Shown: positions 1-64,000 of the stretch, one piece after another | How the letters are laid out: the number at the start of each line of letters is the position of its first letter | Position numbering within the stretch: position 1 is the stretch's first letter | IMG/VR virus record: IMGVR_UViG_3300011980_000002 | Location: 159,033-223,032 of that record | Strand: one strand, 5' to 3' | DNA length: 64,000 nucleotides | DNA from: a virus | Notes under the pieces: model-generated | Databases searched by the model: none | The model's input: only the letters and a program-made list of their open reading frames with translations | What the model was told of the DNA's origin: nothing | Position numbers and translations under genes: made by a program

Positions 1-1497
1 AATGGTGATGAAGAAATTACTAAATTATTTACCGAGTTATATGATGAATTAGGATATCCTATTATAGATGTAGTAAAAGCTCCTGATGGAATTACTAAGA
101 AGAAGATTATAGATGGTTATCATTACGATCTGATACTTAAAGATGCTATTTATGTTAATAGTGATGATAGAAGTGCTACTTATAAGAATATGGATGTTAT
201 TATGATAGACCATAAAGTAAGTGCAGATATATTCAATCATATATTAATCCCTCTTAATAGTGAGTGTGCTTTTAATAATAGACATCTTTTAGTAATAGCA
301 CCATCTTATGATGATGTAGCTATGCTAAGAATGAGACAGTTATTATTAGACGAGTATAAACAGACTCACGATGTTAATATGGTTCTTACTGTAGCGAATA
401 TTAATTTTGCTAATAATAGAGATTGTTATGATGATTTAGCAATGCTACTTAATACTACTATATTAACAAGAACTATGGTAGCAGATATTATCAAATTTAC
501 CACAGAAAATGATGGTGTTAAAATATCTAATATAATAGATATCAATAATAGAAATATTAAAGACATATCTATTACAGTTAAGCATATTGATGATAATGAA
601 TATATTAATGATGATATGATTACTAAGACTATTGATAATGGGGAAATATCAGATGATGTAAGAATACCATTATTTGATGAATTTAATATTAGATGCGGAT
701 TTGTTGGTAATGTAAGAATTAGCATGGAAGAATCTGATGGTAGTGTTTTTAATGATTTGATATATGATAAAGAAATATATAATAGAACCATTAAAAATAT
801 CGAGGTAGATTTAGAAGAATCTATTAGAAAAAATGAAAACCTTGGTACTCTGGACTTCCACTCTGATAGAATAAGAACCAGATTATTTAAACTTAAAATG
901 AAGATTGGTAGTATAGAAGTTGGTGGAGTTTCTCAGTTATCTATCGACATGTTAAAAGACTCCGTTGATGATACAGTTAAAGCTACTTCAAGTGCATTTT
1001 ATAATGGTATTGTTAAAGGATGTAGTGTATCCACATTAAGAGCAATTAATTATGCAAGAAAGTCTGAAGGATTGAATGATTTAGAAAGATTGATTATTAA
1101 TTGTATATTTAATGGGTTTAAAAATCTTTATAAGTCATTACTTAATTCAAGATATCATTATATTGGAGATAAGGAATTAATACTTACAGAAAATACCACA
1201 TACCAAGGAATCTATAAAGTTATCGTAGATGATTATAAACTTAATTTAGGCGATGAGTATAATGTACTCCCATTAATATCAAGAGTTATTGAAGAAGATG
1301 GAAACGATATTACATCTATATACGAATTATTAATTTTTATGAGTATGCATAAAAATTCTGCAATAGATTTAACTAATGGTGAATTTAATCCAGATGTTAT
1401 TAATACAGCAAGAACTGATAAAGAAGTACTAATTGCATCAACAGATTTAATTGGATTATTAATAACAGGTAATCAATTAATCGTTATGGAAAAATAA
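1..1497 (+). CDS. GroEL-like chaperonin (Cpn60 family), 5' end cut by window edge
   Basis: Frame 1 is open from nt 1, with no stop before the first Met at 190. The C-terminal part aligns by eye with the GroEL equatorial domain. IEVGGVSQLSIDMLKDSVDDTVKATSSAFYNGIVKG matches [34 protein letters not shown], and DVINTARTDKEVLIASTDLIGLLITGNQLIV matches [30 protein letters not shown]. There is no GGM tail. Confidence 0.75.
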   Translation, partial: NGDEEITKLFTELYDELGYPIIDVVKAPDGITKKKIIDGYHYDLILKDAIYVNSDDRSATYKNMDVIMIDHKVSADIFNHILIPLNSECAFNNRHLLVIAPSYDDVAMLRMRQLLLDEYKQTHDVNMVLTVANINFANNRDCYDDLAMLLNTTILTRTMVADIIKFTTENDGVKISNIIDINNRNIKDISITVKHIDDNEYINDDMITKTIDNGEISDDVRIPLFDEFNIRCGFVGNVRISMEESDGSVFNDLIYDKEIYNRTIKNIEVDLEESIRKNENLGTLDFHSDRIRTRLFKLKMKIGSIEVGGVSQLSIDMLKDSVDDTVKATSSAFYNGIVKGCSVSTLRAINYARKSEGLNDLERLIINCIFNGFKNLYKSLLNSRYHYIGDKELILTENTTYQGIYKVIVDDYKLNLGDEYNVLPLISRVIEEDGNDITSIYELLIFMSMHKNSAIDLTNGEFNPDVINTARTDKEVLIASTDLIGLLITGNQLIVMEK

Positions 1498-1562
1498 TAC
1501 TCGATTTCTCCACATTACTATAATCAAGTTTATAATTATATGTAAAGGAAGATAATATAAAT

Positions 1563-1883
1563 ATGGATAGTAATAGGAAACAAGGATTAATATCCGCAAT
1601 AGTTACACTTGGAATTCTTGTAGGAGTTTTTTATACTGGATTTAGATTAGGATTTTATACTCAATATCATAGAAGATTCTATGATGGTATAAGAAGAAAA
1701 ATTGTTCAGTATAATGAGGATGGTACCATAATACACACATGGTACGGTGAAGATATAACTGTATTATCAGAATCTGAAAATGGTATATATTTTATAGATG
1801 ATGGTAAAAGGTATATTGCCAAAGGTGGTATCATCGTTGTAGAAGAATTGGAAGTGTCAAAGAATAATAGTTGGATGAAGTAA
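1563..1883 (+). CDS. Small N-terminally membrane-anchored protein, unknown function
   Basis: 106-aa ORF with AAAGGAAG upstream. Hydrophobic segment LISAIVTLGILVGVFYTGF. Followed by the terminator at 1907. Confidence 0.5.
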   Translation: MDSNRKQGLISAIVTLGILVGVFYTGFRLGFYTQYHRRFYDGIRRKIVQYNEDGTIIHTWYGEDITVLSESENGIYFIDDGKRYIAKGGIIVVEELEVSKNNSWMK

Positions 1884-1906
1884 TAATTTTTTATAATTTT
1901 CATTAA

Positions 1907-1968
1907 TATAAGAATGAATAGCTTAAGTTATATTATTAATTTAATGCTATTCATTCTTATATTTTTTT
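1907..1968 (+). terminator. Intrinsic terminator
   Basis: 16-bp arms TATAAGAATGAATAGC / GCTATTCATTCTTATA followed by a T7 run. Confidence 0.7.
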
Positions 1969-2007
1969 ACCATATTTTCTATTAATACAAAGAAAGGAAT
2001 TATAATT

Positions 2008-2841
2008 ATGGCTATTAAGAAACATAATTTCCAAACTTTACAAGATTTCTTACAAAAACCATTTGGTCAAATAAAACCAGATACATCTAAATTTGATGCT
2101 GCTTATGAATCTATGATGAGTAGTAAGAGTATCAAATGTGATAAGTATTGTAAAATTAATAACTCATATTTATTCTTAGTTCAAATACCATCTGAATCTA
2201 AACAAGGAGAATATTATGAGGTAGTAATCCAATTCTTTACTAAGAAAGATAATGCTAATGACCCAACTTTATCATTCTCATTAGAGCGTTATTATTTACA
2301 ATTTTATTCTAATAGTCCTAGTTTTATTTATAAATATTCTGCTATATATAAAACTACTGGATATTTAATAAATGTATTATATGATAGATTAGGAACCAAG
2401 TCTAATAGTATGCCAACTAAGACTAATCCAGATATGAATATGACATATGATAAATCTATCTATATTGCTTGTAAATACCTTTGGGATCATAGATTAAGGT
2501 TATTAAGTTTTAATGGAATGAGGATATTAAAGCAATTACCGGTTAAAGACTTTTTAAAAGAAGTAAGAGACTATGATACGGTAATGGATGATTTGGAATT
2601 ATTTAACTTAGAAAAAGGATTACAGAAAGAATTAGAGAAAGAGAAGAGACAGTTAAATGAAGAAAAATTATCTCGACCACATTTTAATATACTAGAGAAA
2701 TTAGGGTTTATCAAACCTAAGATAAAAGCTACTAATAGTACTTTACAAAATAAAGATATGAGTGCAATTAAAAAAGTACAAAAGAAAAGTGCTATTAAAC
2801 CACTAAAGAAAAAAACCAGTAAAAAATCTACTTACAAGTAG
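2008..2841 (+). CDS. Hypothetical protein with lysine-rich C-terminal tail
   Basis: 277-aa ORF after SD AAAGGAA. The C-terminus is KKVQKKSAIKPLKKKTSKKSTYK. No recognisable catalytic motif. Confidence 0.55.
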   Translation: MAIKKHNFQTLQDFLQKPFGQIKPDTSKFDAAYESMMSSKSIKCDKYCKINNSYLFLVQIPSESKQGEYYEVVIQFFTKKDNANDPTLSFSLERYYLQFYSNSPSFIYKYSAIYKTTGYLINVLYDRLGTKSNSMPTKTNPDMNMTYDKSIYIACKYLWDHRLRLLSFNGMRILKQLPVKDFLKEVRDYDTVMDDLELFNLEKGLQKELEKEKRQLNEEKLSRPHFNILEKLGFIKPKIKATNSTLQNKDMSAIKKVQKKSAIKPLKKKTSKKSTYK

Positions 2842-2844
2842 TAA

Positions 2845-2880
2845 ATATATATTATTAATTTAGATATGTAAAATATATTA
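2845..2880 (+). promoter_or_regulatory. Early-class promoter-like motif (variant)
   Basis: ATATATATTATTAATTTAGATATGTAAAATATATTA shares TATTAATTT and TATGTAAAATATAT with the family. Confidence 0.35.
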
Positions 2881-2908
2881 TAGGAAAGGAAGTTATACTA
2901 AAAGAATT

Positions 2909-4522
2909 ATGAGTAGTAAAAAAATGAAACCACCAATAGTTTTGTGGAAACCTAAGGAAGAAGAGAAGATAATTACATATGATGGTAAAATCTTTATATG
3001 TAATTTTGATAAGGTATTATCTCCGGAATTAGTACCTTATAGAAATTTTATGATTAATAAATCCAGTTATGAAAAACAACTGGACCAGATAGTAGCTTAT
3101 ATTAATTTCTTCTTAAATTTTTATGATAAAGAACATGAATTAATATTAGGGTATCTTAAGTTAAAATTTGTTATAGATAAAGAAAGATTATTCCAAGTTG
3201 ACCCTAGTATGGATAATGAAGAGAAGAATAAAACCATAAATGGATTTATATCATTAATGCATAATATACTATTTGAAGATACTTCTGTAGCTAAGAATAT
3301 TAGTAAATTAGTAGAAGATAATTACATTGATGATATAGAAGGTACTAATAGTAAAGGGGATAAGAAAGAATATTTAGAGTCATTAGAATTTACCAATGCT
3401 CATGTTATGTTAATACTTAAAGTATCGTTTGCAATGAAAATAATAGCCCCAATTATGTTCCATTATTTTTATATAAATGGAATTAAGTTGGAGAAGAATT
3501 CAGATTATATCTATAGATTTTATAAACCATTATTTGGAGATATATTTGAAACACATGGAATTAATCTATTTAATAAATTATTTGTGTATGTGAAATCAAG
3601 AGTATTTGAATCCGGTAAGATTAATGCTGCAATATTTGATAAGAGAGAGATTATGGGTATTGATATATACTTAGTGCTTAGTATGTTTATTAAGAAAGTC
3701 GTAATCTCTGATAATATGGTTAAATATTCATTTCCAGAAACTTGGGATGAGAAAAATCATAAGTATAAAGAGAATATTGTAGGATTTAATAAGACTATAC
3801 TTAAATTACAACTTAATTATTTCATTAAAGAAGTACATGGTAAAAATTTAACCGAAGTATCTAATACTAAGAATACTGAAGGTTTATCAGGTGCTGATAA
3901 GATGGAAATGAATATTAAGAAGATGGATGAAGGTATGGGATTATTTGCAGAATTAAATGCAGAGAAAACCGTAGAATATATTAAGAGAGTTATAGATATT
4001 CCTGTAAGTAAATATGAAGTAGACTATATGATGGATCACTTTAAACCTAATGACATACAGATTAAATTAATCTATAGCTATTATAGTAATTACTTTGGTA
4101 ATTATAGAGATACTGCATTAGTTACAGGAAGAAATTTCTATACATTAGCATTATTACTTAAGAAGAAATTGTTATTAGATTTTGCTCATGATATAAACAA
4201 AGATAATTACAACCTGACCTTACCATATGTACTGACAGGTAATGTTGAAGGTAGGTTAAATTCAAGAATAATAAGAAATAATAAATACTTAAGTAAATTA
4301 GAAAATGATGACTATTATCAGAAATTACTCAATAATGAATATAAATTATTATTAGAGATAAATCCTGATGAAATTAAGAATATCATTAGTACAATGCTTA
4401 ATTTACAATTCTCATATGTTACTCCAGAGAATCCAGATTTATTAGGAGAAATAATAGAGACAGATGAAAATAAATTAGGTGCAGAATTATTATACTTTTT
4501 ATTTCATATGGAAAGGAACTAA
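2909..4522 (+). CDS. Hypothetical protein
   Basis: 537-aa ORF with SD GGAAAGGAAG upstream. An early-like promoter variant lies at 2845. No motif recognised. Confidence 0.6.
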   Translation: MSSKKMKPPIVLWKPKEEEKIITYDGKIFICNFDKVLSPELVPYRNFMINKSSYEKQLDQIVAYINFFLNFYDKEHELILGYLKLKFVIDKERLFQVDPSMDNEEKNKTINGFISLMHNILFEDTSVAKNISKLVEDNYIDDIEGTNSKGDKKEYLESLEFTNAHVMLILKVSFAMKIIAPIMFHYFYINGIKLEKNSDYIYRFYKPLFGDIFETHGINLFNKLFVYVKSRVFESGKINAAIFDKREIMGIDIYLVLSMFIKKVVISDNMVKYSFPETWDEKNHKYKENIVGFNKTILKLQLNYFIKEVHGKNLTEVSNTKNTEGLSGADKMEMNIKKMDEGMGLFAELNAEKTVEYIKRVIDIPVSKYEVDYMMDHFKPNDIQIKLIYSYYSNYFGNYRDTALVTGRNFYTLALLLKKKLLLDFAHDINKDNYNLTLPYVLTGNVEGRLNSRIIRNNKYLSKLENDDYYQKLLNNEYKLLLEINPDEIKNIISTMLNLQFSYVTPENPDLLGEIIETDENKLGAELLYFLFHMERN

Positions 4523-4524
4523 TT

Positions 4525-4887
4525 ATGTTAGGTAAGAAAAGAATTCTGAGTAGTGATACAATAATTTTTATAAATCTATGCACAATTAATGTACTATCAA
4601 GTCGTGATACAGAACGAATAGTAAAACTGAGAAAAGAAATAGAAGAATTTATTGAATATAATACCAATTATTATCATGAGTTGGAAAATTCACAAATATC
4701 TAATAAAGAAGAATTATCCAAAGAGCTTTCTATTAACATTGATAAATTGAAGTGTGTACTACATATGATAGAAAGTTCAAGTGGGAAAGTTAAATGTGAG
4801 TATATCAATCCTGATTTGAAAGGTTTTAAAAGTGATATATTCACAATTGACCAATTCCTGACGGATAATAGTACTATTATAAAATAA
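4525..4887 (+). CDS. Hypothetical protein
   Basis: 120-aa ORF starting 2 nt after the previous stop. A strong terminator lies at 4902. Confidence 0.5.
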   Translation: MLGKKRILSSDTIIFINLCTINVLSSRDTERIVKLRKEIEEFIEYNTNYYHELENSQISNKEELSKELSINIDKLKCVLHMIESSSGKVKCEYINPDLKGFKSDIFTIDQFLTDNSTIIK

Positions 4888-4901
4888 ATAAAATCTCATT
4901 A

Positions 4902-4944
4902 ATATAACCTATATACGGATTATCGTATATAGGTTATATTTTTT
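4902..4944 (+). terminator. Intrinsic terminator
   Basis: 16-bp perfect stem ATATAACCTATATACG / CGTATATAGGTTATAT followed by T5. Confidence 0.75.
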
Positions 4945-4960
4945 ATAATATCGAATTATC

Positions 4961-4992
4961 TATATAATATTAATTTGTAATAAAATAATATT
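4961..4992 (+). promoter_or_regulatory. Early-class promoter-like motif (class 2)
   Basis: TATATAATATTAATTTGTAATAAAATAATATT, 22 nt before ATG 5014. Follows terminator 4902. Confidence 0.6.
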
Positions 4993-5013
4993 ATTTAAAG
5001 GAGAAAAAGAAAT

Positions 5014-5634
5014 ATGAAAAAATTTAATTATGGTTTTGAAGATTTTTCATTCAGTGAGGACAAAGCCAATCATCAATCAGAAATAGAATTATTGATTAAA
5101 AAGCTTCGTGGGTTTAAATATGTTACAGCATATTTAAACGTTGGTATTAATATGTTATATAGAATAACGATACTTGAGGGATATTTGCTAAGATTTCTAA
5201 TTTTTACAGATAAAGGTGATTTTTACGATAGTATACAATATGCAATAAAAATGTGTAGAGATATAGCTGAATTACTCGTTAATAATTCAAACGTGTATAC
5301 CTATCATGGTTTTTATAATAAGAATAAGAGAATAAGCGATATTCTCTTTGAGAAAGTAGAACTTATTGATAGAAAAACCATTACAGAAGCACAATCAATA
5401 TTAGATATAGATGATAGGGATATGAGAGATTTTATCAATAGATTTCAATCGAGAGCTTTCATCTATATAGAGAGAATTGATGAGGGTAAACATATTATAG
5501 TACTATTGGATTCATTTTATTCATATATGTATTTAATTGAAAATATGGATAAGAAAGAAATTAACAATAGTTCATTTTCATTAGAAACAGCCAATTCAAT
5601 ATCAGTAGAAAATGAGGATGAGAATGACGATTAA
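5014..5634 (+). CDS. Tandem paralog family protein, member 1
   Basis: 206-aa ORF behind early motif 4961 and the fixed SD AAAGGAGAAAAAGAAATATG. Homologous to 5687..6334: MCRDIAELLVNNSNVYTYHGFYNKNKRISDILFEK matches IACEIADTIIDSVKFDSYYEFYKTHKKISDLLIEN, and both end NSIS..(E/D)-rich..NDD. Confidence 0.6.
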   Translation: MKKFNYGFEDFSFSEDKANHQSEIELLIKKLRGFKYVTAYLNVGINMLYRITILEGYLLRFLIFTDKGDFYDSIQYAIKMCRDIAELLVNNSNVYTYHGFYNKNKRISDILFEKVELIDRKTITEAQSILDIDDRDMRDFINRFQSRAFIYIERIDEGKHIIVLLDSFYSYMYLIENMDKKEINNSSFSLETANSISVENEDENDD

Positions 5635-5671
5635 AGTTGAATTATTTTTTAATAAAAATAATATTATTTAA
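5624..5671 (+). pseudogene. Relic 5' end of a duplicated gene (homologous to the start of 6324..6977)
   Basis: 5611-5655 AATGAGGATGAGAATGACGATTAAAGTTGAATTATTTTTTAATAAAAAT matches 6311-6355 GATGAGGAAGGTAATGATGATTAAAGTTGATTTATTTAATTATAAAACC. The first copy reads MTIKVELFFNKNNII then a stop. Confidence 0.6.
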
Positions 5672-5686
5672 AGGAGAATAAGAAAT

Positions 5687-6334
5687 ATGAAATTTACAAA
5701 AGAGACAGTTGATAGCTTTTTAAACGAAATTAATGGTAATTTAAAGAATATGATACCAATAGCTAATACTATGTACGATAAGTTAGAATCATACCACTAT
5801 CTATGGTTACATGGTGGTTATAGAAACTATGATGATTTACCATTTATTGTGGATTTTGCTGAGAAAATTGGTAGTATGTATGAAGCAGAATGTATGAATC
5901 CCAAAAGCAATATATACATATATGGAAGTCTGGAAAATGACATACTAGCTATTATGAGTATAGCTTGTGAAATTGCGGATACGATTATTGATAGTGTTAA
6001 ATTTGATAGTTATTATGAGTTTTATAAAACTCATAAAAAAATATCGGATTTATTAATAGAAAATTGTAATATTTTCTCACACCTAATAGATACTGATATT
6101 AATTTTGTAGCCAGTAAGTTTCATATGGAAACTGACGAATTATTAGAATTATTAGCAGATTTTAAGGAATTGTGTATAGTCAATATACAACCACATGGTA
6201 AAAAAAGTAAAATCTATTTTAAGTTAGGTACTAATTTTTACAAGTACGCATATTACATAGGTTATAGAAATGGTGAATTGTTAGAAACCCCTAATTCTAT
6301 TAGTATTCAAGATGAGGAAGGTAATGATGATTAA
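5687..6334 (+). CDS. Tandem paralog family protein, member 2
   Basis: 215-aa ORF with SD AAAGGAGAATAAGAAATATG. Clear paralog of 5014..5634. Confidence 0.6.
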   Translation: MKFTKETVDSFLNEINGNLKNMIPIANTMYDKLESYHYLWLHGGYRNYDDLPFIVDFAEKIGSMYEAECMNPKSNIYIYGSLENDILAIMSIACEIADTIIDSVKFDSYYEFYKTHKKISDLLIENCNIFSHLIDTDINFVASKFHMETDELLELLADFKELCIVNIQPHGKKSKIYFKLGTNFYKYAYYIGYRNGELLETPNSISIQDEEGNDD

Positions 6335-6977
6335 AGTTGATTTATTTAATTATAAAACCCCATTTGATTATATGGGTAAGAACTGGGCTGAAGAGTTAAC
6401 AAAAGAATTTGTAATTAGTCATTTAGGCACTATACTCGATTTTATAAATAATCTTAATTCTGATTATATCAATATTGTAGAGACAGTTGAGAAATTAATT
6501 GCTTCTAATAATAAATCGGTTATATTTGACTGGTGTGAAAAGAACACTAGACCAGTTTATATTATAAAAAGAATCTATATTTTATTCAATGAATATCATA
6601 ATAGTACTAAAGGGTATAGTATAGATTTGGATACTGTGAATATGTTTAAGAGACTGGAGTTATTAGTTGCACCTTATGATATAATTGATGCTTCATATCG
6701 ATTACAAATAGAAGTTTCTAAAGCATACAATATGTATTCCACAGATATGTGTGTCAAAGATATCATGGATAAAATGTATAAGAATGGTGAAATGGATAAA
6801 GATATCTTATATAGTAAATTAAAAGATAAGTGGTACGTATCCAATATAGATAAGGCTTTAGACAAATTATTAAGAGAGAGTAAATTTATTTCCAATATAG
6901 ATAATAAATTATGGGTAACATATATTGGAAATATTATTTACGAGGCTGTTTTATTAAAGAATAAGTCTGTAATTTAA
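6324..6977 (+). CDS. Hypothetical protein of similar size to neighbours, possibly a distant family member
   Basis: The ORF track starts at 6312. ATG 6324 or 6327 fits SD GAGGAAGG (6314-6321) better. Overlaps the previous stop in an ATGATGATTAA arrangement. Confidence 0.55.
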   Translation: MMIKVDLFNYKTPFDYMGKNWAEELTKEFVISHLGTILDFINNLNSDYINIVETVEKLIASNNKSVIFDWCEKNTRPVYIIKRIYILFNEYHNSTKGYSIDLDTVNMFKRLELLVAPYDIIDASYRLQIEVSKAYNMYSTDMCVKDIMDKMYKNGEMDKDILYSKLKDKWYVSNIDKALDKLLRESKFISNIDNKLWVTYIGNIIYEAVLLKNKSVI

Positions 6978-6991
6978 AGGAGAAAAGAAAT

Positions 6992-7654
6992 ATGAGCAAA
7001 GATATTCATTTTCCAACAGTTCCAGTATTTAAAGGTGGAATTAAAACCGAAGAAGATTTTAAAGTATTTAAAGATTTCACTCGTAAATTAAGAATTAACA
7101 AATCTAAGTATATTGATACTATGATAGATAAATTTATGTCTATTGTGGATAAGAAGTCATATTATGATTTTATAAACTATTTCAGAAAAGATATTATTAA
7201 AATTATGGATATTATAGAACATATAAACTTCCCTATATCCGGAATTCAATATAATATGAAGTATGTTGAATGTGATTTACCAATATTAAACATGTTTGTT
7301 AGAAAGTATGTAACATTACAAGATTCATCCAATAGAGTATTAGCTGGAGTCATATATGATAAAGAGAAAGATAATATATTGAAAATATATACTCTTTTAG
7401 AAAAATACTATTCTATGGATTTATTCCCAACAGTATCATCTTTATCAAAACATAAAAAAATCAAAGATGTGGTTATTACTAAAGATGAGTTCAATTCATT
7501 AAATAAATTGCTATTTGATTATGGGGTATTGGAATTAGAATTTGATAGTATCAAGTATTCTATGAGTGCTATTGGATTAGCTTTTTATGATTACATAATA
7601 CCTATTATATTTAGAAAAGATAACTATTCAACTTTAATGTCTAAATATCTATAA
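6992..7654 (+). CDS. Hypothetical protein of similar size to neighbours, possibly a distant family member
   Basis: 220-aa ORF behind the fixed SD AAAGGAGAAAAGAAATATG. Its C-terminal third has the same helix-rich pattern as the three upstream genes; this similarity is weak. Confidence 0.55.
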   Translation: MSKDIHFPTVPVFKGGIKTEEDFKVFKDFTRKLRINKSKYIDTMIDKFMSIVDKKSYYDFINYFRKDIIKIMDIIEHINFPISGIQYNMKYVECDLPILNMFVRKYVTLQDSSNRVLAGVIYDKEKDNILKIYTLLEKYYSMDLFPTVSSLSKHKKIKDVVITKDEFNSLNKLLFDYGVLELEFDSIKYSMSAIGLAFYDYIIPIIFRKDNYSTLMSKYL

Positions 7655-7668
7655 ACTAATCTTTAATT

Positions 7669-8721
7669 ATGATAGAGAATGTACAAAACTTCAAAGAAAG
7701 ATTTATAGAATTATTTATGTTAAGAGATGTCTGGAAACAGAAAGTATCTGATTCACAATATCGGACTAGATGTGTATATTGTGGAGATAGTAAGAAAGAT
7801 TTCAATACCGGACATCTCTATATTAAGTGTAATAAAGACGATAGGTCACCTATTGTCTATAATTGTTTTAAATGCACAGCATCTGGTCTAGCAGATGCTG
7901 ATTTTTTTAAATTGTTAGATTTAGATGATTTAATCTCAGATAATTCCTTTGATAAATTAAAGAATAATTTTAGTAAAGTAAATAATTCTCATAGAGTACA
8001 AGATTTTATTTATGAAAATTATTCATGTTTTAACAGTAATAAATATCTTTATAAATTAGACTATATAGAAAAAAGAATAGGAGTTAAATTTAATAATGAA
8101 ATGGTTAATAAATGTAAAGTAATCACATCTATTAAGGAATTTCTTAAATATAATAAAATTAAAGATATTACTGTGGATAAATATATATTGGATATATTAG
8201 ACAGAGATTATATTGGATTTTTATCATATGGGAATACACATATATTCTTAAGAGATATAACTAATACTCATAAATTATCGTGGGTTAAATATAAGATATA
8301 TAATAGTAATACTTTAGTAGTTTATAATATCAGTAATAGTATTAATGTATTAACCACAGAAGATATTACTATAAATATAAGTGAAGGTATAATAGATATT
8401 TTATCAATTGCTTATAATCTTAATAATAATAGAGATAATGTAATTAATTTTGCTAATGGTAGTAAATCTTATTTTAACTTAATCAATCATATAATTAAAT
8501 TAGGTTTAGTAGGAAATAATGTAACTTTAAATATCTATAGTGATAATGATAAGAAATTCAATAATGATAGTAATTATTATGATACTACCATTAATTACTA
8601 TAAAAAGGTATTTAGGTATTACAAAATACTATTTAAAGAAATTAATGTATATTATAACATACTGAGAAAAGATTGTGGTGAACGTATAGAAAATATATCT
8701 TTAAGTAAGCATAAAATATAA
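7669..8721 (+). CDS. DNA primase-like protein (Zn-ribbon + Toprim)
   Basis: N-terminal Cys4 ribbon CVYCGDSKKDFNTGHLYIKCNKDDRSPIVYNCFKC. Toprim-like INISEGIIDILS (compare DnaG EGYMDV) and a downstream acidic LNIYSDNDKK (DxD). Confidence 0.55.
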   Translation: MIENVQNFKERFIELFMLRDVWKQKVSDSQYRTRCVYCGDSKKDFNTGHLYIKCNKDDRSPIVYNCFKCTASGLADADFFKLLDLDDLISDNSFDKLKNNFSKVNNSHRVQDFIYENYSCFNSNKYLYKLDYIEKRIGVKFNNEMVNKCKVITSIKEFLKYNKIKDITVDKYILDILDRDYIGFLSYGNTHIFLRDITNTHKLSWVKYKIYNSNTLVVYNISNSINVLTTEDITINISEGIIDILSIAYNLNNNRDNVINFANGSKSYFNLINHIIKLGLVGNNVTLNIYSDNDKKFNNDSNYYDTTINYYKKVFRYYKILFKEINVYYNILRKDCGERIENISLSKHKI

Positions 8722-8739
8722 CTCTGAAAGGATTAATTT

Positions 8740-9084
8740 ATGAAAAGAATTAATAGTAAAAATTATGACATTATGACCAATGTATTCTTTATACATAAGG
8801 GTGTCCCATATAACGGTCGTATTGTGAACAACAAAGTAGATTCGTATTATATCGTGCATAAAATTACCATGTTAGATAAAGCGGTGGATACCGGTAAGGA
8901 AACATATATGGTAGATAGAAATTTAGTAGATGACAAGTGCCCGTTCAATTTACCAAAATACCCAACTATGGAAGATTTAGAATATATTAAATCAGTATAT
9001 GATCAATGTCTAACTGATAAATATGATATGGATAGTCTGGATTTTGAAAAGTTCTATAAAATGGTTGGAAATCATTTTGATTAA
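8740..9084 (+). CDS. Hypothetical protein
   Basis: 114-aa ORF with SD GAAAGGA. Followed by the hairpin at 9090. Confidence 0.5.
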   Translation: MKRINSKNYDIMTNVFFIHKGVPYNGRIVNNKVDSYYIVHKITMLDKAVDTGKETYMVDRNLVDDKCPFNLPKYPTMEDLEYIKSVYDQCLTDKYDMDSLDFEKFYKMVGNHFD

Positions 9085-9089
9085 ATAAG

Positions 9090-9129
9090 ATAATAGAGTA
9101 TATAGAAATCAATCTATATACTCTATTAT
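9090..9129 (+). terminator. Cassette hairpin (terminator-like, no T-run)
   Basis: 16-bp stem ATAATAGAGTATATAG / CTATATACTCTATTAT. Confidence 0.5.
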
Positions 9130-9161
9130 CTATGGTCCGTATTTCATATATATATATAGTA

Positions 9162-9194
9162 ATATACTATTTATATGTAATAAAATAAATATAT
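9162..9194 (+). promoter_or_regulatory. Early-class promoter-like motif (class 1)
   Basis: ATATACTATTTATATGTAATAAAATAAATATAT, with GTCCGTATTTC box upstream. Confidence 0.65.
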
Positions 9195-9210
9195 TAAAGG
9201 AGATATCATC

Positions 9211-9456
9211 ATGATGTCATTAGCAGAGTTAAATAGAATAACCAGTAAGTTTGATTTAGAGGCTTGTATGGCTATAGCCTCTGGAAGAAAAGAAACTATT
9301 GATTCTATCAAGGAAGAAATCAATACTCAACTTATATCATTTAATAACATGAAATCTGAAGCTGTTGAAGCTACAGATATTCACAACTTAGAATCTGCAA
9401 TTTATAAATTGCAGATTACATTAAAGGATATAGAAGGCTTTGGAATGTTATTCTAA
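9211..9456 (+). CDS. Small early-cassette protein, unknown function
   Basis: 81-aa ORF directly behind early motif 9162 and SD AAAGGAG. Flanked by hairpins at 9090 and 9431/9480. Confidence 0.55.
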   Translation: MMSLAELNRITSKFDLEACMAIASGRKETIDSIKEEINTQLISFNNMKSEAVEATDIHNLESAIYKLQITLKDIEGFGMLF

Positions 9457-9479
9457 GCCTTCTATATATATATTAATAA

Positions 9480-9516
9480 AAATAAATCTTAATTAATTTT
9501 AGGATTTATTTTTTTT
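9480..9516. terminator. Terminator between convergent genes
   Basis: AAATAAATC / GATTTATTT stem flanked by A-rich and T-rich runs. Confidence 0.5.
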
Positions 9517-12319
9517 ATATTAATAAATTATCTAAATCCAGTTTTATTGTTACTACTGTATTATCATGGAATTTCTTCATGTTAAGGTTTGTTAGAGTAG
9601 TTGCAATTTTAGATGATGATAATCCAACATTCTCTATTCCTAACTTATAGAATAATTGTCCCATACATCTACTACATAATTTTTTTCCAATACACATCAT
9701 TGGAGATCTCATTTTAACAGTTTTACCCATATAAGAATCCATATTTTTTTCATCTAATAGTATATGCTTACCATTACTACCAATGATATATCTATACATT
9801 ACAGATTTAGCTGTTCCTTTATTAATCTCATATGGTATATATCCTTTAGTACCACAATCACTTTCTGGGTCAGGATTTAACATCTCTGTTTGCATTGCTG
9901 CAAGTAACTCTTTTGATAGATATCCTGTATCAGCAGTAGATACCGATTTAGAATATGCACCAATAACATTAGAGTTAGCTGAAGCAGGTATATCTTTCTT
10001 AGCCATTCCATCCATTAGCGAATTAGTAATTATATCATAATTACCGGTTGCTGGATTCTTAACGACTCCTCTATACATAGCAATATTCTTTAAGTTATTC
10101 TTAACAGAACCTCTTGCTCCTGAGTCATATAAGTCCATACCAACATCACCTTTAAAGATTTCTTTAGTTTTATTTATCAATGCTTTCTCTATCTCTTCAG
10201 ATATTTCAACATCACCTTTCTCTAATCTATCTTTATATTTCTCTACTAATTCATTTTTTAACTTAGATACTTCAGGTGGAGTTTTAATTGTTGGTAATGT
10301 ATAAGAAGATGTTACAGTAGCATGCATCTTTAATCCAAACCAATCTCTATAGTCTATCCATCTATACATATCAGTTACGGTAATTCTATCATCCATTAAA
10401 GCTTTAGCTATAGTATCTTCTATTTTACCTTGTTTACCCTCAGTTACAGGTTCATTAATATATCCAATTATATCAGCGTAGTTATTTAACCATCTCTTAT
10501 ATAAACCGGTATTAAGTACATATCTACCTACAGTAGTTTCTATAGCTGTTTTAGTAGGGGATTTAGCTGCCGGTAATGTAAATTTATCGGTAGGTTTAAA
10601 CTTAGGAATACCATTAAGTTTTCTTGTGTTATCATCTTTAAGATTTGCAAACATCATATTCATAATATCGGCATTAAAATAATCTGGTGATTTTTCTAAT
10701 AACCAATCTATATCTGTTTTAGAAGCTGTTTTATCATCAGATGAAGGATTCTTAGTTAATGAATAGAAAGTCTGTACTGGTTCACTACCAACAACTTTCA
10801 TATTCTTCCCATCCATATTAAGAATATACTTCTTACTATTAACATACTTTTCCAATTCAGCATTTGCTTCTTGTGTCCATAATAACTTAATTGTCATTTG
10901 ATCACCATCATAGTCTCCACCGAGTCCTAATAGATAAGATGGTGAGAACTGTTGTGAGTCTATAAACATAGTACCAATATGGTCCATATCCGCATCAAAG
11001 TCTACAACAGGATACCATTTGTAAATAGTATTATTAGTTCTCATTATCTGTGTTTTAGTAGTAGATATAACTCTTACTTTACACATGAAAGAACCATATT
11101 GGTCGTTAAGAGGATATCTTGTACACATGGCATACTTATCTCTTACTGAATCCTCACAAGCCATATATAATAAATCCGTTACAGTCATATATCTGTTTGA
11201 TATTGTAGAATCTTCTTGATTTACATTGTTAAGAGTACTTCCAACAAATGTCATATACATCTTATTAGGACCTTCTACTGGTATTTCTATCTTATTAAAT
11301 CTCGACTCTGGATTCTTAATATAATTATTAATCATTCCATCTATATACTTATCATCAAAATATGCTTCCGGAGATATTAACTTTACAGGTTCAAATTCAC
11401 CTTTACTATTAATAAAAGATTTACTGTCTTTATTCTCAAATACCTCTTTCTTAAAGAAATTTTTTACCCAGTTAAGAACAAATGGATATGCTAATACACA
11501 TATCTGTGATATAGGTAATCCACAATAACCTAGACTTATCATTTCGTCATCCGGATTATTACTATGGTAATTTTTAGATGTGATGACAGTTCTTGTAGAG
11601 TTACATACGGATTTACCCATTAGGTATTTTCTTATCATACCATTTTTCTTTTCTATCTTAGTCTTAAAATATTCATATATTTCCATAATAGAGTTTTGAA
11701 TTATTTTATTACTAGCATGGAATTGGAAATTAAATCCATCTTCTTCTTTTACAGTGGATACATGTCTTATAATTCCGCTATATAAAGTATTTAACTCATT
11801 AGTAGTTCCACCACCTTTACCATCAGAGATAACATCTCTATATGATACCGGTATTACTACTAATTTATTCATGAATAGTATTTTCTTAGGTATTTTTAAG
11901 AAGTCTAATCTTTCCTGTCTTATTCCAATCGTAACATCATTATCTTCGTCAGTATCCCATTTAATCTTTTCCCAATTATTATATAAAAACTCTATACCAG
12001 TATCGGCATCCATATCTTCACTTGGGACTAATTTACCACTTTTATCTATCTTATAATAAGCTGAACCATCTATAATCTTATCTACATTTCTGAATATAGA
12101 TTTAACTGCTTTATATGCATTTGGGTGAAAAAAGTGATTATGTAAATCTATATAAGCCATTCTATTTTTTCTATCATATAATGATATACCAAATATCTCA
12201 TTAGATAATAATCCATCACTGTGAGGAATTCCACCTCTTTGGAAAATTACCGGATTAGATACTTCTTGTAATCTATTAATTTTAACAAACTCATCTATAT
12301 CTAATAAATCTAGTTTCAT
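9515..12319 (-). CDS. Multisubunit RNA polymerase beta-prime-like subunit, set B (N-terminal and central part)
   Basis: GLLSNEIFG and RMAYIDLHNHFFHPNAY match beta-prime GLFCARIFGP and RMGHIELAAPVAHIW. Catalytic loop variant GGDYDGDQMTIK (NADFDGDQM). MRSPMMCIGKKLCSRCMG is near the C-terminus. The protein ends just after GLSSSKIATTLTNLNMKKFH (compare IGEPGTQLTMRTFH). The N-terminal Zn ribbon is absent. Confidence 0.85.
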   Translation of the reverse strand: MKLDLLDIDEFVKINRLQEVSNPVIFQRGGIPHSDGLLSNEIFGISLYDRKNRMAYIDLHNHFFHPNAYKAVKSIFRNVDKIIDGSAYYKIDKSGKLVPSEDMDADTGIEFLYNNWEKIKWDTDEDNDVTIGIRQERLDFLKIPKKILFMNKLVVIPVSYRDVISDGKGGGTTNELNTLYSGIIRHVSTVKEEDGFNFQFHASNKIIQNSIMEIYEYFKTKIEKKNGMIRKYLMGKSVCNSTRTVITSKNYHSNNPDDEMISLGYCGLPISQICVLAYPFVLNWVKNFFKKEVFENKDSKSFINSKGEFEPVKLISPEAYFDDKYIDGMINNYIKNPESRFNKIEIPVEGPNKMYMTFVGSTLNNVNQEDSTISNRYMTVTDLLYMACEDSVRDKYAMCTRYPLNDQYGSFMCKVRVISTTKTQIMRTNNTIYKWYPVVDFDADMDHIGTMFIDSQQFSPSYLLGLGGDYDGDQMTIKLLWTQEANAELEKYVNSKKYILNMDGKNMKVVGSEPVQTFYSLTKNPSSDDKTASKTDIDWLLEKSPDYFNADIMNMMFANLKDDNTRKLNGIPKFKPTDKFTLPAAKSPTKTAIETTVGRYVLNTGLYKRWLNNYADIIGYINEPVTEGKQGKIEDTIAKALMDDRITVTDMYRWIDYRDWFGLKMHATVTSSYTLPTIKTPPEVSKLKNELVEKYKDRLEKGDVEISEEIEKALINKTKEIFKGDVGMDLYDSGARGSVKNNLKNIAMYRGVVKNPATGNYDIITNSLMDGMAKKDIPASANSNVIGAYSKSVSTADTGYLSKELLAAMQTEMLNPDPESDCGTKGYIPYEINKGTAKSVMYRYIIGSNGKHILLDEKNMDSYMGKTVKMRSPMMCIGKKLCSRCMGQLFYKLGIENVGLSSSKIATTLTNLNMKKFHDNTVVTIKLDLDNLLI

Positions 12320-12373
12320 TTAATTTAGCCTGATTACTCCTTTCTAATTTTCTATTAAAAATCTATCTAAAGG

Positions 12374-12389
12374 TTAAGTCAATGTTTTT
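12374..12389 (-). promoter_or_regulatory. AACA-N6-TA late-type promoter candidate for the set B beta-prime gene
   Basis: The minus strand reads AAAAACATTGACTTAA, 67 nt upstream of ATG 12319. Confidence 0.5.
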
Positions 12390-12407
12390 AGCCCTAAAAA
12401 CCCTATG

Positions 12408-12423
12408 AAAAACATTGACCTAA
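12408..12423 (+). promoter_or_regulatory. AACA-N6-TA late-type promoter candidate
   Basis: AAAAACATTGACCTAA, 55 nt upstream of ATG 12465. Forms a 12-bp inverted repeat with 12378-12389. Confidence 0.5.
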
Positions 12424-12464
12424 ATTAAAACTAAGATAAAAATATTATACAGAAAGGATTTATT

Positions 12465-13709
12465 ATGGATATACAAGTTCCTGTATTTAGTAAATATGAT
12501 GATAATGATATGAGTGATTTACTATTTACTGAAGCCTCCGGTGCAACAACAATAGTAAAGACATATCTCGAACCATTCGTAACGAATACATTAAATGACC
12601 CAATTAAAGATAAAAAATTTAAAAAATTAATATCAGATTTTATTAATAGAAATATGACTGAGTTAAATAAATCTGGACCAATTAATCTTATTGCTGTTAC
12701 TGATATAGATAAGGATAATTTCTTTAATTTATTCGGTATTAATAAAAAAGAACTAATTTCTACCATAGCATCTGCTACAAGTAAAATTAATGATAAAGCT
12801 AATTGGAAACTTATACAACAAAATCCATTATTCTCATTATTATATATGGCTATAAGACATTATATAATTAAGAAAGATGAAAGTGGAATTAAAGCTGGAA
12901 TTACTATGTATGCATTAGCATCTTATCCATCAGTATTTTCTTTATTCTTTAAGCATGGAGCTAAGGAAGATGTTATGGCTTATACGATAGATAATTTAAC
13001 AGAGAAATTTACAATTAAGAAAGAAGGTACTATCTTTAAGACTTTAATATCTTCTATAACCGGTTCATTTGCTTTCTTAAAGAAAGAATTTATCGGAGCA
13101 GATGATGTGGAAATTGTAAGATGGGTTACGAGAATAAGAAATGACCAGAAATCATTAATTAAGAAAATTGCTAATCTTTATTATGAAAATGATAAAAAGG
13201 GATTAAGGATATTAACACAGACAGAAAACTTTGGTGATGGTAATATGATACAAGATACATTGAATAATAGTGGTATTGTTGAAAATATTACTAGAAAAGT
13301 AGCACAGGCTATGATTATCAATGGTGTTGATATGGTAAGGGCTAGTGCAGCCGCTAAATTTGCACAAATATCTATGTCAGATTTAAGAATATATCTTACC
13401 AATATGGTAATAGATAAGAAGGTTGGAGAAATATCTAAATTTATAGAATCTGTGTTATTCACATTTCTATATATAGACAACTATCAAGCTCATCAGATTA
13501 ATGACAGAGTATTTTTATCATTTGCCCTGAATTTATTCAGGAGAACTAATAGTAAAGATAACAATATTGTTACAATAAGGACTTTATTAGATAAGTGGTC
13601 TGATGATTTAGGAATACATGATAGATTTAAAAGAATAGCTTCCCAGATTAATTATAAGAAGGGATTATTTATGTATATCATATTATGTATACAATATCAC
13701 AATAATTAA
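12465..13709 (+). CDS. Hypothetical protein (late-type promoter)
   Basis: 414-aa ORF with SD AGAAAGGA. AACA-N6-TA motif at 12408. Divergent from the beta-prime gene. Confidence 0.6.
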   Translation: MDIQVPVFSKYDDNDMSDLLFTEASGATTIVKTYLEPFVTNTLNDPIKDKKFKKLISDFINRNMTELNKSGPINLIAVTDIDKDNFFNLFGINKKELISTIASATSKINDKANWKLIQQNPLFSLLYMAIRHYIIKKDESGIKAGITMYALASYPSVFSLFFKHGAKEDVMAYTIDNLTEKFTIKKEGTIFKTLISSITGSFAFLKKEFIGADDVEIVRWVTRIRNDQKSLIKKIANLYYENDKKGLRILTQTENFGDGNMIQDTLNNSGIVENITRKVAQAMIINGVDMVRASAAAKFAQISMSDLRIYLTNMVIDKKVGEISKFIESVLFTFLYIDNYQAHQINDRVFLSFALNLFRRTNSKDNNIVTIRTLLDKWSDDLGIHDRFKRIASQINYKKGLFMYIILCIQYHNN

Positions 13710-14330
13710 ATATAATTTATAAACTATTTATTAATCATATTTAGAATATTTGATTATGGGTTTTTCGATTATATAAACATTTTGCCAAATTGAAAAATCA
13801 TGAAAGAAATATTCTCCGTTAAAAAATGATTTTCTTATTATATAAAAATCTAAAAGTAAGTATTATATAAGGTCTTTGTTAATTTATGTATATTTTTGCT
13901 TAACATTGGTTCGTGGTTTTATGGTCGTAATTTATTACACATTTAAAAGATTCCCGCCTGTCTCAAAAATTTAAATGAAATATAATTGCGTCATATTTTG
14001 TTTTTAATAGAGACCATGATAATACACTATCAACACACTTTAAGATTATGATGAAAGAATTTCATTTTTTATTAAGTATTGTATACAGATACTTTAGACA
14101 TTATAGCCTGTTGTGTAAGCTCATGGGTTGAAACCTTCAAAAAATAGATAAGAAATAAATATAAATAAACGCTTGAGGCTACGCAAGTTAAAAGACTCTT
14201 ACGAAGAGATGAGATTATGTATTTAAATACATAATCAGTAGCAGATAAGAAACACGGTTCTTCTTTATTATTATTTTACGAAATTCCCAAGTCTATTAAA
14301 TAAATTCTAAATATGTTAAAATTAAGAAAT

Positions 14331-14359
14331 ACCAGAATATAGATAATCTATATTCTGGT
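14331..14359 (-). terminator. Intrinsic terminator of 14378..15649
   Basis: ACCAGAATATAG / CTATATTCTGGT stem, T-rich on the minus strand. Confidence 0.6.
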
Positions 14360-14377
14360 ATTCTTTGTAGGCGATTT

Positions 14378-15649
14378 TTATCCTTTGATATCAAATAAGG
14401 TTTTTACTAAAGTCTGTATATAGTTAAAATTAATACAGATATACATGGTATATGTATATAATCCATATTTATCATTATTAAACTTAATATTATAATTATC
14501 CCAATCTATTTTATAATCTTTATTTTCAAATAATAATACACCTTGTCTTCTTACTTTAATATCTATTAAATCAAATAATGGTAATCCATTCTTTAAGTGG
14601 TAATTAACCGCTTCTCTTATAGATGTATTAATAACTTCTCCAAAATCTACATCATCGTTTTTCTTCTCTAATCTAAATGATACATTTGTAAATAAATTCC
14701 AACCATTCTGAAGATTTAAATCTTCTTTTAACATTACATCTGTATATGTCGGTATAATAATATCTCTACTATCAAATTCTTTATTAATAGGAATATCTGG
14801 TATTTTCTTATTAGAGAATAGATAATATAATCCTGTAGTAAAGAATTCCATTCTTACAGAAAATGTAATCTGATAATCTGTAGTTGTATAACCTGATTTT
14901 TCCCCATCATTACTACTTAATGAACTTAATAAAGTATCTATTTTAACCGGATAATATCTATAGAATTCTTTTAATCTACTTCCACCTTGTAATTTATAAG
15001 TAATTGGGAATATGGAATGGGAATTCAAATAAGTTAAAAATCTTGCAGTAGTTCCATCTTCATCTACAATAGGAATACCTGTTATCTTACTAATTGTATC
15101 CATCATAGACGGAGAAAGATAAGACTCTAAAAATGTATTTACATCTTGTGGGTGATTAAATACAGTCTTATTTAGTAAATAATCCATAAAGTTCATTTGT
15201 TCCATTTTCGTAGATAGTATTATTATTACATCAGCATACATAATACTTCTGTTTAATTGGAATCTTATATCAAAACCATTACTATCATCTCTAAAGAATG
15301 GCATTAATGCTCCCATATCATGAGTAAAATGTAATCCTAATCTTGGTTCCAATAATGCTGTTCCCTCTAAAAATCTTGAGTCATCAAAATCTACTCTAGG
15401 AGAAATTGCAAATATAGGTCTTTCTTTTACTTTAAATGATTTAGGTGTGCTTATAATTTGTCTATGAGCAATTTTACTATTAACATGTATAGTCTTAAAG
15501 AAATTCTCCGGAAATAAATTAATTAACCAATTCTGTATAAAGGCTATTGCGTTACCATATGTGTGGGAAGATGAACACATAAATTCAGCCTGTTGGAATG
15601 GTTTTACCATATGATTTTCTATTATAAGATGGTCATCATGTTCTATCAT
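14378..15649 (-). CDS. Hypothetical protein
   Basis: 423-aa ORF with SD GGAAAGGA on the minus strand. Terminator hairpin at 14331-14359 downstream. Confidence 0.6.
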   Translation of the reverse strand: MIEHDDHLIIENHMVKPFQQAEFMCSSSHTYGNAIAFIQNWLINLFPENFFKTIHVNSKIAHRQIISTPKSFKVKERPIFAISPRVDFDDSRFLEGTALLEPRLGLHFTHDMGALMPFFRDDSNGFDIRFQLNRSIMYADVIIILSTKMEQMNFMDYLLNKTVFNHPQDVNTFLESYLSPSMMDTISKITGIPIVDEDGTTARFLTYLNSHSIFPITYKLQGGSRLKEFYRYYPVKIDTLLSSLSSNDGEKSGYTTTDYQITFSVRMEFFTTGLYYLFSNKKIPDIPINKEFDSRDIIIPTYTDVMLKEDLNLQNGWNLFTNVSFRLEKKNDDVDFGEVINTSIREAVNYHLKNGLPLFDLIDIKVRRQGVLLFENKDYKIDWDNYNIKFNNDKYGLYTYTMYICINFNYIQTLVKTLFDIKG

Positions 15650-15701
15650 CAGTTTTGTTTATGTCCTTTCCATTTATATTTTTTCTAATATATGAGATTT
15701 A

Positions 15702-15713
15702 TATATTTGTGTT
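15702..15713 (-). promoter_or_regulatory. Weaker AACA-N6-TA candidate
   Basis: The minus strand reads AACACAAATATA, 64 nt upstream of ATG 15649. It lacks the upstream A-run. Confidence 0.3.
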
Positions 15714-15787
15714 CTGATATAACTAATAGTAATTAATTGATATTAGCACAAAATAATAAAATCTATATATAGAAAGGAACTAAGATA

Positions 15788-16099
15788 ATGAAAATTTTTA
15801 TTAGTCAACCAATGAAAGGTTTGAGTAGACAAGAGATAGAGGATACTAGAAATAGTATTATCGCAGGATTGAAGAATGAGTATGGTGATGATGTTGAGAT
15901 ACTTGATACATTCTTTGTTAATCCTGAAGAATTTGGGCTTAGTAAATTATCTAAGCCAATAGAATTCTTTGCTAAGAGTATAGAATATTTAGCAAAAGCT
16001 GATAAGGCTTATTTTGCTGAAGGTTGGGCAAATACTAGAGGTTGTGCATTAGAATATCTCATATGTGAAAAGTACGATGTAGAAATAATTCATGATTAA
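15788..16099 (+). CDS. Small protein resembling DUF4406 / nucleoside 2-deoxyribosyltransferase-like fold
   Basis: 103 aa. Has N-terminal MKIFISQPMKG and C-terminal AEGWANTRGCALEYLICEKYDVEI. This pattern is recalled from DUF4406-type phage proteins and is not verified. Confidence 0.4.
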   Translation: MKIFISQPMKGLSRQEIEDTRNSIIAGLKNEYGDDVEILDTFFVNPEEFGLSKLSKPIEFFAKSIEYLAKADKAYFAEGWANTRGCALEYLICEKYDVEIIHD

Positions 16100-16130
16100 T
16101 TAGATTATAATTAAGAAAGGTTGTCAATAA

Positions 16131-17351
16131 ATGAGTACATTAGTCGCAAAGACTGGATTATTTACAATTAGAGCTAATTTTACTAATAACTTAGTAAAGA
16201 TATTGGAATATGCTTCAAGGACTTGTTATAATTCTTATGATAAGATAGATATTGATACTTGGAAAACTCATATTACATCAAGAATTAAAAGTAAGCATGA
16301 GTCTGTTATTGAGCATGGTAGATTTGCTGTTATAATAGATTATTCTGTGTTTGATATATTTCATTTCGATGTAGAAGATGTCTATAAAGAAGTTGAAGTT
16401 ATCAATAGGATAATGGCTGAAAGCAATTCTTTAATAAGATATGCTAAAGAAGATTATTACTTAATTAAATATCCTAAAGTACCTATAATATCTTTATCGG
16501 GTAATATGAAAATGTGGAGAGATTTAATTAAGTTTATATTTACTAATAAATCAGAATATCTATCCAGTACAATGAGATTTATCATAAAGATATTTGCTAT
16601 ATATGATAAAAAGTATAGTGATGTATTTGGATTAGATATACCTGAATTAATTAAATATAAACCAGTATCTCTTGAAGGTAATTTATTTAATATCCCTAAT
16701 GATAATATTATAGAAAATATTACTACAAGAGATAGATTAAATGATATAGAGAAGGATAAATTACCTAAGATATATGACAATAATGGAATTACTTCAAGAC
16801 TAATTAATTTAGACCATTTTGGTAGAGGATTGTTAATAGAACCAGATATTCCATCACATATATTAGAGTATTTAAGAGACCATGTGTTAGATATAAACTC
16901 TGTAACTTATGTAATAGACTTACCAAGAGCTATATCATTACAAGAAGCAAGACATAGAATAAATTCTATATCTCAAAGGTCTCAAAGATATGTTAATGAG
17001 TCAATAGAAGATTCTACATATTATATACCAGATTATATAGATAAGGATAAGAAGTATAAATTGGACAATGGTATAGAAATATCGTATGATGAATATTTTA
17101 AATTATCTTTATCTTTATATAATGAATTAATTAAAGATAAAATAAAGAAAGAAGATAGTAGGTTTGTATTACCTAGTGGAATGAATACTACTATGATAAT
17201 AACTAAACCACTACATACATTACCTCATTATTTCTTTGAAAGATGTGCTAAAGGAGCACAGAAAGAGATAAGAGAACCTGCTATAGCATTAAGAGATTTA
17301 TTAAATACATCATATAACTATGTAACTGGTGAAGATAATAAATTATTTTAA
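16131..17351 (+). CDS. thyX: Flavin-dependent thymidylate synthase ThyX with large internal insertion
   Basis: SKHESVIEH, the ThyX signature ARHRINSISQRSQRYV (RHRxxSxxxxSxR) and C-terminal AQKEIREPA are present. About 190 aa separate the first two motifs, where canonical ThyX has about 25-30. Confidence 0.8.
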   Translation: MSTLVAKTGLFTIRANFTNNLVKILEYASRTCYNSYDKIDIDTWKTHITSRIKSKHESVIEHGRFAVIIDYSVFDIFHFDVEDVYKEVEVINRIMAESNSLIRYAKEDYYLIKYPKVPIISLSGNMKMWRDLIKFIFTNKSEYLSSTMRFIIKIFAIYDKKYSDVFGLDIPELIKYKPVSLEGNLFNIPNDNIIENITTRDRLNDIEKDKLPKIYDNNGITSRLINLDHFGRGLLIEPDIPSHILEYLRDHVLDINSVTYVIDLPRAISLQEARHRINSISQRSQRYVNESIEDSTYYIPDYIDKDKKYKLDNGIEISYDEYFKLSLSLYNELIKDKIKKEDSRFVLPSGMNTTMIITKPLHTLPHYFFERCAKGAQKEIREPAIALRDLLNTSYNYVTGEDNKLF

Positions 17352-17358
17352 TTAAAGT

Positions 17359-17406
17359 GAAGAAGATAACCTTAGAAATTAATCTAGGTTATCTTCTTCT
17401 ATTTTT
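17359..17406 (+). terminator. Intrinsic terminator after thyX
   Basis: GAAGAAGATAACCTAG-type 16-bp stem followed by TATTTTT. Confidence 0.75.
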
Positions 17407-17594
17407 ATGTATTATGGTACAAAAATAAAAATTATAAGAATATAAATCATAAAGAGTAGTACGCACTTATTGTGCACAGAACTTAAAATAAATATCCAAA
17501 CTAATTTATTTTACAGGAAAGGAAATATATTAATTCTTTTTAAATCTTTATACCATTACCAAAATGTTTGTTTATGGCTCATGGGTGGAAAGTT

Positions 17595-17627
17595 TATATA
17601 CTATTAACTTGTAACTGAAATATTATT
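17595..17627 (+). promoter_or_regulatory. Early-class promoter-like motif (diverged class 1)
   Basis: TATATACTATTAACTTGTAACTGAAATATTATT lies ahead of the 17654 operon, which contains the set A beta-prime C-terminal gene. Confidence 0.5.
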
Positions 17628-17653
17628 ACTTATGGAAAAGGAGAAAAAGAAAT

Positions 17654-17971
17654 ATGAGTAAGGATTTTAATTTATCCTATGTATCACCAATAAAGGAAGA
17701 AGTTGATAATGATAAATCTAAAGTAAAAATTAAGAAAAAAGATTCTTATTATAGTTATGATAAGATGGAGAAAGATGCAGATTGTATAGAGGAGTATCTT
17801 AATATCTTAGAGAGATTTGCTATTATAACAAATCTTACTCCAGAGAAATATAAAAAGGCTATGAAAAAATCTAGGAAACTTGTTAAGTTGCTTAGAGAAG
17901 GGAAAGGAGAAAAAGTCTATGATAAAGATAGATATGATGAATATATGGCTAGGGTAGAAAATCATGAGTAA
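17654..17971 (+). CDS. Hypothetical early protein
   Basis: 105-aa ORF behind early motif 17595 and the fixed SD AAAAGGAGAAAAAGAAATATG. Confidence 0.5.
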   Translation: MSKDFNLSYVSPIKEEVDNDKSKVKIKKKDSYYSYDKMEKDADCIEEYLNILERFAIITNLTPEKYKKAMKKSRKLVKLLREGKGEKVYDKDRYDEYMARVENHE

Positions 17972-18443
17972 AAAGACCACTGTCTATATGTATTATCATA
18001 AAGATAGATTGTATGGATGGTCTACTAATAAAAAATTAAGTACTAATTTTGAATTACAGCGTAATATGGAAATTGTTAAGAGATTAGAGAAGAAGATGTC
18101 TATAGAAGAGTTAAATGCTATTAAGATTGCTTATAAAGATAATGAATTAATAGAAATTCCTTTAGACACTTCTTCTAATAGCTATACTATGATAATTGGT
18201 ACTTATTTAGAAGACCAGAAATTAAATCATGAGTATGAAAAATTCCTTATAGAGATAAGCAATATAAGTAAGATGTTAGATAGGTTATATATATCTGACG
18301 ATAATGATACTTTTATAAAATACTGTAGGGAATTAATTACATGTAATTACTTAGAAAAAGATACTACTTCTAACAAGTTACATAACCAATTTACTGGGGA
18401 TATGGTAAAAATGTTCTTTAATCTCTTTAAAGATACATTTTAA
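17964..18443 (+). CDS. Hypothetical protein
   Basis: 159-aa ORF whose ATG overlaps the previous stop (ATGAGTAA). Confidence 0.5.
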   Translation: MSKKTTVYMYYHKDRLYGWSTNKKLSTNFELQRNMEIVKRLEKKMSIEELNAIKIAYKDNELIEIPLDTSSNSYTMIIGTYLEDQKLNHEYEKFLIEISNISKMLDRLYISDDNDTFIKYCRELITCNYLEKDTTSNKLHNQFTGDMVKMFFNLFKDTF

Positions 18444-18490
18444 GATATTAACATAATAAAATTTATACACAGGAAAGGAAGATAAGAATT

Positions 18491-19048
18491 ATGTTAAAGA
18501 CAAATATATTACACGAGGAAATTGTTACTGATGAGAATAAGCAAGAAATTCTCAATTTGGAATTGATAGGATTATCTGATGCACCATCAGATGTTCACGA
18601 TGAGTACGATAATGGTGATATTATTGTAATATCAAAAGAAGATGATGCTTTACATATTAAAGCATTTGTAAACTATATTGGTATTGATAAGGTAACCGAT
18701 TCTACTATGGCTTTAATTGCTAATAAAGTATCTAAAGCAGTTAAAGCTTCTAATAAAGGTAAAGCTACTAAGATAAATAAAATAGTAGTTAGATGTAGTA
18801 ATAAGAATATATGTAGTAGTAAAGTTATCTGTATTAATTCATTCTCAAGATGGATAGAGTTATATACGGATATTAAATTAATGATACCAAATTATTTATA
18901 TGAAAAGATGTCAGCACCACAAACTACTGAAATAGAAATGGATCATCACTGTGGATGTGGTTGTCATCATGATAAAGATAAAAAGAAAGATAAGAAAAAG
19001 GATAAGAAGAAGAAAGATAAGAAAAAAGCAAAGAAGAGTAAGAAGTAA
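18491..19048 (+). CDS. Hypothetical protein with Cys/His cluster and poly-lysine tail
   Basis: 185-aa ORF with SD AGGAAAGGAAG. The C-terminus is HHCGCGCHHDKDKKKDKKKDKKKKDKKKAKKSKK. Confidence 0.55.
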   Translation: MLKTNILHEEIVTDENKQEILNLELIGLSDAPSDVHDEYDNGDIIVISKEDDALHIKAFVNYIGIDKVTDSTMALIANKVSKAVKASNKGKATKINKIVVRCSNKNICSSKVICINSFSRWIELYTDIKLMIPNYLYEKMSAPQTTEIEMDHHCGCGCHHDKDKKKDKKKDKKKKDKKKAKKSKK

Positions 19049-19080
19049 ATATTAAATTTATGAAAGGATAGTTAGTTATA

Positions 19081-21141
19081 ATGGAACCTATCATAAAGCA
19101 TATTTCCACAGAAGAAGAAATGAAGAAGCATATAAAACCATTATATGTAATTCATGATTATATGGATAATGATGAATCATACATAGATTTTCAAGAGTCT
19201 ATGTATGATTTGATTAAAGGATGTTTCGAATATCATAAACTGAGGACTTATCCGATTAATTTTAAATTCTATGAAAGTGATACAAAAGTTCATACATTAG
19301 AACTTAGATTTTTCGTAGTAAATTTATTTTATTGGTATCCTCTTATTAATTTAAACAAGTTTAAAGATGTTATAGATGAGAGTTTTATCATTACTAAATC
19401 TACCGATGTAATTCATATTAATAAGTGGATTGATAATTTAATGATAACCTTATCTGATTATCATGTTAAACCTGTTGTAATAAACAGATACATTTCTACA
19501 GCCTTATATAATATAAGAAGAGTCAATGCAGACTTTTCTGAAATTATGGGACTAAACTTTGATTTAGTAACTATATTTGAAATGTATTGTAATAATAAGA
19601 CGATACATGATTTGATGGAACTAAATATAGATGAGGAAATGCAACCTAATGAAATAGAGGAAATCTTATTAGACGCAGAAGAGAAATTAATTAATGAATT
19701 AATGTCTATTAAGAATAATCCTATCGGGACAATATTAAGAAGTGGAACTGGTATTAAACATAAGCAAGCTGTAGAGTTCTTTATATCTAAAGGACTAATG
19801 CCTACAATAGATGGAACTACTATACCATTACCAATAAAGAATTCTACTTTAATTGGTGGTATTAGTAAAGCTTCTGATTTATATATAGATGGTACAGGTT
19901 CACGAAAGTCATTAATAATGTCTCATACGGTAATGGGTAATGCCGGTCATTTTGGTAAGATGTTAGCCGAATTAGCCAGAACTTTATCATTATCTAAAAG
20001 AGTTGCAGATTGTGGTACTAAGCATAGAGTTAAATACTTTGTAGAAAGTAAGAAATTCTTAAAGAAATTAGATAATAGATATTTCTCATTAACTAAGAAC
20101 GGGGAATTGGAATTACTTAAGGCTAATAAGATGGAATATCTTATTAATAAAGAAATTTATGTAAGATCCCCAGCTACTTGTTGTTTAGAGAATGAAGTAT
20201 GTCCAAGATGTATGGGCAAAATAGCTACATTTAATTTCGATATTGCGGCAGGATTTTGTGCTTTCTTAATTAAAGAAGTTACTAAAGTATTAGAGCAGAA
20301 TATATTATCTACTAAGCATCTACTTACTACAACTTCAGAGAAGATTGAGTTTAATGAAACTTTCCATAAGTATTTCACATTATCATCTAATGAGGTTAAT
20401 ATTAATCTTAATGATAATGAAGAAATTGAATCTATTGAAGATTGGGTAATGATATTAAATAAAGATACTATAGAGAAAGAAGATGATATGGATATGGAAG
20501 AAGGTCTTAATACATATATATCTGATGGTAAATTTACTGTTAAGAATATAAAGACTAATCAGACATTTGAAATATCAGAACTTGGAAAGAAGAATCTTTA
20601 TTTATCAGATGAATTAATAGAATTATTTAAATCTAGTAGTACAATTAAATTCTCAGACTTGGATGAAAGTGCTCCACTATTTATTATTCAGATTTCTAAT
20701 AATGAATTAACAAGACCATTGTATGAAATTATGGATATAATCAATACTAAGAAGAAAACTGACTTTGAAAGAACTATAGATAATATGGCACAAAGATTCG
20801 TTCAGTTATTAATAGAGTCTAAGATTGCTGCTCCTGCGGTATCTGCTGAAGTTATTATTAACAGATTACTTAGACTTCCTGATGATATGTTTAATAGACC
20901 AGATTTCAATTCTGTCAAAATGCCAGATTATACTATTTCAACAAGTATGGCTTCTTTAGAGAGGAATAACTCAGCTAGTGTTGGTTTAGCTTTTCAGTTC
21001 TTAAATAGGCAGTTAACTAACTTAGAGTCTTTCACTAAAAAGAGTTCACCATCATACCTCGACCCGTTATTCAGAGAAGAGGTCTCAACTAAAAAGGTGA
21101 AGAAATTTATGAAATATATCAATAAAAAAGATAGGAAATAA
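19081..21141 (+). CDS. Multisubunit RNA polymerase beta-prime-like subunit, set A, C-terminal half
   Basis: VRSPATCCLENEVCPRCMG is followed by AAGFCAFLIKEVTKVLEQNILSTKHLLTT (compare G.AVG.IAAQSIGEPGTQLTMRTFH). There is no DFDGD loop, so this is only the C-terminal part. Confidence 0.8.
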   Translation: MEPIIKHISTEEEMKKHIKPLYVIHDYMDNDESYIDFQESMYDLIKGCFEYHKLRTYPINFKFYESDTKVHTLELRFFVVNLFYWYPLINLNKFKDVIDESFIITKSTDVIHINKWIDNLMITLSDYHVKPVVINRYISTALYNIRRVNADFSEIMGLNFDLVTIFEMYCNNKTIHDLMELNIDEEMQPNEIEEILLDAEEKLINELMSIKNNPIGTILRSGTGIKHKQAVEFFISKGLMPTIDGTTIPLPIKNSTLIGGISKASDLYIDGTGSRKSLIMSHTVMGNAGHFGKMLAELARTLSLSKRVADCGTKHRVKYFVESKKFLKKLDNRYFSLTKNGELELLKANKMEYLINKEIYVRSPATCCLENEVCPRCMGKIATFNFDIAAGFCAFLIKEVTKVLEQNILSTKHLLTTTSEKIEFNETFHKYFTLSSNEVNINLNDNEEIESIEDWVMILNKDTIEKEDDMDMEEGLNTYISDGKFTVKNIKTNQTFEISELGKKNLYLSDELIELFKSSSTIKFSDLDESAPLFIIQISNNELTRPLYEIMDIINTKKKTDFERTIDNMAQRFVQLLIESKIAAPAVSAEVIINRLLRLPDDMFNRPDFNSVKMPDYTISTSMASLERNNSASVGLAFQFLNRQLTNLESFTKKSSPSYLDPLFREEVSTKKVKKFMKYINKKDRK

Positions 21142-21143
21142 CT

Positions 21144-21668
21144 ATGTTACTTAAAGCGTTATACTCGAACGGACTAACACTATCTATTCAAAATAGTAAT
21201 AAATTTGAATTAGATAGTACCATGTATTTATACATGAATACAATGAGAGATATAATATCTGATATTAGTATCAAAACCAATGGTTTAATATCATTGGTTA
21301 AATTTACAATAAGTGAGGAAATTGGTATTAGTATCAGATATTCTCCAACTAAAAGATTTACTATAGTAATAGGAATAGATAATCTTAAAGAAATAAGTTC
21401 TATGGTTAAAATAGATATTGATTTAATCAATAAGTACTTTACCAATATAATAGATACTCTATTCTCTATAGTATCTCAGAATAAATGTAACGATATTATA
21501 CCAGATGATATGGAAGATGATGAATATACTCTTAAAATAGAAAATGCTATTAAAGAGATGGATAATACCAGTTTCATTATGGCAATGACATTGTTTGGTA
21601 TGATAGTTAATTTTAATAAAGCTATTATTAGTAGTAATGAATTATTAAATCAAAAACTTAAGAAATAA
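21144..21668 (+). CDS. Hypothetical protein
   Basis: 174-aa ORF starting 2 nt after the previous stop. Confidence 0.5.
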   Translation: MLLKALYSNGLTLSIQNSNKFELDSTMYLYMNTMRDIISDISIKTNGLISLVKFTISEEIGISIRYSPTKRFTIVIGIDNLKEISSMVKIDIDLINKYFTNIIDTLFSIVSQNKCNDIIPDDMEDDEYTLKIENAIKEMDNTSFIMAMTLFGMIVNFNKAIISSNELLNQKLKK

Positions 21669-21696
21669 AGATATTACAAGAAAGGAAATAAGAACT

Positions 21697-22275
21697 ATGA
21701 AGAATATAATGACAATGCAGGAAGTACTAGAAGCAATAAGAGCTAAAGCTAAACCTAATAAGGATGGTAGCGAAGGATTTACTTATAATAGATTTAACAA
21801 GAAAAGCTTTGAGAATCTATTAAGGGCAATGCTTAATGATACAGATGTAAAGATAGGTACCATTAAGGTTAAGAATAATGAAGTATCATCTAAAGAAGAT
21901 ATTATGGTTACACAAGAATTTCGTAAGTTCTTACAAAAGATTCTTAGAACTGCCGGAATAGATGCTGAAGACAGTAAAGCTATATTATCTAAAGATTTTA
22001 TAATAGATAATGTGGATGGATTATATGAATTCTTTACCACTGCTATGTATATATACATGGACAATGGTAATAAGTTTGATATGATACCAACTGAAAACTT
22101 CAAAGGAAGTCTGTACATAAATAATGTAGCAGAAACTAAGAAGACTCAGGATGCAAAAAATCCTAAGGACGGAAGTTCATTGGGTACATTTGAAACAACT
22201 AAGAAGACTCATAAGAAGTTATGTGTTAAGAGTAGTTGTCCAAGTTACTTGGTGAATAGAAAGAAGATAAAGTAG
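21697..22275 (+). CDS. Hypothetical protein with basic C-terminus
   Basis: 192-aa ORF with SD AGAAAGGAAA. Followed by the hairpin at 22298. Confidence 0.5.
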   Translation: MKNIMTMQEVLEAIRAKAKPNKDGSEGFTYNRFNKKSFENLLRAMLNDTDVKIGTIKVKNNEVSSKEDIMVTQEFRKFLQKILRTAGIDAEDSKAILSKDFIIDNVDGLYEFFTTAMYIYMDNGNKFDMIPTENFKGSLYINNVAETKKTQDAKNPKDGSSLGTFETTKKTHKKLCVKSSCPSYLVNRKKIK

Positions 22276-22297
22276 TTTTAGCTTTTACAAAATTAAG

Positions 22298-22339
22298 AAT
22301 AATAGATACTAGATTAATTTCTAGTATCTATTATTTTTT
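22298..22339 (+). terminator. Cassette terminator
   Basis: AATAATAGATACTAG / CTAGTATCTATTATT followed by a T-run. Confidence 0.75.
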
Positions 22340-22360
22340 ATCCGTAATTTCTCTTAATAT

Positions 22361-22393
22361 ATATATACTATTTACTTGTAAAATAAATATATT
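22361..22393 (+). promoter_or_regulatory. Early-class promoter-like motif (class 1)
   Basis: ATATATACTATTTACTTGTAAAATAAATATATT, with ATCCGTAATTTC box upstream. Confidence 0.65.
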
Positions 22394-22414
22394 CAATAAA
22401 GGAGAAAAAGAAAT

Positions 22415-22603
22415 ATGTCAGATATAGTAACTGTTATGAGAAAAAGAGAATTAGCAAAGGCTAGTGAGATTTTAAGAAGTTTGGATGAAAGAATTAGTAA
22501 GGACCTCGATGGTGGACATACACCTGAAAGGTATCATGAATGGCTCGATATTGTGGATTTGAAATATATCATAGAGAGTTTAGTAAAACTCGAAGAGTCA
22601 TAA
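22415..22603 (+). CDS. Small early-cassette protein, unknown function
   Basis: 62-aa ORF behind early motif 22361 and the fixed SD. Its own terminator lies at 22609. Confidence 0.55.
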   Translation: MSDIVTVMRKRELAKASEILRSLDERISKDLDGGHTPERYHEWLDIVDLKYIIESLVKLEES

Positions 22604-22608
22604 AAAAT

Positions 22609-22650
22609 AAAACCCTTATAGATATAATTTCTATAAGGGTTTTATTTTTT
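22609..22650. terminator. Bidirectional terminator
   Basis: AAAACCCTTATAG / CTATAAGGGTTTT with flanking A- and T-runs, between convergent genes. Confidence 0.75.
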
Positions 22651-23516
22651 TATTTAACTATAGAAAATATTGATAGGTCTGGGGTTTTTGTATTATATTC
22701 TTTTTTCCATTTACCATTACAATCTACAAAATAATATAAGTTATTATCTATTACAGACTGTATGTAAGCATTAGTAGCCATCTTTCCATCTTCTTTAAGA
22801 TAATATGTACCACTTGATAATTCTAACCATTGGGAAGATAACATATGGCAATTCTTATTATCCATATAATACCAATCATCACCACTCTTAAACCATCCGG
22901 TTATTGTGCATCCATCAGCATCAAATACATACCATAATCCATTTATTTTTTTCCAATTATCTTTAACGATATTTCCATCTTCATCATAGTATATCCACTT
23001 ATCACCAACTTTAGACCATTCTTGATTATGGTTTTCTATACTTGGTGGAGTTTGTAATATTTTATCATATTTTCTCAATTCATATTGGTTTATTATATCT
23101 AAATTCAGTTTAATATATTTACTATCTGTAGCATATCCAGCTTCTTTTAATATTTGTAAATATTCTTCTGGTGTAAATACATTTTTTAGTTTCCTATATC
23201 TTGGTAAGGATATAAAATCAAAATATCCTTTAATACCATCTTCTAAAGTTCTATAAACTCTAAAATTATCTTTAATCGTAGTTTTAACTCCTGGTGTATA
23301 CTCTTCTTTAGTCTTAAGATTAACAGAAGCTCCTGTCCATTTAGAACCAGTCTTCATACCGAAGTAATTATGATAAGAAGCAGCTAATTTGGTATTACCC
23401 CACCCACTCTCTAATATAGCTTGAGAAATAATAACACTTGCTACTTTAATACCATATTTCGGAGCATATATAATTACATATTTAGATATATTATCAATAA
23501 ATTCTTGTTTCGTCAT
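22650..23516 (-). CDS. Endolysin: GH73 N-acetylglucosaminidase domain + CW_binding_1-type cell-wall-binding repeats
   Basis: ISQAILESGWGNTKLAASYHNYFGMK matches the glucosaminidase motif AQAxLESGWG...NLFGIK. The C-terminal half has aromatic repeats (WIYYDEDGN, GLWYVFDADG, DDWYYMDNKN, GTYYLKEDG, NLYYFVDCNG). Confidence 0.85.
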   Translation of the reverse strand: MTKQEFIDNISKYVIIYAPKYGIKVASVIISQAILESGWGNTKLAASYHNYFGMKTGSKWTGASVNLKTKEEYTPGVKTTIKDNFRVYRTLEDGIKGYFDFISLPRYRKLKNVFTPEEYLQILKEAGYATDSKYIKLNLDIINQYELRKYDKILQTPPSIENHNQEWSKVGDKWIYYDEDGNIVKDNWKKINGLWYVFDADGCTITGWFKSGDDWYYMDNKNCHMLSSQWLELSSGTYYLKEDGKMATNAYIQSVIDNNLYYFVDCNGKWKKEYNTKTPDLSIFSIVK

Positions 23517-23600
23517 TACAATATAAATTTCCTTTCATTTTGTTTGATAATTTTTCTATTACTTATGTAAGTGTGATGAATCCCTTAAGAAAATTGACCC

Positions 23601-23617
23601 AAAAAACATATACCTAA
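23601..23617 (+). promoter_or_regulatory. AACA-N6-TA late-type promoter candidate for the giant gene
   Basis: AAAAAACATATACCTAA, 59 nt upstream of ATG 23663. Confidence 0.5.
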
Positions 23618-23662
23618 GCTTATGCTATATAAAATAAAGAAAGGGGGATATAAGAATATTTT

Positions 23663-26600
23663 ATGGCGAGAAATCGAAATGGATCTATATTAAAATCTTT
23701 TTCAAATAATATTCGTAGTAAGTCTAAACAGATATCTACACCATGGTTAAAAAATGCCATGAAAGGTATCGGAGCTGCTGCGAAGGATACGCTAAAAGAT
23801 ATTGCTCCTGTTTTATATGATGCATCTACTACTGCTGGTAAAGCTAGTAAAGATGCAATTACTTTATTGCGTGGTAATACAAATGCTACTGCAATGAATA
23901 AGTTAATATCTAAAAATATATATGTAAGAACTGCCAGAGACATGATCAAATGGACAATGGAAGATTTACGTTCAGGTAAATTATTTAATGAAGATCGTGT
24001 TACCGACATATTAATGGGTGGTGATGGAAGTGGTTCTGCAATGAGTGACCCAGACTCAATGTTTTCAGACTGGGACATGGACGATGATGGAAGTTCCGGT
24101 AATGTCATTATTAATAATAATTCTGATAGTAGTAATGCCGGATTTGCATTAGCAGTTAATGAAGGATTAAGAGAATCTACAATGGCACAACTCAAAGGTC
24201 AACAAGCAATGGTTGATACTATGGTTGCTATTAGTGGAAGTCAAATTCTTCAAAATCAAGAGATAGGTAATCAGATTATTACCCAATTAACTAATGTAAA
24301 TAATAATCTTATTGCTATAAATGAATTTAACAAAACTACTATGACAAGTTTTGTTACAACTGTTACCGCTTATATGGAAAAAATGGGTAAGAAAGCAGAT
24401 GAATATGATTCATCTGAAGAGAAATTTGACCCAGCATCTATATTTAGTGGTGGATTTAATTTAGGTAACTATGGTAAGCATATTAAAAAGAATGTAAAAA
24501 CAGCATTTGAGAATTCTGATATTGGATTTGTTCATAGTTTAGTTAGTGACCCAGAGACGCTTAAACTAATTACAGCTAATCCATTAGGTGCATTAACAAC
24601 TTTAACAATGAAAGCAATGACTCCTAAGTTAATGAAAAAGACTATGAGTCAGATAGATGAAGCTGTTGCGGGATTTATGCCATCGTTATTAATGAGAATA
24701 GGTGAGTTATCTGAATCCAGAGAACTTGGATGGAAAGGTAAACTTAAACGATGGATAGGTGATGTATTTGGATTACAAAATGTATCTAATACTGATAGAA
24801 ATAAATTAAATCCTACTAAAAATATCACTAAAGATGCAGCAGTATTTGATGGTATTACAAGACATACTATTGTAGAAATAATTCCTAAATACTTAAGTGA
24901 ATCTGTATCATATCTTAAAGAATTGGTTCATGTTAATGGTGGTAATGTTGGTAGGGCTATGGGAAGTCGAGAAATCTTCGACTTTAATAAAGGTAGATTT
25001 AGTACCGTAGCTAAATCAAGAAGAGACTTATATGAACAGATAAGAAGTTCAGGTACTGATGTAATTGCTAGTGGTAAATTAGGTAGACATATCGAATCTA
25101 ACAGTGGTGCTGCTTATACTGACAAAGATGGTAAATACGATAATAAAGCATTAGAGCAATGGAATGATATGGTAACCAAATTCTACGATCAATTAGAGCG
25201 TATGAATAAAATGATAGACATGACTAATTTCTCCGAAGATGGAGATATTATGAAAGCTATCAAGGGAACCGGATATGGTGGTAAGATGGCTGAGTTCTTA
25301 AAACAACTCATGATAGAAGCATCTAAAGATACATCTATTACAACTACCGCTAACTCAGATTTCCAAAGAGCAAGATACTCAAGAAAAGCTACCATTAAAG
25401 ATATGAATGAAAATCCGGATTATTATAATCTTAGTGCTGTAGCAAATCTTAGTGAAGATATTGATCAAACAATGGACAGAGTATTTGGTGGTGTATTTGG
25501 TAATCCAAATGAAATCAAACAATCCGGTTCAATGGTTAAAACTTTATCTGATATAAGATATATTCTTAATAGAGGAATTAATGTAAGAATTACTGGGCAT
25601 GGACCATATCAAACATTTACCGGTCAAGAAACTAATATTTCTAGTATCACTAGAGAAAACGCTCCTCAAAGAAATACATCTCCACAATCATCTCAAAATG
25701 ATGAAGACAAAGCTGGTCCAACTAAATTGGAAGAAATGTCTACTGAAGAGATGATAAATCATGTTGCTGAAAATGGTACTTTGTATAACGATGATACTAA
25801 GACTACTAAGAAAGTTAAAGATATAATGCACGCATTACTATTTGGAAATGCTTCAATGGCATTTAGTGGTGTTGCAGATATATTTATTAGTAAGATTAAT
25901 GGTGTTATCGATGTAATAGATAAAGACTTTTTCCAACCAATGAAAGCAAGTTTATTCGGTACTAAAGATGAACAAGGTTATTCTCGTAATGGTGTATTCT
26001 CTGGAATGCAGCAACAGTTTACAGATTACTATAGAAGTATTGTAAGACAGTTTAATGGTAAAGGATATACTGACTCTAAAGGTCAAAAACATGAGGATAT
26101 TACTGACCCAAGTAAATCTGTTGTAGGACAAATTAAAGCTACAGTATCGGATATAAAAGAAACTGTAGTAGATTATGTTTTAGGTCCTAAAGATAGCGAG
26201 ACTGGTAAAAGAGAAAAAGGTATGGGTCTTGTTAATATCTTTAGAGATGGAATTGAAGGATGGGGAAAAGCTATCTTTGGAGAAACTGAAGATGGTAAAC
26301 CTAAATTCGATGCAGAGAAATTTAAAAAAGAAGTAAGTGAAAGAATGCCTAGTGCTGTTACTGGAGCTTTAGGTGGTGCTGTTCTTGGTAGTATGACAAG
26401 TGGAAGTTTACTTGGTTGGTTAGTTGGTGGTCCTGTTACTGGTTCTATATTAGGATTAGCTACTGGATTTGCTTCTAAGAGTAAAAAGTTCCAACAATTC
26501 CTATTTGGTGAAAAAGACGAAGAAGGTAATATTGTCAGAGACAGTGGTATCATCAATAAGAAAATGCAAGACTGGTTCAAGAAGAATAAAGTTCCAATCA

Positions 26601-29600
26601 TAGGTGGAGCAGCAGTTGGAGCTGCGAAATCTGTATTACTTGGTAATGGATTTTTAACAGGAATGGTTGGAAACATCATAGGCGGACCATTAGCTGGAGC
26701 ATTACTTGGTTCTATTGGTGGAATAGCTTTAAGATCTGAAGCTTTTAAAACTTTCTTATTTGGTGATATGGATAAAGTGGATGCACACGGAAATCGTGGA
26801 TGGCATAAGGGAATAATCCCAATGTTTAAAGGTATCTTTAAGAAAAATGATGGTACGACAGATGAAGGTAAATCAATGCTTGGAATGGCTGGTATTGGTG
26901 CTGGAGTTGGTTATTTATCTGCGGCTGTTATTGGTAAGATGGGATTTTTAGGTGCCATGGCAACCCCATTTGGTCCGATTGGTGGTGCTATTGCAGGTTT
27001 AGCATTATCTATTAAAGCATCTCAAGGTGGATTTAGAGAATGGTTATTTGGTAAGGAAAATGAAGATGGAACAAAATCTGCTGGTATATTAGGAAGATTT
27101 GCTAATATGTTAAATGCAGAATTACTTACACCATTTAAACAAGGTGCAATGGAATTTGCATTAGATACTAGAGACTTCTTAATAGATAAGATTATGGCTC
27201 CTATTGAATTTGCTATAGAACCATTTGCAAATGCAATGAAAGACTTAGGTGATAAAATTAAGAAAACCTTTGAGAAAGTTGGTAATTTTATCGTTGATTC
27301 TATAAAAGAACACATGATAAAACCTATAACTGAAACTATTGGTAAGTACATATTATCACCTATAAGAAAAACATTCGGTATATTATTTAAATTAACTACA
27401 GGAATAATTAAATCTATCGTAGCTGCTCCATTTTCTGCTATAGGAATGATGGCTAATTACGGTGAATATAAAGAGCGTAAGCGTAGTAGAAGAATGGCTA
27501 TTGATGATGTCTATGAAGAACAAGGTTTACTTGGTGGATTAATTCATCAAGGTAAGGTTATGCTTAACTATGGTGGAGCTAGAGAAGCTGCTAACTATAA
27601 ACATCATAGATATTCTGACTGGGGTGAGCGTAAGAAACGTTATGAAGCTGATAGATTAAGAAGAGCTGAAGAAAGAAAAACCCAAAAAGAAGAGGGTAGA
27701 AGAAATGTCCGTAATAGGATATTAATGGCTCGTTATTCTGGTGGAGAATTATTAGAAGATAGTGAAGAAAATCGTGCTAGATTAGAGGAGATGCTAAAAA
27801 ATAGTCCTCGTAAGCGTAAACTATTTGGATTATTAGCTGATAAACCTAATTTCAAAGGTGCTGCTACTGAAGAAAATAGATCTACCAAATTAGATAATAG
27901 CAATATTATCAAAAATGCAGATAGTCCAGGTTCTCCAGTAGATGAAAGACAGTTGGGTACTCAGTTAAGTATCTTAGATTTACTTAGAAAGATATTTGGT
28001 CTAAATAAGGATAATAAGAAACTTAAAGGGTCAAGAAAATTTACTGGTGGAAGAAGAACTACAACAGAAGATGGTGAAAATCCAGAGTCTCAAACAGACG
28101 AAGAGGTTATTAACGATGAAGATGAAAATAGACCAGCTCATAAATCTTTATTCCAAAGATTAAGAGAATATAATTATGGTAATTTAAATCCATTCAAGAG
28201 ATTCTTCGGAGATAAAGCAGATAAAGGTGACAGACCTCGTATAAGATATTATGCCGAAGGTGGAGACCATAAAGAAGATGGAATGGCTGTAGTAGGAGAA
28301 GAAGGACCGGAGTTAGTAAGATTAGCTAGAGGTTCTAGGATATTTGGTGGTAGAAAACCATTGCCTGTTACAGTTGTTGATATGAATAGTAAAGCTGTTA
28401 GTAAGTTTAAAGTAGCCACTGCTCCTAAAATATCTGAAGAAGCTGGAGTTACAGTAACCAGAAGAAGTCTCATTGATAAACAGAGAGAAGAGGATAAATC
28501 AGATTACCAGAAACAAAAAGATGCTGGTAAACTTGAGAATATTGAGAAGAGAAAACTCGAAGAAGAAAAGCTTAATATGGAACGAGAAAATCATGACAAT
28601 ATTAAAGCTACAAGAGAAACTCAAGAGAAATTCTCATTAGGATGGGGTAAGATATTCTCTAAAAAAGGAATAATTACTGCTGGATTTATGATACTATTAC
28701 CACTATTAATCAAATGGTTAATGGGAAAAGGTGGTGATGGTGGTGGAATCAGTGGTCCAGATATCGGTAAACAAGTTTTAAACGATTTATCATTCGGACA
28801 AGACCATTTACAAGATGGAAAAAGTACTCCTGAAATGATAAAAGAAACCATGGATGATACTAAGCATCTTTTTAAAGGTGATATATGGAAATGGGTAACA
28901 TCTGATGGTGGATGGGATCATGAAAGCGGTGCTAAACTAAATGCATTAGGGCATATTCCAGTTGCTCTTGGTGGATTATTAAGACCTTTCCTAAAAACTG
29001 GTACTAAACAAAATAAAGCTGTGATGAATTTCATCAATGGTTTTAAGAATAGTAAATTCTTAGGATTTGGTAAAAGACAACTTGGAAGAGCTGGTAGTGC
29101 TATAGGTTCAGGTGCAGGTCGTTTTGGTACAAGAGCATTAGAATACATGGATGAAGCTGGAGCTGGTATTAATCTTGCAGTTAATATGAGAGCTGCTAAT
29201 CCAGGTTCAAGAATGAAAGATGTACTTAAAGATATGAAACTCATTAAACAAGGTGAGGGTTCATATAGAGAAGCATTAGAAACCATGAAAACATTCCAGA
29301 ATTCAGGATACGGAAGTATGGATGAAGCTCTTGGAATGATGGGATATGGTGGAGAAGGATATAAAGTACTTGGAAAAGGTAGTGGTGTCGGAGATGACAT
29401 AGTTAGAAATACAAGAAGAGTAATAGGTCCAAATGCTGCTAAAACCGGTGGTCTCCGTGAAACAATGATGCGTCAGAAAGAAATGGCTAGATTAGCTAAA
29501 AACGAAACTAGTGTTGGTAATAAATACTTGGCTAGTTTAGCTGATGATGGCGATGAACTTGCTAAATTATTAGGTGATACATCTGGAGCAACTAACTCTG

Positions 29601-32600
29601 AAATACTTAGAACCTTTAAGGGTGATAAAAACTTTGCAAGAACTATTGGACAAAAACAGTTAGCAAATGCTGGAGAAGAAACCGCAAATTCTTTCTGGAG
29701 AAAGAGCGTAGGTTTAGGAGACGATTTAGGTGAAGCTGGTGCTAAACTTGGACAAACATTCGGAGATGATGGTTTAGAGCTAGCCGCTAAAGCTGGTTCA
29801 TTCTCAGATGATGCTGCAAGAGCTGCCGGAAAAGCTGGTAAAGGATTTACTGATGATGCTTTAAGAGTTGCATCTAAATCTATAGGAAGTTTGATGGATG
29901 AATTCTGGAAAGTTGCAGCTAAAGTTGGTGGAAAGATTGGTAGTAAAATGCCATCTTTTGTAGATGACATACTTAGAGCAATTGGAAAGAAATTCGCATA
30001 CTTTACAGCTAAACTTGCTGCAATTATGGGTAAGACTGCTGCATTAGCAGCTACAGTTGTAGGTTATTTAGCAGACCAAACATTATGGATTACTGTTGGT
30101 GCAGTCGATGGTTTAACAGGTGCTGCTAGACTATTCCAGATAGATAGACCTGACTGGATAATGGTTGCATTATCTGGTGCTATAGGTGCATTTAAAGGAA
30201 GTACAGTTGGTTCTATACTTGACTTAATAAATGAAATAGTTCATAGTGTATTAGGGCTAGATATGTTCCATGAACTTGCTTCTTGGGTTTATGGATTTTT
30301 AGCAGGTAATGAGAAATACCAGAATTTACTAAGACAAAAAGAAGAGTTTAAAAATCAATTCTTAGAGGATGATGAGGCTTCTTTAAGAAAGCAATATGAA
30401 GCATATCTTGGAATTACTGGTACTAATGAAAATCAAGTATCATTTGAGAAATTCATGGAGCATGTTAATAAAGGTGATATCAAAGTTAAGACTGAATCTT
30501 TTGCAGATTACAATGAAAGAAAACATGCTTCAGTTTTAGGTCATTTAGGAAGAGGTACTGTTAATGCAATCAATGCTACGGGAAACTTCTTAGTAGGAAC
30601 AGATAGCCAATCATGGAGAGACCAAATGGGTAATACATGGGTGGTTAAAGATGATCGAAAAGGAATAGCTCAAGTTTACAGTAAAGATGGACAGATGCTC
30701 GGTGAGATGAGTGCTGAGAATATTGATAAAGAAAACTGGAAGTATAACGGTAAACAAGAAGGTAGAGGTGCTGTCGATGTTATTGGAGATGGTATTACTA
30801 CTGCTACGAACGCTATAGGAGATGCGTACAACACTGTAAGAGCTAATCCATTTGGACGAGCTTCTGTTGCTGCACTAACTATGGGCACAAGTGAACTCTG
30901 GGATTTTGCAAGTAACCCTGCTCAATATATGTCAGGTATGGGAAAAACCATGGGACAAGGAGCTGGTGCATTATGGGGCGGTATGAAAGCTGCTGGTAAA
31001 GGTATTTCTGATTTTGCAGGAGCGGCATGGAATGGTATAGGTGCCGCTGGTGATAAATTAGGTGAATTCTTTGCTCCTATAGGAAAGGGATTTAATAATG
31101 TACTTAAAAACTTATTCGCACCATTGATTGGAGAAGTAAAGCTATTTAGTAGTGATTTCTTAATGAGAAATGCTAAAGTTCCTGAAGCATATGCTAAAGC
31201 TGGTGACATTAGTGGTTTATGGTCAAGCTTAGATGCAGGTATGGAAGGTGGCTACAATCAAGATAGTGATGATGCATCTCTAATAAGAGGTGTTGGTGGA
31301 GCTGTTAGTAGAATTGCAGGATTTTTCTCAAGAATATATTACACATTTCCAGCAGCGTTTAGTGCTCTAGGAAATTGGTGGGATGATACTGTAACTAAAC
31401 CATTTAGAGAATTTTCAAGTAACGCTCAACCTAGAATAGATAGTATAAAAAGTCAGATAGACGCTGCTGCTGCTGCCGGTGATATTGCTAGTATAGCTAG
31501 TGGCGTTGGTGTTGGTCGTGGACCAACATTAGGTGGTTCAGGTATGCTTGAAGATTTGTATGTGAATGTTATGACATTTTTACCATATATTGGCGGTACA
31601 TTTAAAGCAGGATTTAATGCTGTTGGAAAATGGTGGAACGATAATGTTGCACAACCATTTATAAATTTTGGATTAGAATTACAACCACATTATGTTTCTA
31701 TCGCTGAGAAAATAACTGAAGCAGCTTCTAATGGTGATATAGGTGCAGTTTGGAGTGCTGAAGATACAGCCGAAGGTGAACTTAGTTCATTTCAATCAAC
31801 TGTACTCGGTGCAATGTCTATTGGACCAAAAATTGGTGGTACATTTGTAGCAGGATTTAATGCTGTTGGAAAATGGTGGAATAACGCTATAGTTAAACCA
31901 TTCAAAGAATTTGCTGATAATGCTCAACCTACTATAGATGAAGTTAATGATAAAATGTGGGCTGCCGCTGCTGCCGGTGATACAGAGGCTGTTGGCGAAG
32001 CTCAAAGAATTAATACTGGTAGCCCTTTAATGAATTTGTATGTCAGTGCAATGACAATGTTTCCATGGATGGGTGCAAGTATGAAAGCCGGAGTTGTTAA
32101 GATTGGTAATATATTCTCAGAGTTCTTTAACAATGAAGGTGAGTCTATTAAGAATATGGGTAACAGTATGGCTTCATACTGGAAGACCTTGAATGGGAAA
32201 TTTGACGGGGAAGGATATCAGAAAATATCTGTCGGTGAGTTATTTACATTTGGAAAGAATTCATCTATTTCAAATACTATAGTAGGAGCCTTAACCGGTA
32301 TATTTGGAACTGTTTGGTATGTTATTAGAGCTGCTGTTGAAGAAGTTGGTGGTTTTTTCAAAAATGCTTGGGATGTGATAACTGCACCATTTAAATGGAT
32401 TGGTGATAAAGTAAAAGAACTATCAAAAGATACAGAGACTACTAAGCAATCATGGAATGATATAGTTAATAACCAAAATGTATCATCATCAACTACAACA
32501 TCCAATTATAGTAAGCGTGAATCAGCATATCTTAATAGTAATATGTGGGCTAATATGACAGATGAACAAATACGAGCAAAGGTTAAAGAACTAAATAAGA

Positions 32601-35600
32601 CTATAGGATATGATTCATATAACGCAGATGAAATAATTGCTAGCCGAAATAAAAAGAAAGAGAATAACTACTCATCTTATAGTAATACAACTATCGGTGT
32701 AGATTCTAGTGGAAATATTACTACTAAACAATCTAACGGTGGTAAAGGTGGTGGAAAGGGTGGTAAAGATATTAGTTTACCATACTTCTCACAAAAAGAC
32801 CCAAGATGGGGTAATAAGAAATACGGTAATGAAAAAATGTCAGACGCTGGTTGTGGACCTAATGTTATGGCTTCTGTAGCATCTGGTTTAGGTGGTGCAA
32901 GAGGTGGTTCAGTATCACCGATGGAAATGGCAGATTACGCTAAGGAAAAAGGATATAGAGATAGTACTGGTACTAACTGGAACTTCGTAGATGGTGCTAT
33001 TAAGGATTATGGTTTAAGTGGAACCAAACAATGGAATCCTAATGCAAGATTTATCCATGACGAAGTTAAGAAAGGTAATCCCGTTGTACTTAGTGGATAT
33101 TCACAAGGACCTTTTGACCCATATACAAGAGAAGGACATTATGTTGTTGCTACTGGAGTAGATAATAAAGGTAGAGTTACAATTAATGACCCTAGAGGTA
33201 GAGAATACTCTGGTAAGTTTGACATAAATAATGTCGCAAACTCCACAGCAGTTGGTTGGGGAGTAAGACCTGGGGGTAAAGGTGGTGGTTACGGTAGAGG
33301 TAACTTTAAAAGAGGTAAAGACGGTAAGTTTGACTACAAAGTTACACAAACCGGTACAACCACAGGTTTACAATATAAATCAGTAAAAGAATCTGCTATT
33401 GGTATACATAAAGACACATGGTTAGATAATAAAACTAATAAAGAATTAAAGTATTCACCAAATAGTACATACCGTGCACTGAATGGTAGATTACCAAGAA
33501 GTATTGTAGGTAAAGGTGAAACATTCGATATCGACCAAAGTGTAATTGAGCAGGAGAAAAATCAAGCTCTTAAAAATAAACTACACTTGTCTGAAAGAGC
33601 AATGTATAGAAAAGCGAATGAAGCATATAAGAATGAAGCTGAAAGAAAACTTGGTGCACGAGAAGGTAGATTATTTGGTGGACCACTATATCAATTATAT
33701 GCGTTAGATGAGGCAAAATCTCAATATGCACTAAATCCCAAATTCCAAAGTGCTGCTAAGTTTAAACCTATAGACACGTCTGACCCAGGTTGGATGTTTA
33801 AGAAAGGTAGTGGTGCTGTATTAGGTGAGATGATAAACTCCTCTATGGGATTAAGTAGTAATAGTACATTATGGTCAAATGACAGTAATTCTTCAAGTAG
33901 TAGCGACTCATCAGGTGGTTCATACGATAGCTCCGGTGGAGACTGGGGTGGTGGAGATTACTCTGGTGGAAGTTACGATTCAGGCGGTTCATATGATTCC
34001 GGTGGTGTTTCAGATAGTGGTGGTGGAACTCCTACTATACAAGAAATATCAGTTACAAAAGGTGGTACTTGGTCATCTGATATAGAGACATATGCAAGAC
34101 AGGTTCTTTGTTCATCCATGTTACACTTACAAGGTAAATTAAGATATTCTCAAGGTGGAGATAGAAGTCAGGTTATGGATGGTTTCACCAAAGGACATGG
34201 AGTCGGAGACTGTTCATCTACAATATCTATACTTCATAAATATATATGTGGATTAAGTATTGGTGATTGGTCAGGTGCCATAAGATCTTCTAATGTAGGT
34301 TTAGTTGTTGATAGTAATACTGGTGGTGTTCCTGATGAATCTAAACTACTCCCTGGTGATGTTATATGTTATAACAACCATGTAGAGATGTATTTAGGTA
34401 ATGATCAATGTATCGGTCACGGTGCTGGTATGGGACCTAAACTTAAACAAATGAAGAGTTATACAGAATCAAGAAATGCTAGAGGTTCTGGAAAGAAATA
34501 TATATGTACTAAGAGATTCGTACATGATGGAAATGTTACACAAGTTAATGTACCACCTGGAGTTACTCCAGATGCTAAATATGCTGTACCTGGAACAAGT
34601 TCAGGTGGAAGTAATGGTAAATCTGGTGGAGTGGGTTCATCAGGTGGTGGATTATTTGGTAATATAATGCAGCAATTCTCTACATTCATTGGAGATATTG
34701 GAAATAATGCAATGGAATTTTTCCTCACTGGAAAATGGGGAGATAAGTATACATTTGGTGGCGGACCCGCAGACCAAAACTCTTCAGATAGTGCAAATTC
34801 ACCATCAATATCTGAAGGTAGTGGAACTCCAGATAATTATACTGGAGATGTCGACTATATAGGTAGATATATAAAACCATTTGAGTCAGGTAAGGAAGGT
34901 TCATCCAAGATATCATCTGGTAAGGGAGACTCAATTGGCGGTCCGTCATTTGGTACATTCCAATTCCCTTCATATTGGGAAACTACTGCTGGTAGTAAAG
35001 CTGGAAAGCTTAGAAAATTCTGGGAACCATATGCTTCTAAATACCCAGGAGTTCAACCTGGTAATAATGATGCATTCAAAAAAGCATGGAAAGAAGCATC
35101 TGTTAAAGAACAACCAGGCTTCTTAAAAAGAGAGGTTGAAGTAAATGGACAGATGACACTTGCCCCTAATCTAAATAAGATGAGGAGTGTTTTTGGTGAT
35201 ATTGATGTTGATAGAGCTTTACAGGAAGCTATATATTCATCAATCAATATATATGGTAGTGCTAGTAGAACTCTTGATTCATTTAATCAAGCAGGTGTAC
35301 CAAATTCATCCGTTTATAAACAAAATCCAAAAGAGGCTCTCAAGAAGTTCTACCAAGCTAAATATGATAGAATTCCTATAAACTTTAAATCATCTCCAGG
35401 TTCATGGAAAGGTATAAGAAATAGATTTAGTAAAGAGGAACCTGCTATAGTAATTCCTCTAGTTGGGCAAAAACCTTTACCTGCATGGGATAAAACTGTA
35501 CCAACTGGTGGTGGAAAAGGTGGTTCGGATGACCCATTCGTAGAATTAGGTAGACTCTCAGATGGAGCTGATATAACCAAACAAGATTTCAAAGTCAATA

Positions 35601-35989
35601 CTGGTGGTAAATACGCTAGAAAGATTGGTGGTGGAAGAGGTTATGAAAGAAGATATGCTTCTGTAAGAAGATCTATGAATAGTAAAGGTTATTTCACTAA
35701 ACCAGTTTCTGGTGGTGGAAGAGGTGGTTCTAATGATGCTATGTTAGAACTATTAGCTATCATGATAAATAGATTAACTGACATTGCTAATTCATCTGCA
35801 AGTTCAGATGCTAAGTTAACAATGCTTAAAGATTTACATGGTAATACTAATGTAGTTAGTACCAATATAAATGGTGCGGGTAATAATGGGAAAACTAATG
35901 TAATAGTTACTAAAGAAAATAGTCCACAATTATTACCAATACAATCAAGAGCATCTAAAACTGCTGAAAGAATTGCCAGAGGTTATTAA
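23663..35989 (+). CDS. Giant virion/tail protein (4108 aa): tape-measure-like core fused to three peptidoglycan-hydrolase-type domains
   Basis: Single uninterrupted ORF with SD AAAGGGGGA and an AACA-N6-TA motif at 23601. Contains Gly-zipper hydrophobic segments, charged coiled-coil stretches and the tape-measure-type motif VVGEEGPELV. It also has a C39-like domain, an NlpC/P60-like domain and a lysozyme-like domain (listed separately). Confidence 0.85.
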   Translation: MARNRNGSILKSFSNNIRSKSKQISTPWLKNAMKGIGAAAKDTLKDIAPVLYDASTTAGKASKDAITLLRGNTNATAMNKLISKNIYVRTARDMIKWTMEDLRSGKLFNEDRVTDILMGGDGSGSAMSDPDSMFSDWDMDDDGSSGNVIINNNSDSSNAGFALAVNEGLRESTMAQLKGQQAMVDTMVAISGSQILQNQEIGNQIITQLTNVNNNLIAINEFNKTTMTSFVTTVTAYMEKMGKKADEYDSSEEKFDPASIFSGGFNLGNYGKHIKKNVKTAFENSDIGFVHSLVSDPETLKLITANPLGALTTLTMKAMTPKLMKKTMSQIDEAVAGFMPSLLMRIGELSESRELGWKGKLKRWIGDVFGLQNVSNTDRNKLNPTKNITKDAAVFDGITRHTIVEIIPKYLSESVSYLKELVHVNGGNVGRAMGSREIFDFNKGRFSTVAKSRRDLYEQIRSSGTDVIASGKLGRHIESNSGAAYTDKDGKYDNKALEQWNDMVTKFYDQLERMNKMIDMTNFSEDGDIMKAIKGTGYGGKMAEFLKQLMIEASKDTSITTTANSDFQRARYSRKATIKDMNENPDYYNLSAVANLSEDIDQTMDRVFGGVFGNPNEIKQSGSMVKTLSDIRYILNRGINVRITGHGPYQTFTGQETNISSITRENAPQRNTSPQSSQNDEDKAGPTKLEEMSTEEMINHVAENGTLYNDDTKTTKKVKDIMHALLFGNASMAFSGVADIFISKINGVIDVIDKDFFQPMKASLFGTKDEQGYSRNGVFSGMQQQFTDYYRSIVRQFNGKGYTDSKGQKHEDITDPSKSVVGQIKATVSDIKETVVDYVLGPKDSETGKREKGMGLVNIFRDGIEGWGKAIFGETEDGKPKFDAEKFKKEVSERMPSAVTGALGGAVLGSMTSGSLLGWLVGGPVTGSILGLATGFASKSKKFQQFLFGEKDEEGNIVRDSGIINKKMQDWFKKNKVPIIGGAAVGAAKSVLLGNGFLTGMVGNIIGGPLAGALLGSIGGIALRSEAFKTFLFGDMDKVDAHGNRGWHKGIIPMFKGIFKKNDGTTDEGKSMLGMAGIGAGVGYLSAAVIGKMGFLGAMATPFGPIGGAIAGLALSIKASQGGFREWLFGKENEDGTKSAGILGRFANMLNAELLTPFKQGAMEFALDTRDFLIDKIMAPIEFAIEPFANAMKDLGDKIKKTFEKVGNFIVDSIKEHMIKPITETIGKYILSPIRKTFGILFKLTTGIIKSIVAAPFSAIGMMANYGEYKERKRSRRMAIDDVYEEQGLLGGLIHQGKVMLNYGGAREAANYKHHRYSDWGERKKRYEADRLRRAEERKTQKEEGRRNVRNRILMARYSGGELLEDSEENRARLEEMLKNSPRKRKLFGLLADKPNFKGAATEENRSTKLDNSNIIKNADSPGSPVDERQLGTQLSILDLLRKIFGLNKDNKKLKGSRKFTGGRRTTTEDGENPESQTDEEVINDEDENRPAHKSLFQRLREYNYGNLNPFKRFFGDKADKGDRPRIRYYAEGGDHKEDGMAVVGEEGPELVRLARGSRIFGGRKPLPVTVVDMNSKAVSKFKVATAPKISEEAGVTVTRRSLIDKQREEDKSDYQKQKDAGKLENIEKRKLEEEKLNMERENHDNIKATRETQEKFSLGWGKIFSKKGIITAGFMILLPLLIKWLMGKGGDGGGISGPDIGKQVLNDLSFGQDHLQDGKSTPEMIKETMDDTKHLFKGDIWKWVTSDGGWDHESGAKLNALGHIPVALGGLLRPFLKTGTKQNKAVMNFINGFKNSKFLGFGKRQLGRAGSAIGSGAGRFGTRALEYMDEAGAGINLAVNMRAANPGSRMKDVLKDMKLIKQGEGSYREALETMKTFQNSGYGSMDEALGMMGYGGEGYKVLGKGSGVGDDIVRNTRRVIGPNAAKTGGLRETMMRQKEMARLAKNETSVGNKYLASLADDGDELAKLLGDTSGATNSEILRTFKGDKNFARTIGQKQLANAGEETANSFWRKSVGLGDDLGEAGAKLGQTFGDDGLELAAKAGSFSDDAARAAGKAGKGFTDDALRVASKSIGSLMDEFWKVAAKVGGKIGSKMPSFVDDILRAIGKKFAYFTAKLAAIMGKTAALAATVVGYLADQTLWITVGAVDGLTGAARLFQIDRPDWIMVALSGAIGAFKGSTVGSILDLINEIVHSVLGLDMFHELASWVYGFLAGNEKYQNLLRQKEEFKNQFLEDDEASLRKQYEAYLGITGTNENQVSFEKFMEHVNKGDIKVKTESFADYNERKHASVLGHLGRGTVNAINATGNFLVGTDSQSWRDQMGNTWVVKDDRKGIAQVYSKDGQMLGEMSAENIDKENWKYNGKQEGRGAVDVIGDGITTATNAIGDAYNTVRANPFGRASVAALTMGTSELWDFASNPAQYMSGMGKTMGQGAGALWGGMKAAGKGISDFAGAAWNGIGAAGDKLGEFFAPIGKGFNNVLKNLFAPLIGEVKLFSSDFLMRNAKVPEAYAKAGDISGLWSSLDAGMEGGYNQDSDDASLIRGVGGAVSRIAGFFSRIYYTFPAAFSALGNWWDDTVTKPFREFSSNAQPRIDSIKSQIDAAAAAGDIASIASGVGVGRGPTLGGSGMLEDLYVNVMTFLPYIGGTFKAGFNAVGKWWNDNVAQPFINFGLELQPHYVSIAEKITEAASNGDIGAVWSAEDTAEGELSSFQSTVLGAMSIGPKIGGTFVAGFNAVGKWWNNAIVKPFKEFADNAQPTIDEVNDKMWAAAAAGDTEAVGEAQRINTGSPLMNLYVSAMTMFPWMGASMKAGVVKIGNIFSEFFNNEGESIKNMGNSMASYWKTLNGKFDGEGYQKISVGELFTFGKNSSISNTIVGALTGIFGTVWYVIRAAVEEVGGFFKNAWDVITAPFKWIGDKVKELSKDTETTKQSWNDIVNNQNVSSSTTTSNYSKRESAYLNSNMWANMTDEQIRAKVKELNKTIGYDSYNADEIIASRNKKKENNYSSYSNTTIGVDSSGNITTKQSNGGKGGGKGGKDISLPYFSQKDPRWGNKKYGNEKMSDAGCGPNVMASVASGLGGARGGSVSPMEMADYAKEKGYRDSTGTNWNFVDGAIKDYGLSGTKQWNPNARFIHDEVKKGNPVVLSGYSQGPFDPYTREGHYVVATGVDNKGRVTINDPRGREYSGKFDINNVANSTAVGWGVRPGGKGGGYGRGNFKRGKDGKFDYKVTQTGTTTGLQYKSVKESAIGIHKDTWLDNKTNKELKYSPNSTYRALNGRLPRSIVGKGETFDIDQSVIEQEKNQALKNKLHLSERAMYRKANEAYKNEAERKLGAREGRLFGGPLYQLYALDEAKSQYALNPKFQSAAKFKPIDTSDPGWMFKKGSGAVLGEMINSSMGLSSNSTLWSNDSNSSSSSDSSGGSYDSSGGDWGGGDYSGGSYDSGGSYDSGGVSDSGGGTPTIQEISVTKGGTWSSDIETYARQVLCSSMLHLQGKLRYSQGGDRSQVMDGFTKGHGVGDCSSTISILHKYICGLSIGDWSGAIRSSNVGLVVDSNTGGVPDESKLLPGDVICYNNHVEMYLGNDQCIGHGAGMGPKLKQMKSYTESRNARGSGKKYICTKRFVHDGNVTQVNVPPGVTPDAKYAVPGTSSGGSNGKSGGVGSSGGGLFGNIMQQFSTFIGDIGNNAMEFFLTGKWGDKYTFGGGPADQNSSDSANSPSISEGSGTPDNYTGDVDYIGRYIKPFESGKEGSSKISSGKGDSIGGPSFGTFQFPSYWETTAGSKAGKLRKFWEPYASKYPGVQPGNNDAFKKAWKEASVKEQPGFLKREVEVNGQMTLAPNLNKMRSVFGDIDVDRALQEAIYSSINIYGSASRTLDSFNQAGVPNSSVYKQNPKEALKKFYQAKYDRIPINFKSSPGSWKGIRNRFSKEEPAIVIPLVGQKPLPAWDKTVPTGGGKGGSDDPFVELGRLSDGADITKQDFKVNTGGKYARKIGGGRGYERRYASVRRSMNSKGYFTKPVSGGGRGGSNDAMLELLAIMINRLTDIANSSASSDAKLTMLKDLHGNTNVVSTNINGAGNNGKTNVIVTKENSPQLLPIQSRASKTAERIARGY
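28295..28312 (+). other. GEEGPE motif inside giant protein
   Basis: GEEGPELV resembles the G-E-x-G-P-E motif I recall as recurrent in phage tail tape-measure proteins. Confidence 0.5.
31346..32150 (+). repeat. In-frame tandem repeats (81-85 aa period) inside the giant gene
   Basis: FPAAFSALGNWWDDTVTKPFREFSSNAQPRIDSI..AAAAAGDI, GGTFKAGFNAVGKWWNDNVAQPFINFGLELQPHYVSI..AASNGDI and GGTFVAGFNAVGKWWNNAIVKPFKEFADNAQPTIDEV..AAAAGDT. The TGGTGG codons lie at 31376, 31631 and 31874. There is a 31-nt identical block GCAGGATTTAATGCTGTTGGAAAATGGTGGA in copies 2 and 3, plus a degenerate 4th copy. Confidence 0.8.
32775..33200 (+). other. Peptidase C39-like (papain-fold) domain of giant protein
   Basis: LPYFSQKDPRWGNKKYG...MSDAGCGPNVMASVAS ... 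GHYVVATGVDNKGRVTINDPRG shows a Q...CGP...H...D pattern. Confidence 0.6.
34100..34440 (+). other. NlpC/P60-type cysteine peptidase domain of giant protein
   Basis: GVGDCSSTISILHKY ... LLPGDVICYNNHVEMYLGNDQCIGHG matches the G.DCSG ... PGD...... HV.iY.G pattern. Confidence 0.7.
34850..35400 (+). other. Lysozyme / lytic-transglycosylase-like domain of giant protein
   Basis: YIKPFESGKEGSSKISSGKGDSIGGPSFGTFQF has a Glu-Ser ... G-x-x-Q-F arrangement reminiscent of SLT / phage tail lysozyme domains. This is a weaker call. Confidence 0.4.
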
Positions 35990-36007
35990 ATAAAAGAAAT
36001 AAATTAT

Positions 36008-36044
36008 ATAGTGTACTAGAATTAATTCTAGTACACTATTTTTT
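36008..36044 (+). terminator. Intrinsic terminator after the giant gene
   Basis: Perfect 32-nt palindrome ATAGTGTACTAGAATTAATTCTAGTACACTAT followed by T5. Confidence 0.8.
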
Positions 36045-36075
36045 AATTAAATTAAGAAAGGATTTGTGATTAAAT

Positions 36076-37938
36076 ATGGCATATAGTGGAAAAGTCACAA
36101 CTAGCTTAAATGTTAGAAATGGTGCTGGTACATCTAATGGTATTGTAAGAACTCTATCATATGGAAGTACCGTTACAATAACTGAAACACAAAATGTTGG
36201 TGGAGCACTGTGGGGAAAAATAGATGATGGATGGATATGCTTATCATCTGCTGGTGGAACTAAGTATGTACAATATAGTGAAATATCTGGTGAATCTGCA
36301 TCAGGTAATCCATTATTTAAGAAATTAGATACAGCTAATGAAACTAAATTACCATATGCAAAAGAAGCATATATTAGTACATTTAAGACTTTACTGGAAG
36401 GAGATACTAATAGAGGTTATGCTTTTAAAAAAAGTATGAGACTTTATGGATTACCTTACCAGTTTAGACCAGAGGTTGATGTTAGAGTTGATAAGGTGAG
36501 TAAAATAATCGGAAGAAAATTTATTAATAATATAATGAGTAATGCTCCTGTTGTTAGTATAATTCCAGGAATTCCTAAATATCTTCCTAATGCTAAAAGT
36601 AGAAATGATGCGATTGCTAAATCTCAAGCATTTATGAGTGCCGCAACAGGTGCATTTGAAGATTTACAAAATGTATTAACGGCACAAGAACGAGAAGGTG
36701 AACCTGTACAAAGGTATTATGACTTCCAACAAGATTATACTAATTATATGCAGTATGTAAATATTATGTGTAGGACTGCCGCAACATTCTTAGAGTTAAC
36801 TGATAAACTAGATGGTGATAGTTTACAAAGTTATGATTGGCGTAATTACAGATGGGGTTCCCAAAGTAATAAAGGTGCTGCATCTTGGGCTGTTAAACAA
36901 GGTGGAAAAATGGTTAAAGGAGTTATCAATGCAATAAGTGAAGGTGGAGAAGCTTTCGTTAATGCATTAACTGGTAACAAAGCTACAGGTAACTCGCAGC
37001 ATAAGTATAAACATACTACTACTACGAATACACAAGAAGCGGACAGTTTAGTAGACTCATTATTATCAAGAAGTGGATTTATACAATTCTATTGTGATCC
37101 TGATATGGGTGCTACTGAGAGTGCTAGTAATAGTACACAAGACTCAATGTTAAAAGGTGCATTCGATAATGCATCTCAAGGTATGAAAGAATTAGCATTT
37201 CTGATGAACTCTGGTGGTTTGAGTAGTGTGGATAACCTTAATGGACTCCAAGAAGGGGTATCAAAAGGTATTGATAAGATAGGCTCCTTTTTTGGTGGGG
37301 GTAATGGTATAAGTGAGATGTTAAAAAGAATAGCCGATGTAACCTCTAACGTAGTTAAAGGTGAAAATTTAATTATACCACAAATATACAGTGGTAGCTC
37401 ATATGATAGGCGTTATTCACTTACTGTACATCTTAAGTCAATTTACGGTAGTAAATTAGCGTACTATTTGGATGTTTTAGTACCATTATTCCATTTATTA
37501 GCATTAGCACTACCGAAACAAACTTCTGCTAATACATACGGTGCACCATTCTTAGTTAAAGTATTCTGTGATGGAATATTCACCACTAACTTAGGAATAG
37601 TAAGTTCAATATCAGTAAATAAGAATGTTGATCCTGAGGCATGGACAGTAGATGGATTTCCATCTGAAATAGATGTGTCATTAGAAATAACTGATTTATA
37701 TTCAGACTTAACAATGTCACCACAAACTAATATAGAGATGTTTTTAGCAAATTCATCACTAATAGATTATATCGGTACTACTTGTGGATTAAACTTCTTG
37801 GAGCCACAGATAGCTAATAAGATGAAGAATTTTATTACTACAATTAAAAATGCTTTTGGAGATATTCCAGAAAATATCGTGTCTGTATTAAATGATAAAG
37901 TTGATAACCTAGTAGCTCCATGGGTTAGTATATCGTAA
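36076..37938 (+). CDS. Virion-associated protein with N-terminal SH3b domain
   Basis: VTTSLNVRNGAGTSNGIVRTLSYGSTVTITETQNVGGALWGKIDDGWICLS is a typical bacterial SH3_3 pattern. The remaining roughly 550 aa are unrecognised. Lies directly downstream of the tape-measure-like gene. Confidence 0.6.
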   Translation: MAYSGKVTTSLNVRNGAGTSNGIVRTLSYGSTVTITETQNVGGALWGKIDDGWICLSSAGGTKYVQYSEISGESASGNPLFKKLDTANETKLPYAKEAYISTFKTLLEGDTNRGYAFKKSMRLYGLPYQFRPEVDVRVDKVSKIIGRKFINNIMSNAPVVSIIPGIPKYLPNAKSRNDAIAKSQAFMSAATGAFEDLQNVLTAQEREGEPVQRYYDFQQDYTNYMQYVNIMCRTAATFLELTDKLDGDSLQSYDWRNYRWGSQSNKGAASWAVKQGGKMVKGVINAISEGGEAFVNALTGNKATGNSQHKYKHTTTTNTQEADSLVDSLLSRSGFIQFYCDPDMGATESASNSTQDSMLKGAFDNASQGMKELAFLMNSGGLSSVDNLNGLQEGVSKGIDKIGSFFGGGNGISEMLKRIADVTSNVVKGENLIIPQIYSGSSYDRRYSLTVHLKSIYGSKLAYYLDVLVPLFHLLALALPKQTSANTYGAPFLVKVFCDGIFTTNLGIVSSISVNKNVDPEAWTVDGFPSEIDVSLEITDLYSDLTMSPQTNIEMFLANSSLIDYIGTTCGLNFLEPQIANKMKNFITTIKNAFGDIPENIVSVLNDKVDNLVAPWVSIS

Positions 37939-37954
37939 TAAACTATTAATTATT

Positions 37955-38557
37955 ATGATAAAGATAGAAAAAGATTATAAAGATAAATGGGGTAAAATCC
38001 CAAAAGATTTACATGGAAGATTAGAATTATTGCTATTATCATTAAAGAATAAGAAATCTAAAAAATCTATATCTAAATTAATAAAATCTATTAAAGATAT
38101 AGAATGGTTGTCTTATAAATTTACAATATATTTATTACCAAAAGCTACGCCAAGACCAAGATTACAAAGATTTGGTGGTACATTTTATGTATCAGGAGCT
38201 CATGATAATAAAAAAATATTTAAGAAGTATTTAAAAGATAATCCTCATGATATTATTCATACACCAATGATATTCCATTCTAAAGTATATTTACCAACTC
38301 CAGAATCTATGAGTATAGAAGATAAGTTATTAGCAGAAATGGGATATATTAGACCAATATCTAAACCTGATTTCGATAATGTCGCTAAAACATATGCAGA
38401 TATGATTCAAGATTCATTAATATTAGATGATGCTTTAATTATTACAGGTATTAGTGAGAAATACTATTCTATTAAACCAAGGATAGAGATTTCGATTAAA
38501 TATATGAAAGAATTCGATTCTTTATTTAATAAAAAGAAAATAGAGAAAAGAATATAG
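37955..38557 (+). CDS. RusA-like Holliday junction resolvase
   Basis: LLPKATPRPRLQRFGGTFYVSG ... SKPDFDNVAKTYADMIQDSLILDDALI ... KPRIEISIKY matches the RusA pattern (PD.DN..K...D.L...DD..I...K...I.I). Confidence 0.6.
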   Translation: MIKIEKDYKDKWGKIPKDLHGRLELLLLSLKNKKSKKSISKLIKSIKDIEWLSYKFTIYLLPKATPRPRLQRFGGTFYVSGAHDNKKIFKKYLKDNPHDIIHTPMIFHSKVYLPTPESMSIEDKLLAEMGYIRPISKPDFDNVAKTYADMIQDSLILDDALIITGISEKYYSIKPRIEISIKYMKEFDSLFNKKKIEKRI

Positions 38558-38621
38558 ATAATATTAATTACCTTTAAACTATAAAGGTAATTAAGAAAAA
38601 GAAAGGGTTAATATTGTATTT

Positions 38622-38954
38622 ATGAAAGTTACTAATACTAATAAAGCAATGATGATATTAATTTTACTGGTTGGATATGTCGGTATATCATATGTATATT
38701 ATAGGAGATTTATGAACCCATTATGGATAGCTTCTATAATATCATTAGTATTATGGATGTTTGGTGAATTGATAAATCATATGAATATATTTGTAAGAAT
38801 ATGTGGAATGATATTTGTAATATCATTTTTATGTTTAATGGGATTATTCATTTGGAAACTATTGACAGGATATAGTGATAGCTTAACTATATTTATATCA
38901 TTATACCTAATATGTTTAGGTTTAATAAATGATATAAGAAGAATAAAGAATTAG
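38622..38954 (+). CDS. Small integral membrane protein (3 predicted TM segments), holin-like size
   Basis: 110 aa with three hydrophobic stretches and a basic C-terminus (DIRRIKN). SD AAGAAAGGG. Lies between the resolvase and the SleB-like hydrolase. Confidence 0.5.
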   Translation: MKVTNTNKAMMILILLVGYVGISYVYYRRFMNPLWIASIISLVLWMFGELINHMNIFVRICGMIFVISFLCLMGLFIWKLLTGYSDSLTIFISLYLICLGLINDIRRIKN

Positions 38955-38957
38955 TTT

Positions 38958-38994
38958 ATTATGGATAGGGATTTATTCTCTATCCATAATTTTT
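38958..38994 (+). terminator. Intrinsic terminator
   Basis: ATTATGGATAG / CTATCCATAAT followed by TTTT. Confidence 0.65.
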
Positions 38995-39014
38995 ACCGTT
39001 TTTTGTTAATTGGT

Positions 39015-39043
39015 TATATAATATTGATTTGTGATAGTATATG
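39015..39043 (+). promoter_or_regulatory. Orphan early-class promoter-like motif (no ORF behind it)
   Basis: TATATAATATTGATTTGTGATAGTATATG follows terminator 38958 and a TTTTACCGTTTTTTG box. No ORF of 60 aa or more and no SD+ATG lie in the next roughly 340 nt. Confidence 0.4.
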
Positions 39044-39384
39044 TGATATACATTTTTAATAAGTATGCATCATTTATTAATTTAAAAGATGGAATACATG
39101 AAATGTAAAAAGTTCATAAAAGAAAGCCTATTTCTTTATAAACTAATTCACAAATTTAAATTAAAAAGAAAGGAGACAGTTCGAAACTATTTCTATTAAT
39201 ATTTTATGAGGATATTATAGAGATAATTTCAAAATGTATCAAACTTACTTAACTCACCTATTCTATATTGATATTTAATATAAGTATGGGAATATTCCAT
39301 TGGGTTTGGTAGTTAGTCAAGTAAACAAATAGAAAGGGGATTTGCCACATTTTTAATAAAAATATGACAATATAATTTCTATAA

Positions 39385-40407
39385 GTGGCAAAAACAACGA
39401 TTATGAATTTTCAAAGAAATATTAACGATCCTAATAGAGAGGTCTATAGGAATAGTAAAAGAGTTATTCTTAAACCAGTAAAGAAAAGAATTATTAATGG
39501 TAATATGATAATGAATATATTTGCACTTATGATATTACTATATGCAGTTATTTATGTATCATCAATTAAGTTAATGGATGTTAAAGCAGATGAAAATACT
39601 ATCACAAATACAAGTAGCGTTCAGTATGTTCCTATAGTAGAAACTAATGGTGTTCCTAAAGAAATACCATTAGTAATTCCAGTAACAGAAGTTCCATCTA
39701 CTGAAACTGTAGAAAGTACTGAAGCTACAAATAATAATGATAATGAACCAATTAGAGTATCTAAACACGATACATCTAATGAAGGTCCTATTGTAAAGAT
39801 ACGAGAAGAGGAAAGAGAATTATCTGACCTTGAAAAGTATGGTTATGATATGGAACAGTTCACAATCAAGTACGCAGCAACAGGTATACATATCAGAGAA
39901 CAGGCTAATGCTGATTCTAATGTAATCGATAGCGTTGAAAAGAATACTGAGCTTAAAGTATTAGGAGATGCTAAAGATAATAGTGATTGGTATGCTGTTA
40001 AGTATAATGACAATGTATATTATGTTGCAAAGAACTATGTATCAGATGAATACATAGAAAGAAACTATACAGATGAAGATTTAGATATCTTGGCTCATGT
40101 GATATGTGGTGAAGCACAAACATATGATGACCAGGAACAACAGTATATCGCATCTGTAGTATTAAACAGAGTTAAACACTCTGCTTACCCAAATACTATC
40201 AGAGGTGTAGTATTCCAAAGAGGACAGTATAGTTGTACTTGGGATGGAAACTATTATAGAACACCTACAGAAAGGAATTGGGCTAATGCAAAATACATTC
40301 TTGAGAATGGTAGTATATTACCAGATAATGTAGTATACCAATCTCAAGTTAGACAAGGTCGCGGAGTTTATGTGAAAACAAAATATCATTATTATTGTAT
40401 TAAGTAA
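39385..40407 (+). CDS. Membrane-anchored cell-wall hydrolase: TM anchor + SH3b + SleB/CwlJ (Hydrolase_2) domain
   Basis: EDLDILAHVICGEAQTYDDQEQQYIASVVLNRVKHSAYPNTIRGVVFQRGQYSCTWDG matches the SleB domain (LLArvV.aEArgE...AVAaVvLNRv....FP.Tv.gVi.Q.gQF). SH3b segment GIHIREQANADSNVIDSVEKNTELKVLG..WYAVKY. TM segment IMNIFALMILLYAVIYVS. The start is uncertain (GTG 39385 or ATG 39403) and neither has a good SD. Confidence 0.8.
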   Translation: MAKTTIMNFQRNINDPNREVYRNSKRVILKPVKKRIINGNMIMNIFALMILLYAVIYVSSIKLMDVKADENTITNTSSVQYVPIVETNGVPKEIPLVIPVTEVPSTETVESTEATNNNDNEPIRVSKHDTSNEGPIVKIREEERELSDLEKYGYDMEQFTIKYAATGIHIREQANADSNVIDSVEKNTELKVLGDAKDNSDWYAVKYNDNVYYVAKNYVSDEYIERNYTDEDLDILAHVICGEAQTYDDQEQQYIASVVLNRVKHSAYPNTIRGVVFQRGQYSCTWDGNYYRTPTERNWANAKYILENGSILPDNVVYQSQVRQGRGVYVKTKYHYYCIK

Positions 40408-40432
40408 TTAAAGTTACTTAATAAGAAGTAAG

Positions 40433-40474
40433 ATAAAGATACTGTATAATAAAAATACAGTATCTTTATTTTTT
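40433..40474 (+). terminator. Cassette terminator
   Basis: ATAAAGATACTGTAT / ATACAGTATCTTTAT followed by a T-run. Confidence 0.75.
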
Positions 40475-40496
40475 ATCCGTATTTCCTATATATACC

Positions 40497-40533
40497 GATA
40501 TACTATTTATGTGTAAGTAAAATAAATATATAT
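40497..40533 (+). promoter_or_regulatory. Early-class promoter-like motif (class 1)
   Basis: GATATACTATTTATGTGTAAGTAAAATAAATATATAT, with ATCCGTATTTCC box upstream. Confidence 0.65.
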
Positions 40534-40549
40534 AAAGGAGAAAAGAAAT

Positions 40550-40792
40550 ATGAAAAAGAATATTTATTCAATTTCTGGAACAATCCAGGAATCATATGAA
40601 GTCGCTTATGAGCTTGGCGACTTCGTCCAACTCGGAAGCTCAGATTACATAGTCGCTTCAGACTTCAGTGGCGACTATGCAGCAGCTGTTGCTTGGGGAA
40701 ACAGTTGCAACATCGGAGACCCCCAACCATGGGAGCTGGAGACCTTGAAAGAGGTCGACCCAGACTTCCACCAAAAATATATAGCCTCATAA
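40550..40792 (+). CDS. Small acidic early-cassette protein encoded in a GC-rich island
   Basis: 80-aa ORF behind early motif 40497 and the fixed SD, with its own terminator at 40779. About 53% G+C over 40611-40780 by hand count. The protein is strongly acidic. Confidence 0.55.
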   Translation: MKKNIYSISGTIQESYEVAYELGDFVQLGSSDYIVASDFSGDYAAAVAWGNSCNIGDPQPWELETLKEVDPDFHQKYIAS

Positions 40793-40811
40793 GGGGCTAT
40801 ATATTTTTTTG
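40779..40811 (+). terminator. Intrinsic terminator of the GC-island gene
   Basis: ATATAGCC / GGCTATAT followed by T7. Confidence 0.65.
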
Positions 40812-40876
40812 TAATAATCTCTTAAAGCACTTTATTATAACTAAACTATATGAAAGGAACATAGATAAATTTCATT

Positions 40877-41644
40877 ATGATTAAAACATATTCGATTATA
40901 AATGATAAATTATATAGATATGATGTTCTTCTTCCTGAGAAAGAAGCTACATTTTCTAATAAGAAAATTAATGATATCTATAGAGAAAGAAATGGTGGAA
41001 GATTGTCTGTTACTAATACAATTATTACAGATATTACTAAAACAAATATTGAAAAATATACAGAAGCTAAAACTACTATTACGGATAAAAAAATTAAAGG
41101 TTATGATATATTAGTAACTGGCTCATGTAAACTATTACTCAATATTACTTTCTTAGATAAAGATGGTAGTATTATAGAAGAAGGTATTAGAGTTCATAAT
41201 GTTGGATTAATAAGTATACCTGTTATGTATCTAGCTAAAGATAATGATTTAAAGTATACTATCTGTAATAAGGTTTATACTTGGTTACCAAGATTATTCA
41301 CAAGAGATACTGGATTAGGAATACATAAAGAATATGAGAAGATATCATCTATAAGAATTAATAGTATTACACTATTAGCAGATGTTAAAGATAGTAGTAG
41401 TAATAGTGATACTATTACTAAGATATCTCCTACTATTATAGATAAAACTTTAACCCCAGATTCTCATACTATAGAATTAGTAAAGAATAACAGAATTCAG
41501 TTATTTAATGATGAGAACGGTCATGTTATTAATGTAGCTGATAATGTAGATTATGTGGAGTATTTTATTAATATCACATTTGATAGTGGTTCATTTGTTA
41601 CTACCGATGATAGTATTGACGAATTACTAAAAGCTAATCATTAA
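40877..41644 (+). CDS. Hypothetical protein
   Basis: 255-aa ORF with SD GAAAGGAA upstream. Confidence 0.55.
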   Translation: MIKTYSIINDKLYRYDVLLPEKEATFSNKKINDIYRERNGGRLSVTNTIITDITKTNIEKYTEAKTTITDKKIKGYDILVTGSCKLLLNITFLDKDGSIIEEGIRVHNVGLISIPVMYLAKDNDLKYTICNKVYTWLPRLFTRDTGLGIHKEYEKISSIRINSITLLADVKDSSSNSDTITKISPTIIDKTLTPDSHTIELVKNNRIQLFNDENGHVINVADNVDYVEYFINITFDSGSFVTTDDSIDELLKANH

Positions 41645-41680
41645 ATTTTTTTACTTAATATTAGGCATTTTATTGGTAAT

Positions 41681-41697
41681 AAAAAACATTACCTTAA
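41681..41697 (+). promoter_or_regulatory. AACA-N6-TA late-type promoter candidate
   Basis: AAAAAACATTACCTTAA, 50 nt upstream of ATG 41734. Confidence 0.5.
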
Positions 41698-41733
41698 ATT
41701 TTAAATAAAAAGAAAGGGGTAAAAAAATTATCC

Positions 41734-43029
41734 ATGGGAATAGTTAATGACCTACAAAAAATAGCTAGAACCGGTGCTAATATTGCGGCTGCTAAAGAAA
41801 GCTTATTAAAAACCAGTATAGCTAAAAGAGCCAATGATTCAATATTCCAATTTCCATGTATAGTATCTAATACTATACCTATAGATATGGCATCTACTAT
41901 AACTAAACTACTTGATAGAAACTATGCTTCATTTGTACAGATAGTTTTATCACATATAGCAAATGTAGATTTATCTGTAAATAGAACTCCTAATCAATTC
42001 CTTAAATCAGTACATCAAAACATGAGATTGGAATCAGGTAATGATGATGATATCTATGAACAAGATTTATATAATGGGGAAAATATATTTGCTGTTAATG
42101 AAGAAAGTGGAATAGCTTTTGTTATGGAAGCTCATAAAGGTGGACATATTAAAAATCTTAGACAGTTGAATATTCATGAATGTAGAGAGTATTTATCAGA
42201 TTATGATATTAGACCATTTATGGAAGCTGATATGAACTTAGAGCCTGGCGATATTACAGTTTCTGGTTTATTAGCAAATAGTGCCAGAAATAATGCTTTG
42301 AAAAAAGAAATCGATATTACTAAGGTAAATGCTGAGATTTCTAAGAATCTTAAAGGTCCTCAATTAACGTATAATGATGTTAAAAAATTAAATGATTTAA
42401 CTCCATATGCAATAGAGGTTAAACTTAATGTAATTGATGAAGAAAATAGATTCGTTGAGTATTGGAATTTAGTAGTTGGTGTTAAGACAATACTACATTT
42501 AGTAGATTCTAATGAGATTATAGAGAATATCTCAAGAGCTATACAAAATAGAGGTTTCTTCTTAAAGTTAATAAAATGGACTACTGGAGAAATTAGTTTC
42601 TTTAAAGATATTATTTTAGGACTTGATGATATTAAGTTTGATAATCTTTCAAGAGATAAAGGCTATAGTAGATTTTTCCCAACCTTAAGAAGATTAAAAG
42701 AAAGAAAAGTAGCATTTAGAAATTTTAAACCAGATAAAATAGTTCCAAATGCATCTTTAATAATTTCTTCTTATGAGTTATTTGAAATTCAGAAGAGATT
42801 TAATATAAATCTTAAAGACCTTAAGATAGCCAGAAAGTTAATGAGTCAATTATTCTTAATGACATTTGTTATTATAGATGATTCTACTCAGACTGTAGAT
42901 ATTCTGTATGATGGAGATAATACCATTGGAACAGGTTTCCAGACTTATGCATTAGAGACTATTGAAAGAGAAATGAATCTTTCTTCTAATAGACTTGGTA
43001 AAGAGATTGGAAGAATGATATCAAGATAG
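41734..43029 (+). CDS. Hypothetical late protein (possible structural)
   Basis: 431-aa ORF with SD AGAAAGGGG. AACA-N6-TA motif at 41681. Confidence 0.6.
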   Translation: MGIVNDLQKIARTGANIAAAKESLLKTSIAKRANDSIFQFPCIVSNTIPIDMASTITKLLDRNYASFVQIVLSHIANVDLSVNRTPNQFLKSVHQNMRLESGNDDDIYEQDLYNGENIFAVNEESGIAFVMEAHKGGHIKNLRQLNIHECREYLSDYDIRPFMEADMNLEPGDITVSGLLANSARNNALKKEIDITKVNAEISKNLKGPQLTYNDVKKLNDLTPYAIEVKLNVIDEENRFVEYWNLVVGVKTILHLVDSNEIIENISRAIQNRGFFLKLIKWTTGEISFFKDIILGLDDIKFDNLSRDKGYSRFFPTLRRLKERKVAFRNFKPDKIVPNASLIISSYELFEIQKRFNINLKDLKIARKLMSQLFLMTFVIIDDSTQTVDILYDGDNTIGTGFQTYALETIEREMNLSSNRLGKEIGRMISR

Positions 43030-43082
43030 TTCTTTAATAATAAAAAATATTATGAAAGGAAAATTTTCAAAGTTCAAATATT

Positions 43083-44099
43083 ATGATTTATAAAGAGATA
43101 GAAACTCTTATGGAATCAGCTAACATACTTCGTGGTGATACGGTTAGTCTATTAAGAAATCATGAAATTTCTACTGTATTGGAAGATGTTAATTCTCCCA
43201 TAAGAAATAAGTTTAATGAGAAACTATTTGATTCAGTCATTGATAAGAAACATATTGACTTTGATAATATCCCTAATTCTAAAGGTGATATTGATAAGTA
43301 TGTTGGAACTAAACCGATGAAAGAAACATTGGTTGTATTGGCTGGATTACAATCTGATATGAAAAATATATCAGATGATTATATAAATACTATAAGTACT
43401 GCTATAAGTAATATAGCTAGGTATAAAGATTTATATAGTAATGGATTTAAGTTAAAGAATGATTTTGTTATGCTGGAGTATAATACTTTAGTATATACAT
43501 GTGTGGAAGCAACAACTTCTTTAATATATCAATTTGTAGATATATTTAAGAACCCTACTCAAGATACTAATACTTTAGTAATTAGGAATACTAAGTATAA
43601 AGCTAATTTATTCTACTTAGACCAATTAAGAAAGTATAACACAGTTATTAAGAAAATGGGTAATGACTATAGAAAATATCTTAATAATATGCTGGAAAAA
43701 GGTAATGAAAGTAATTTCATCGGTACTGCTACTATGGTAGGTGCAGCTACGGTTGGATTAGTAGCTTTGTCTATAATACCTATAACTAGAGAATTGGTTA
43801 ATCAGTATTATAATATAAGACATAAGTTATCATCTTCCTTAGCTTACCATGCTTATCTATTAGAGATGAATAAAGCTATAGTAGAAGGTAATAATACCTT
43901 TAATGCTAGTAAGAAAAAATCTATATTGGCTAAACAAGAAAGTATTAAAAATCAATTAATCAAATTGTCAGATTTACTTAGAGTATCTAATGTAAAGACC
44001 AGTGAAAAGAGAATAGCTAATATAGAAAAAGAAAATAAGACTATGACAATAGATTCTATTAAGCGTCAAGTTGATTCTTCTCCACTTGAATTATTGTAA
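43083..44099 (+). CDS. Hypothetical protein with one central TM-like segment
   Basis: 338-aa ORF with hydrophobic FIGTATMVGAATVGLVALSIIPI. Confidence 0.55.
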   Translation: MIYKEIETLMESANILRGDTVSLLRNHEISTVLEDVNSPIRNKFNEKLFDSVIDKKHIDFDNIPNSKGDIDKYVGTKPMKETLVVLAGLQSDMKNISDDYINTISTAISNIARYKDLYSNGFKLKNDFVMLEYNTLVYTCVEATTSLIYQFVDIFKNPTQDTNTLVIRNTKYKANLFYLDQLRKYNTVIKKMGNDYRKYLNNMLEKGNESNFIGTATMVGAATVGLVALSIIPITRELVNQYYNIRHKLSSSLAYHAYLLEMNKAIVEGNNTFNASKKKSILAKQESIKNQLIKLSDLLRVSNVKTSEKRIANIEKENKTMTIDSIKRQVDSSPLELL

Positions 44100-44142
44100 A
44101 TTTAAAATGATTATGGAAAGGATTAAAGGCTAAATTAAAGTC

Positions 44143-44865
44143 ATGGGAAAAGAGTACAATAACTATGTCAACACAACTATTGATTATCTTATTAGAAATA
44201 TAAATCGTTTTGATAATAATGGTATGGAGTTATGTGAAAATGAAGATTTATATATAGATGAAATGAGAAGATGTAAAGATATTATCTATCGTTTCTTCTA
44301 TAGAGAAAATGAAGGATCAATAGTTGAAGATATATATGAAAAAGTTAAAGACCCTAAATTAAAACTCATAAGAATTAATATTCCTACATATAATATAGAT
44401 GAATATCTTGATAAGTGTAGAAAATATTATGAAGGTTTATGCGAGTTTATTGATGATTTAAAAGATGAGGGAATTAATGATGAGGAAAAATTCATTGAAA
44501 AGATGAAATCTTATATAGAAAGGGATAGAGTATTTAGGACTAATTTACTATATGAAGTTAAAAAATCTGATAATAATATTAACTTAGTAGACTGGGTAAA
44601 TAATTTTAATAAGTTAATATCATTAAAAGATGATATAAATAAATTTATTAAATTCGCTAAGAATGAATTGGATAGAGTTTGTAGTAAGAGTGCTAAGTTT
44701 GATACTGTATGTTATCTGTATAAGAATTCTACATTAATTTTCATAATGAATGCAATACTTATGATAATTGAATCTTATAGAGAACTTGTTAGAGTGGTAT
44801 ATGAGAAAGAAACTATCAAAAGTGCTAATAACACATTAGATGATAATAAATTTGTTGTTTTATAA
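44143..44865 (+). CDS. Hypothetical protein
   Basis: 240-aa ORF with SD GGAAAGGA. Confidence 0.55.
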   Translation: MGKEYNNYVNTTIDYLIRNINRFDNNGMELCENEDLYIDEMRRCKDIIYRFFYRENEGSIVEDIYEKVKDPKLKLIRINIPTYNIDEYLDKCRKYYEGLCEFIDDLKDEGINDEEKFIEKMKSYIERDRVFRTNLLYEVKKSDNNINLVDWVNNFNKLISLKDDINKFIKFAKNELDRVCSKSAKFDTVCYLYKNSTLIFIMNAILMIIESYRELVRVVYEKETIKSANNTLDDNKFVVL

Positions 44866-44962
44866 GAAAGATCTACTTGAAAAGAATACATTACTAAATA
44901 TTACTCATAATCCCTAATGTGTATATTGCATAATTCAATAAAATAATAAAGGGACAGGTAGC

Positions 44963-45625
44963 ATGGTTATGAAAAGTACACAATCAAACTTATACGACTC
45001 AATAATAAATGAAGTTGAAAAAATATGTCGTTATGAAAATGAATTTAGTAAATTAACTGAAGAAGAACTTAAATTAATAGAAGATAGCGGAAGAGATTTA
45101 GACTTAATGAGTTTTATCTTTATTAAGAAAGATGAAATATTAGCTGATAAATTATTAAGAGCTTTTGTTAATTTTAAAGTGATTATAGATAGATTCTTTA
45201 GACTAAGCATATCAGCAGCATCTGATATTAAAGTGAGTCAAATTAAACATCATAAAATGATGTGGAATTATCTTTATAGGGATATGGAAAAAGTTAAACT
45301 TCTCAAACATAGTGGAAAGTTATACGACTTTGATAGTAATGCAGATATTGCTAAAACCAGCTTTTGTAATTATTTAGAGAGTATAGAAGAAAAGGTTTCT
45401 AAAATAATTGAAGTATCTGATATTCATGATAAGTCATATGTGGACTCAGATGAATTCATTTCACAATTTAAGAAAGCATATTATGAGATTACTTTATTTA
45501 TGAACTTACTAGAGGTTGAATTGGAACTCCATAATGATTTAAGGTCATCAAAGATAATAATTGCACATTTATTAGAGATGATGGTAATATTATCAATATC
45601 CGCAAGGACAATTGAAATATTCTAA
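44963..45625 (+). CDS. Hypothetical protein
   Basis: 220-aa ORF with SD AAAGGGA. ATG 44969 is an alternative start. A bidirectional terminator lies downstream. Confidence 0.5.
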   Translation: MVMKSTQSNLYDSIINEVEKICRYENEFSKLTEEELKLIEDSGRDLDLMSFIFIKKDEILADKLLRAFVNFKVIIDRFFRLSISAASDIKVSQIKHHKMMWNYLYRDMEKVKLLKHSGKLYDFDSNADIAKTSFCNYLESIEEKVSKIIEVSDIHDKSYVDSDEFISQFKKAYYEITLFMNLLEVELELHNDLRSSKIIIAHLLEMMVILSISARTIEIF

Positions 45626-45637
45626 AATACAAATAAT

Positions 45638-45690
45638 ATCCCCATATATACCTAGATAATATAAATAGGTATATATGGGGATAAAATTTT
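45638..45690. terminator. Bidirectional terminator
   Basis: ATCCCCATATATACCT / AGGTATATATGGGGAT between convergent genes. Confidence 0.75.
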
Positions 45691-45713
45691 TACTGGAGTT
45701 ACTACGTCACTAA

Positions 45714-47075
45714 CTAATTGGTATTAGTAGTAGTTGAAACAAATGGTTTACTAATTTGTTCATCATTTAAATCTGTAGTATGATTTTCTATTTCATCATT
45801 ACTATCTTCTATATCTTCTACAGTTTCTTCTTCTGTTTCTTTTATTTCTTCAGGTCTATTTAATTTTAAAAACTCATCTTTTATTGATTGCAATTTTTCT
45901 ATATTATCATTCTCATCATAATCAATATTAAAGGTATTACACCAATTCATTAATTCCAATACCTGAGTTTTCTCTGAGATAAAATCTTTAAGTATTATTA
46001 ATTTCTCATTATCACTAATACCCTGAGCCATTACTGGGATATCGAAATTATTATCCAAAATCCACTTATATGCATTAGCAATTGACTCTTTTGTTTTCTT
46101 CTCCATTAATGATTTTCTTTCAGGATGATCAGGAGACATTACATTCTTATCTATCAATAAATCTGAATAGTTTTCAAATATTAAATCTATAGATTTAATA
46201 AATTCTATCATCTTATCTTCATCTTCTTTAGAAGAGAATTTATGATAAATCAATTTAAACATATTAGAGATAGAGGTTCTTGCAAATGATACTTCTATAA
46301 CATCATTAACATCTGTATGAACTATCATTCTCATATTAATAAATAAAAATAGATTATTATACTTATAAAAGTCTTTACCACAGAATGTATATTCAATATC
46401 AGCTAGTTTAGATATAATATCTTCTTTATATCCCAGTTTAACTATCTTAGTGGTAAATCTTCTTGTAATATCTAAGAATCTTGATTTGGTAGTAAATGAG
46501 TCGATAATAGATTTTATTTCCTTATCTTTAAACTCGTTAATTCTATCTAATAGATATTCCATAGTCTTAGATTTATCATAAGCTTCTAATCTCTTAGATA
46601 TTTTAATCTTTTCTTTAGAGTCTTCAGTTTCTTCTAACTTCTTTCTAAGTTCCTCTAGTTTCTTATTCTCATTCTCTTTATACTCATCAGAATTAATGTA
46701 TTTATCATAATCTTCCATTGCTGAATTAATCTGATTATAAATCTCATCTCTATTCTTAATCAATGAGATTATATTATCTTCACCAAACTTCTTAATATTA
46801 ACAAGATTCTCTCTAAGAGCATTAACTCTTAATTCTAATTCTTCTGGAAACTCAATACTACTATCTGGATGTTTATAAGTATTATATAAAGAGATAACTG
46901 TACCAGATGAAAATAATTCTATCTGTTCTTTAGTGAACTTATCAAGTTCAATAACTATTTCCATCTTAACACCATATTTATCTTTTAAATCATCTCTAAA
47001 CATATCCAGTGCCATTTCAAGCTGTTCATCAGCACTCTTCTTTAATTCTAATAATGATCTTACATCGTCATTCAT
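45714..47075 (-). CDS. Hypothetical coiled-coil protein with acidic C-terminus
   Basis: 453-aa ORF on the minus strand with SD AGGAAAGGAAG. Rich in E/K heptad-like stretches. Confidence 0.6.
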   Translation of the reverse strand: MNDDVRSLLELKKSADEQLEMALDMFRDDLKDKYGVKMEIVIELDKFTKEQIELFSSGTVISLYNTYKHPDSSIEFPEELELRVNALRENLVNIKKFGEDNIISLIKNRDEIYNQINSAMEDYDKYINSDEYKENENKKLEELRKKLEETEDSKEKIKISKRLEAYDKSKTMEYLLDRINEFKDKEIKSIIDSFTTKSRFLDITRRFTTKIVKLGYKEDIISKLADIEYTFCGKDFYKYNNLFLFINMRMIVHTDVNDVIEVSFARTSISNMFKLIYHKFSSKEDEDKMIEFIKSIDLIFENYSDLLIDKNVMSPDHPERKSLMEKKTKESIANAYKWILDNNFDIPVMAQGISDNEKLIILKDFISEKTQVLELMNWCNTFNIDYDENDNIEKLQSIKDEFLKLNRPEEIKETEEETVEDIEDSNDEIENHTTDLNDEQISKPFVSTTTNTN

Positions 47076-47161
47076 TATAAAAAATCTTCCTTTCCTGTAT
47101 TATTAGTTAAAGACTTGTATATTTATTAGTAATAAATTAATAACGATATTATACCAATTAT

Positions 47162-47190
47162 TATATAATATTAATTTGTAATAAAATAAT
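47162..47190 (+). promoter_or_regulatory. Early-class promoter-like motif (class 2)
   Basis: TATATAATATTAATTTGTAATAAAATAAT is identical over 29 nt to the copy at 4961. Confidence 0.6.
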
Positions 47191-47210
47191 TTTAAAGGAG
47201 AAAAAGAAAT

Positions 47211-47597
47211 ATGATTAAATTTAAATTCGCTACATGGAAATTAGAAAAAGATGGTGATATGGTGGATGTACCTGTTATAGTTATATGTGAATTTCCATAT
47301 GATGCATATATCTATCATGACGCAGTCGATGAATTAGTTCACGATATTGATATTGCGTCAAGCAGGATAAAAATGACAACTAAAGATAAGTTAAATTTCA
47401 TAGATCAAATATTAAATATAGAATTTAACCACTTCGAAGAACCTTTTGAAATAAATGGCGTAAAATTTAATGGTACATTCAATATCCCAGATGCTAAGAT
47501 AGGTAAATCAAATATATCAATGGGTCCAGCTATACAAAGTATAAAAAAGATATACGATACACAGATTAAATTAAATATATCTGAGATAAAGGAGTAG
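47211..47597 (+). CDS. Hypothetical early protein
   Basis: 128-aa ORF behind early motif 47162 and the fixed SD. Confidence 0.55.
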   Translation: MIKFKFATWKLEKDGDMVDVPVIVICEFPYDAYIYHDAVDELVHDIDIASSRIKMTTKDKLNFIDQILNIEFNHFEEPFEINGVKFNGTFNIPDAKIGKSNISMGPAIQSIKKIYDTQIKLNISEIKE

Positions 47598-47599
47598 AT

Positions 47600-47992
47600 A
47601 TGAATATGGGAGAAAGAGCGTACCATATTAAATTAGACCCGTTATTAGTAGATTATGATATTAAGATACCAGATATATCTGAAGATTTATCTAAAGCTAT
47701 GATAGCATTAATACCTTGCCCAAAGACTTATTACCACAAACTGGTGAGAATTGATAAATGTATATATGACCCAAGTGTTGATATTAATACTTTAGCTGTA
47801 TCTATTGATACTTATAGAAAAATACAGGGAGTACTTAACGATTATGAATCAGTATGTACATTCAATTTCGTATTATGGGATAAAGATTTTCATATAATAT
47901 GTCAAGATATTGCAGTATTCATTGATAAGAATAAAGATATAAGTAAGAATAAAGGAGAAAAGAAATATGGAAAGAAAGTACGAAATAATTAA
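47600..47992 (+). CDS. Hypothetical early protein
   Basis: 130-aa ORF with SD AAGGAG 5 nt upstream. Confidence 0.55.
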   Translation: MNMGERAYHIKLDPLLVDYDIKIPDISEDLSKAMIALIPCPKTYYHKLVRIDKCIYDPSVDINTLAVSIDTYRKIQGVLNDYESVCTFNFVLWDKDFHIICQDIAVFIDKNKDISKNKGEKKYGKKVRNN

Positions 47993-48863
47993 GGATAAGA
48001 ACTTATCAATTGTACTTAACGGTTCTAAGTTATACCGTATAAAAGCATTAAGAAATTTTAATGATGTTCGTGAAGGTGATATTGGTGGTTATATAGAATC
48101 TGATAAGAATTTATCCCATGAGGGTGATTGCTGGATATATGATGATTCTAAAGCTTATGATAACGCTACTGTATCAGATAATGCTATTGTGAAGAATTCA
48201 AGTAGTGTTATAGATAATGCATATGTGGTATCTAATTCTATAATAGATGGTAGTTCTATTATATCTGCTAATAGTAAGATATTTGATAATTGCAAAGTAT
48301 CTGATAAATCTACCGTAACTGGAAATACTATATTGAAATCTAATGTATCTATAGAGAGTTCTATTATCAAAGATAATGTCATAATAGATGGTTTCTTTGA
48401 TATTAGATATGGGGTTATTATCGGTGGTAATGTATTTATCCATGGTGATGGCATTATTATTGGTAAAGATACTATAATAGAAACTTCTTCTTACTATAGG
48501 GATAATTTAGAAATTAACGGTAACTATATCTATATCGGTCCACAATCTAAAATAAATAATATTAACGATATTCATATAATTAAAATGACCAGTACTGAAA
48601 ATAGAGTTAATAATCTTAGTGGTGGATATTATAAGACGATTACAATGAGAAGTGTTACTATTACCAAGAATAATGATAACCAATATCAAGTAGTAGTAAA
48701 TATAGCAGATAGGGAATTCTTTGGTAATATATACGAATTTAGATATTTTATTAAAAATCATAGTACATTAGATGATAGGATTAAAAGGGATTATATAGAG
48801 CAGATAAACATCTTTATAGATACTATAGAGAATAGTGCTGATATAGTAATTCCTGAAGAATAG
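47967..48863 (+). CDS. YdcK-like protein with left-handed beta-helix (hexapeptide-type) repeats
   Basis: The N-terminus KYEII...[43 protein letters not shown] resembles E. coli YdcK (…[39 protein letters not shown]), recalled from memory. It is followed by imperfect hexad repeats ([51 protein letters not shown]). Confidence 0.5.
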   Translation: [298 protein letters not shown]

Positions 48864-48872
48864 ATTTAAATC

Positions 48873-48910
48873 AATAATAGATACTGGGTTAAATCTCAGT
48901 ATCTATTATT
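48873..48910 (+). terminator. Cassette hairpin
   Basis: AATAATAGATACTG.. / ..CAGTATCTATTATT. Same stem family as 22298 and 60024. Confidence 0.6.
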
Positions 48911-48936
48911 ATCCGTATTTCTTGTATATATATAGT

Positions 48937-48970
48937 AATATACTATTTATGTGTAATAAAATAAATATAT
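48937..48970 (+). promoter_or_regulatory. Early-class promoter-like motif (class 1)
   Basis: AATATACTATTTATGTGTAATAAAATAAATATAT, with ATCCGTATTTCT box upstream. Confidence 0.65.
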
Positions 48971-48990
48971 ATAATAAAGGAGTAAATATT

Positions 48991-49140
48991 ATGTTAAACT
49001 TATCAACTATATCAAAGTCAGACGCGAAGTATGCTGAGGTTAAACTTAATCTTTCAATTATGGAGTTAGAGAATTCCATAAGAAAGATTGAAAGGGCTAC
49101 CAAGGTGGTGAAGGCATTAAATCCTTCACTAAAGAAATAA
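48991..49140 (+). CDS. Small basic early-cassette protein
   Basis: The track ORF starts at 48922, inside the promoter motif. ATG 48991 sits behind SD AAAGGAG, giving 49 aa. Terminator at 49147. Confidence 0.45.
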   Translation: MLNLSTISKSDAKYAEVKLNLSIMELENSIRKIERATKVVKALNPSLKK

Positions 49141-49146
49141 CAAAAT

Positions 49147-49187
49147 AAAACCCTGTAAGTAATTTATACAGGGTTTTATTTTTTTTT
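49147..49187 (+). terminator. Intrinsic terminator
   Basis: AAAACCCTGTA / TACAGGGTTTT followed by a T-run. Same stem as 60543 with the loop inverted. Confidence 0.8.
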
Positions 49188-49203
49188 AATTTTTTTACAT
49201 AGT

Positions 49204-49234
49204 CTATATATTATTAATTTGATAGTAACTATTT
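49204..49234 (+). promoter_or_regulatory. Early-class promoter-like motif (variant) ahead of the set A beta-prime N-terminal gene
   Basis: CTATATATTATTAATTTGATAGTAACTATTT resembles class 2. Confidence 0.35.
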
Positions 49235-49276
49235 CTTATAATAATGAAGAAAGGAGTATTATAAAAGAATTAATTT

Positions 49277-50767
49277 ATGTCTAAGAAAAGAAAAGTTAAA
49301 CTGTATAGAAGAAACTGGGACATTGATTATATTGAATCTTTGATGACAGGACAAGGATTTACTATAACAGAAATGCCCACAGTTTCTTTAGATGGTGTTA
49401 AGAAGAAAAATCTCTATGGTCCTAGGTCAGAATTGTATGGAACTACTTATGGAGATGAACAAGAATTTGTTGAAAGATGCTCTTGTGATTGTGGTAAGAG
49501 TGTAGGATTAATTAAGAAAGGTGAGTATTGTCCTTTCTGTAATACTGTAGTAAAAGAAATCGGTGATAATATAAAATTCACCGGTTGGATATCATTAGGT
49601 AATGATAAAGTTATAAATCCTCAATATTTTAAATTGATTGGTAAAGCTATTGGTGTTACCGCTTTTAATGATATGATATCTGTAATAAAGAAGGTAGATA
49701 TTGATGGTAATATAACTACCTTAGAGAAAGATTCTCCGTTAGTAAAGAATTATACTTCTCCATTTATTGGAATTGGTGTAGATGGATTTAGAGAAAGATT
49801 CTATGAGATAATGGATTATTATGCTAAGAAGAAAAAGAATAAATCTGATTTAATAGATTTATTAAAGAGTGAAGTTAGGTCAGTATTTACTTCTCATATT
49901 CCGGTATATTCTACTAAGTTAAGACAAGAGTCTATAACAGAGGATACTTATTATTATGGTGGAATAGATAAAGAGATTAATTCTATGATACCAATAACTA
50001 AATTATTGGAAACTGCTACAGATATAGAAAGACCACATTACTTATTCAGAATACAAGAGAAAGTAAATAAAATGTGGGATATAAATTTCCAATTAATTAA
50101 TGGAAAAGAAGGTATAATAAGAGGACAGATTATGGGTGGTAGTTTAAACTACACCTCAAGAAATGTTATTATACCTGATTACGAATTACATGATGATGAA
50201 GTTGATGTATCATATTTTACAATGTTAGAATTAGCTAAAGAAACTATTGTGAGATATTTAATGAAGTCTGAAGATATTACCATTAATGAAGCCCATACCC
50301 AATGGAAATATGCTAAGATATCTTTTAGTGAGAAGATATATCAAATTATGTTATATATAATAGAGAAAGAACAACCGTGTATTGTACTTAATAGGAATCC
50401 TACTCTTAATTTCTATTCTCTATTATTTATGAAAATAAGACATGTTACAAGAAATCATAATCACTATACATTATCTGTACCAATCGCGATATTAACCGGA
50501 CTAAATGCAGACTTTGATGGTGATGTATTGAATATAATTCTAGTAACTCTTAAAGAACTTAAATATCTATTTAGGAAATTCAATCCTATAGAAAGAATGA
50601 TTGTCAGTAAAGATACCGGATTATTAAATGATTATTTCAGTATTACTAAAGGACAATTAATAGATTTATTCTATTTTCTTGAGATAGACTCTGATATATC
50701 AGAATTTACTCCTAGTAAAAATTCAGTTGGAAAGAGTCGTATGTTGGAAAAGATTAAACTTAGTTAA
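49277..50767 (+). CDS. Multisubunit RNA polymerase beta-prime-like subunit, set A, N-terminal half
   Basis: Zn ribbon RCSCDCGKSVGLIKKGEYCPFCN near the N-terminus. Catalytic loop LNADFDGDVLNI near the C-terminus. Confidence 0.85.
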   Translation: MSKKRKVKLYRRNWDIDYIESLMTGQGFTITEMPTVSLDGVKKKNLYGPRSELYGTTYGDEQEFVERCSCDCGKSVGLIKKGEYCPFCNTVVKEIGDNIKFTGWISLGNDKVINPQYFKLIGKAIGVTAFNDMISVIKKVDIDGNITTLEKDSPLVKNYTSPFIGIGVDGFRERFYEIMDYYAKKKKNKSDLIDLLKSEVRSVFTSHIPVYSTKLRQESITEDTYYYGGIDKEINSMIPITKLLETATDIERPHYLFRIQEKVNKMWDINFQLINGKEGIIRGQIMGGSLNYTSRNVIIPDYELHDDEVDVSYFTMLELAKETIVRYLMKSEDITINEAHTQWKYAKISFSEKIYQIMLYIIEKEQPCIVLNRNPTLNFYSLLFMKIRHVTRNHNHYTLSVPIAILTGLNADFDGDVLNIILVTLKELKYLFRKFNPIERMIVSKDTGLLNDYFSITKGQLIDLFYFLEIDSDISEFTPSKNSVGKSRMLEKIKLS

Positions 50768-50778
50768 AAATAAACAAA

Positions 50779-50819
50779 ATATAAGATATCTAATAGTCAT
50801 AGATATCTTATATTTTTTT
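50779..50819 (+). terminator. Cassette terminator
   Basis: ATATAAGATATCT / AGATATCTTATAT followed by T6. Confidence 0.75.
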
Positions 50820-50854
50820 ACCCGAAAAATCGTAATTTTCTCTATATGAATAAT

Positions 50855-50890
50855 GATATACTATTTAGGTGTAAATAGATAAATATTATT
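50855..50890 (+). promoter_or_regulatory. Early-class promoter-like motif (class 1)
   Basis: GATATACTATTTAGGTGTAAATAGATAAATATTATT, with CGTAATTTTC box upstream. Confidence 0.6.
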
Positions 50891-50911
50891 AGTTTAAAGG
50901 AGAAAAGAAAT

Positions 50912-51382
50912 ATGAATAACTACTATGATTATATCATTATAGGGATATATGTGTATTTCACATTAATGTGGTGTACACTTTCTGTATGTTCCATAATGAT
51001 GAAGAAAGATATTATGGAAGTAACAAGTAAACGATATAAGAAGGATAAACTCGTTAAGAACATATCCACAACTATATCAGCAATATTAGTCTTACTAGGA
51101 TTATTAGCATTTTATGAGAATACATCTCATGCAATATATCTAATCTATATAATAGTGATGATAATATCATTACTATTATTAGTAGTACCATTACCATATA
51201 CATTCATGTTGGTATATGTGTTACTAGATAGATATATGAAATATAAATCTGAAAAATACAAGGTGATGTATAATATACTTATATCAGCACCTGTATCATT
51301 TATATTATTTGGTACTGCCTCAGGATGGATTGGGTATTGTACCATGTCACCATTGATAATGTATATGGTGAATAATTATTAA
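50912..51382 (+). CDS. Polytopic small membrane protein (early)
   Basis: 156 aa with 4-5 hydrophobic segments. Lies behind early motif 50855 and the fixed SD. Confidence 0.6.
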   Translation: MNNYYDYIIIGIYVYFTLMWCTLSVCSIMMKKDIMEVTSKRYKKDKLVKNISTTISAILVLLGLLAFYENTSHAIYLIYIIVMIISLLLLVVPLPYTFMLVYVLLDRYMKYKSEKYKVMYNILISAPVSFILFGTASGWIGYCTMSPLIMYMVNNY

Positions 51383-51448
51383 AATAAATCCATTTTAGAA
51401 TAGATAATTTAAAAAAATATATAGTCAAATAAAAAGGAGAAAAGAAAT

Positions 51449-51613
51449 ATGTTAAATTTCATCGTGATAATAGTGTCAATGATTTTAGGAAACAAACTCG
51501 TTAAAGCTTTTACAAGGAATATGATAATGACAGGATATATGTATTTTATGTTCAATGTCTTTGGAATGGCATTGGTATATGTAGTTATTGGAAGTATTCT
51601 GGGATTAGTATAG
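51449..51613 (+). CDS. Unlisted 54-aa membrane protein
   Basis: Not in the ORF track (<60 aa). Sequence MLNFIVIIVSMILGNKLVKAFTRNMIMTGYMYFMFNVFGMALVYVVIGSILGLV. Preceded by the exact fixed SD AAAAGGAGAAAAGAAATATG. Confidence 0.5.
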   Translation: MLNFIVIIVSMILGNKLVKAFTRNMIMTGYMYFMFNVFGMALVYVVIGSILGLV

Positions 51614-51635
51614 TAAAGGTTTAGAGGTGATTAAT

Positions 51636-51935
51636 ATGAAATTAGAAAACTTTATAGTTGGAAATAGAAGTAGTATAAGTAATCTAATAGCAACAGCAGT
51701 AACTGGTGCAGTAGTTACTGCTATAACCGGAGCGGCAACAATATTATTTGATTTATCTGATTTCAGGTCAGTGAGAATTATTAAAGAACCTGATACAGAT
51801 GACCCAACAAGATATATGATGGAAGAGATGACGACAACAAATATACTGAGAGACGCATATCAGGCTAAAAGAGAAGCCAAAATGAGAGAAGATGATGGAA
51901 AGAAAAAGAAGAAAAAGAAACATCATCATGATTAA
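51636..51935 (+). CDS. Small membrane protein with KKKKKKKHHHD tail
   Basis: The track start is GTG 51627. ATG 51636 has GAGG 8 nt upstream. TM segment LIATAVTGAVVTAITGAATILF, then a charged tail ending GKKKKKKKHHHD. Confidence 0.5.
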   Translation: MKLENFIVGNRSSISNLIATAVTGAVVTAITGAATILFDLSDFRSVRIIKEPDTDDPTRYMMEEMTTTNILRDAYQAKREAKMREDDGKKKKKKKHHHD

Positions 51936-51943
51936 GAAAGAAG

Positions 51944-52150
51944 GTGTTTATAATGAATAATAGAAGTGGCGTTATGGACGCCTTAATACGAATAAGTGTA
52001 TCTGTAGTGGCAGCAGGTGTAGGTTCCTTGCTGTCAGATGCTGCTACTAATAAATTCAACGCGTATGCAGATAAATGCGAAGCAAAGATAAAAATACAAC
52101 AGAAGAAAGAGAATAACATATTCAGAAAATTATTCTCTAAGAAGAAATAA
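51944..52150 (+). CDS. Small membrane protein with basic tail
   Basis: 68 aa with SD GAAGGTG. TM segment ALIRISVSVVAAGVGSLL. Lys-rich C-terminus. Confidence 0.5.
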   Translation: MFIMNNRSGVMDALIRISVSVVAAGVGSLLSDAATNKFNAYADKCEAKIKIQQKKENNIFRKLFSKKK

Positions 52151-52156
52151 TGAAAG

Positions 52157-52209
52157 AAAAATAATAGATATAATTAGGACTGATCACCCTGATATATCTA
52201 TTATTTTTT
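52157..52209 (+). terminator. Cassette terminator
   Basis: AAAATAATAGATATA / TATATCTATTATTTT with a 20-nt loop. Confidence 0.6.
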
Positions 52210-52235
52210 ATATTCGTATTTTACCCATTATTATA

Positions 52236-52270
52236 AATATACTATTTATCTGTAAATAAAATAAATATAT
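52236..52270 (+). promoter_or_regulatory. Early-class promoter-like motif (class 1)
   Basis: AATATACTATTTATCTGTAAATAAAATAAATATAT, with ATTCGTATTTTA box upstream. Confidence 0.65.
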
Positions 52271-52273
52271 TGA

Positions 52274-52309
52274 AGGGTGGAGATGACATCAAGAGCCCAA
52301 GGAGTTAAT
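52274..52309 (+). promoter_or_regulatory. Conserved 5' leader element, copy A
   Basis: AGGGTGGAGATGACATCAAGAGCCCAAGGAGTTAAT lies between the early motif and ATG 52310. Confidence 0.45.
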
Positions 52310-52429
52310 ATGAAGAAAAGAAATAATAACATAGTTAAAGCACTAGTTAGTGGAGTAATTTTTGGAACGTTTGCGTTCCTCGTCTCTATTGTGAATAATA
52401 GAGACGATAAAAAGAAAGGGGGTGAATAA
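52310..52429 (+). CDS. Unlisted 39-aa membrane peptide (early cassette)
   Basis: MKKRNNNIVKALVSGVIFGTFAFLVSIVNNRDDKKKGGE. Lies behind early motif 52236, the conserved leader 52274-52309 and SD AAGGAG. Confidence 0.4.
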   Translation: MKKRNNNIVKALVSGVIFGTFAFLVSIVNNRDDKKKGGE

Positions 52430-52539
52430 TCCTCTTGAAAATTTATGGAAGGGGAAATTTCTTCCATTATATTACATCAAAGAAAGGGGGTGTAATATAA
52501 TGGAAGAAACTGCCCTCATGTTATAATTCTGTAATAAAT

Positions 52540-52577
52540 AAAAGGGTATGATTCTAAAATACCCTTTTATTTTTTTG
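52540..52577 (+). terminator. Intrinsic terminator
   Basis: AAAAGGGTAT / ATACCCTTTT followed by T7. Confidence 0.75.
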
Positions 52578-52596
52578 ATTTATTTTAACTTACTTA

Positions 52597-52625
52597 TTGA
52601 CAATTATGTAAGTTAAATTTATAAT
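52597..52625 (+). promoter_or_regulatory. Perfect sigma-A/sigma-70 consensus promoter
   Basis: TTGACA (52597-52602), an exact 17-nt spacer, then TATAAT (52620-52625), 23 nt before ATG 52648. The inverted repeat TAACTTAC/GTAAGTTA (52586-52593 / 52608-52615) straddles the -35 element. Confidence 0.6.
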
Positions 52626-52647
52626 AAGAAAGGAGACTCTTTAAATA

Positions 52648-52917
52648 ATGGATGCAAAATTTTTTTGTTTATCTAAAGAAGATTCACAAAACCCAGAGAA
52701 GTCTGGATTAAAGTATGCAATGTCTAAAAAGGGTGAATGGAAACCATGTCCGATTTCTGATATGCTTGCACAGATAAATCAATATCAATCTGCTACATCT
52801 TATATTGTCATTGATAATGTCGCTTATACGATATTTAAAGATTATATAATATTATCAGAAAATACAAGACTGTATATATTAAAAGATAGAAACTTAGATA
52901 CTGATAGATTAAGTTAG
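52648..52917 (+). CDS. Hypothetical protein
   Basis: 89-aa ORF with SD AAAGGAG. Downstream of the perfect sigma-A-type promoter at 52597. Confidence 0.5.
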   Translation: MDAKFFCLSKEDSQNPEKSGLKYAMSKKGEWKPCPISDMLAQINQYQSATSYIVIDNVAYTIFKDYIILSENTRLYILKDRNLDTDRLS

Positions 52918-52945
52918 GTAACTTAAAAAAATCTTTATATGTGAA

Positions 52946-53260
52946 ATGGAAAGGATTAAAAAAATATCAATGTATACTAATAACAATGAAGAGTTTGAGA
53001 TATGGGTAAATCGTAATACACATGTGTTGGAGAATATAATGAGTATGGTTAGAGATTTATTGGATAAAGAGAAAATAGATTATTTGGTAAATAATCTATC
53101 TACAGAGATAATTATAGATAAAACTGATTATGATTTAGATTCAATAGAAACTGTATTAGATAAACTTGATATTCCATATGAATTCAAAAGAAGGGTAATA
53201 TCAGTATATACTACTAAGAGTAATATCTTTATTAGACAGCGAATACGAAGTAGTAGTTAG
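52946..53260 (+). CDS. Hypothetical protein
   Basis: 104-aa ORF in the same operon. Confidence 0.5.
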   Translation: MERIKKISMYTNNNEEFEIWVNRNTHVLENIMSMVRDLLDKEKIDYLVNNLSTEIIIDKTDYDLDSIETVLDKLDIPYEFKRRVISVYTTKSNIFIRQRIRSSS

Positions 53261-53285
53261 TTAGAGTTAGAAGGAGAGAGAAATA

Positions 53286-53747
53286 ATGACATCAGTAGGA
53301 TTTGATGAAAACACGATTATTAAATATTTGATTTATGATAAGGAATATACAACCAATGCATTAAAGTTATGGGATAACTTATCTAATACTTGTGGAGTTA
53401 ATTTAGATATTTCATTATATACATATTTTATTAACTTAACAAATGTTAAGATATATAATAATAAGGTTGGTATATATAAATCATTAATGAAGCTTACAAA
53501 AGAGATTTGTAAAGAGTGGTGTAAAGTAACCTTTGATGATAATTCAGCAATCCATGTTGGGTTAGATACAGAATTTATTATTGGACATAGACCATTTATA
53601 ATAGATGATATAGATATTGGTAGTAAAATTACTAATAGATATATTATGTCTAATAATAAAGGTATTATAGATAAAGAAGTAAAAAGTATAGAAAGATATA
53701 CAGAAGCTAAATATGCTTACGACATAATTGTAGATAATAGATTCTAA
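53286..53747 (+). CDS. Hypothetical protein
   Basis: 153-aa ORF with SD GAAGGAGAGAG. Bidirectional terminator at 53764. Confidence 0.5.
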   Translation: MTSVGFDENTIIKYLIYDKEYTTNALKLWDNLSNTCGVNLDISLYTYFINLTNVKIYNNKVGIYKSLMKLTKEICKEWCKVTFDDNSAIHVGLDTEFIIGHRPFIIDDIDIGSKITNRYIMSNNKGIIDKEVKSIERYTEAKYAYDIIVDNRF

Positions 53748-53763
53748 AGAAATAATAATTAAA

Positions 53764-53810
53764 ATACTACTATAGGAATTTAATATTTCCTATAGTAGTA
53801 TATTTTTTTT
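53764..53810. terminator. Bidirectional terminator
   Basis: ATACTACTATAGGA / TCCTATAGTAGTAT followed by T8, between convergent genes. Confidence 0.8.
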
Positions 53811-53814
53811 GTAT

Positions 53815-54444
53815 CTATAATATATTTTCTAATATATGTTTAATTGCTGCACTTAAGCATTCATTATAATTATTATTTTGTATATTATATACAACCGGAC
53901 AGTCACATTTAGTAATTATCTTATTAATATTAATTCTCTCATATACTTCTTTATCCGCTAGATATCTTCTACATATTTCATCATATCTTGGAAGTACATT
54001 TAACGATTCTCTATTAACAGATCTTATTAACAAATCATTATCTTTAACATCTAAATATATACCAATAAATTTATACCCAAATTCAAAATCTGGATATTTC
54101 TTCATCGTATTATCATATATTAACTCTAGCATATCTGGAGTTATTATAGCTAATCCATAATTAAAAGTATTATCATATAATTCATTTTCTAATGTATAAT
54201 AATGCTTATCCCCAGTTACAGTAGGATATGTTCTTAATTCTATAATATCATTATTATCCATATACTTATCTAATGTATCTTCACTATCAAAATAATAATC
54301 TACTCTATCAACTTCCCCATATCTTCTATCTCTGGTAGTATGACAAAGTATTTTCTTAAATGATTTAAAGTATATACCTAAATCTGTAAATAGTTTACTT
54401 TTACCAGAACCAGATTTACCCATTATAAAAAATATCTTATCCAT
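53815..54444 (-). CDS. Guanylate kinase-like nucleotide kinase
   Basis: P-loop FFIMGKSGSGKSKL followed by LCHTTRDRRYGEVDRVDYYF. Compare Gmk SAPSGAGKSSL ... SHTTRQPRPGEVHGEHYFF. Confidence 0.7.
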   Translation of the reverse strand: MDKIFFIMGKSGSGKSKLFTDLGIYFKSFKKILCHTTRDRRYGEVDRVDYYFDSEDTLDKYMDNNDIIELRTYPTVTGDKHYYTLENELYDNTFNYGLAIITPDMLELIYDNTMKKYPDFEFGYKFIGIYLDVKDNDLLIRSVNRESLNVLPRYDEICRRYLADKEVYERININKIITKCDCPVVYNIQNNNYNECLSAAIKHILENIL

Positions 54445-54507
54445 AAAATAAAACTTCCTTTCTTTATTAGTATCTTATTGTAAAAGTACCAATGATAATT
54501 ATACCCT

Positions 54508-54524
54508 AAAAAACTTTAATCTAA
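54508..54524 (+). promoter_or_regulatory. Degenerate late-type candidate (AACT instead of AACA)
   Basis: AAAAAACTTTAATCTAA, about 60 nt upstream of ATG 54571. Confidence 0.25.
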
Positions 54525-54570
54525 TGAAATACATAAGAAAAAATATAAAGAAAGGTTAATAAAGTGAATT

Positions 54571-55827
54571 ATGATACGAGGGAAATTTACTGAAGAGTCT
54601 CTTGTTGAGTTAGATCAAATATTTTCTAAAATAATCAGTAGTAAAATATTTAATAATGAAATTGGTCATATAGAAGATATTCTTAAAAAAGAGATTGGTA
54701 ATACATATAATATTAGACTAATGGACTATGATAAAAATACAATGCTAAGGTACATGAATATTACACCAGATAAAAGTGGTATAGATAAAATTATAGAAGG
54801 TATAGTGTCTAACTATAGAAGAAAAGAGATATATGGTATATGGAAGAATATTAAGACTTGGTATATTAATATTGATAGTAGAATATTAGATGGTAAGTTC
54901 TTTACTCCAAGACAATTAACTGCTATGTTATTACATGAGATTGGTCATAGTTTAGAAACTAATACATTTGTAGTTGATAGAGTTATAGATAATGTCCAAT
55001 GGCAATTAGCTCAAAAGAATATTGGTATTAAAGCAGTATTTAATGAAACTATGATGAAGTATATGTTAAGAATACCTGTATTAAGAGCTATAAAAGCTTC
55101 TAAATTATCTAAGCAAGATTATATTAATGAAATTGGAGCAGACTATGTAGCAGTAGTTAATGGATATGCTAAAGAATTAAAAGAGGTATTTGATATTATT
55201 GTAAATCAGAAAATTACAGTATATCAAGCTATGAAGAACAGAATGAAAGAATATGATAAAGTAGATGATTTGCATCATTATGATGGCATTATCGATGCAT
55301 TAAGAAAAAGAAGGTCTAATATAGCTAGGCAACAACTTAAATTAATGATAATAGATAAACCTGTGGATTATTTAAATGAATTATATAATGATACTTATGA
55401 TAGATTATTTAAAACTAATCCAATGAAATCTGAATCAGCTAATTTTGATAATTTAATGGAGTCTGTAATTAATGCTTACGATAATGCTTATTTTACTGAA
55501 GCTTTTTCTATCTTCAAGAAAAAACTCAAAAAAATAGATAAGTTTACCCCAGATTATATAAGAATAAGAATGGGTGATATGAAAACTAATGATGATAAAT
55601 TATTATTAGTATCTTATATACATAGTAAAATAGACTTAATAGATTTTTACTTAGATATATTAAAAGACCCAGAATTGTCTAAGAAGTATATTATACCTAA
55701 TTCTACTAATGAATTAATTAATATGAGAAAAGATTTAGAAAGGTCAAGAGAATTAATTCTTAAACAAAAGATAGAACCTATTAGATATGGTTTAGATATA
55801 ATATATCCTAAAGGATATGAAGGGTAG
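54571..55827 (+). CDS. Putative zinc metallopeptidase (HExxH)
   Basis: 418-aa ORF with LTAMLLHEIGHSLE. There is no other diagnostic motif, so the family is unknown. Confidence 0.4.
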   Translation: MIRGKFTEESLVELDQIFSKIISSKIFNNEIGHIEDILKKEIGNTYNIRLMDYDKNTMLRYMNITPDKSGIDKIIEGIVSNYRRKEIYGIWKNIKTWYINIDSRILDGKFFTPRQLTAMLLHEIGHSLETNTFVVDRVIDNVQWQLAQKNIGIKAVFNETMMKYMLRIPVLRAIKASKLSKQDYINEIGADYVAVVNGYAKELKEVFDIIVNQKITVYQAMKNRMKEYDKVDDLHHYDGIIDALRKRRSNIARQQLKLMIIDKPVDYLNELYNDTYDRLFKTNPMKSESANFDNLMESVINAYDNAYFTEAFSIFKKKLKKIDKFTPDYIRIRMGDMKTNDDKLLLVSYIHSKIDLIDFYLDILKDPELSKKYIIPNSTNELINMRKDLERSRELILKQKIEPIRYGLDIIYPKGYEG

Positions 55828-55861
55828 AAAATATTGCATAGAAAGGAAATGGGGTAAATCT

Positions 55862-56581
55862 ATGGGTATATTTATAGAGAAGGATAACTTTGTTTATCTC
55901 GATACTAATTACTGTGAATTCTATATACCTGAATATTACTTTGATAATAAATGGGCAACTTATCAAAAAGACTCTATTAATTGTCTTGGAGTATTTGAAG
56001 TAGGAATTGGTGACAGTAATGGTAATATTAAAGAAAGAAAGACATTAAATGTCCCAGTTATCACAGACTTCTATTATAATGATACAGATGAAACTGATAT
56101 AACTGGTTCAGATGGTACTGTGGAAAAATGTATTGTACTTAAGTATACTAAAGGAGATAAAGTAATGAATTCTTATGTAGTTAAGGATTCAGTTAATGCT
56201 GCTCTATTCTTAAGTATGATTACTAAAGGTAAATTACCTAAGACTATTAAGTATACAGATTTAATTACAGTATTTAATAAAAATAAAGCTCTATCTGGAG
56301 TTAACTTTGGAGTTCCATCTTCTATAGAGGAAATGGTACTTGGAGTCTCTTATAGAGATAAGAATGATATAACAAGAAAGTTTGCTACAGTAATAGGAGC
56401 TGGTAAAGCTGGAGAATATGATTATACTACTACAAGTATAAGAAAGATTTGTCAATATGCTTCTACATTTAGTGCTATGACATTTGAGGATATTAACTCT
56501 ATGATTATAACTTCAGTTAATAGAACTAGACATAAGAAGAATGAAATGGATTCTCCTGTAGAAAAAATTCTTAAGTACTAA
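55862..56581 (+). CDS. Hypothetical protein
   Basis: The track start 55817 has AAAGGA immediately abutting the ATG. The in-frame ATG 55862 behind GAAAGGAAATGGGG is preferred. Terminator at 56588. Confidence 0.5.
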   Translation: MGIFIEKDNFVYLDTNYCEFYIPEYYFDNKWATYQKDSINCLGVFEVGIGDSNGNIKERKTLNVPVITDFYYNDTDETDITGSDGTVEKCIVLKYTKGDKVMNSYVVKDSVNAALFLSMITKGKLPKTIKYTDLITVFNKNKALSGVNFGVPSSIEEMVLGVSYRDKNDITRKFATVIGAGKAGEYDYTTTSIRKICQYASTFSAMTFEDINSMIITSVNRTRHKKNEMDSPVEKILKY

Positions 56582-56587
56582 ATTAAT

Positions 56588-56645
56588 AAAGAAGATAATA
56601 ATTCATCACTTATTTAAGTATAATTATTATCTTCTTTATATTTTA
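56588..56645 (+). terminator. Intrinsic terminator
   Basis: AAAGAAGATAATAATT / AATTATTATCTTCTTT, 16-bp stem. Confidence 0.65.
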
Positions 56646-56661
56646 ATTTGAAAGGGTTATT

Positions 56662-59007
56662 ATGATTGAAAAGAAAAGAGTTAATCCTTTACAGGGAGTA
56701 TATGTAAGTTATGAGGATATTATTAAAGGTACAGAAATAAAGTATATGTATTTAGCAATTAAAGATGAGGATTTAGAAACTCGTAAATATGTAGATGCTT
56801 ATACAGATGCATATTATAAGAAAGATGTATTTGAGAATTATTCTTATGATAAAGAAGATTATGACCAAGTTGGAGTTACTGATAACGAAGTTATTAGAGG
56901 TTATATACAAGATAAAAGGTCAGTACCACCTCATATACAAGAATTATTATTAAAAAGAAAAAGAGAAGGAGTAGTCAATACTTATATTGAAAGAAATGAC
57001 TACTACAGAATGTTAAATGGTTTACCTAATAAAAATGATAATGATATTATCGTTTTAGATCCTCAAATCTGTACAGAGTATAATATTACACCAACTACTC
57101 GAGTACATGATATAAGAAGAATTTATGGGGATAATATTATAAGTCAATTAGAAGAAGCTAAGGTATTTGATAAGTTATATGAAGAAAATCCAGATAAGAA
57201 ATATTTAAGATTTCTTGGTAAGAGAAGGGTTGATGTATTAAGTGCAAGAAGAGCCAGAAATTTTGATTTATTATATTTATCATATGATATTCCTACTGAA
57301 ATGAGGGATAGATTTACTGTGTTATATAATCAGTGTAGAGATTATTATATGGAAAGACTCTATATGTATGAATATAGTAAAATTATAGATTACTATGATA
57401 GATTTATTGCGATGTGTATTATGATAATGGCATTACAGCAACTTACTGTAAGGATAGTACAAAAAACTATAGATAGGGAATTCTTAGACTTATATCAAGT
57501 ACAATGTCTGTATGAAACTTACGATATCCCATTTTATAGATTGATAGATGAAAAAACTCAAAAGGATATTTGTAAGAACTTAAATAACTTGATAAGAAAT
57601 AAAGGTACTAATAGAGTTATTGTAGATATTGCTAAGTTATTGGGATTTACAAATATTAATATCTATAAGTATTTCTTATTTAAAGAGCATAAATTAGATA
57701 TAGATGGAAATCCTATATTTAAAAAGAAAACTGTATTTAATCAAGATACTGGTAAAGAAGAAGAAGTCTATGATACAAAAGCTATGTTTGATGTATATTT
57801 CCAGAAGATAGAAGTTGGTAATTATGACTTTTATGAAGCATTAGATGAAAGAGGTAATAAAGTTCATTATGACGCTATTACTACCGGAGATAAGTATTGG
57901 ATAGAGGATTCTCAATTATTAAGTAATTTATACGATGAAGAATATAACTATAAAGAGTCTAAATATCTAGGATTAGCTTTATCTTATAGATTAACAGATA
58001 TATTGTATGAGTTTATCTTATTAATGAGATTATTCTTTAGTAAAAAAGAAGATGTTAATAGTATTAAGATAAAATTACCTATGGTAAATCCAACTGATGA
58101 ATTTGGTTTATTTGATATAGCTGTATTCTTATGTGCTTTATTAGCTAAGAAATTTAATATTAAAGGAGAAGTCGTATCTAAAGCTTCTCAAGTATTAGCA
58201 GTATTAAAAGAGTTAGAATATGAGAGTAATATGTATGATGGATTAAATGACTCATATGGATTTAATTTCGATTTCTTTAAGTCTACATTATTTAATGATA
58301 GAAAAGATAAGTTATACAAATTACTTACAGAAAAAGAAAGACAAGAGTTTGAATCTTATATATCTATACTAACAGTTACTGGTACGGATAATAAAGAAAA
58401 GATAAATACTCTAAATAAGATGTATAGTAATATTAAAAATTTATCTGAGTTTTTATTAAATTTATTATCTGAAGTAAAACATATTGAAGATTACCATACA
58501 GTTAGAGATTTCTATCAAACTTGTTTTTATGTAAAAGAAACTGCTAAATATTTTAGTACTGATAATAATCCTATACCTGCAAAAACTTTTATAGACTATT
58601 TATATAGAGCTAATTATGAATTATATAATTTTGTAAGAAAAGCAGATAAAGTTAATATCTATACAGATATAGAAAATGTAATTACTGCTTTAGATGTATT
58701 AATACCGGATATAAATAAACTCTATATAATAAATAACTCTACAGCAAAAATACAAGATATATTAATAGATTTTATTAAGTTCTTTAAATCATATACTACA
58801 GATATGGTTGGACTTAATATAAGTTATACGATAGATTTTAAACTAGATAATTTATTTAGATTATTTAATGAATTTCATAGAGTTCATAAGAAGTTATTAT
58901 ATGAAGAGGATTTAAACTTATCTTATTCGGATGCAATACATAAGAGTATTATTACTTATCATATGGATAATAATCTTTTATTAAGAGATGAGATAACAAG
59001 GCTTTAA
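56662..59007 (+). CDS. Hypothetical large protein (possible morphogenesis gene)
   Basis: 781-aa ORF with SD GAAAGGG. Lies in the cluster with the prohead protease. Confidence 0.6.
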   Translation: MIEKKRVNPLQGVYVSYEDIIKGTEIKYMYLAIKDEDLETRKYVDAYTDAYYKKDVFENYSYDKEDYDQVGVTDNEVIRGYIQDKRSVPPHIQELLLKRKREGVVNTYIERNDYYRMLNGLPNKNDNDIIVLDPQICTEYNITPTTRVHDIRRIYGDNIISQLEEAKVFDKLYEENPDKKYLRFLGKRRVDVLSARRARNFDLLYLSYDIPTEMRDRFTVLYNQCRDYYMERLYMYEYSKIIDYYDRFIAMCIMIMALQQLTVRIVQKTIDREFLDLYQVQCLYETYDIPFYRLIDEKTQKDICKNLNNLIRNKGTNRVIVDIAKLLGFTNINIYKYFLFKEHKLDIDGNPIFKKKTVFNQDTGKEEEVYDTKAMFDVYFQKIEVGNYDFYEALDERGNKVHYDAITTGDKYWIEDSQLLSNLYDEEYNYKESKYLGLALSYRLTDILYEFILLMRLFFSKKEDVNSIKIKLPMVNPTDEFGLFDIAVFLCALLAKKFNIKGEVVSKASQVLAVLKELEYESNMYDGLNDSYGFNFDFFKSTLFNDRKDKLYKLLTEKERQEFESYISILTVTGTDNKEKINTLNKMYSNIKNLSEFLLNLLSEVKHIEDYHTVRDFYQTCFYVKETAKYFSTDNNPIPAKTFIDYLYRANYELYNFVRKADKVNIYTDIENVITALDVLIPDINKLYIINNSTAKIQDILIDFIKFFKSYTTDMVGLNISYTIDFKLDNLFRLFNEFHRVHKKLLYEEDLNLSYSDAIHKSIITYHMDNNLLLRDEITRL

Positions 59008-59017
59008 AATTCTCTAT

Positions 59018-59033
59018 GAAAACAGAAATTTAA
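59018..59033 (+). promoter_or_regulatory. AACA-N6-TA late-type promoter candidate
   Basis: GAAAACAGAAATTTAA, 47 nt upstream of ATG 59068. Confidence 0.45.
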
Positions 59034-59067
59034 TACTTATAATGAAAGGAAATGAATATCAACTACA

Positions 59068-60012
59068 ATGGCTAATAAAAGAATAATAAATGATAATATG
59101 ATGTTTATTGATAGTGCCAATGAGTCTACAAGTAAACATCAGAATACATTTTGGAATGGAACATCTATATCAGCTTATCATGGATATAGATATAATAAAA
59201 GAACCGGTAAATCTGAATGGGATGAAGTTATATTTGAAGACGCTCATAATATTGTAACTATATCAGGTGTACAATTTGCAATGGAGAAATTATTCGGTAT
59301 TTCTGGCACTATTAATGTACCATCGCTACATTCAGAATTACAAATTGGTGCTGTTGAGGATACTGTTGCTTCTAAAGTAATACAAACACCAGCAGGAACT
59401 AAAACATCTCCATATAGTGCATCTGATGAAATATGTTTATTTGCAATCGGATTAACTGGTACAGGTGAAAGCTCTATTGTAAAGTACCCTGTTAATTACA
59501 GAGAGAAGTCTATAGAATTAGCTAAACTTGCTGAAGATAATACTAACTTAAATGGTATTATAATACCATTCAGATATACTCAACAAACTTTAACCGCAGC
59601 AGAACAGAAAATATATTTTGGTAAGAAGACTGTCGATGGTTATAATGCATATTATTTAAAGAAGTTTGATGCTGAACCTACAATAAGACATATATGGAAA
59701 ATAGATAGTGATGATGAAACAGAAACAGATATATCTGCATCAGAAGTATGGGATATAACAAGAAACACACCTGCAAGGTCATATACAGAAATGATACTTA
59801 CTATATCCAGTAAAGATGTAAAAGAGTGGGTTAGTGTTACTGGTAAAATTGGTGAACCGATATTTAATACCATAAGTTTATATCATGGTGAATATAATCA
59901 AGTTGGTGGAGACTATATGAATGTAAAGATGTTTAGTAAAGCTTATATACCAACAGAGAACTTATCTTTATCTAAGGATATCCAATTTGTATATAGAACT
60001 TACGGAGCATAG
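59068..60012 (+). CDS. Hypothetical late protein (possible structural)
   Basis: 314-aa ORF with SD GAAAGGAAA. AACA-N6-TA motif at 59018. Confidence 0.6.
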   Translation: MANKRIINDNMMFIDSANESTSKHQNTFWNGTSISAYHGYRYNKRTGKSEWDEVIFEDAHNIVTISGVQFAMEKLFGISGTINVPSLHSELQIGAVEDTVASKVIQTPAGTKTSPYSASDEICLFAIGLTGTGESSIVKYPVNYREKSIELAKLAEDNTNLNGIIIPFRYTQQTLTAAEQKIYFGKKTVDGYNAYYLKKFDAEPTIRHIWKIDSDDETETDISASEVWDITRNTPARSYTEMILTISSKDVKEWVSVTGKIGEPIFNTISLYHGEYNQVGGDYMNVKMFSKAYIPTENLSLSKDIQFVYRTYGA

Positions 60013-60023
60013 AAATTTAAATT

Positions 60024-60064
60024 AATAATAGATACTGGGTTAATTCCTAGTATCTATTATTTTT
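60024..60064 (+). terminator. Cassette terminator
   Basis: AATAATAGATACT / AGTATCTATTATT followed by TTT. Confidence 0.7.
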
Positions 60065-60090
60065 ATCCGTATTTCATATATATATATATT

Positions 60091-60122
60091 GATATACTAT
60101 TTATGTGTAAAATAAATATATT
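60091..60122 (+). promoter_or_regulatory. Early-class promoter-like motif (class 1)
   Basis: GATATACTATTTATGTGTAAAATAAATATATT, with ATCCGTATTTCA box upstream. Confidence 0.65.
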
Positions 60123-60139
60123 TATGCTCATATATGAGC

Positions 60140-60177
60140 AGGGTGGAGATAACGTCAAGAGCCCAGAAGGAGTTTAT
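60140..60177 (+). promoter_or_regulatory. Conserved 5' leader element, copy B
   Basis: AGGGTGGAGATAACGTCAAGAGCCCAGAAGGAGTTTAT lies between the early motif and ATG 60178. Preceded by the hairpin TGCTCATATATGAGCA. Confidence 0.45.
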
Positions 60178-60537
60178 ATGTTAATAGGAAGAACTACATT
60201 TGCAACAGAGTTATTTGATACTATCTGTGAGAAGTATTTCGAGATAATTGAGGGTATTAAAGATGACCTCAACATCGAGAAGTCATCCAGAGATGTATCA
60301 GCGGAATTTACATTCCTGTATAGACCTTTAGATAAGACACTGGCATATATGCCAGTAAACGAGGATGGGATGTTTACAGAGTATATGTATTTCTACTACC
60401 CATCAATATCAGATACCTGTAGTCCATATATAGTATTTAAATTAGATATAGGTGGATTGGTTAGATTGTACATGATGAACTATGAGGAGTTCAAGAAAGG
60501 AGTTATACATGTAAATAGGCTTGATACTGATTTTTAA
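60178..60537 (+). CDS. Early-cassette protein, unknown function
   Basis: The track ORF begins at 60103, inside the promoter motif. ATG 60178 follows SD AAGGAG, giving 119 aa. The conserved leader 60140-60177 is in frame upstream, so a longer form cannot be excluded. Confidence 0.55.
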   Translation: MLIGRTTFATELFDTICEKYFEIIEGIKDDLNIEKSSRDVSAEFTFLYRPLDKTLAYMPVNEDGMFTEYMYFYYPSISDTCSPYIVFKLDIGGLVRLYMMNYEEFKKGVIHVNRLDTDF

Positions 60538-60542
60538 AAAAT

Positions 60543-60584
60543 AAAACCCTGTATAATTTACTTACAGGGTTTTATTTTTTTTTT
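60543..60584 (+). terminator. Intrinsic terminator
   Basis: AAAACCCTGTA / TACAGGGTTTT followed by a long T-run. Confidence 0.8.
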
Positions 60585-60597
60585 GTATATGCCCAGT

Positions 60598-60614
60598 AAA
60601 AAACATATCTTTAA
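60598..60614 (+). promoter_or_regulatory. AACA-N6-TA late-type promoter candidate for the prohead protease gene
   Basis: AAAAAACATATCTTTAA, 51 nt upstream of ATG 60652. Confidence 0.5.
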
Positions 60615-60651
60615 TTAAAATATAAAGAAAGGTGAGTAATTTACTATAGTT

Positions 60652-61548
60652 ATGGATAGAGAAAATATAGCATTATTATACCTCGCCGAACAAACCAGTC
60701 CAGAAAATTATGAAATGAAGAATTTGAATATAATGGAAAGTATAGGTGCGTTTTTCGTTGAGTTTGAAGCTGTTCTTCATTCATTTGATGTTCTTAATAT
60801 AAATAAAAGAATTTATCAATTATTGAATGTTGAAGAGTGTTATAACAAATCTGATGAAATTCAATCCTATATAAGAAAGAATGGTTGGTTTGGTGAAATG
60901 GATCATCCTGGACAAGACTTTGAGAATATGCAATTAACTGCACAAAGAGTACAGAAGATATACATGCCAAATAGATCTCATAAGATTATGAATCCACTAT
61001 TTAATAGATCTACTAATCTAATGACTGCTAAGATACAAACTGCAAGTGGTACTGATGCAGGAGTTGGAATGGCAAGAGAGATTGTACAAGGATTAATACC
61101 TTCATTTAGTTGTAGGTCAGTTGCAAGAATGAATGTCCAGAATGGTAAACCTTTAGTATCTATGAGAAAGCTTATTACTTATGACTGGGTATTATATCCG
61201 TCTCATAAAGAAGCTACTATGATAGGTAAACCTACATTAAGAGTAGGACAAAAAGAAAAGCTATTATTAGAGTCAGCTAATACCATGTTAGGAAATGAAC
61301 CAATATTCAGAAAGAGATCTAAAGATGTTTGTATTGATATGAGTCAATTCCCAGACTTTACTGAATTCATAAGTGAGTTTGACCCTAATACTAATATCGT
61401 ACTAGAGAGTGTAGGATGTAGTTATAAGGATATTACTACATTTGATACCAACGGGAACATAGTAATTAGTACTGAAGGTAATAAGATATTTGTAAATACT
61501 AATATGGATACAAAAAAGAAAATAGAAGATTTTCTATCATCATTCTAA
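60652..61548 (+). CDS. Prohead core protease, T4 gp21-like
   Basis: NINKRIY...WFGEMDHPG and GLIPSFSCRSVA parallel T4 gp21 NRNKRLYP...ALGELNHP and GWIPGVSSRGLG, recalled from memory. AACA-N6-TA motif at 60598. Confidence 0.6.
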   Translation: MDRENIALLYLAEQTSPENYEMKNLNIMESIGAFFVEFEAVLHSFDVLNINKRIYQLLNVEECYNKSDEIQSYIRKNGWFGEMDHPGQDFENMQLTAQRVQKIYMPNRSHKIMNPLFNRSTNLMTAKIQTASGTDAGVGMAREIVQGLIPSFSCRSVARMNVQNGKPLVSMRKLITYDWVLYPSHKEATMIGKPTLRVGQKEKLLLESANTMLGNEPIFRKRSKDVCIDMSQFPDFTEFISEFDPNTNIVLESVGCSYKDITTFDTNGNIVISTEGNKIFVNTNMDTKKKIEDFLSSF

Positions 61549-61560
61549 GAAAAATTAATT

Positions 61561-61600
61561 AATAGAGTATACTCGTAATTGAGTATACTCTATTATTATT
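61561..61600. terminator. Bidirectional terminator
   Basis: AATAGAGTATACTC / GAGTATACTCTATT between convergent genes. Confidence 0.7.
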
Positions 61601-61606
61601 TGTAAA

Positions 61607-61798
61607 TTATAAATGCAATATATATATATATAATACATATAAAAGTATTGAAAATATAAGTGTTGAAAATATACATAGTGTTGTAAATGATTTATCAGTA
61701 TCATCATACTCAACTTCTAATATTATGATCGATAGTGATAGTATTGGTATTACAATAAATGGTATAATAATAAATGCTATAATATTAAGTATTATCAT
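61607..61798 (-). CDS. Small 2-TM membrane protein
   Basis: 63-aa hydrophobic ORF with SD AAAGGAG on the minus strand. Second gene of a two-gene minus-strand unit. Confidence 0.45.
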   Translation of the reverse strand: MIILNIIAFIIIPFIVIPILSLSIIILEVEYDDTDKSFTTLCIFSTLIFSILLYVLYIYILHL

Positions 61799-61819
61799 AT
61801 TTTTTATTTACTCCTTTCT

Positions 61820-61978
61820 TTATACACCTACTAATAATATTACCACTATTAATAGTATTATAGATATCAAACCAAGCATTGATGTAAATATCCTATTAAT
61901 ACCGATTACTATATCTAATAATATAGATACTAGTAGGATAAATATTAGTACTAACTTTATTAGTATCATAAAAATCAT
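61820..61978 (-). CDS. Unlisted 52-aa membrane protein
   Basis: MIFMILIKLVLIFILLVSILLDIVIGINRIFTSMLGLISIILLIVVILLVGV. Preceded on the minus strand by AAAGGAGAAAAAGAAGTATG and by early motif 62001-62030. Confidence 0.45.
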   Translation of the reverse strand: MIFMILIKLVLIFILLVSILLDIVIGINRIFTSMLGLISIILLIVVILLVGV

Positions 61979-62000
61979 ACTTCTTTTTCTCCTTTATTAA

Positions 62001-62030
62001 TATATTTTAATTACAAGTGAATATTATATA
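62001..62030 (-). promoter_or_regulatory. Early-class promoter-like motif (class 2) on the minus strand
   Basis: The minus strand reads TATATAATATTCACTTGTAATTAAAATATA. It is followed by AAAGGAGAAAAAGAAGTATG of the 52-aa ORF. Confidence 0.5.
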
Positions 62031-62089
62031 AATCTACACATAATTACTTTATATTAAACTATGTAAAGAAAAATGTGAGGATATCTATT

Positions 62090-62251
62090 ATGAATAATGA
62101 AGAAAGTAAAGATGAGGTTTTAGACTGTAAGCATGGTTATAAGACTAAATCAGAAATAGATAATAAATTCAATTGTGATAGTATTTGTGAAACTTGTAAA
62201 CATCTAAGGTATAATAAGGGTGTTTTAAGTTGTGAATACTCACAAGTTTAA
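62090..62251 (+). CDS. Unlisted 53-aa Cys-rich protein
   Basis: MNNEESKDEVLDCKHGYKTKSEIDNKFNCDSICETCKHLRYNKGVLSCEYSQV. It has 5 Cys including CxxxCxxC, with GAGG 9 nt upstream. Confidence 0.4.
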   Translation: MNNEESKDEVLDCKHGYKTKSEIDNKFNCDSICETCKHLRYNKGVLSCEYSQV

Positions 62252-62275
62252 TTTTTTATACAGGAAAGGAAATAA

Positions 62276-63448
62276 GTGGTTATGGTAATAAAAGAAATTT
62301 ATATGGATAATTTAATTACGGTATTTAATAATATACTGGATTTAAATAGAAATAGGAAAAGAGATAGTGAAAATATTGTATTGACGGATAAATCTGATGA
62401 ATATCTTTCTTCAGTATCTGTAGTTTTTACAATGGAAGATTTAACATATTTTGATTTACTATTTATATCTAAGATATCATATTCTATTAATAATATCAAA
62501 TTTACTAATTTAGATTTAAATATCTTTGGTAATAATAGTAGAGATATTAGAAATAGTGATGATAAGATTGATAGTTATATTAACGAATATAGAAATATTA
62601 TTGAAGATGTAATTAATAAGACTAAAGATCATGATGAAGAAAATAAGAAATTAGTATTGAGTAAGATTAATCAAATAACTCCTATTGGAGCTTATAAGTT
62701 TTCTGCAAATGTAGTATTTAGCGGAATTACAATAAAGGGATTATTTAAAGGATTCTTAGAAAAAACTCTATATGGTATTTGTGATAATGATTTCTTAGGT
62801 AAACCACAAAAAGAAAAGTTATTACAAACGATATATCTTAACTTTATAGAACTATATAATTCATCTTTCTATAAATATACTAATAAAAAAGGTATTATAG
62901 AAGATTTCCTAATGGAGAATAAATACTTTAGTTTTATAGAAAGATATAGTACTACAGCTACAGTATCAAGAATAGAGTATCTTAACGATTCTGTTAATTT
63001 CTTTAATACAACTCCAGATAAACTTAAGGATTCAATAGCATTAATTAATACAAATAGTAATATTGATCATTCATCTATGTATACATATTACGCTTGTTCA
63101 TCCGATATAAAAACATTCTTAGATATATTAACAATAGATAAAAAAGTAGAAGTTATCTATTACGAATCATTTAATAGATTATATTACGATAAAGAAATGA
63201 AGATAAATATATCTAATACAATATTAGACAGATTTGAAGTTACAATCAATAAGAATATAGATCATAATTTAGAATTAAGAGATGTTGTAAAGAATATAGA
63301 GTATACAGCTTTATATAATATGATATTACAAAGTCAGTATATAAAATTCCTGATTAAAACTCCGATTGATAAAATCATAGATGGAGATAATGAAATTTAT
63401 AATTTAATCAATAAACTCAATAAGGTATTAATTAATAAATTTAAATAG
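62276..63448 (+). CDS. Hypothetical protein
   Basis: 390-aa ORF with a GTG start 5 nt after AAAGGA. ATG 62282 is an alternative start. Hairpins lie downstream. Confidence 0.55.
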   Translation: MVMVIKEIYMDNLITVFNNILDLNRNRKRDSENIVLTDKSDEYLSSVSVVFTMEDLTYFDLLFISKISYSINNIKFTNLDLNIFGNNSRDIRNSDDKIDSYINEYRNIIEDVINKTKDHDEENKKLVLSKINQITPIGAYKFSANVVFSGITIKGLFKGFLEKTLYGICDNDFLGKPQKEKLLQTIYLNFIELYNSSFYKYTNKKGIIEDFLMENKYFSFIERYSTTATVSRIEYLNDSVNFFNTTPDKLKDSIALINTNSNIDHSSMYTYYACSSDIKTFLDILTIDKKVEVIYYESFNRLYYDKEMKINISNTILDRFEVTINKNIDHNLELRDVVKNIEYTALYNMILQSQYIKFLIKTPIDKIIDGDNEIYNLINKLNKVLINKFK

Positions 63449-63464
63449 AGTAAATAACAAATTT

Positions 63465-63511
63465 TTCCAATTTCCAGATTTTCTTGAGTAAAGAATTTTT
63501 GGAAATTGGAA
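63465..63511 (+). terminator. Hairpin downstream of 62276..63448
   Basis: TTCCAATTTCCA / TGGAAATTGGAA 12-bp arms with a 23-nt loop. Confidence 0.5.
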
Positions 63512-63527
63512 TTATTTGATCAAAAAA

Positions 63528-63608
63528 TTCAGTAGATAGTAAAAATCAATTTCGTATATATTATTTTTATAAAAATAATATAGTGAATTGAAATTACTAT
63601 CTACTGAA
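63528..63608. repeat. 81-nt long imperfect palindrome with nested perfect palindrome
   Basis: Outer arms TTCAGTAGATAGTAA / TTACTATCTACTGAA. The inner perfect palindrome is TATATTATTTTT-AT-AAAAATAATATA (63557-63582). Confidence 0.7.
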
Positions 63609-63658
63609 AATTTATTTTTTTACAAATTTCATTATTTCAAATAATTTCTCAAAAAATA

Positions 63659-63746
63659 GGGAATTCCCGAAGGGGTTTATTCCCGCCGCGGCAAAATCCG
63701 ATAAAAATCGGGCAAAAATTTCCAATACTAGATATTCTAGTATTGG
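63659..63746 (-). terminator. Three consecutive hairpins that read as terminators on the minus strand
   Basis: GGGAAT..ATTCCC (63659-63684), CCGAT..ATCGG (63698-63711) and CCAATACTAG..CTAGTATTGG (63722-63746). Each is followed by a T-rich run on the minus strand. Confidence 0.45.
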
Positions 63747-63825
63747 TTAACTCAAAATTTGGAATATAAAAATTATAACTGATTAAAATGCGTATTCTCA
63801 TGTTTAATTTTTTTATACCATTTTT

Positions 63826-63949
63826 ATCTCTTTCTCTCTTTTCAATCTCTTTTTTATTTCTCTCTCTCTTTCTTTTTCTTTCCCTTTCTTCGCTCTTTCT
63901 CTCTTTTTTATCACCCCCGAGCTTCTCCACTCCCCCTCTATTACTTATA
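63826..63949 (+). repeat. ~120-nt polypyrimidine (CT-rich) tract
   Basis: By hand count only about a dozen purines in roughly 124 nt: CTCTTTCTCTCTTTTCAATCTCTTTTTTATTTCTCTCTCTCTTTCTTTTTCTTTCCCTTTCTTCGCTCTTTCTCTC... Confidence 0.8.
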
Positions 63950-64000
63950 TAGTATAATACAAAATAAAAAATAATTTATATTATATTACTCGGTAAAAAA

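Follow-up and report, generated by a model that had tools for sequence, protein, structure and literature searches.

Ugi is the classic small acidic DNA mimic expressed early in phage infection. T7 Ocr, T4 Arn, ArdA, AcrIIA4 and AcrIF2 are small, negatively charged, early, fast-evolving and patchily present anti-defence proteins with no known relatives. Accessory genes of another kind, the classical morons, are found in prophages, are driven by host-type promoters and are expressed during lysogeny. For the jumbo phages, AR9-type promoters recognized by the virion RNA polymerase (RNAP) have been described as extended, AT-rich and strongly conserved (PMC5312081). Here we compare with these systems ORF80, an 80-codon gene found in 64,000 nt of viral DNA (record IMGVR_UViG_3300011980_000002 of IMG/VR; this whole stretch is hereafter the window). 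With somewhat more confidence than doubt, we propose that ORF80 is an insulated one-gene accessory unit, translated and expressed early, whose high GC content is kept at least partly for mRNA structure.

The ORF80 cassette and its product

Judged by its gene content, the window comes from an AT-rich jumbo phage whose genome is at least about 220 kb long and which is a distant relative of AR9 and of Fusobacterium phages, because it encodes split multisubunit RNAP genes and its genes have their best matches in Fusobacterium phage JD-Fnp, AR9/PBS1 and Staphylococcus S6-like phages. Related contigs measure 210-223 kb. Synteny with the ugi-g105 region of AR9 was considered and rejected, the 496-aa gene at 49277 being a fragment of RNAP beta' and not an orthologue of g105.

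ORF80 forms a self-contained unit between virion and lysis genes, made up of a terminator, a promoter module, the open reading frame and a second terminator (Table 1). The original prediction had framed the gene by such a module and terminators, and all of these elements were found, including ATATACTATTTAT at 40498. The upstream terminator closes a hydrolase gene and insulates the ORF80 cassette; its hairpin stands between an A run and a T run, so that it is probably bidirectional. It is identical among L001, L002 and L003 and is kept in L006, a relative that has no ORF80. The cassette's own terminator is invariant in all relatives, with a decayed copy in L006, and its 5' arm doubles as the last ORF80 codons (K-Y-I-A-S-stop). 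The Shine-Dalgarno sequence is retained in L001, L002 and L005; the leader of L004 differs, but GGTGGAG precedes its ATG.

Table 1. Features of the ORF80 locus, in positions of the window
Feature	Position	Strand	Description
Upstream intrinsic terminator	40430..40479	+	18-nt-arm hairpin (40430-40472), A run 5', T run 3'
Promoter module	40474..40534	+	TATCCGTATTTCC (40474-40486), TATATATA, ATATACTATTTAT (40498-40510), TGTAAGTAAAATAAATATAT
Shine-Dalgarno sequence	40535..40540	+	AAGGAG, 9 nt 5' of ATG
ORF80	40550..40792	+	80 codons; acidic protein gene, accessory, fast-evolving
Hairpin H1	40596..40626	+	11-bp stem, core AGUCGC/GCGACU, codons 16-26
Hairpin H2	40648..40679	+	9-10-bp stem, same AGUCGC/GCGACU core; twin of H1, 51 nt downstream
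Hairpin H3	40682..40708	+	9-10-bp stem
Hairpin H4	40730..40770	+	composite stem, helices 5 and 6, less conserved
Intrinsic terminator of the cassette	40773..40811	+	14-nt arms (40773-40786/40795-40808), 100% complementary, then T run
Segment missing from L006, L007 and L008	40495..40777		283 nt, TATATA microhomology on both sides

The window contains the promoter module seven times in near-identical form (at 9162, 22363, 40498, 48938, 50856, 52237 and 60092), conserved over about 60 nt. All seven copies lie on the + strand, each preceded by a terminator hairpin and followed by a ribosome-binding site and ATG. Downstream of the copy at 48938 is a gene (49277-50767) whose best matches are annotated as the beta' subunit of the non-virion RNAP (nvRNAP) and which carries the NADFDGD motif. 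Like the virion-RNAP promoters of the AR9/phiKZ type, the module is extended, AT-rich, repeated and co-oriented with the downstream genes (seven copies in 64 kb), and as among the early promoters of that type one copy precedes a gene that is needed early, encoding a subunit of the non-virion RNAP. In sequence it differs from the AR9 consensus AAATATATATTAT-(6N)-G (PMC5312081). By analogy, the module is probably an early promoter of the virion RNAP. Early expression of ORF80, as had been suggested, is plausible on this analogy together with the module copy 5' of the nvRNAP beta' gene.

Sequence comparison shows ORF80 to be a genuine protein gene under purifying selection, because substitutions fall 16/2/19 across the three codon positions, dN/dS ranges from 0.07 to 0.35 (with dS among copies up to 0.87), frameshifts and stop codons are absent across five lineages and its ribosome-binding site has been kept. 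The product agrees with its first description as an 80-aa acidic protein with few basic residues: it contains 13 D+E and 4 K+R, with a pI of 4.05 and a net charge of -9. Net charges of -8 and -6 were obtained for the proteins of relatives. Eight acidic residues are shared by all copies and five vary; in relatives, N or Y replaces D32, D38 and D70.

No family match to the ORF80 protein was obtained in Pfam, PHROGs, NCBIfam or PDB sequences. Searches of 50,697 INPHARED phage records, IMG/VR contigs and GTDB genomes returned its own cluster and spurious, repeat-inflated matches only, as did a full HMMER scan of 1.8e9 representative proteins. In the libraries searched, the profile and homology comparisons proposed at the outset thus assigned no housekeeping phage function to ORF80, and on this evidence the protein has no known relatives beyond its own clade. 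AlphaFold2, run with a 4-sequence alignment and in single-sequence mode, produced two models too poor to use (mean pLDDT 49.6 and 56.2), and Foldseek comparison of these poor models (pLDDT 50-56) with PDB and BFVD gave no match at E<=0.001.

Composition and ancestry of the GC core

ORF80 is the strongest GC island of the window. Overall G+C is 28.3%, within the quarter to 30% that had been estimated; 170-nt windows average 0.283 (sd 0.056), and the top value of the 64 kb, 0.541, is reached at 40603-40772. The original prediction had placed the island at 40611-40780 with a hand count of about 53% G+C (91/170): the island stands, but the exact count is 51.8% (88/170). The runner-up peaks (0.40-0.49) are confined to 23.9-37.3 kb, within ORFs of 4108 and 620 aa; since the third-position GC content (GC3) of these ORFs is just 0.18, it is amino-acid content that drives those peaks, and ORF80 is the only third-position-driven GC island in the window. 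The atypical codon choice noted earlier was borne out as well, with a GC3 of 0.47 for ORF80 versus a mean of 0.172 (sd 0.053) for the other ORFs, 5.6 sd apart, and a codon-adaptation index (CAI) of 0.378, the minimum among 59 ORFs. Window-wide scans of GC and codon adaptation, which had been suggested as a check on whether the island is exceptional, revealed no comparable GC3-driven island. Neither paralogues nor an internal source for the GC core were found within the window.

The composition changes inside the gene: codons 1-15 have 27% GC, like the rest of the genome, and codons 16-75 have 52% GC with a GC3 of 0.55. Such a sharp boundary suggests that a foreign segment was joined to a native 5' module, and a first alternative to our proposal is a passive foreign origin, in which the core was captured from a GC-richer organism, its GC and hairpins are incidental and nucleic-acid-level selection is not involved. 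The raised GC1 and GC2 of ORF80 and the foreign-looking codons of the cassette genes collectively speak for such an origin. So does a weak likeness of ORF80 residues 25-53 (FVQLGSSDYIVASDFSGDYAAAVAWGNSC) to one repeat unit of DUF5650 (PF18888), which occurs in large bacterial surface-type proteins; these residues align to the repeat core L.NGNYVV.S..WNN..GAVTWGNG. The hhalign probability is 92% (E=7.5e-7) against eight aligned P0006 repeats and 55% against a single protein, and a HMMER match of this type (E=9.6e-5) is inflated by repeats. The Pfam HMM PF18888 itself gave no match to ORF80 even at E<=10, and we found no paper on DUF5650 function. DUF5650 proteins are large and contain about ten tandem units of about 55 residues each, whereas ORF80 has one partial unit of 29 residues. 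From these alignments, a remote evolutionary link between ORF80 and DUF5650 is possible.

A donor was not found in 1.8e9 representative proteins, 185,579 genomes and viral contigs, and the history of the gene among relatives speaks against passive capture. Five relatives carry ORF80 at the same site with a GC3 of 0.46-0.56, versus 0.09-0.22 for flanking genes at similar dS, and even at the greatest divergence (dS up to 0.87) a copy has a GC3 as high as the closest copies have. Polarised singleton substitutions comprise 18 AT>GC and 16 GC>AT changes; at third positions the counts are 9 and 6, where genome bias under neutrality would give about 1:4 (p about 8e-4), so the net GC>AT flux of about 4:1 predicted from the bias of the genome is absent. 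Comparison of the copies shows the GC core to be compositionally stationary, with no apparent decay towards the genome's GC3 of 17%. Folding of the core also exceeds the expectation from composition (z=-4.5).

ORF80 is polymorphic for presence and absence: three more distant relatives (L006, L007 and L008) lack it, among them a closely syntenic genome of 210 kb. The L006 clade carries the scar of an ORF80 deletion, the piece lost being exactly the 283-nt segment of Table 1. This scar implies that ORF80 predates that split and is not recent, a further point against foreign capture, and its loss in a sister clade indicates that the gene is dispensable. By these comparisons it is confined to one phage clade. 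The earlier suggestion of a recent acquisition finds no support in view of the high GC3 of five diverged relatives, the missing AT-ward decay and the deletion scar. Relatives do carry the gene at equally high GC, a finding that had been named in advance as one that could undercut the island; the homology to a housekeeping function that was named with it was not found. Taking both sides together, we regard a passive foreign origin as unlikely, though it fares best among the alternatives.

A second alternative starts from the other genes behind the module. ORF80 stands at the far end of a trend within its class, the module-driven genes all having raised GC3: the median is 0.26 for cassette genes versus 0.156 for others (Mann-Whitney p=2e-6, and 6.5e-6 without ORF80), which confirms the impression, first gained by eye, that other cassette genes are GC-enriched. 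The eight lowest CAI values among the 59 ORFs belong to ORF80 and seven further cassette genes. These observations would fit a temporal codon regime in which module-driven early genes are tuned to the host tRNA pool, with ORF80 the most adapted or most expressed among them and its structure a by-product; early and late genes do use codons differently in roughly half of the phages that have been examined for this (PMC5683454). However, the GC3 of ORF80 lies far beyond the 0.18-0.36 of the other cassette genes, and its codons reveal no simple preference for C-ending forms, GTC and GAG being used, yet TAT over TAC at 5:1. The early ugi gene of the related phage AR9 also has no GC enrichment (GC3 0.13). 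We consider a codon regime as the sole cause doubtful, slightly more so than foreign origin.

RNA structure within the coding sequence

Folding and alignment together show that the GC core can form three well-conserved hairpins in the sense-strand RNA and a less conserved fourth (Table 1). Folding of the core gives z=-4.5 for the + strand versus -2.8 for the - strand, and in a scan in which folding energy was regressed on GC the core has the lowest folding energy among 1419 windows of 180 nt. H1 and H2 are twins; the sequence AGTCGC-N-GCGACT occurs in the window at their two sites only, with 0 occurrences expected by chance. Mimicry of CRISPR repeats by these twin hairpins was set aside, their 51-nt period and differing loops being unlike an array. 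All five sequences have an identical H2 stem. In H1, three sequences have G-C and two have A-U at pair 12:32. Pair 98:114 of H3 is U-A in two and C-G in two, with a C.A intermediate in one; pair 96:116 occurs in G-C, G-U and A-U states, and in the partial copy L009 H3 is fully compensated. The helices of H4 are paired in 90-92% of cells and broken in L002 and L004. Over the consensus structure, 94.7% of cells are paired and three pairs have changed on both sides (n=5 sequences). Several G.U pairs and the G-C/G-U/A-U series fit sense-strand RNA only.

Three of the tests call for a restrained reading. The covariation score is modest, being reached by 13 of 500 shuffles with five sequences. Variable third positions are fewer in stems (11/34) than outside (20/33; p=0.03), in a comparison that is partly circular, as it uses the very sequences from which the structure was derived. 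Permutation of synonymous codons gave z of -1.8 to -4.6 for ORF80, with a signal in all homologues, but 6 of 19 other small genes of the window score equal or lower, and we therefore downgraded this test as proof of a selected structure. The stem codons (V-A and G-D) moreover encode invariant amino acids, so that protein constraint could preserve the stems. Structure alone is also insufficient to account for the composition of ORF80, since its unpaired third positions still have 43% GC. The constraint at the nucleic-acid level that the original prediction had offered as one explanation is plausible in view of the conserved hairpins, the z of -4.5 for the core and the three pairs changing on both sides.

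The same structures might point to an RNA effector, that is, a dual-function or purely non-coding transcript acting, for example, as a decoy or sponge for a host RNA-binding protein or nuclease that recognizes the twin hairpins, with a secondary or spurious ORF. The most stable fold of the window, conserved hairpins with compensatory pairs, and invariant twins unique in the window are in its favour, as is a strong promoter and terminator of its own, which could give rise to a separate transcript of about 290 nt. Against it stand the coding signature (2 of 37 substitutions at second positions, dN/dS below 0.35), the conservation of both the ribosome-binding site and the AT-rich unstructured start region, and the lack of any Rfam family near threshold. 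We judge an RNA effector of this kind improbable, and a purely non-coding RNA very unlikely given the coding signature, the ribosome-binding site and the Rfam result. Rfam 15 gave no match in the window at gathering thresholds, the best hit in a local E-value scan scoring 19.9 bits versus a threshold of 70, and ARAGORN found no tRNA or tmRNA genes; with these empty searches, gathering and relaxed, and the clear coding signature, a purely non-coding RNA, tRNA or ribozyme was rejected. A DNA-level cis element (GC-rich palindromes serving as a replication origin, packaging or protein-binding site) could draw on several inverted repeats, on palindromes such as GGTCGACC and CAGCTG, and on the above-chance folding of the - strand (z=-2.8), but the closely syntenic 210-kb relative lives without the entire segment, which cannot then be an essential cis site, the G.U pairs and strand asymmetry favour RNA, cumulative GC skew has no inflection at ORF80, and through the natural deletion this reading appears close to refuted.

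Proposed function and comparison with known systems

We return to our preferred reading of ORF80 as a translated accessory unit with GC kept partly for mRNA structure. If the module is an early promoter of the virion RNAP, it would direct synthesis of a monocistronic mRNA of about 290 nt immediately after infection. Selection would then hold the GC of ORF80 at least partly for the structure of this mRNA, which may stabilise the transcript, tune its translation or provide a site for an RNA-binding factor, and this selection would be superimposed on a milder shift in codon usage common to all module-driven genes. The acidic protein itself may, like other small acidic early phage proteins, serve takeover or counter-defence by acting on some host target. 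A bolder version, which we hold to be improbable, makes the GC core bifunctional: an mRNA for a new acidic host-targeting family (anti-defence protein or DNA mimic) and, at the same time, a twin-hairpin RNA ligand or decoy or a long-lived protected transcript while the host is being taken over. If true, it would explain how 180 nt at 52% GC are held long-term in a phage of 28% GC.

Should the preferred reading be right, ORF80 would be a natural case in which selection on mRNA structure or composition within a coding sequence can be tested cleanly: the unit is dispensable, its GC is stable at three times the third-position level of the genome, and a sister phage provides a natural knockout. The ORF80 protein would also be a candidate for an early part in host takeover or counter-defence in a clade of AT-rich jumbo phages that is poorly known, and from metagenome assemblies only. 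Beyond ORF80, a whole set of accessory genes, probably early and distinct in their codon usage, is marked out by the conserved terminator-promoter module. Its practical value is that of a well-defined experimental target rather than of a discovery per se.

Among known systems, Ugi comes from phages (Bacillus PBS1/PBS2/AR9; g104 in AR9) that fall, like the source of the window, into the broad group of jumbo phages whose multisubunit RNAPs are split, a group with members that have uracil in their DNA. The two proteins are similar in length (84 aa for Ugi and 80 for ORF80) and pI (4.13 and 4.05), and AR9 ugi is likewise a small gene standing alone, with an annotated early promoter of its own, which is a resemblance and not membership. 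Unlike ORF80, ugi is not GC-enriched. Homology between the two was not detected: hhalign gave a probability of 0.2% over five aligned residues, the shared 'pentapeptide' amounting to IQES only; tblastn with Ugi returned Bacillus PBS1-like phages only; and the ORF80 profile found nothing among PDB sequences. The order of secondary-structure elements, predicted for ORF80 at low confidence, presumably differs from that of Ugi. ORF80 is also missing from the L006 clade; one would not expect this of an inhibitor needed to protect uracil-containing DNA, and it argues against an indispensable Ugi-like role. With no sequence relationship and with its dispensability, we rejected the identification of ORF80 as Ugi.

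ORF80 also has traits in common with Ocr, Arn, ArdA, AcrIIA4 and AcrIF2: it is small, with a net charge of -9, its protein evolves fast, it is present or absent among close relatives and it has no known relatives. Early expression from a strong dedicated promoter, a further trait of Ocr-type anti-defence proteins, is probable for ORF80 by analogy. Mimics of the Ocr type are defined by carboxylates that trace the DNA backbone, a level of detail beyond ORF80 models with pLDDT of 50-56. In layout, finally, ORF80 matches phage morons and accessory cassettes, with a terminator, a promoter, one gene and a terminator between essential genes, and it is moron-like in being dispensable and of atypical composition. 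It differs from the classical morons in using the phage's own repeated module, in residing in a jumbo phage of virulent type and in an atypical composition that is stable and not fading.

Phage background and composition of the island

PHROG and Pfam scans identified split multisubunit RNA-polymerase (RNAP) beta/beta' genes at 2909, 9515 (minus strand), 19081 and 49277, a RusA resolvase gene, and virion structural protein genes flanking the ORF80 region on either side. No DNA-level match to the window was found among 50,697 phage records. Protein matches at 28-37% identity came from Fusobacterium JD-Fnp phages, Listeria LPJP1, Staphylococcus S6-like phages and Bacillus AR9/PBS1, and contigs with identical or related neighbour genes span 123-223 kb. 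The source is therefore an AT-rich, uncultured jumbo phage belonging to the group with both virion and non-virion multisubunit RNAPs. The 934-aa RNAP gene at 9515-12319 (minus strand) is hit by two different PHROG families, one over residues 1-519 and the other over residues 539-930; these parts are separate genes in AR9, PBS1 and the Staphylococcus phages and are fused here and in the Fusobacterium JD-Fnp phages.

Both the sequence of ORF80 (the 80-codon plus-strand gene at 40550-40792, encoding an acidic protein) and its 80-residue translation were confirmed. The G+C richness of 40611-40780 also held, with an exact count (51.8%, 88/170) slightly under the hand count of the original prediction. 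Window G+C is 28.3% (170-nt windows: mean 0.283, sd 0.056) and the 170-nt maximum, 0.541, falls at 40603-40772. Runner-up peaks (0.40-0.49) all lie at 23.9-37.3 kb within 4108-aa and 620-aa ORFs and reflect amino-acid content, since G+C there is high at first and second codon positions but only 0.18 at third positions (GC3). By contrast, GC3 of ORF80 is 0.47 versus a mean of 0.172 (sd 0.053) in other ORFs, that is, 5.6 sd away, and its codon-adaptation index (CAI; weights taken from long ORFs) is the lowest among 59 ORFs (0.378). Accordingly, the island is exceptional within the window, as originally proposed. The rise is abrupt at codon 16, from 27% GC over codons 1-15 to 52% (GC3 0.55) over codons 16-75.

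The giant 4108-aa ORF (23663-35989) owes its 36% GC to codon positions 1 and 2 only. Its orthologues have precomputed Pfam matches to Peptidase_C39_2 and a T6SS VgrG3-like C-terminal domain. The protein is possibly a virion component that is ejected and carries cell-wall-degrading domains.

Features at and around ORF80 and module-downstream genes with atypical codon usage
Feature	Position	Remarks
SleB-type cell-wall hydrolase + SH3 domain	39403-40407	Directly upstream of ORF80; PHROG, Pfam scans
Upstream terminator hairpin	40430-40479	18-nt arms + T run; precedes ORF80
Module of ORF80		After upstream hairpin; order TATCCGTATTTCC, TATATATA, ATATACTATTTAT, then TGTAAGTAAAATAAATATAT
Ribosome-binding site AAGGAG		After module; ATG of ORF80 9 nt further on
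Terminator 3' of ORF80		Perfect 14-nt arms; 5' arm encodes last codons
Predicted hairpin H1	40596-40626	Consensus fold, five sequences
Predicted hairpin H2	40648-40679	Consensus fold, five sequences
Predicted hairpin H3	40682-40708	Consensus fold, five sequences
Predicted hairpin H4 (weaker)	40730-40770	Consensus fold, five sequences
Atypical module-downstream genes	9211-9456, 22415-22603, 48991-49140, 50912-52150, 52307-52429, 60178-60537	

Promoter modules and cassette codon usage

The terminator-plus-module unit at 40498 recurs at 9162, 22363, 48938, 50856, 52237 and 60092, giving seven copies, all on the plus strand and each ahead of a ribosome-binding site and ATG. They are near-identical from about -70 to +50 nt around each position and share one build, namely a hairpin ATAATAGATACT...AGTATCTATTAT, then TATCCGTATTTC, ATATACTATTTAT and TGTAAAATAAATATAT, followed by the ribosome-binding site. 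Virion-RNAP (early) promoters in AR9 and other phiKZ-related phages are likewise extended and AT-rich, with high conservation, and AR9 has 41 of them (PMC5312081); the module sequence departs from the AR9 consensus. One module copy lies upstream of a gene that, going by the annotation of its best matches, encodes a non-virion RNAP beta' subunit; that gene must be expressed early. Because of this copy and of the likeness in type to AR9 promoters, it is reasonable by analogy to regard the ORF80 unit as an early cassette. By the same analogy, the seven modules are probably the virion-RNAP early promoters of this phage, and the genes they mark, small accessory ones that in several cases encode membrane proteins, probably form a regulon.

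By CAI, the bottom eight genes of the window are ORF80 and seven others that lie downstream of a module. Median GC3 is 0.26 in cassette genes versus 0.156 in the rest (p = 2e-6, or 6.5e-6 without ORF80), which bears out the original impression that other cassette genes are somewhat GC-enriched. As cassette genes have low CAI and raised GC3 as a class, ORF80 stands at the far end of a general trend, whose cause may be a temporal codon regime, foreign origin of the accessory cassettes, or both.

Cassette leaders appear to have been swapped, since the ORF80 copy in the related locus L004 has the leader variant GAGCAGGGTGGAGAT... of the window cassettes at 52237 and 60092. The element common to those two, GGGTGGAGAT(G/A)AC(A/G)TCAAGAGCCCA(A/G)GGAG, lies at 52270-52306 and 60125-60177; in L004 (40-85) its start replaces the window's AAAGGAGAAAAGAAAT ahead of ORF80, and it is possibly a regulatory 5'UTR motif. 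Separately, the block AAGCACTTTATTATAACTAAACTATATGAAAGGAA at 40825-40859, ahead of the 255-aa gene, hardly varies, even in L004 and in the more distant clade without ORF80 (L006, L007 and L008). Its conservation is far above that of neighbouring coding sequence, making it a candidate late promoter or 5'UTR element.

Coding signature, age and mRNA folding

A word search of 5.8e9 proteins returned three related ORF80 clusters (96%, 77% and 77% identity), a scan of JGI metagenomes added L005 (90% identity), and a Logan contig carries a partial copy (L009). In every copy with enough flanking sequence, ORF80 occupies the same site between the hydrolase and the 255-aa gene. Substitutions by codon position number 16/2/19 against L002 and 16/5/23 against L004, dN/dS is 0.07-0.35, and no frameshift or stop codon occurs in any copy compared. 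This is a protein-coding signature, and a purely non-coding RNA is thus excluded for practical purposes.

An essential cis-acting DNA site is excluded by the natural absence of 40495-40777 in L006, L007 and L008. In these next more distant relatives (210-kb contigs, 255-aa gene 64% identical), the hydrolase adjoins a 257-aa gene across a 195-nt spacer, and deleting 40495-40777 (283 nt) between two TATATA stretches of the window gives that spacer almost base for base. It retains the upstream terminator, the module start TATCC(G/A)TATTT and a decayed copy of the last ORF80 codons and of the ORF80 terminator. Deletion in this lineage is the simpler reading, and it would mean that ORF80 predates the split of the two clades and is dispensable.

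Five ORF80 copies have GC of 0.47-0.535 over 40611-40780 and GC3 of 0.46-0.56, versus 0.09-0.22 in flanking genes. Singleton substitutions polarised by majority comprise 18 AT>GC and 16 GC>AT changes (9 versus 6 at third positions), where drift to the genome equilibrium of about 18% GC3 predicts roughly 4 GC>AT per AT>GC (binomial p = 8e-4). Limiting the count to four outgroup-polarisable branches gives the same picture (9 versus 6). Within the small numbers and crude parsimony of this comparison, the five copies give no sign of decay towards AT. With GC3 maintained, no GC>AT excess and a gene that the deletion reading makes old, the recent acquisition originally proposed is unsupported.

A nucleic-acid-level constraint fares better. 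The sense-strand fold of 40590-40815 has z = -6.8, and the GC core alone (40589-40772) reaches -69.5 kcal/mol with z = -4.5 on the plus and -2.8 on the minus strand. Ranked by folding energy, the two most stable of 1419 180-nt windows come from this locus, which is still a top-three outlier once energy is regressed on GC. Overall, 94.7% of cells in the five-sequence consensus structure are paired. Three pairs show two-sided changes (H1 G-C/A-U; H3 U-A/C-G with a C.A intermediate; H3 G-C/G-U/A-U series), and several pairs are G.U, which in the opposite strand would become A.C mismatches. H1 and H2 share the stem core AGUCGC/GCGACU, invariant in all copies; the window has no further AGTCGC-N(6-20)-GCGACT (0 expected), and 4/10 of the window's GTCGC pentamers are inside H1 and H2. 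Variable third codon positions are fewer in stems (11/34) than outside (20/33; p = 0.03), in a test that is partly circular. The covariation score, from five related sequences, is only modestly above control, being reached by 13/500 shuffles. Synonymous permutation is significant in every homologue (z -1.8 to -4.6), a signal that is non-specific, as 6/19 other small genes in the window score as low. Since the stems encode invariant Val-Ala and Gly-Asp dipeptides, protein constraint may contribute to their conservation. Taken together, these results make a conserved mRNA structure likely without proving it. Unpaired third positions are 43% GC, and mRNA structure cannot wholly explain the composition.

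The twin hairpins (40600-40622 and 40651-40676) coincide with a short peptide repeat, E-V-A-Y-E-L-G-D-F and I-V-A-S-D-F-S-G-D-Y, 17 codons apart, which suggests internal duplication of the hairpin-encoding segment.

Two other regions fold strongly. In another cassette (52270-52650, particularly 52436-52510), the stretch that follows a 40-aa membrane ORF folds very strongly (z = -8.5). It contains a hairpin of about 21 bp, AATTTCTTCCATTATATTACA...TGTAATATAATGGAAGAAACT, two copies of the GGGGG-containing repeat AAAGAAAGGGGGTG and no obvious ORF, and could be either a non-coding RNA or a complex terminator. The strongest GC-corrected outlier in the window, 63451-63630 (18% GC yet -60 kcal/mol), comprises two long AT-rich inverted repeats between convergent genes and is probably a bidirectional terminator.

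The acidic protein and its closest analogue

The ORF80 protein has 13 Asp+Glu, 4 Lys and 0 Arg (pI 4.05). With a cut-off as loose as E<=10, neither Pfam nor PHROGs nor NCBIfam gave a family; PDB sequences gave no match and the window no paralogue. Its own cluster and repeat proteins with repetition-inflated scores were the sole hits when 1.8e9 representatives were scanned exhaustively with HMMER. One of those hits may be informative: ORF80 residues 25-53 align with the DUF5650 repeat core (hhalign probability 55% against that repeat protein, 92% against eight aligned repeats). AlphaFold2 models have low pLDDT (49.6 with alignment, 56.2 from single sequence) and the same beta-alpha-beta-beta-beta-alpha-alpha order in both runs; Foldseek with these models found nothing significant. 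ORF80 is 76% identical to its L002 counterpart, whereas neighbours are at 87-98% save a 110-aa gene at 77%, placing it among the fastest-evolving proteins of its neighbourhood at similar dS. Fast protein evolution at ordinary dS is typical of host-interacting accessory genes.

In the best-supported account, ORF80 is an accessory gene that, though old, is dispensable, and its expression is probably early. Selection would maintain its GC-rich core, plausibly for mRNA structure, atop a codon regime common to all cassette genes, and the encoded product is a fast-evolving small acidic protein. ORF80 belongs with the familiar small early accessory phage proteins without known relatives, and has an unusual, testable compositional feature. 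Its importance would rise if the hairpins are functional, or if the protein is a novel inhibitor acting on an enzyme of host defence or repair; from the gene profile, a DNA mimic or anti-defence protein, as originally suggested, is a reasonable guess. The closest functional analogue that we can name is Ugi of AR9/PBS1. The two have no sequence relationship, AR9/PBS1 ugi is not GC-rich, unlike ORF80, and we count the dispensability of ORF80 in the sister clade as a further difference. They are alike in length (84 aa for Ugi, 80 aa for ORF80), in pI (4.13 and 4.05) and in having their own promoter, early for ugi and probably early for ORF80.
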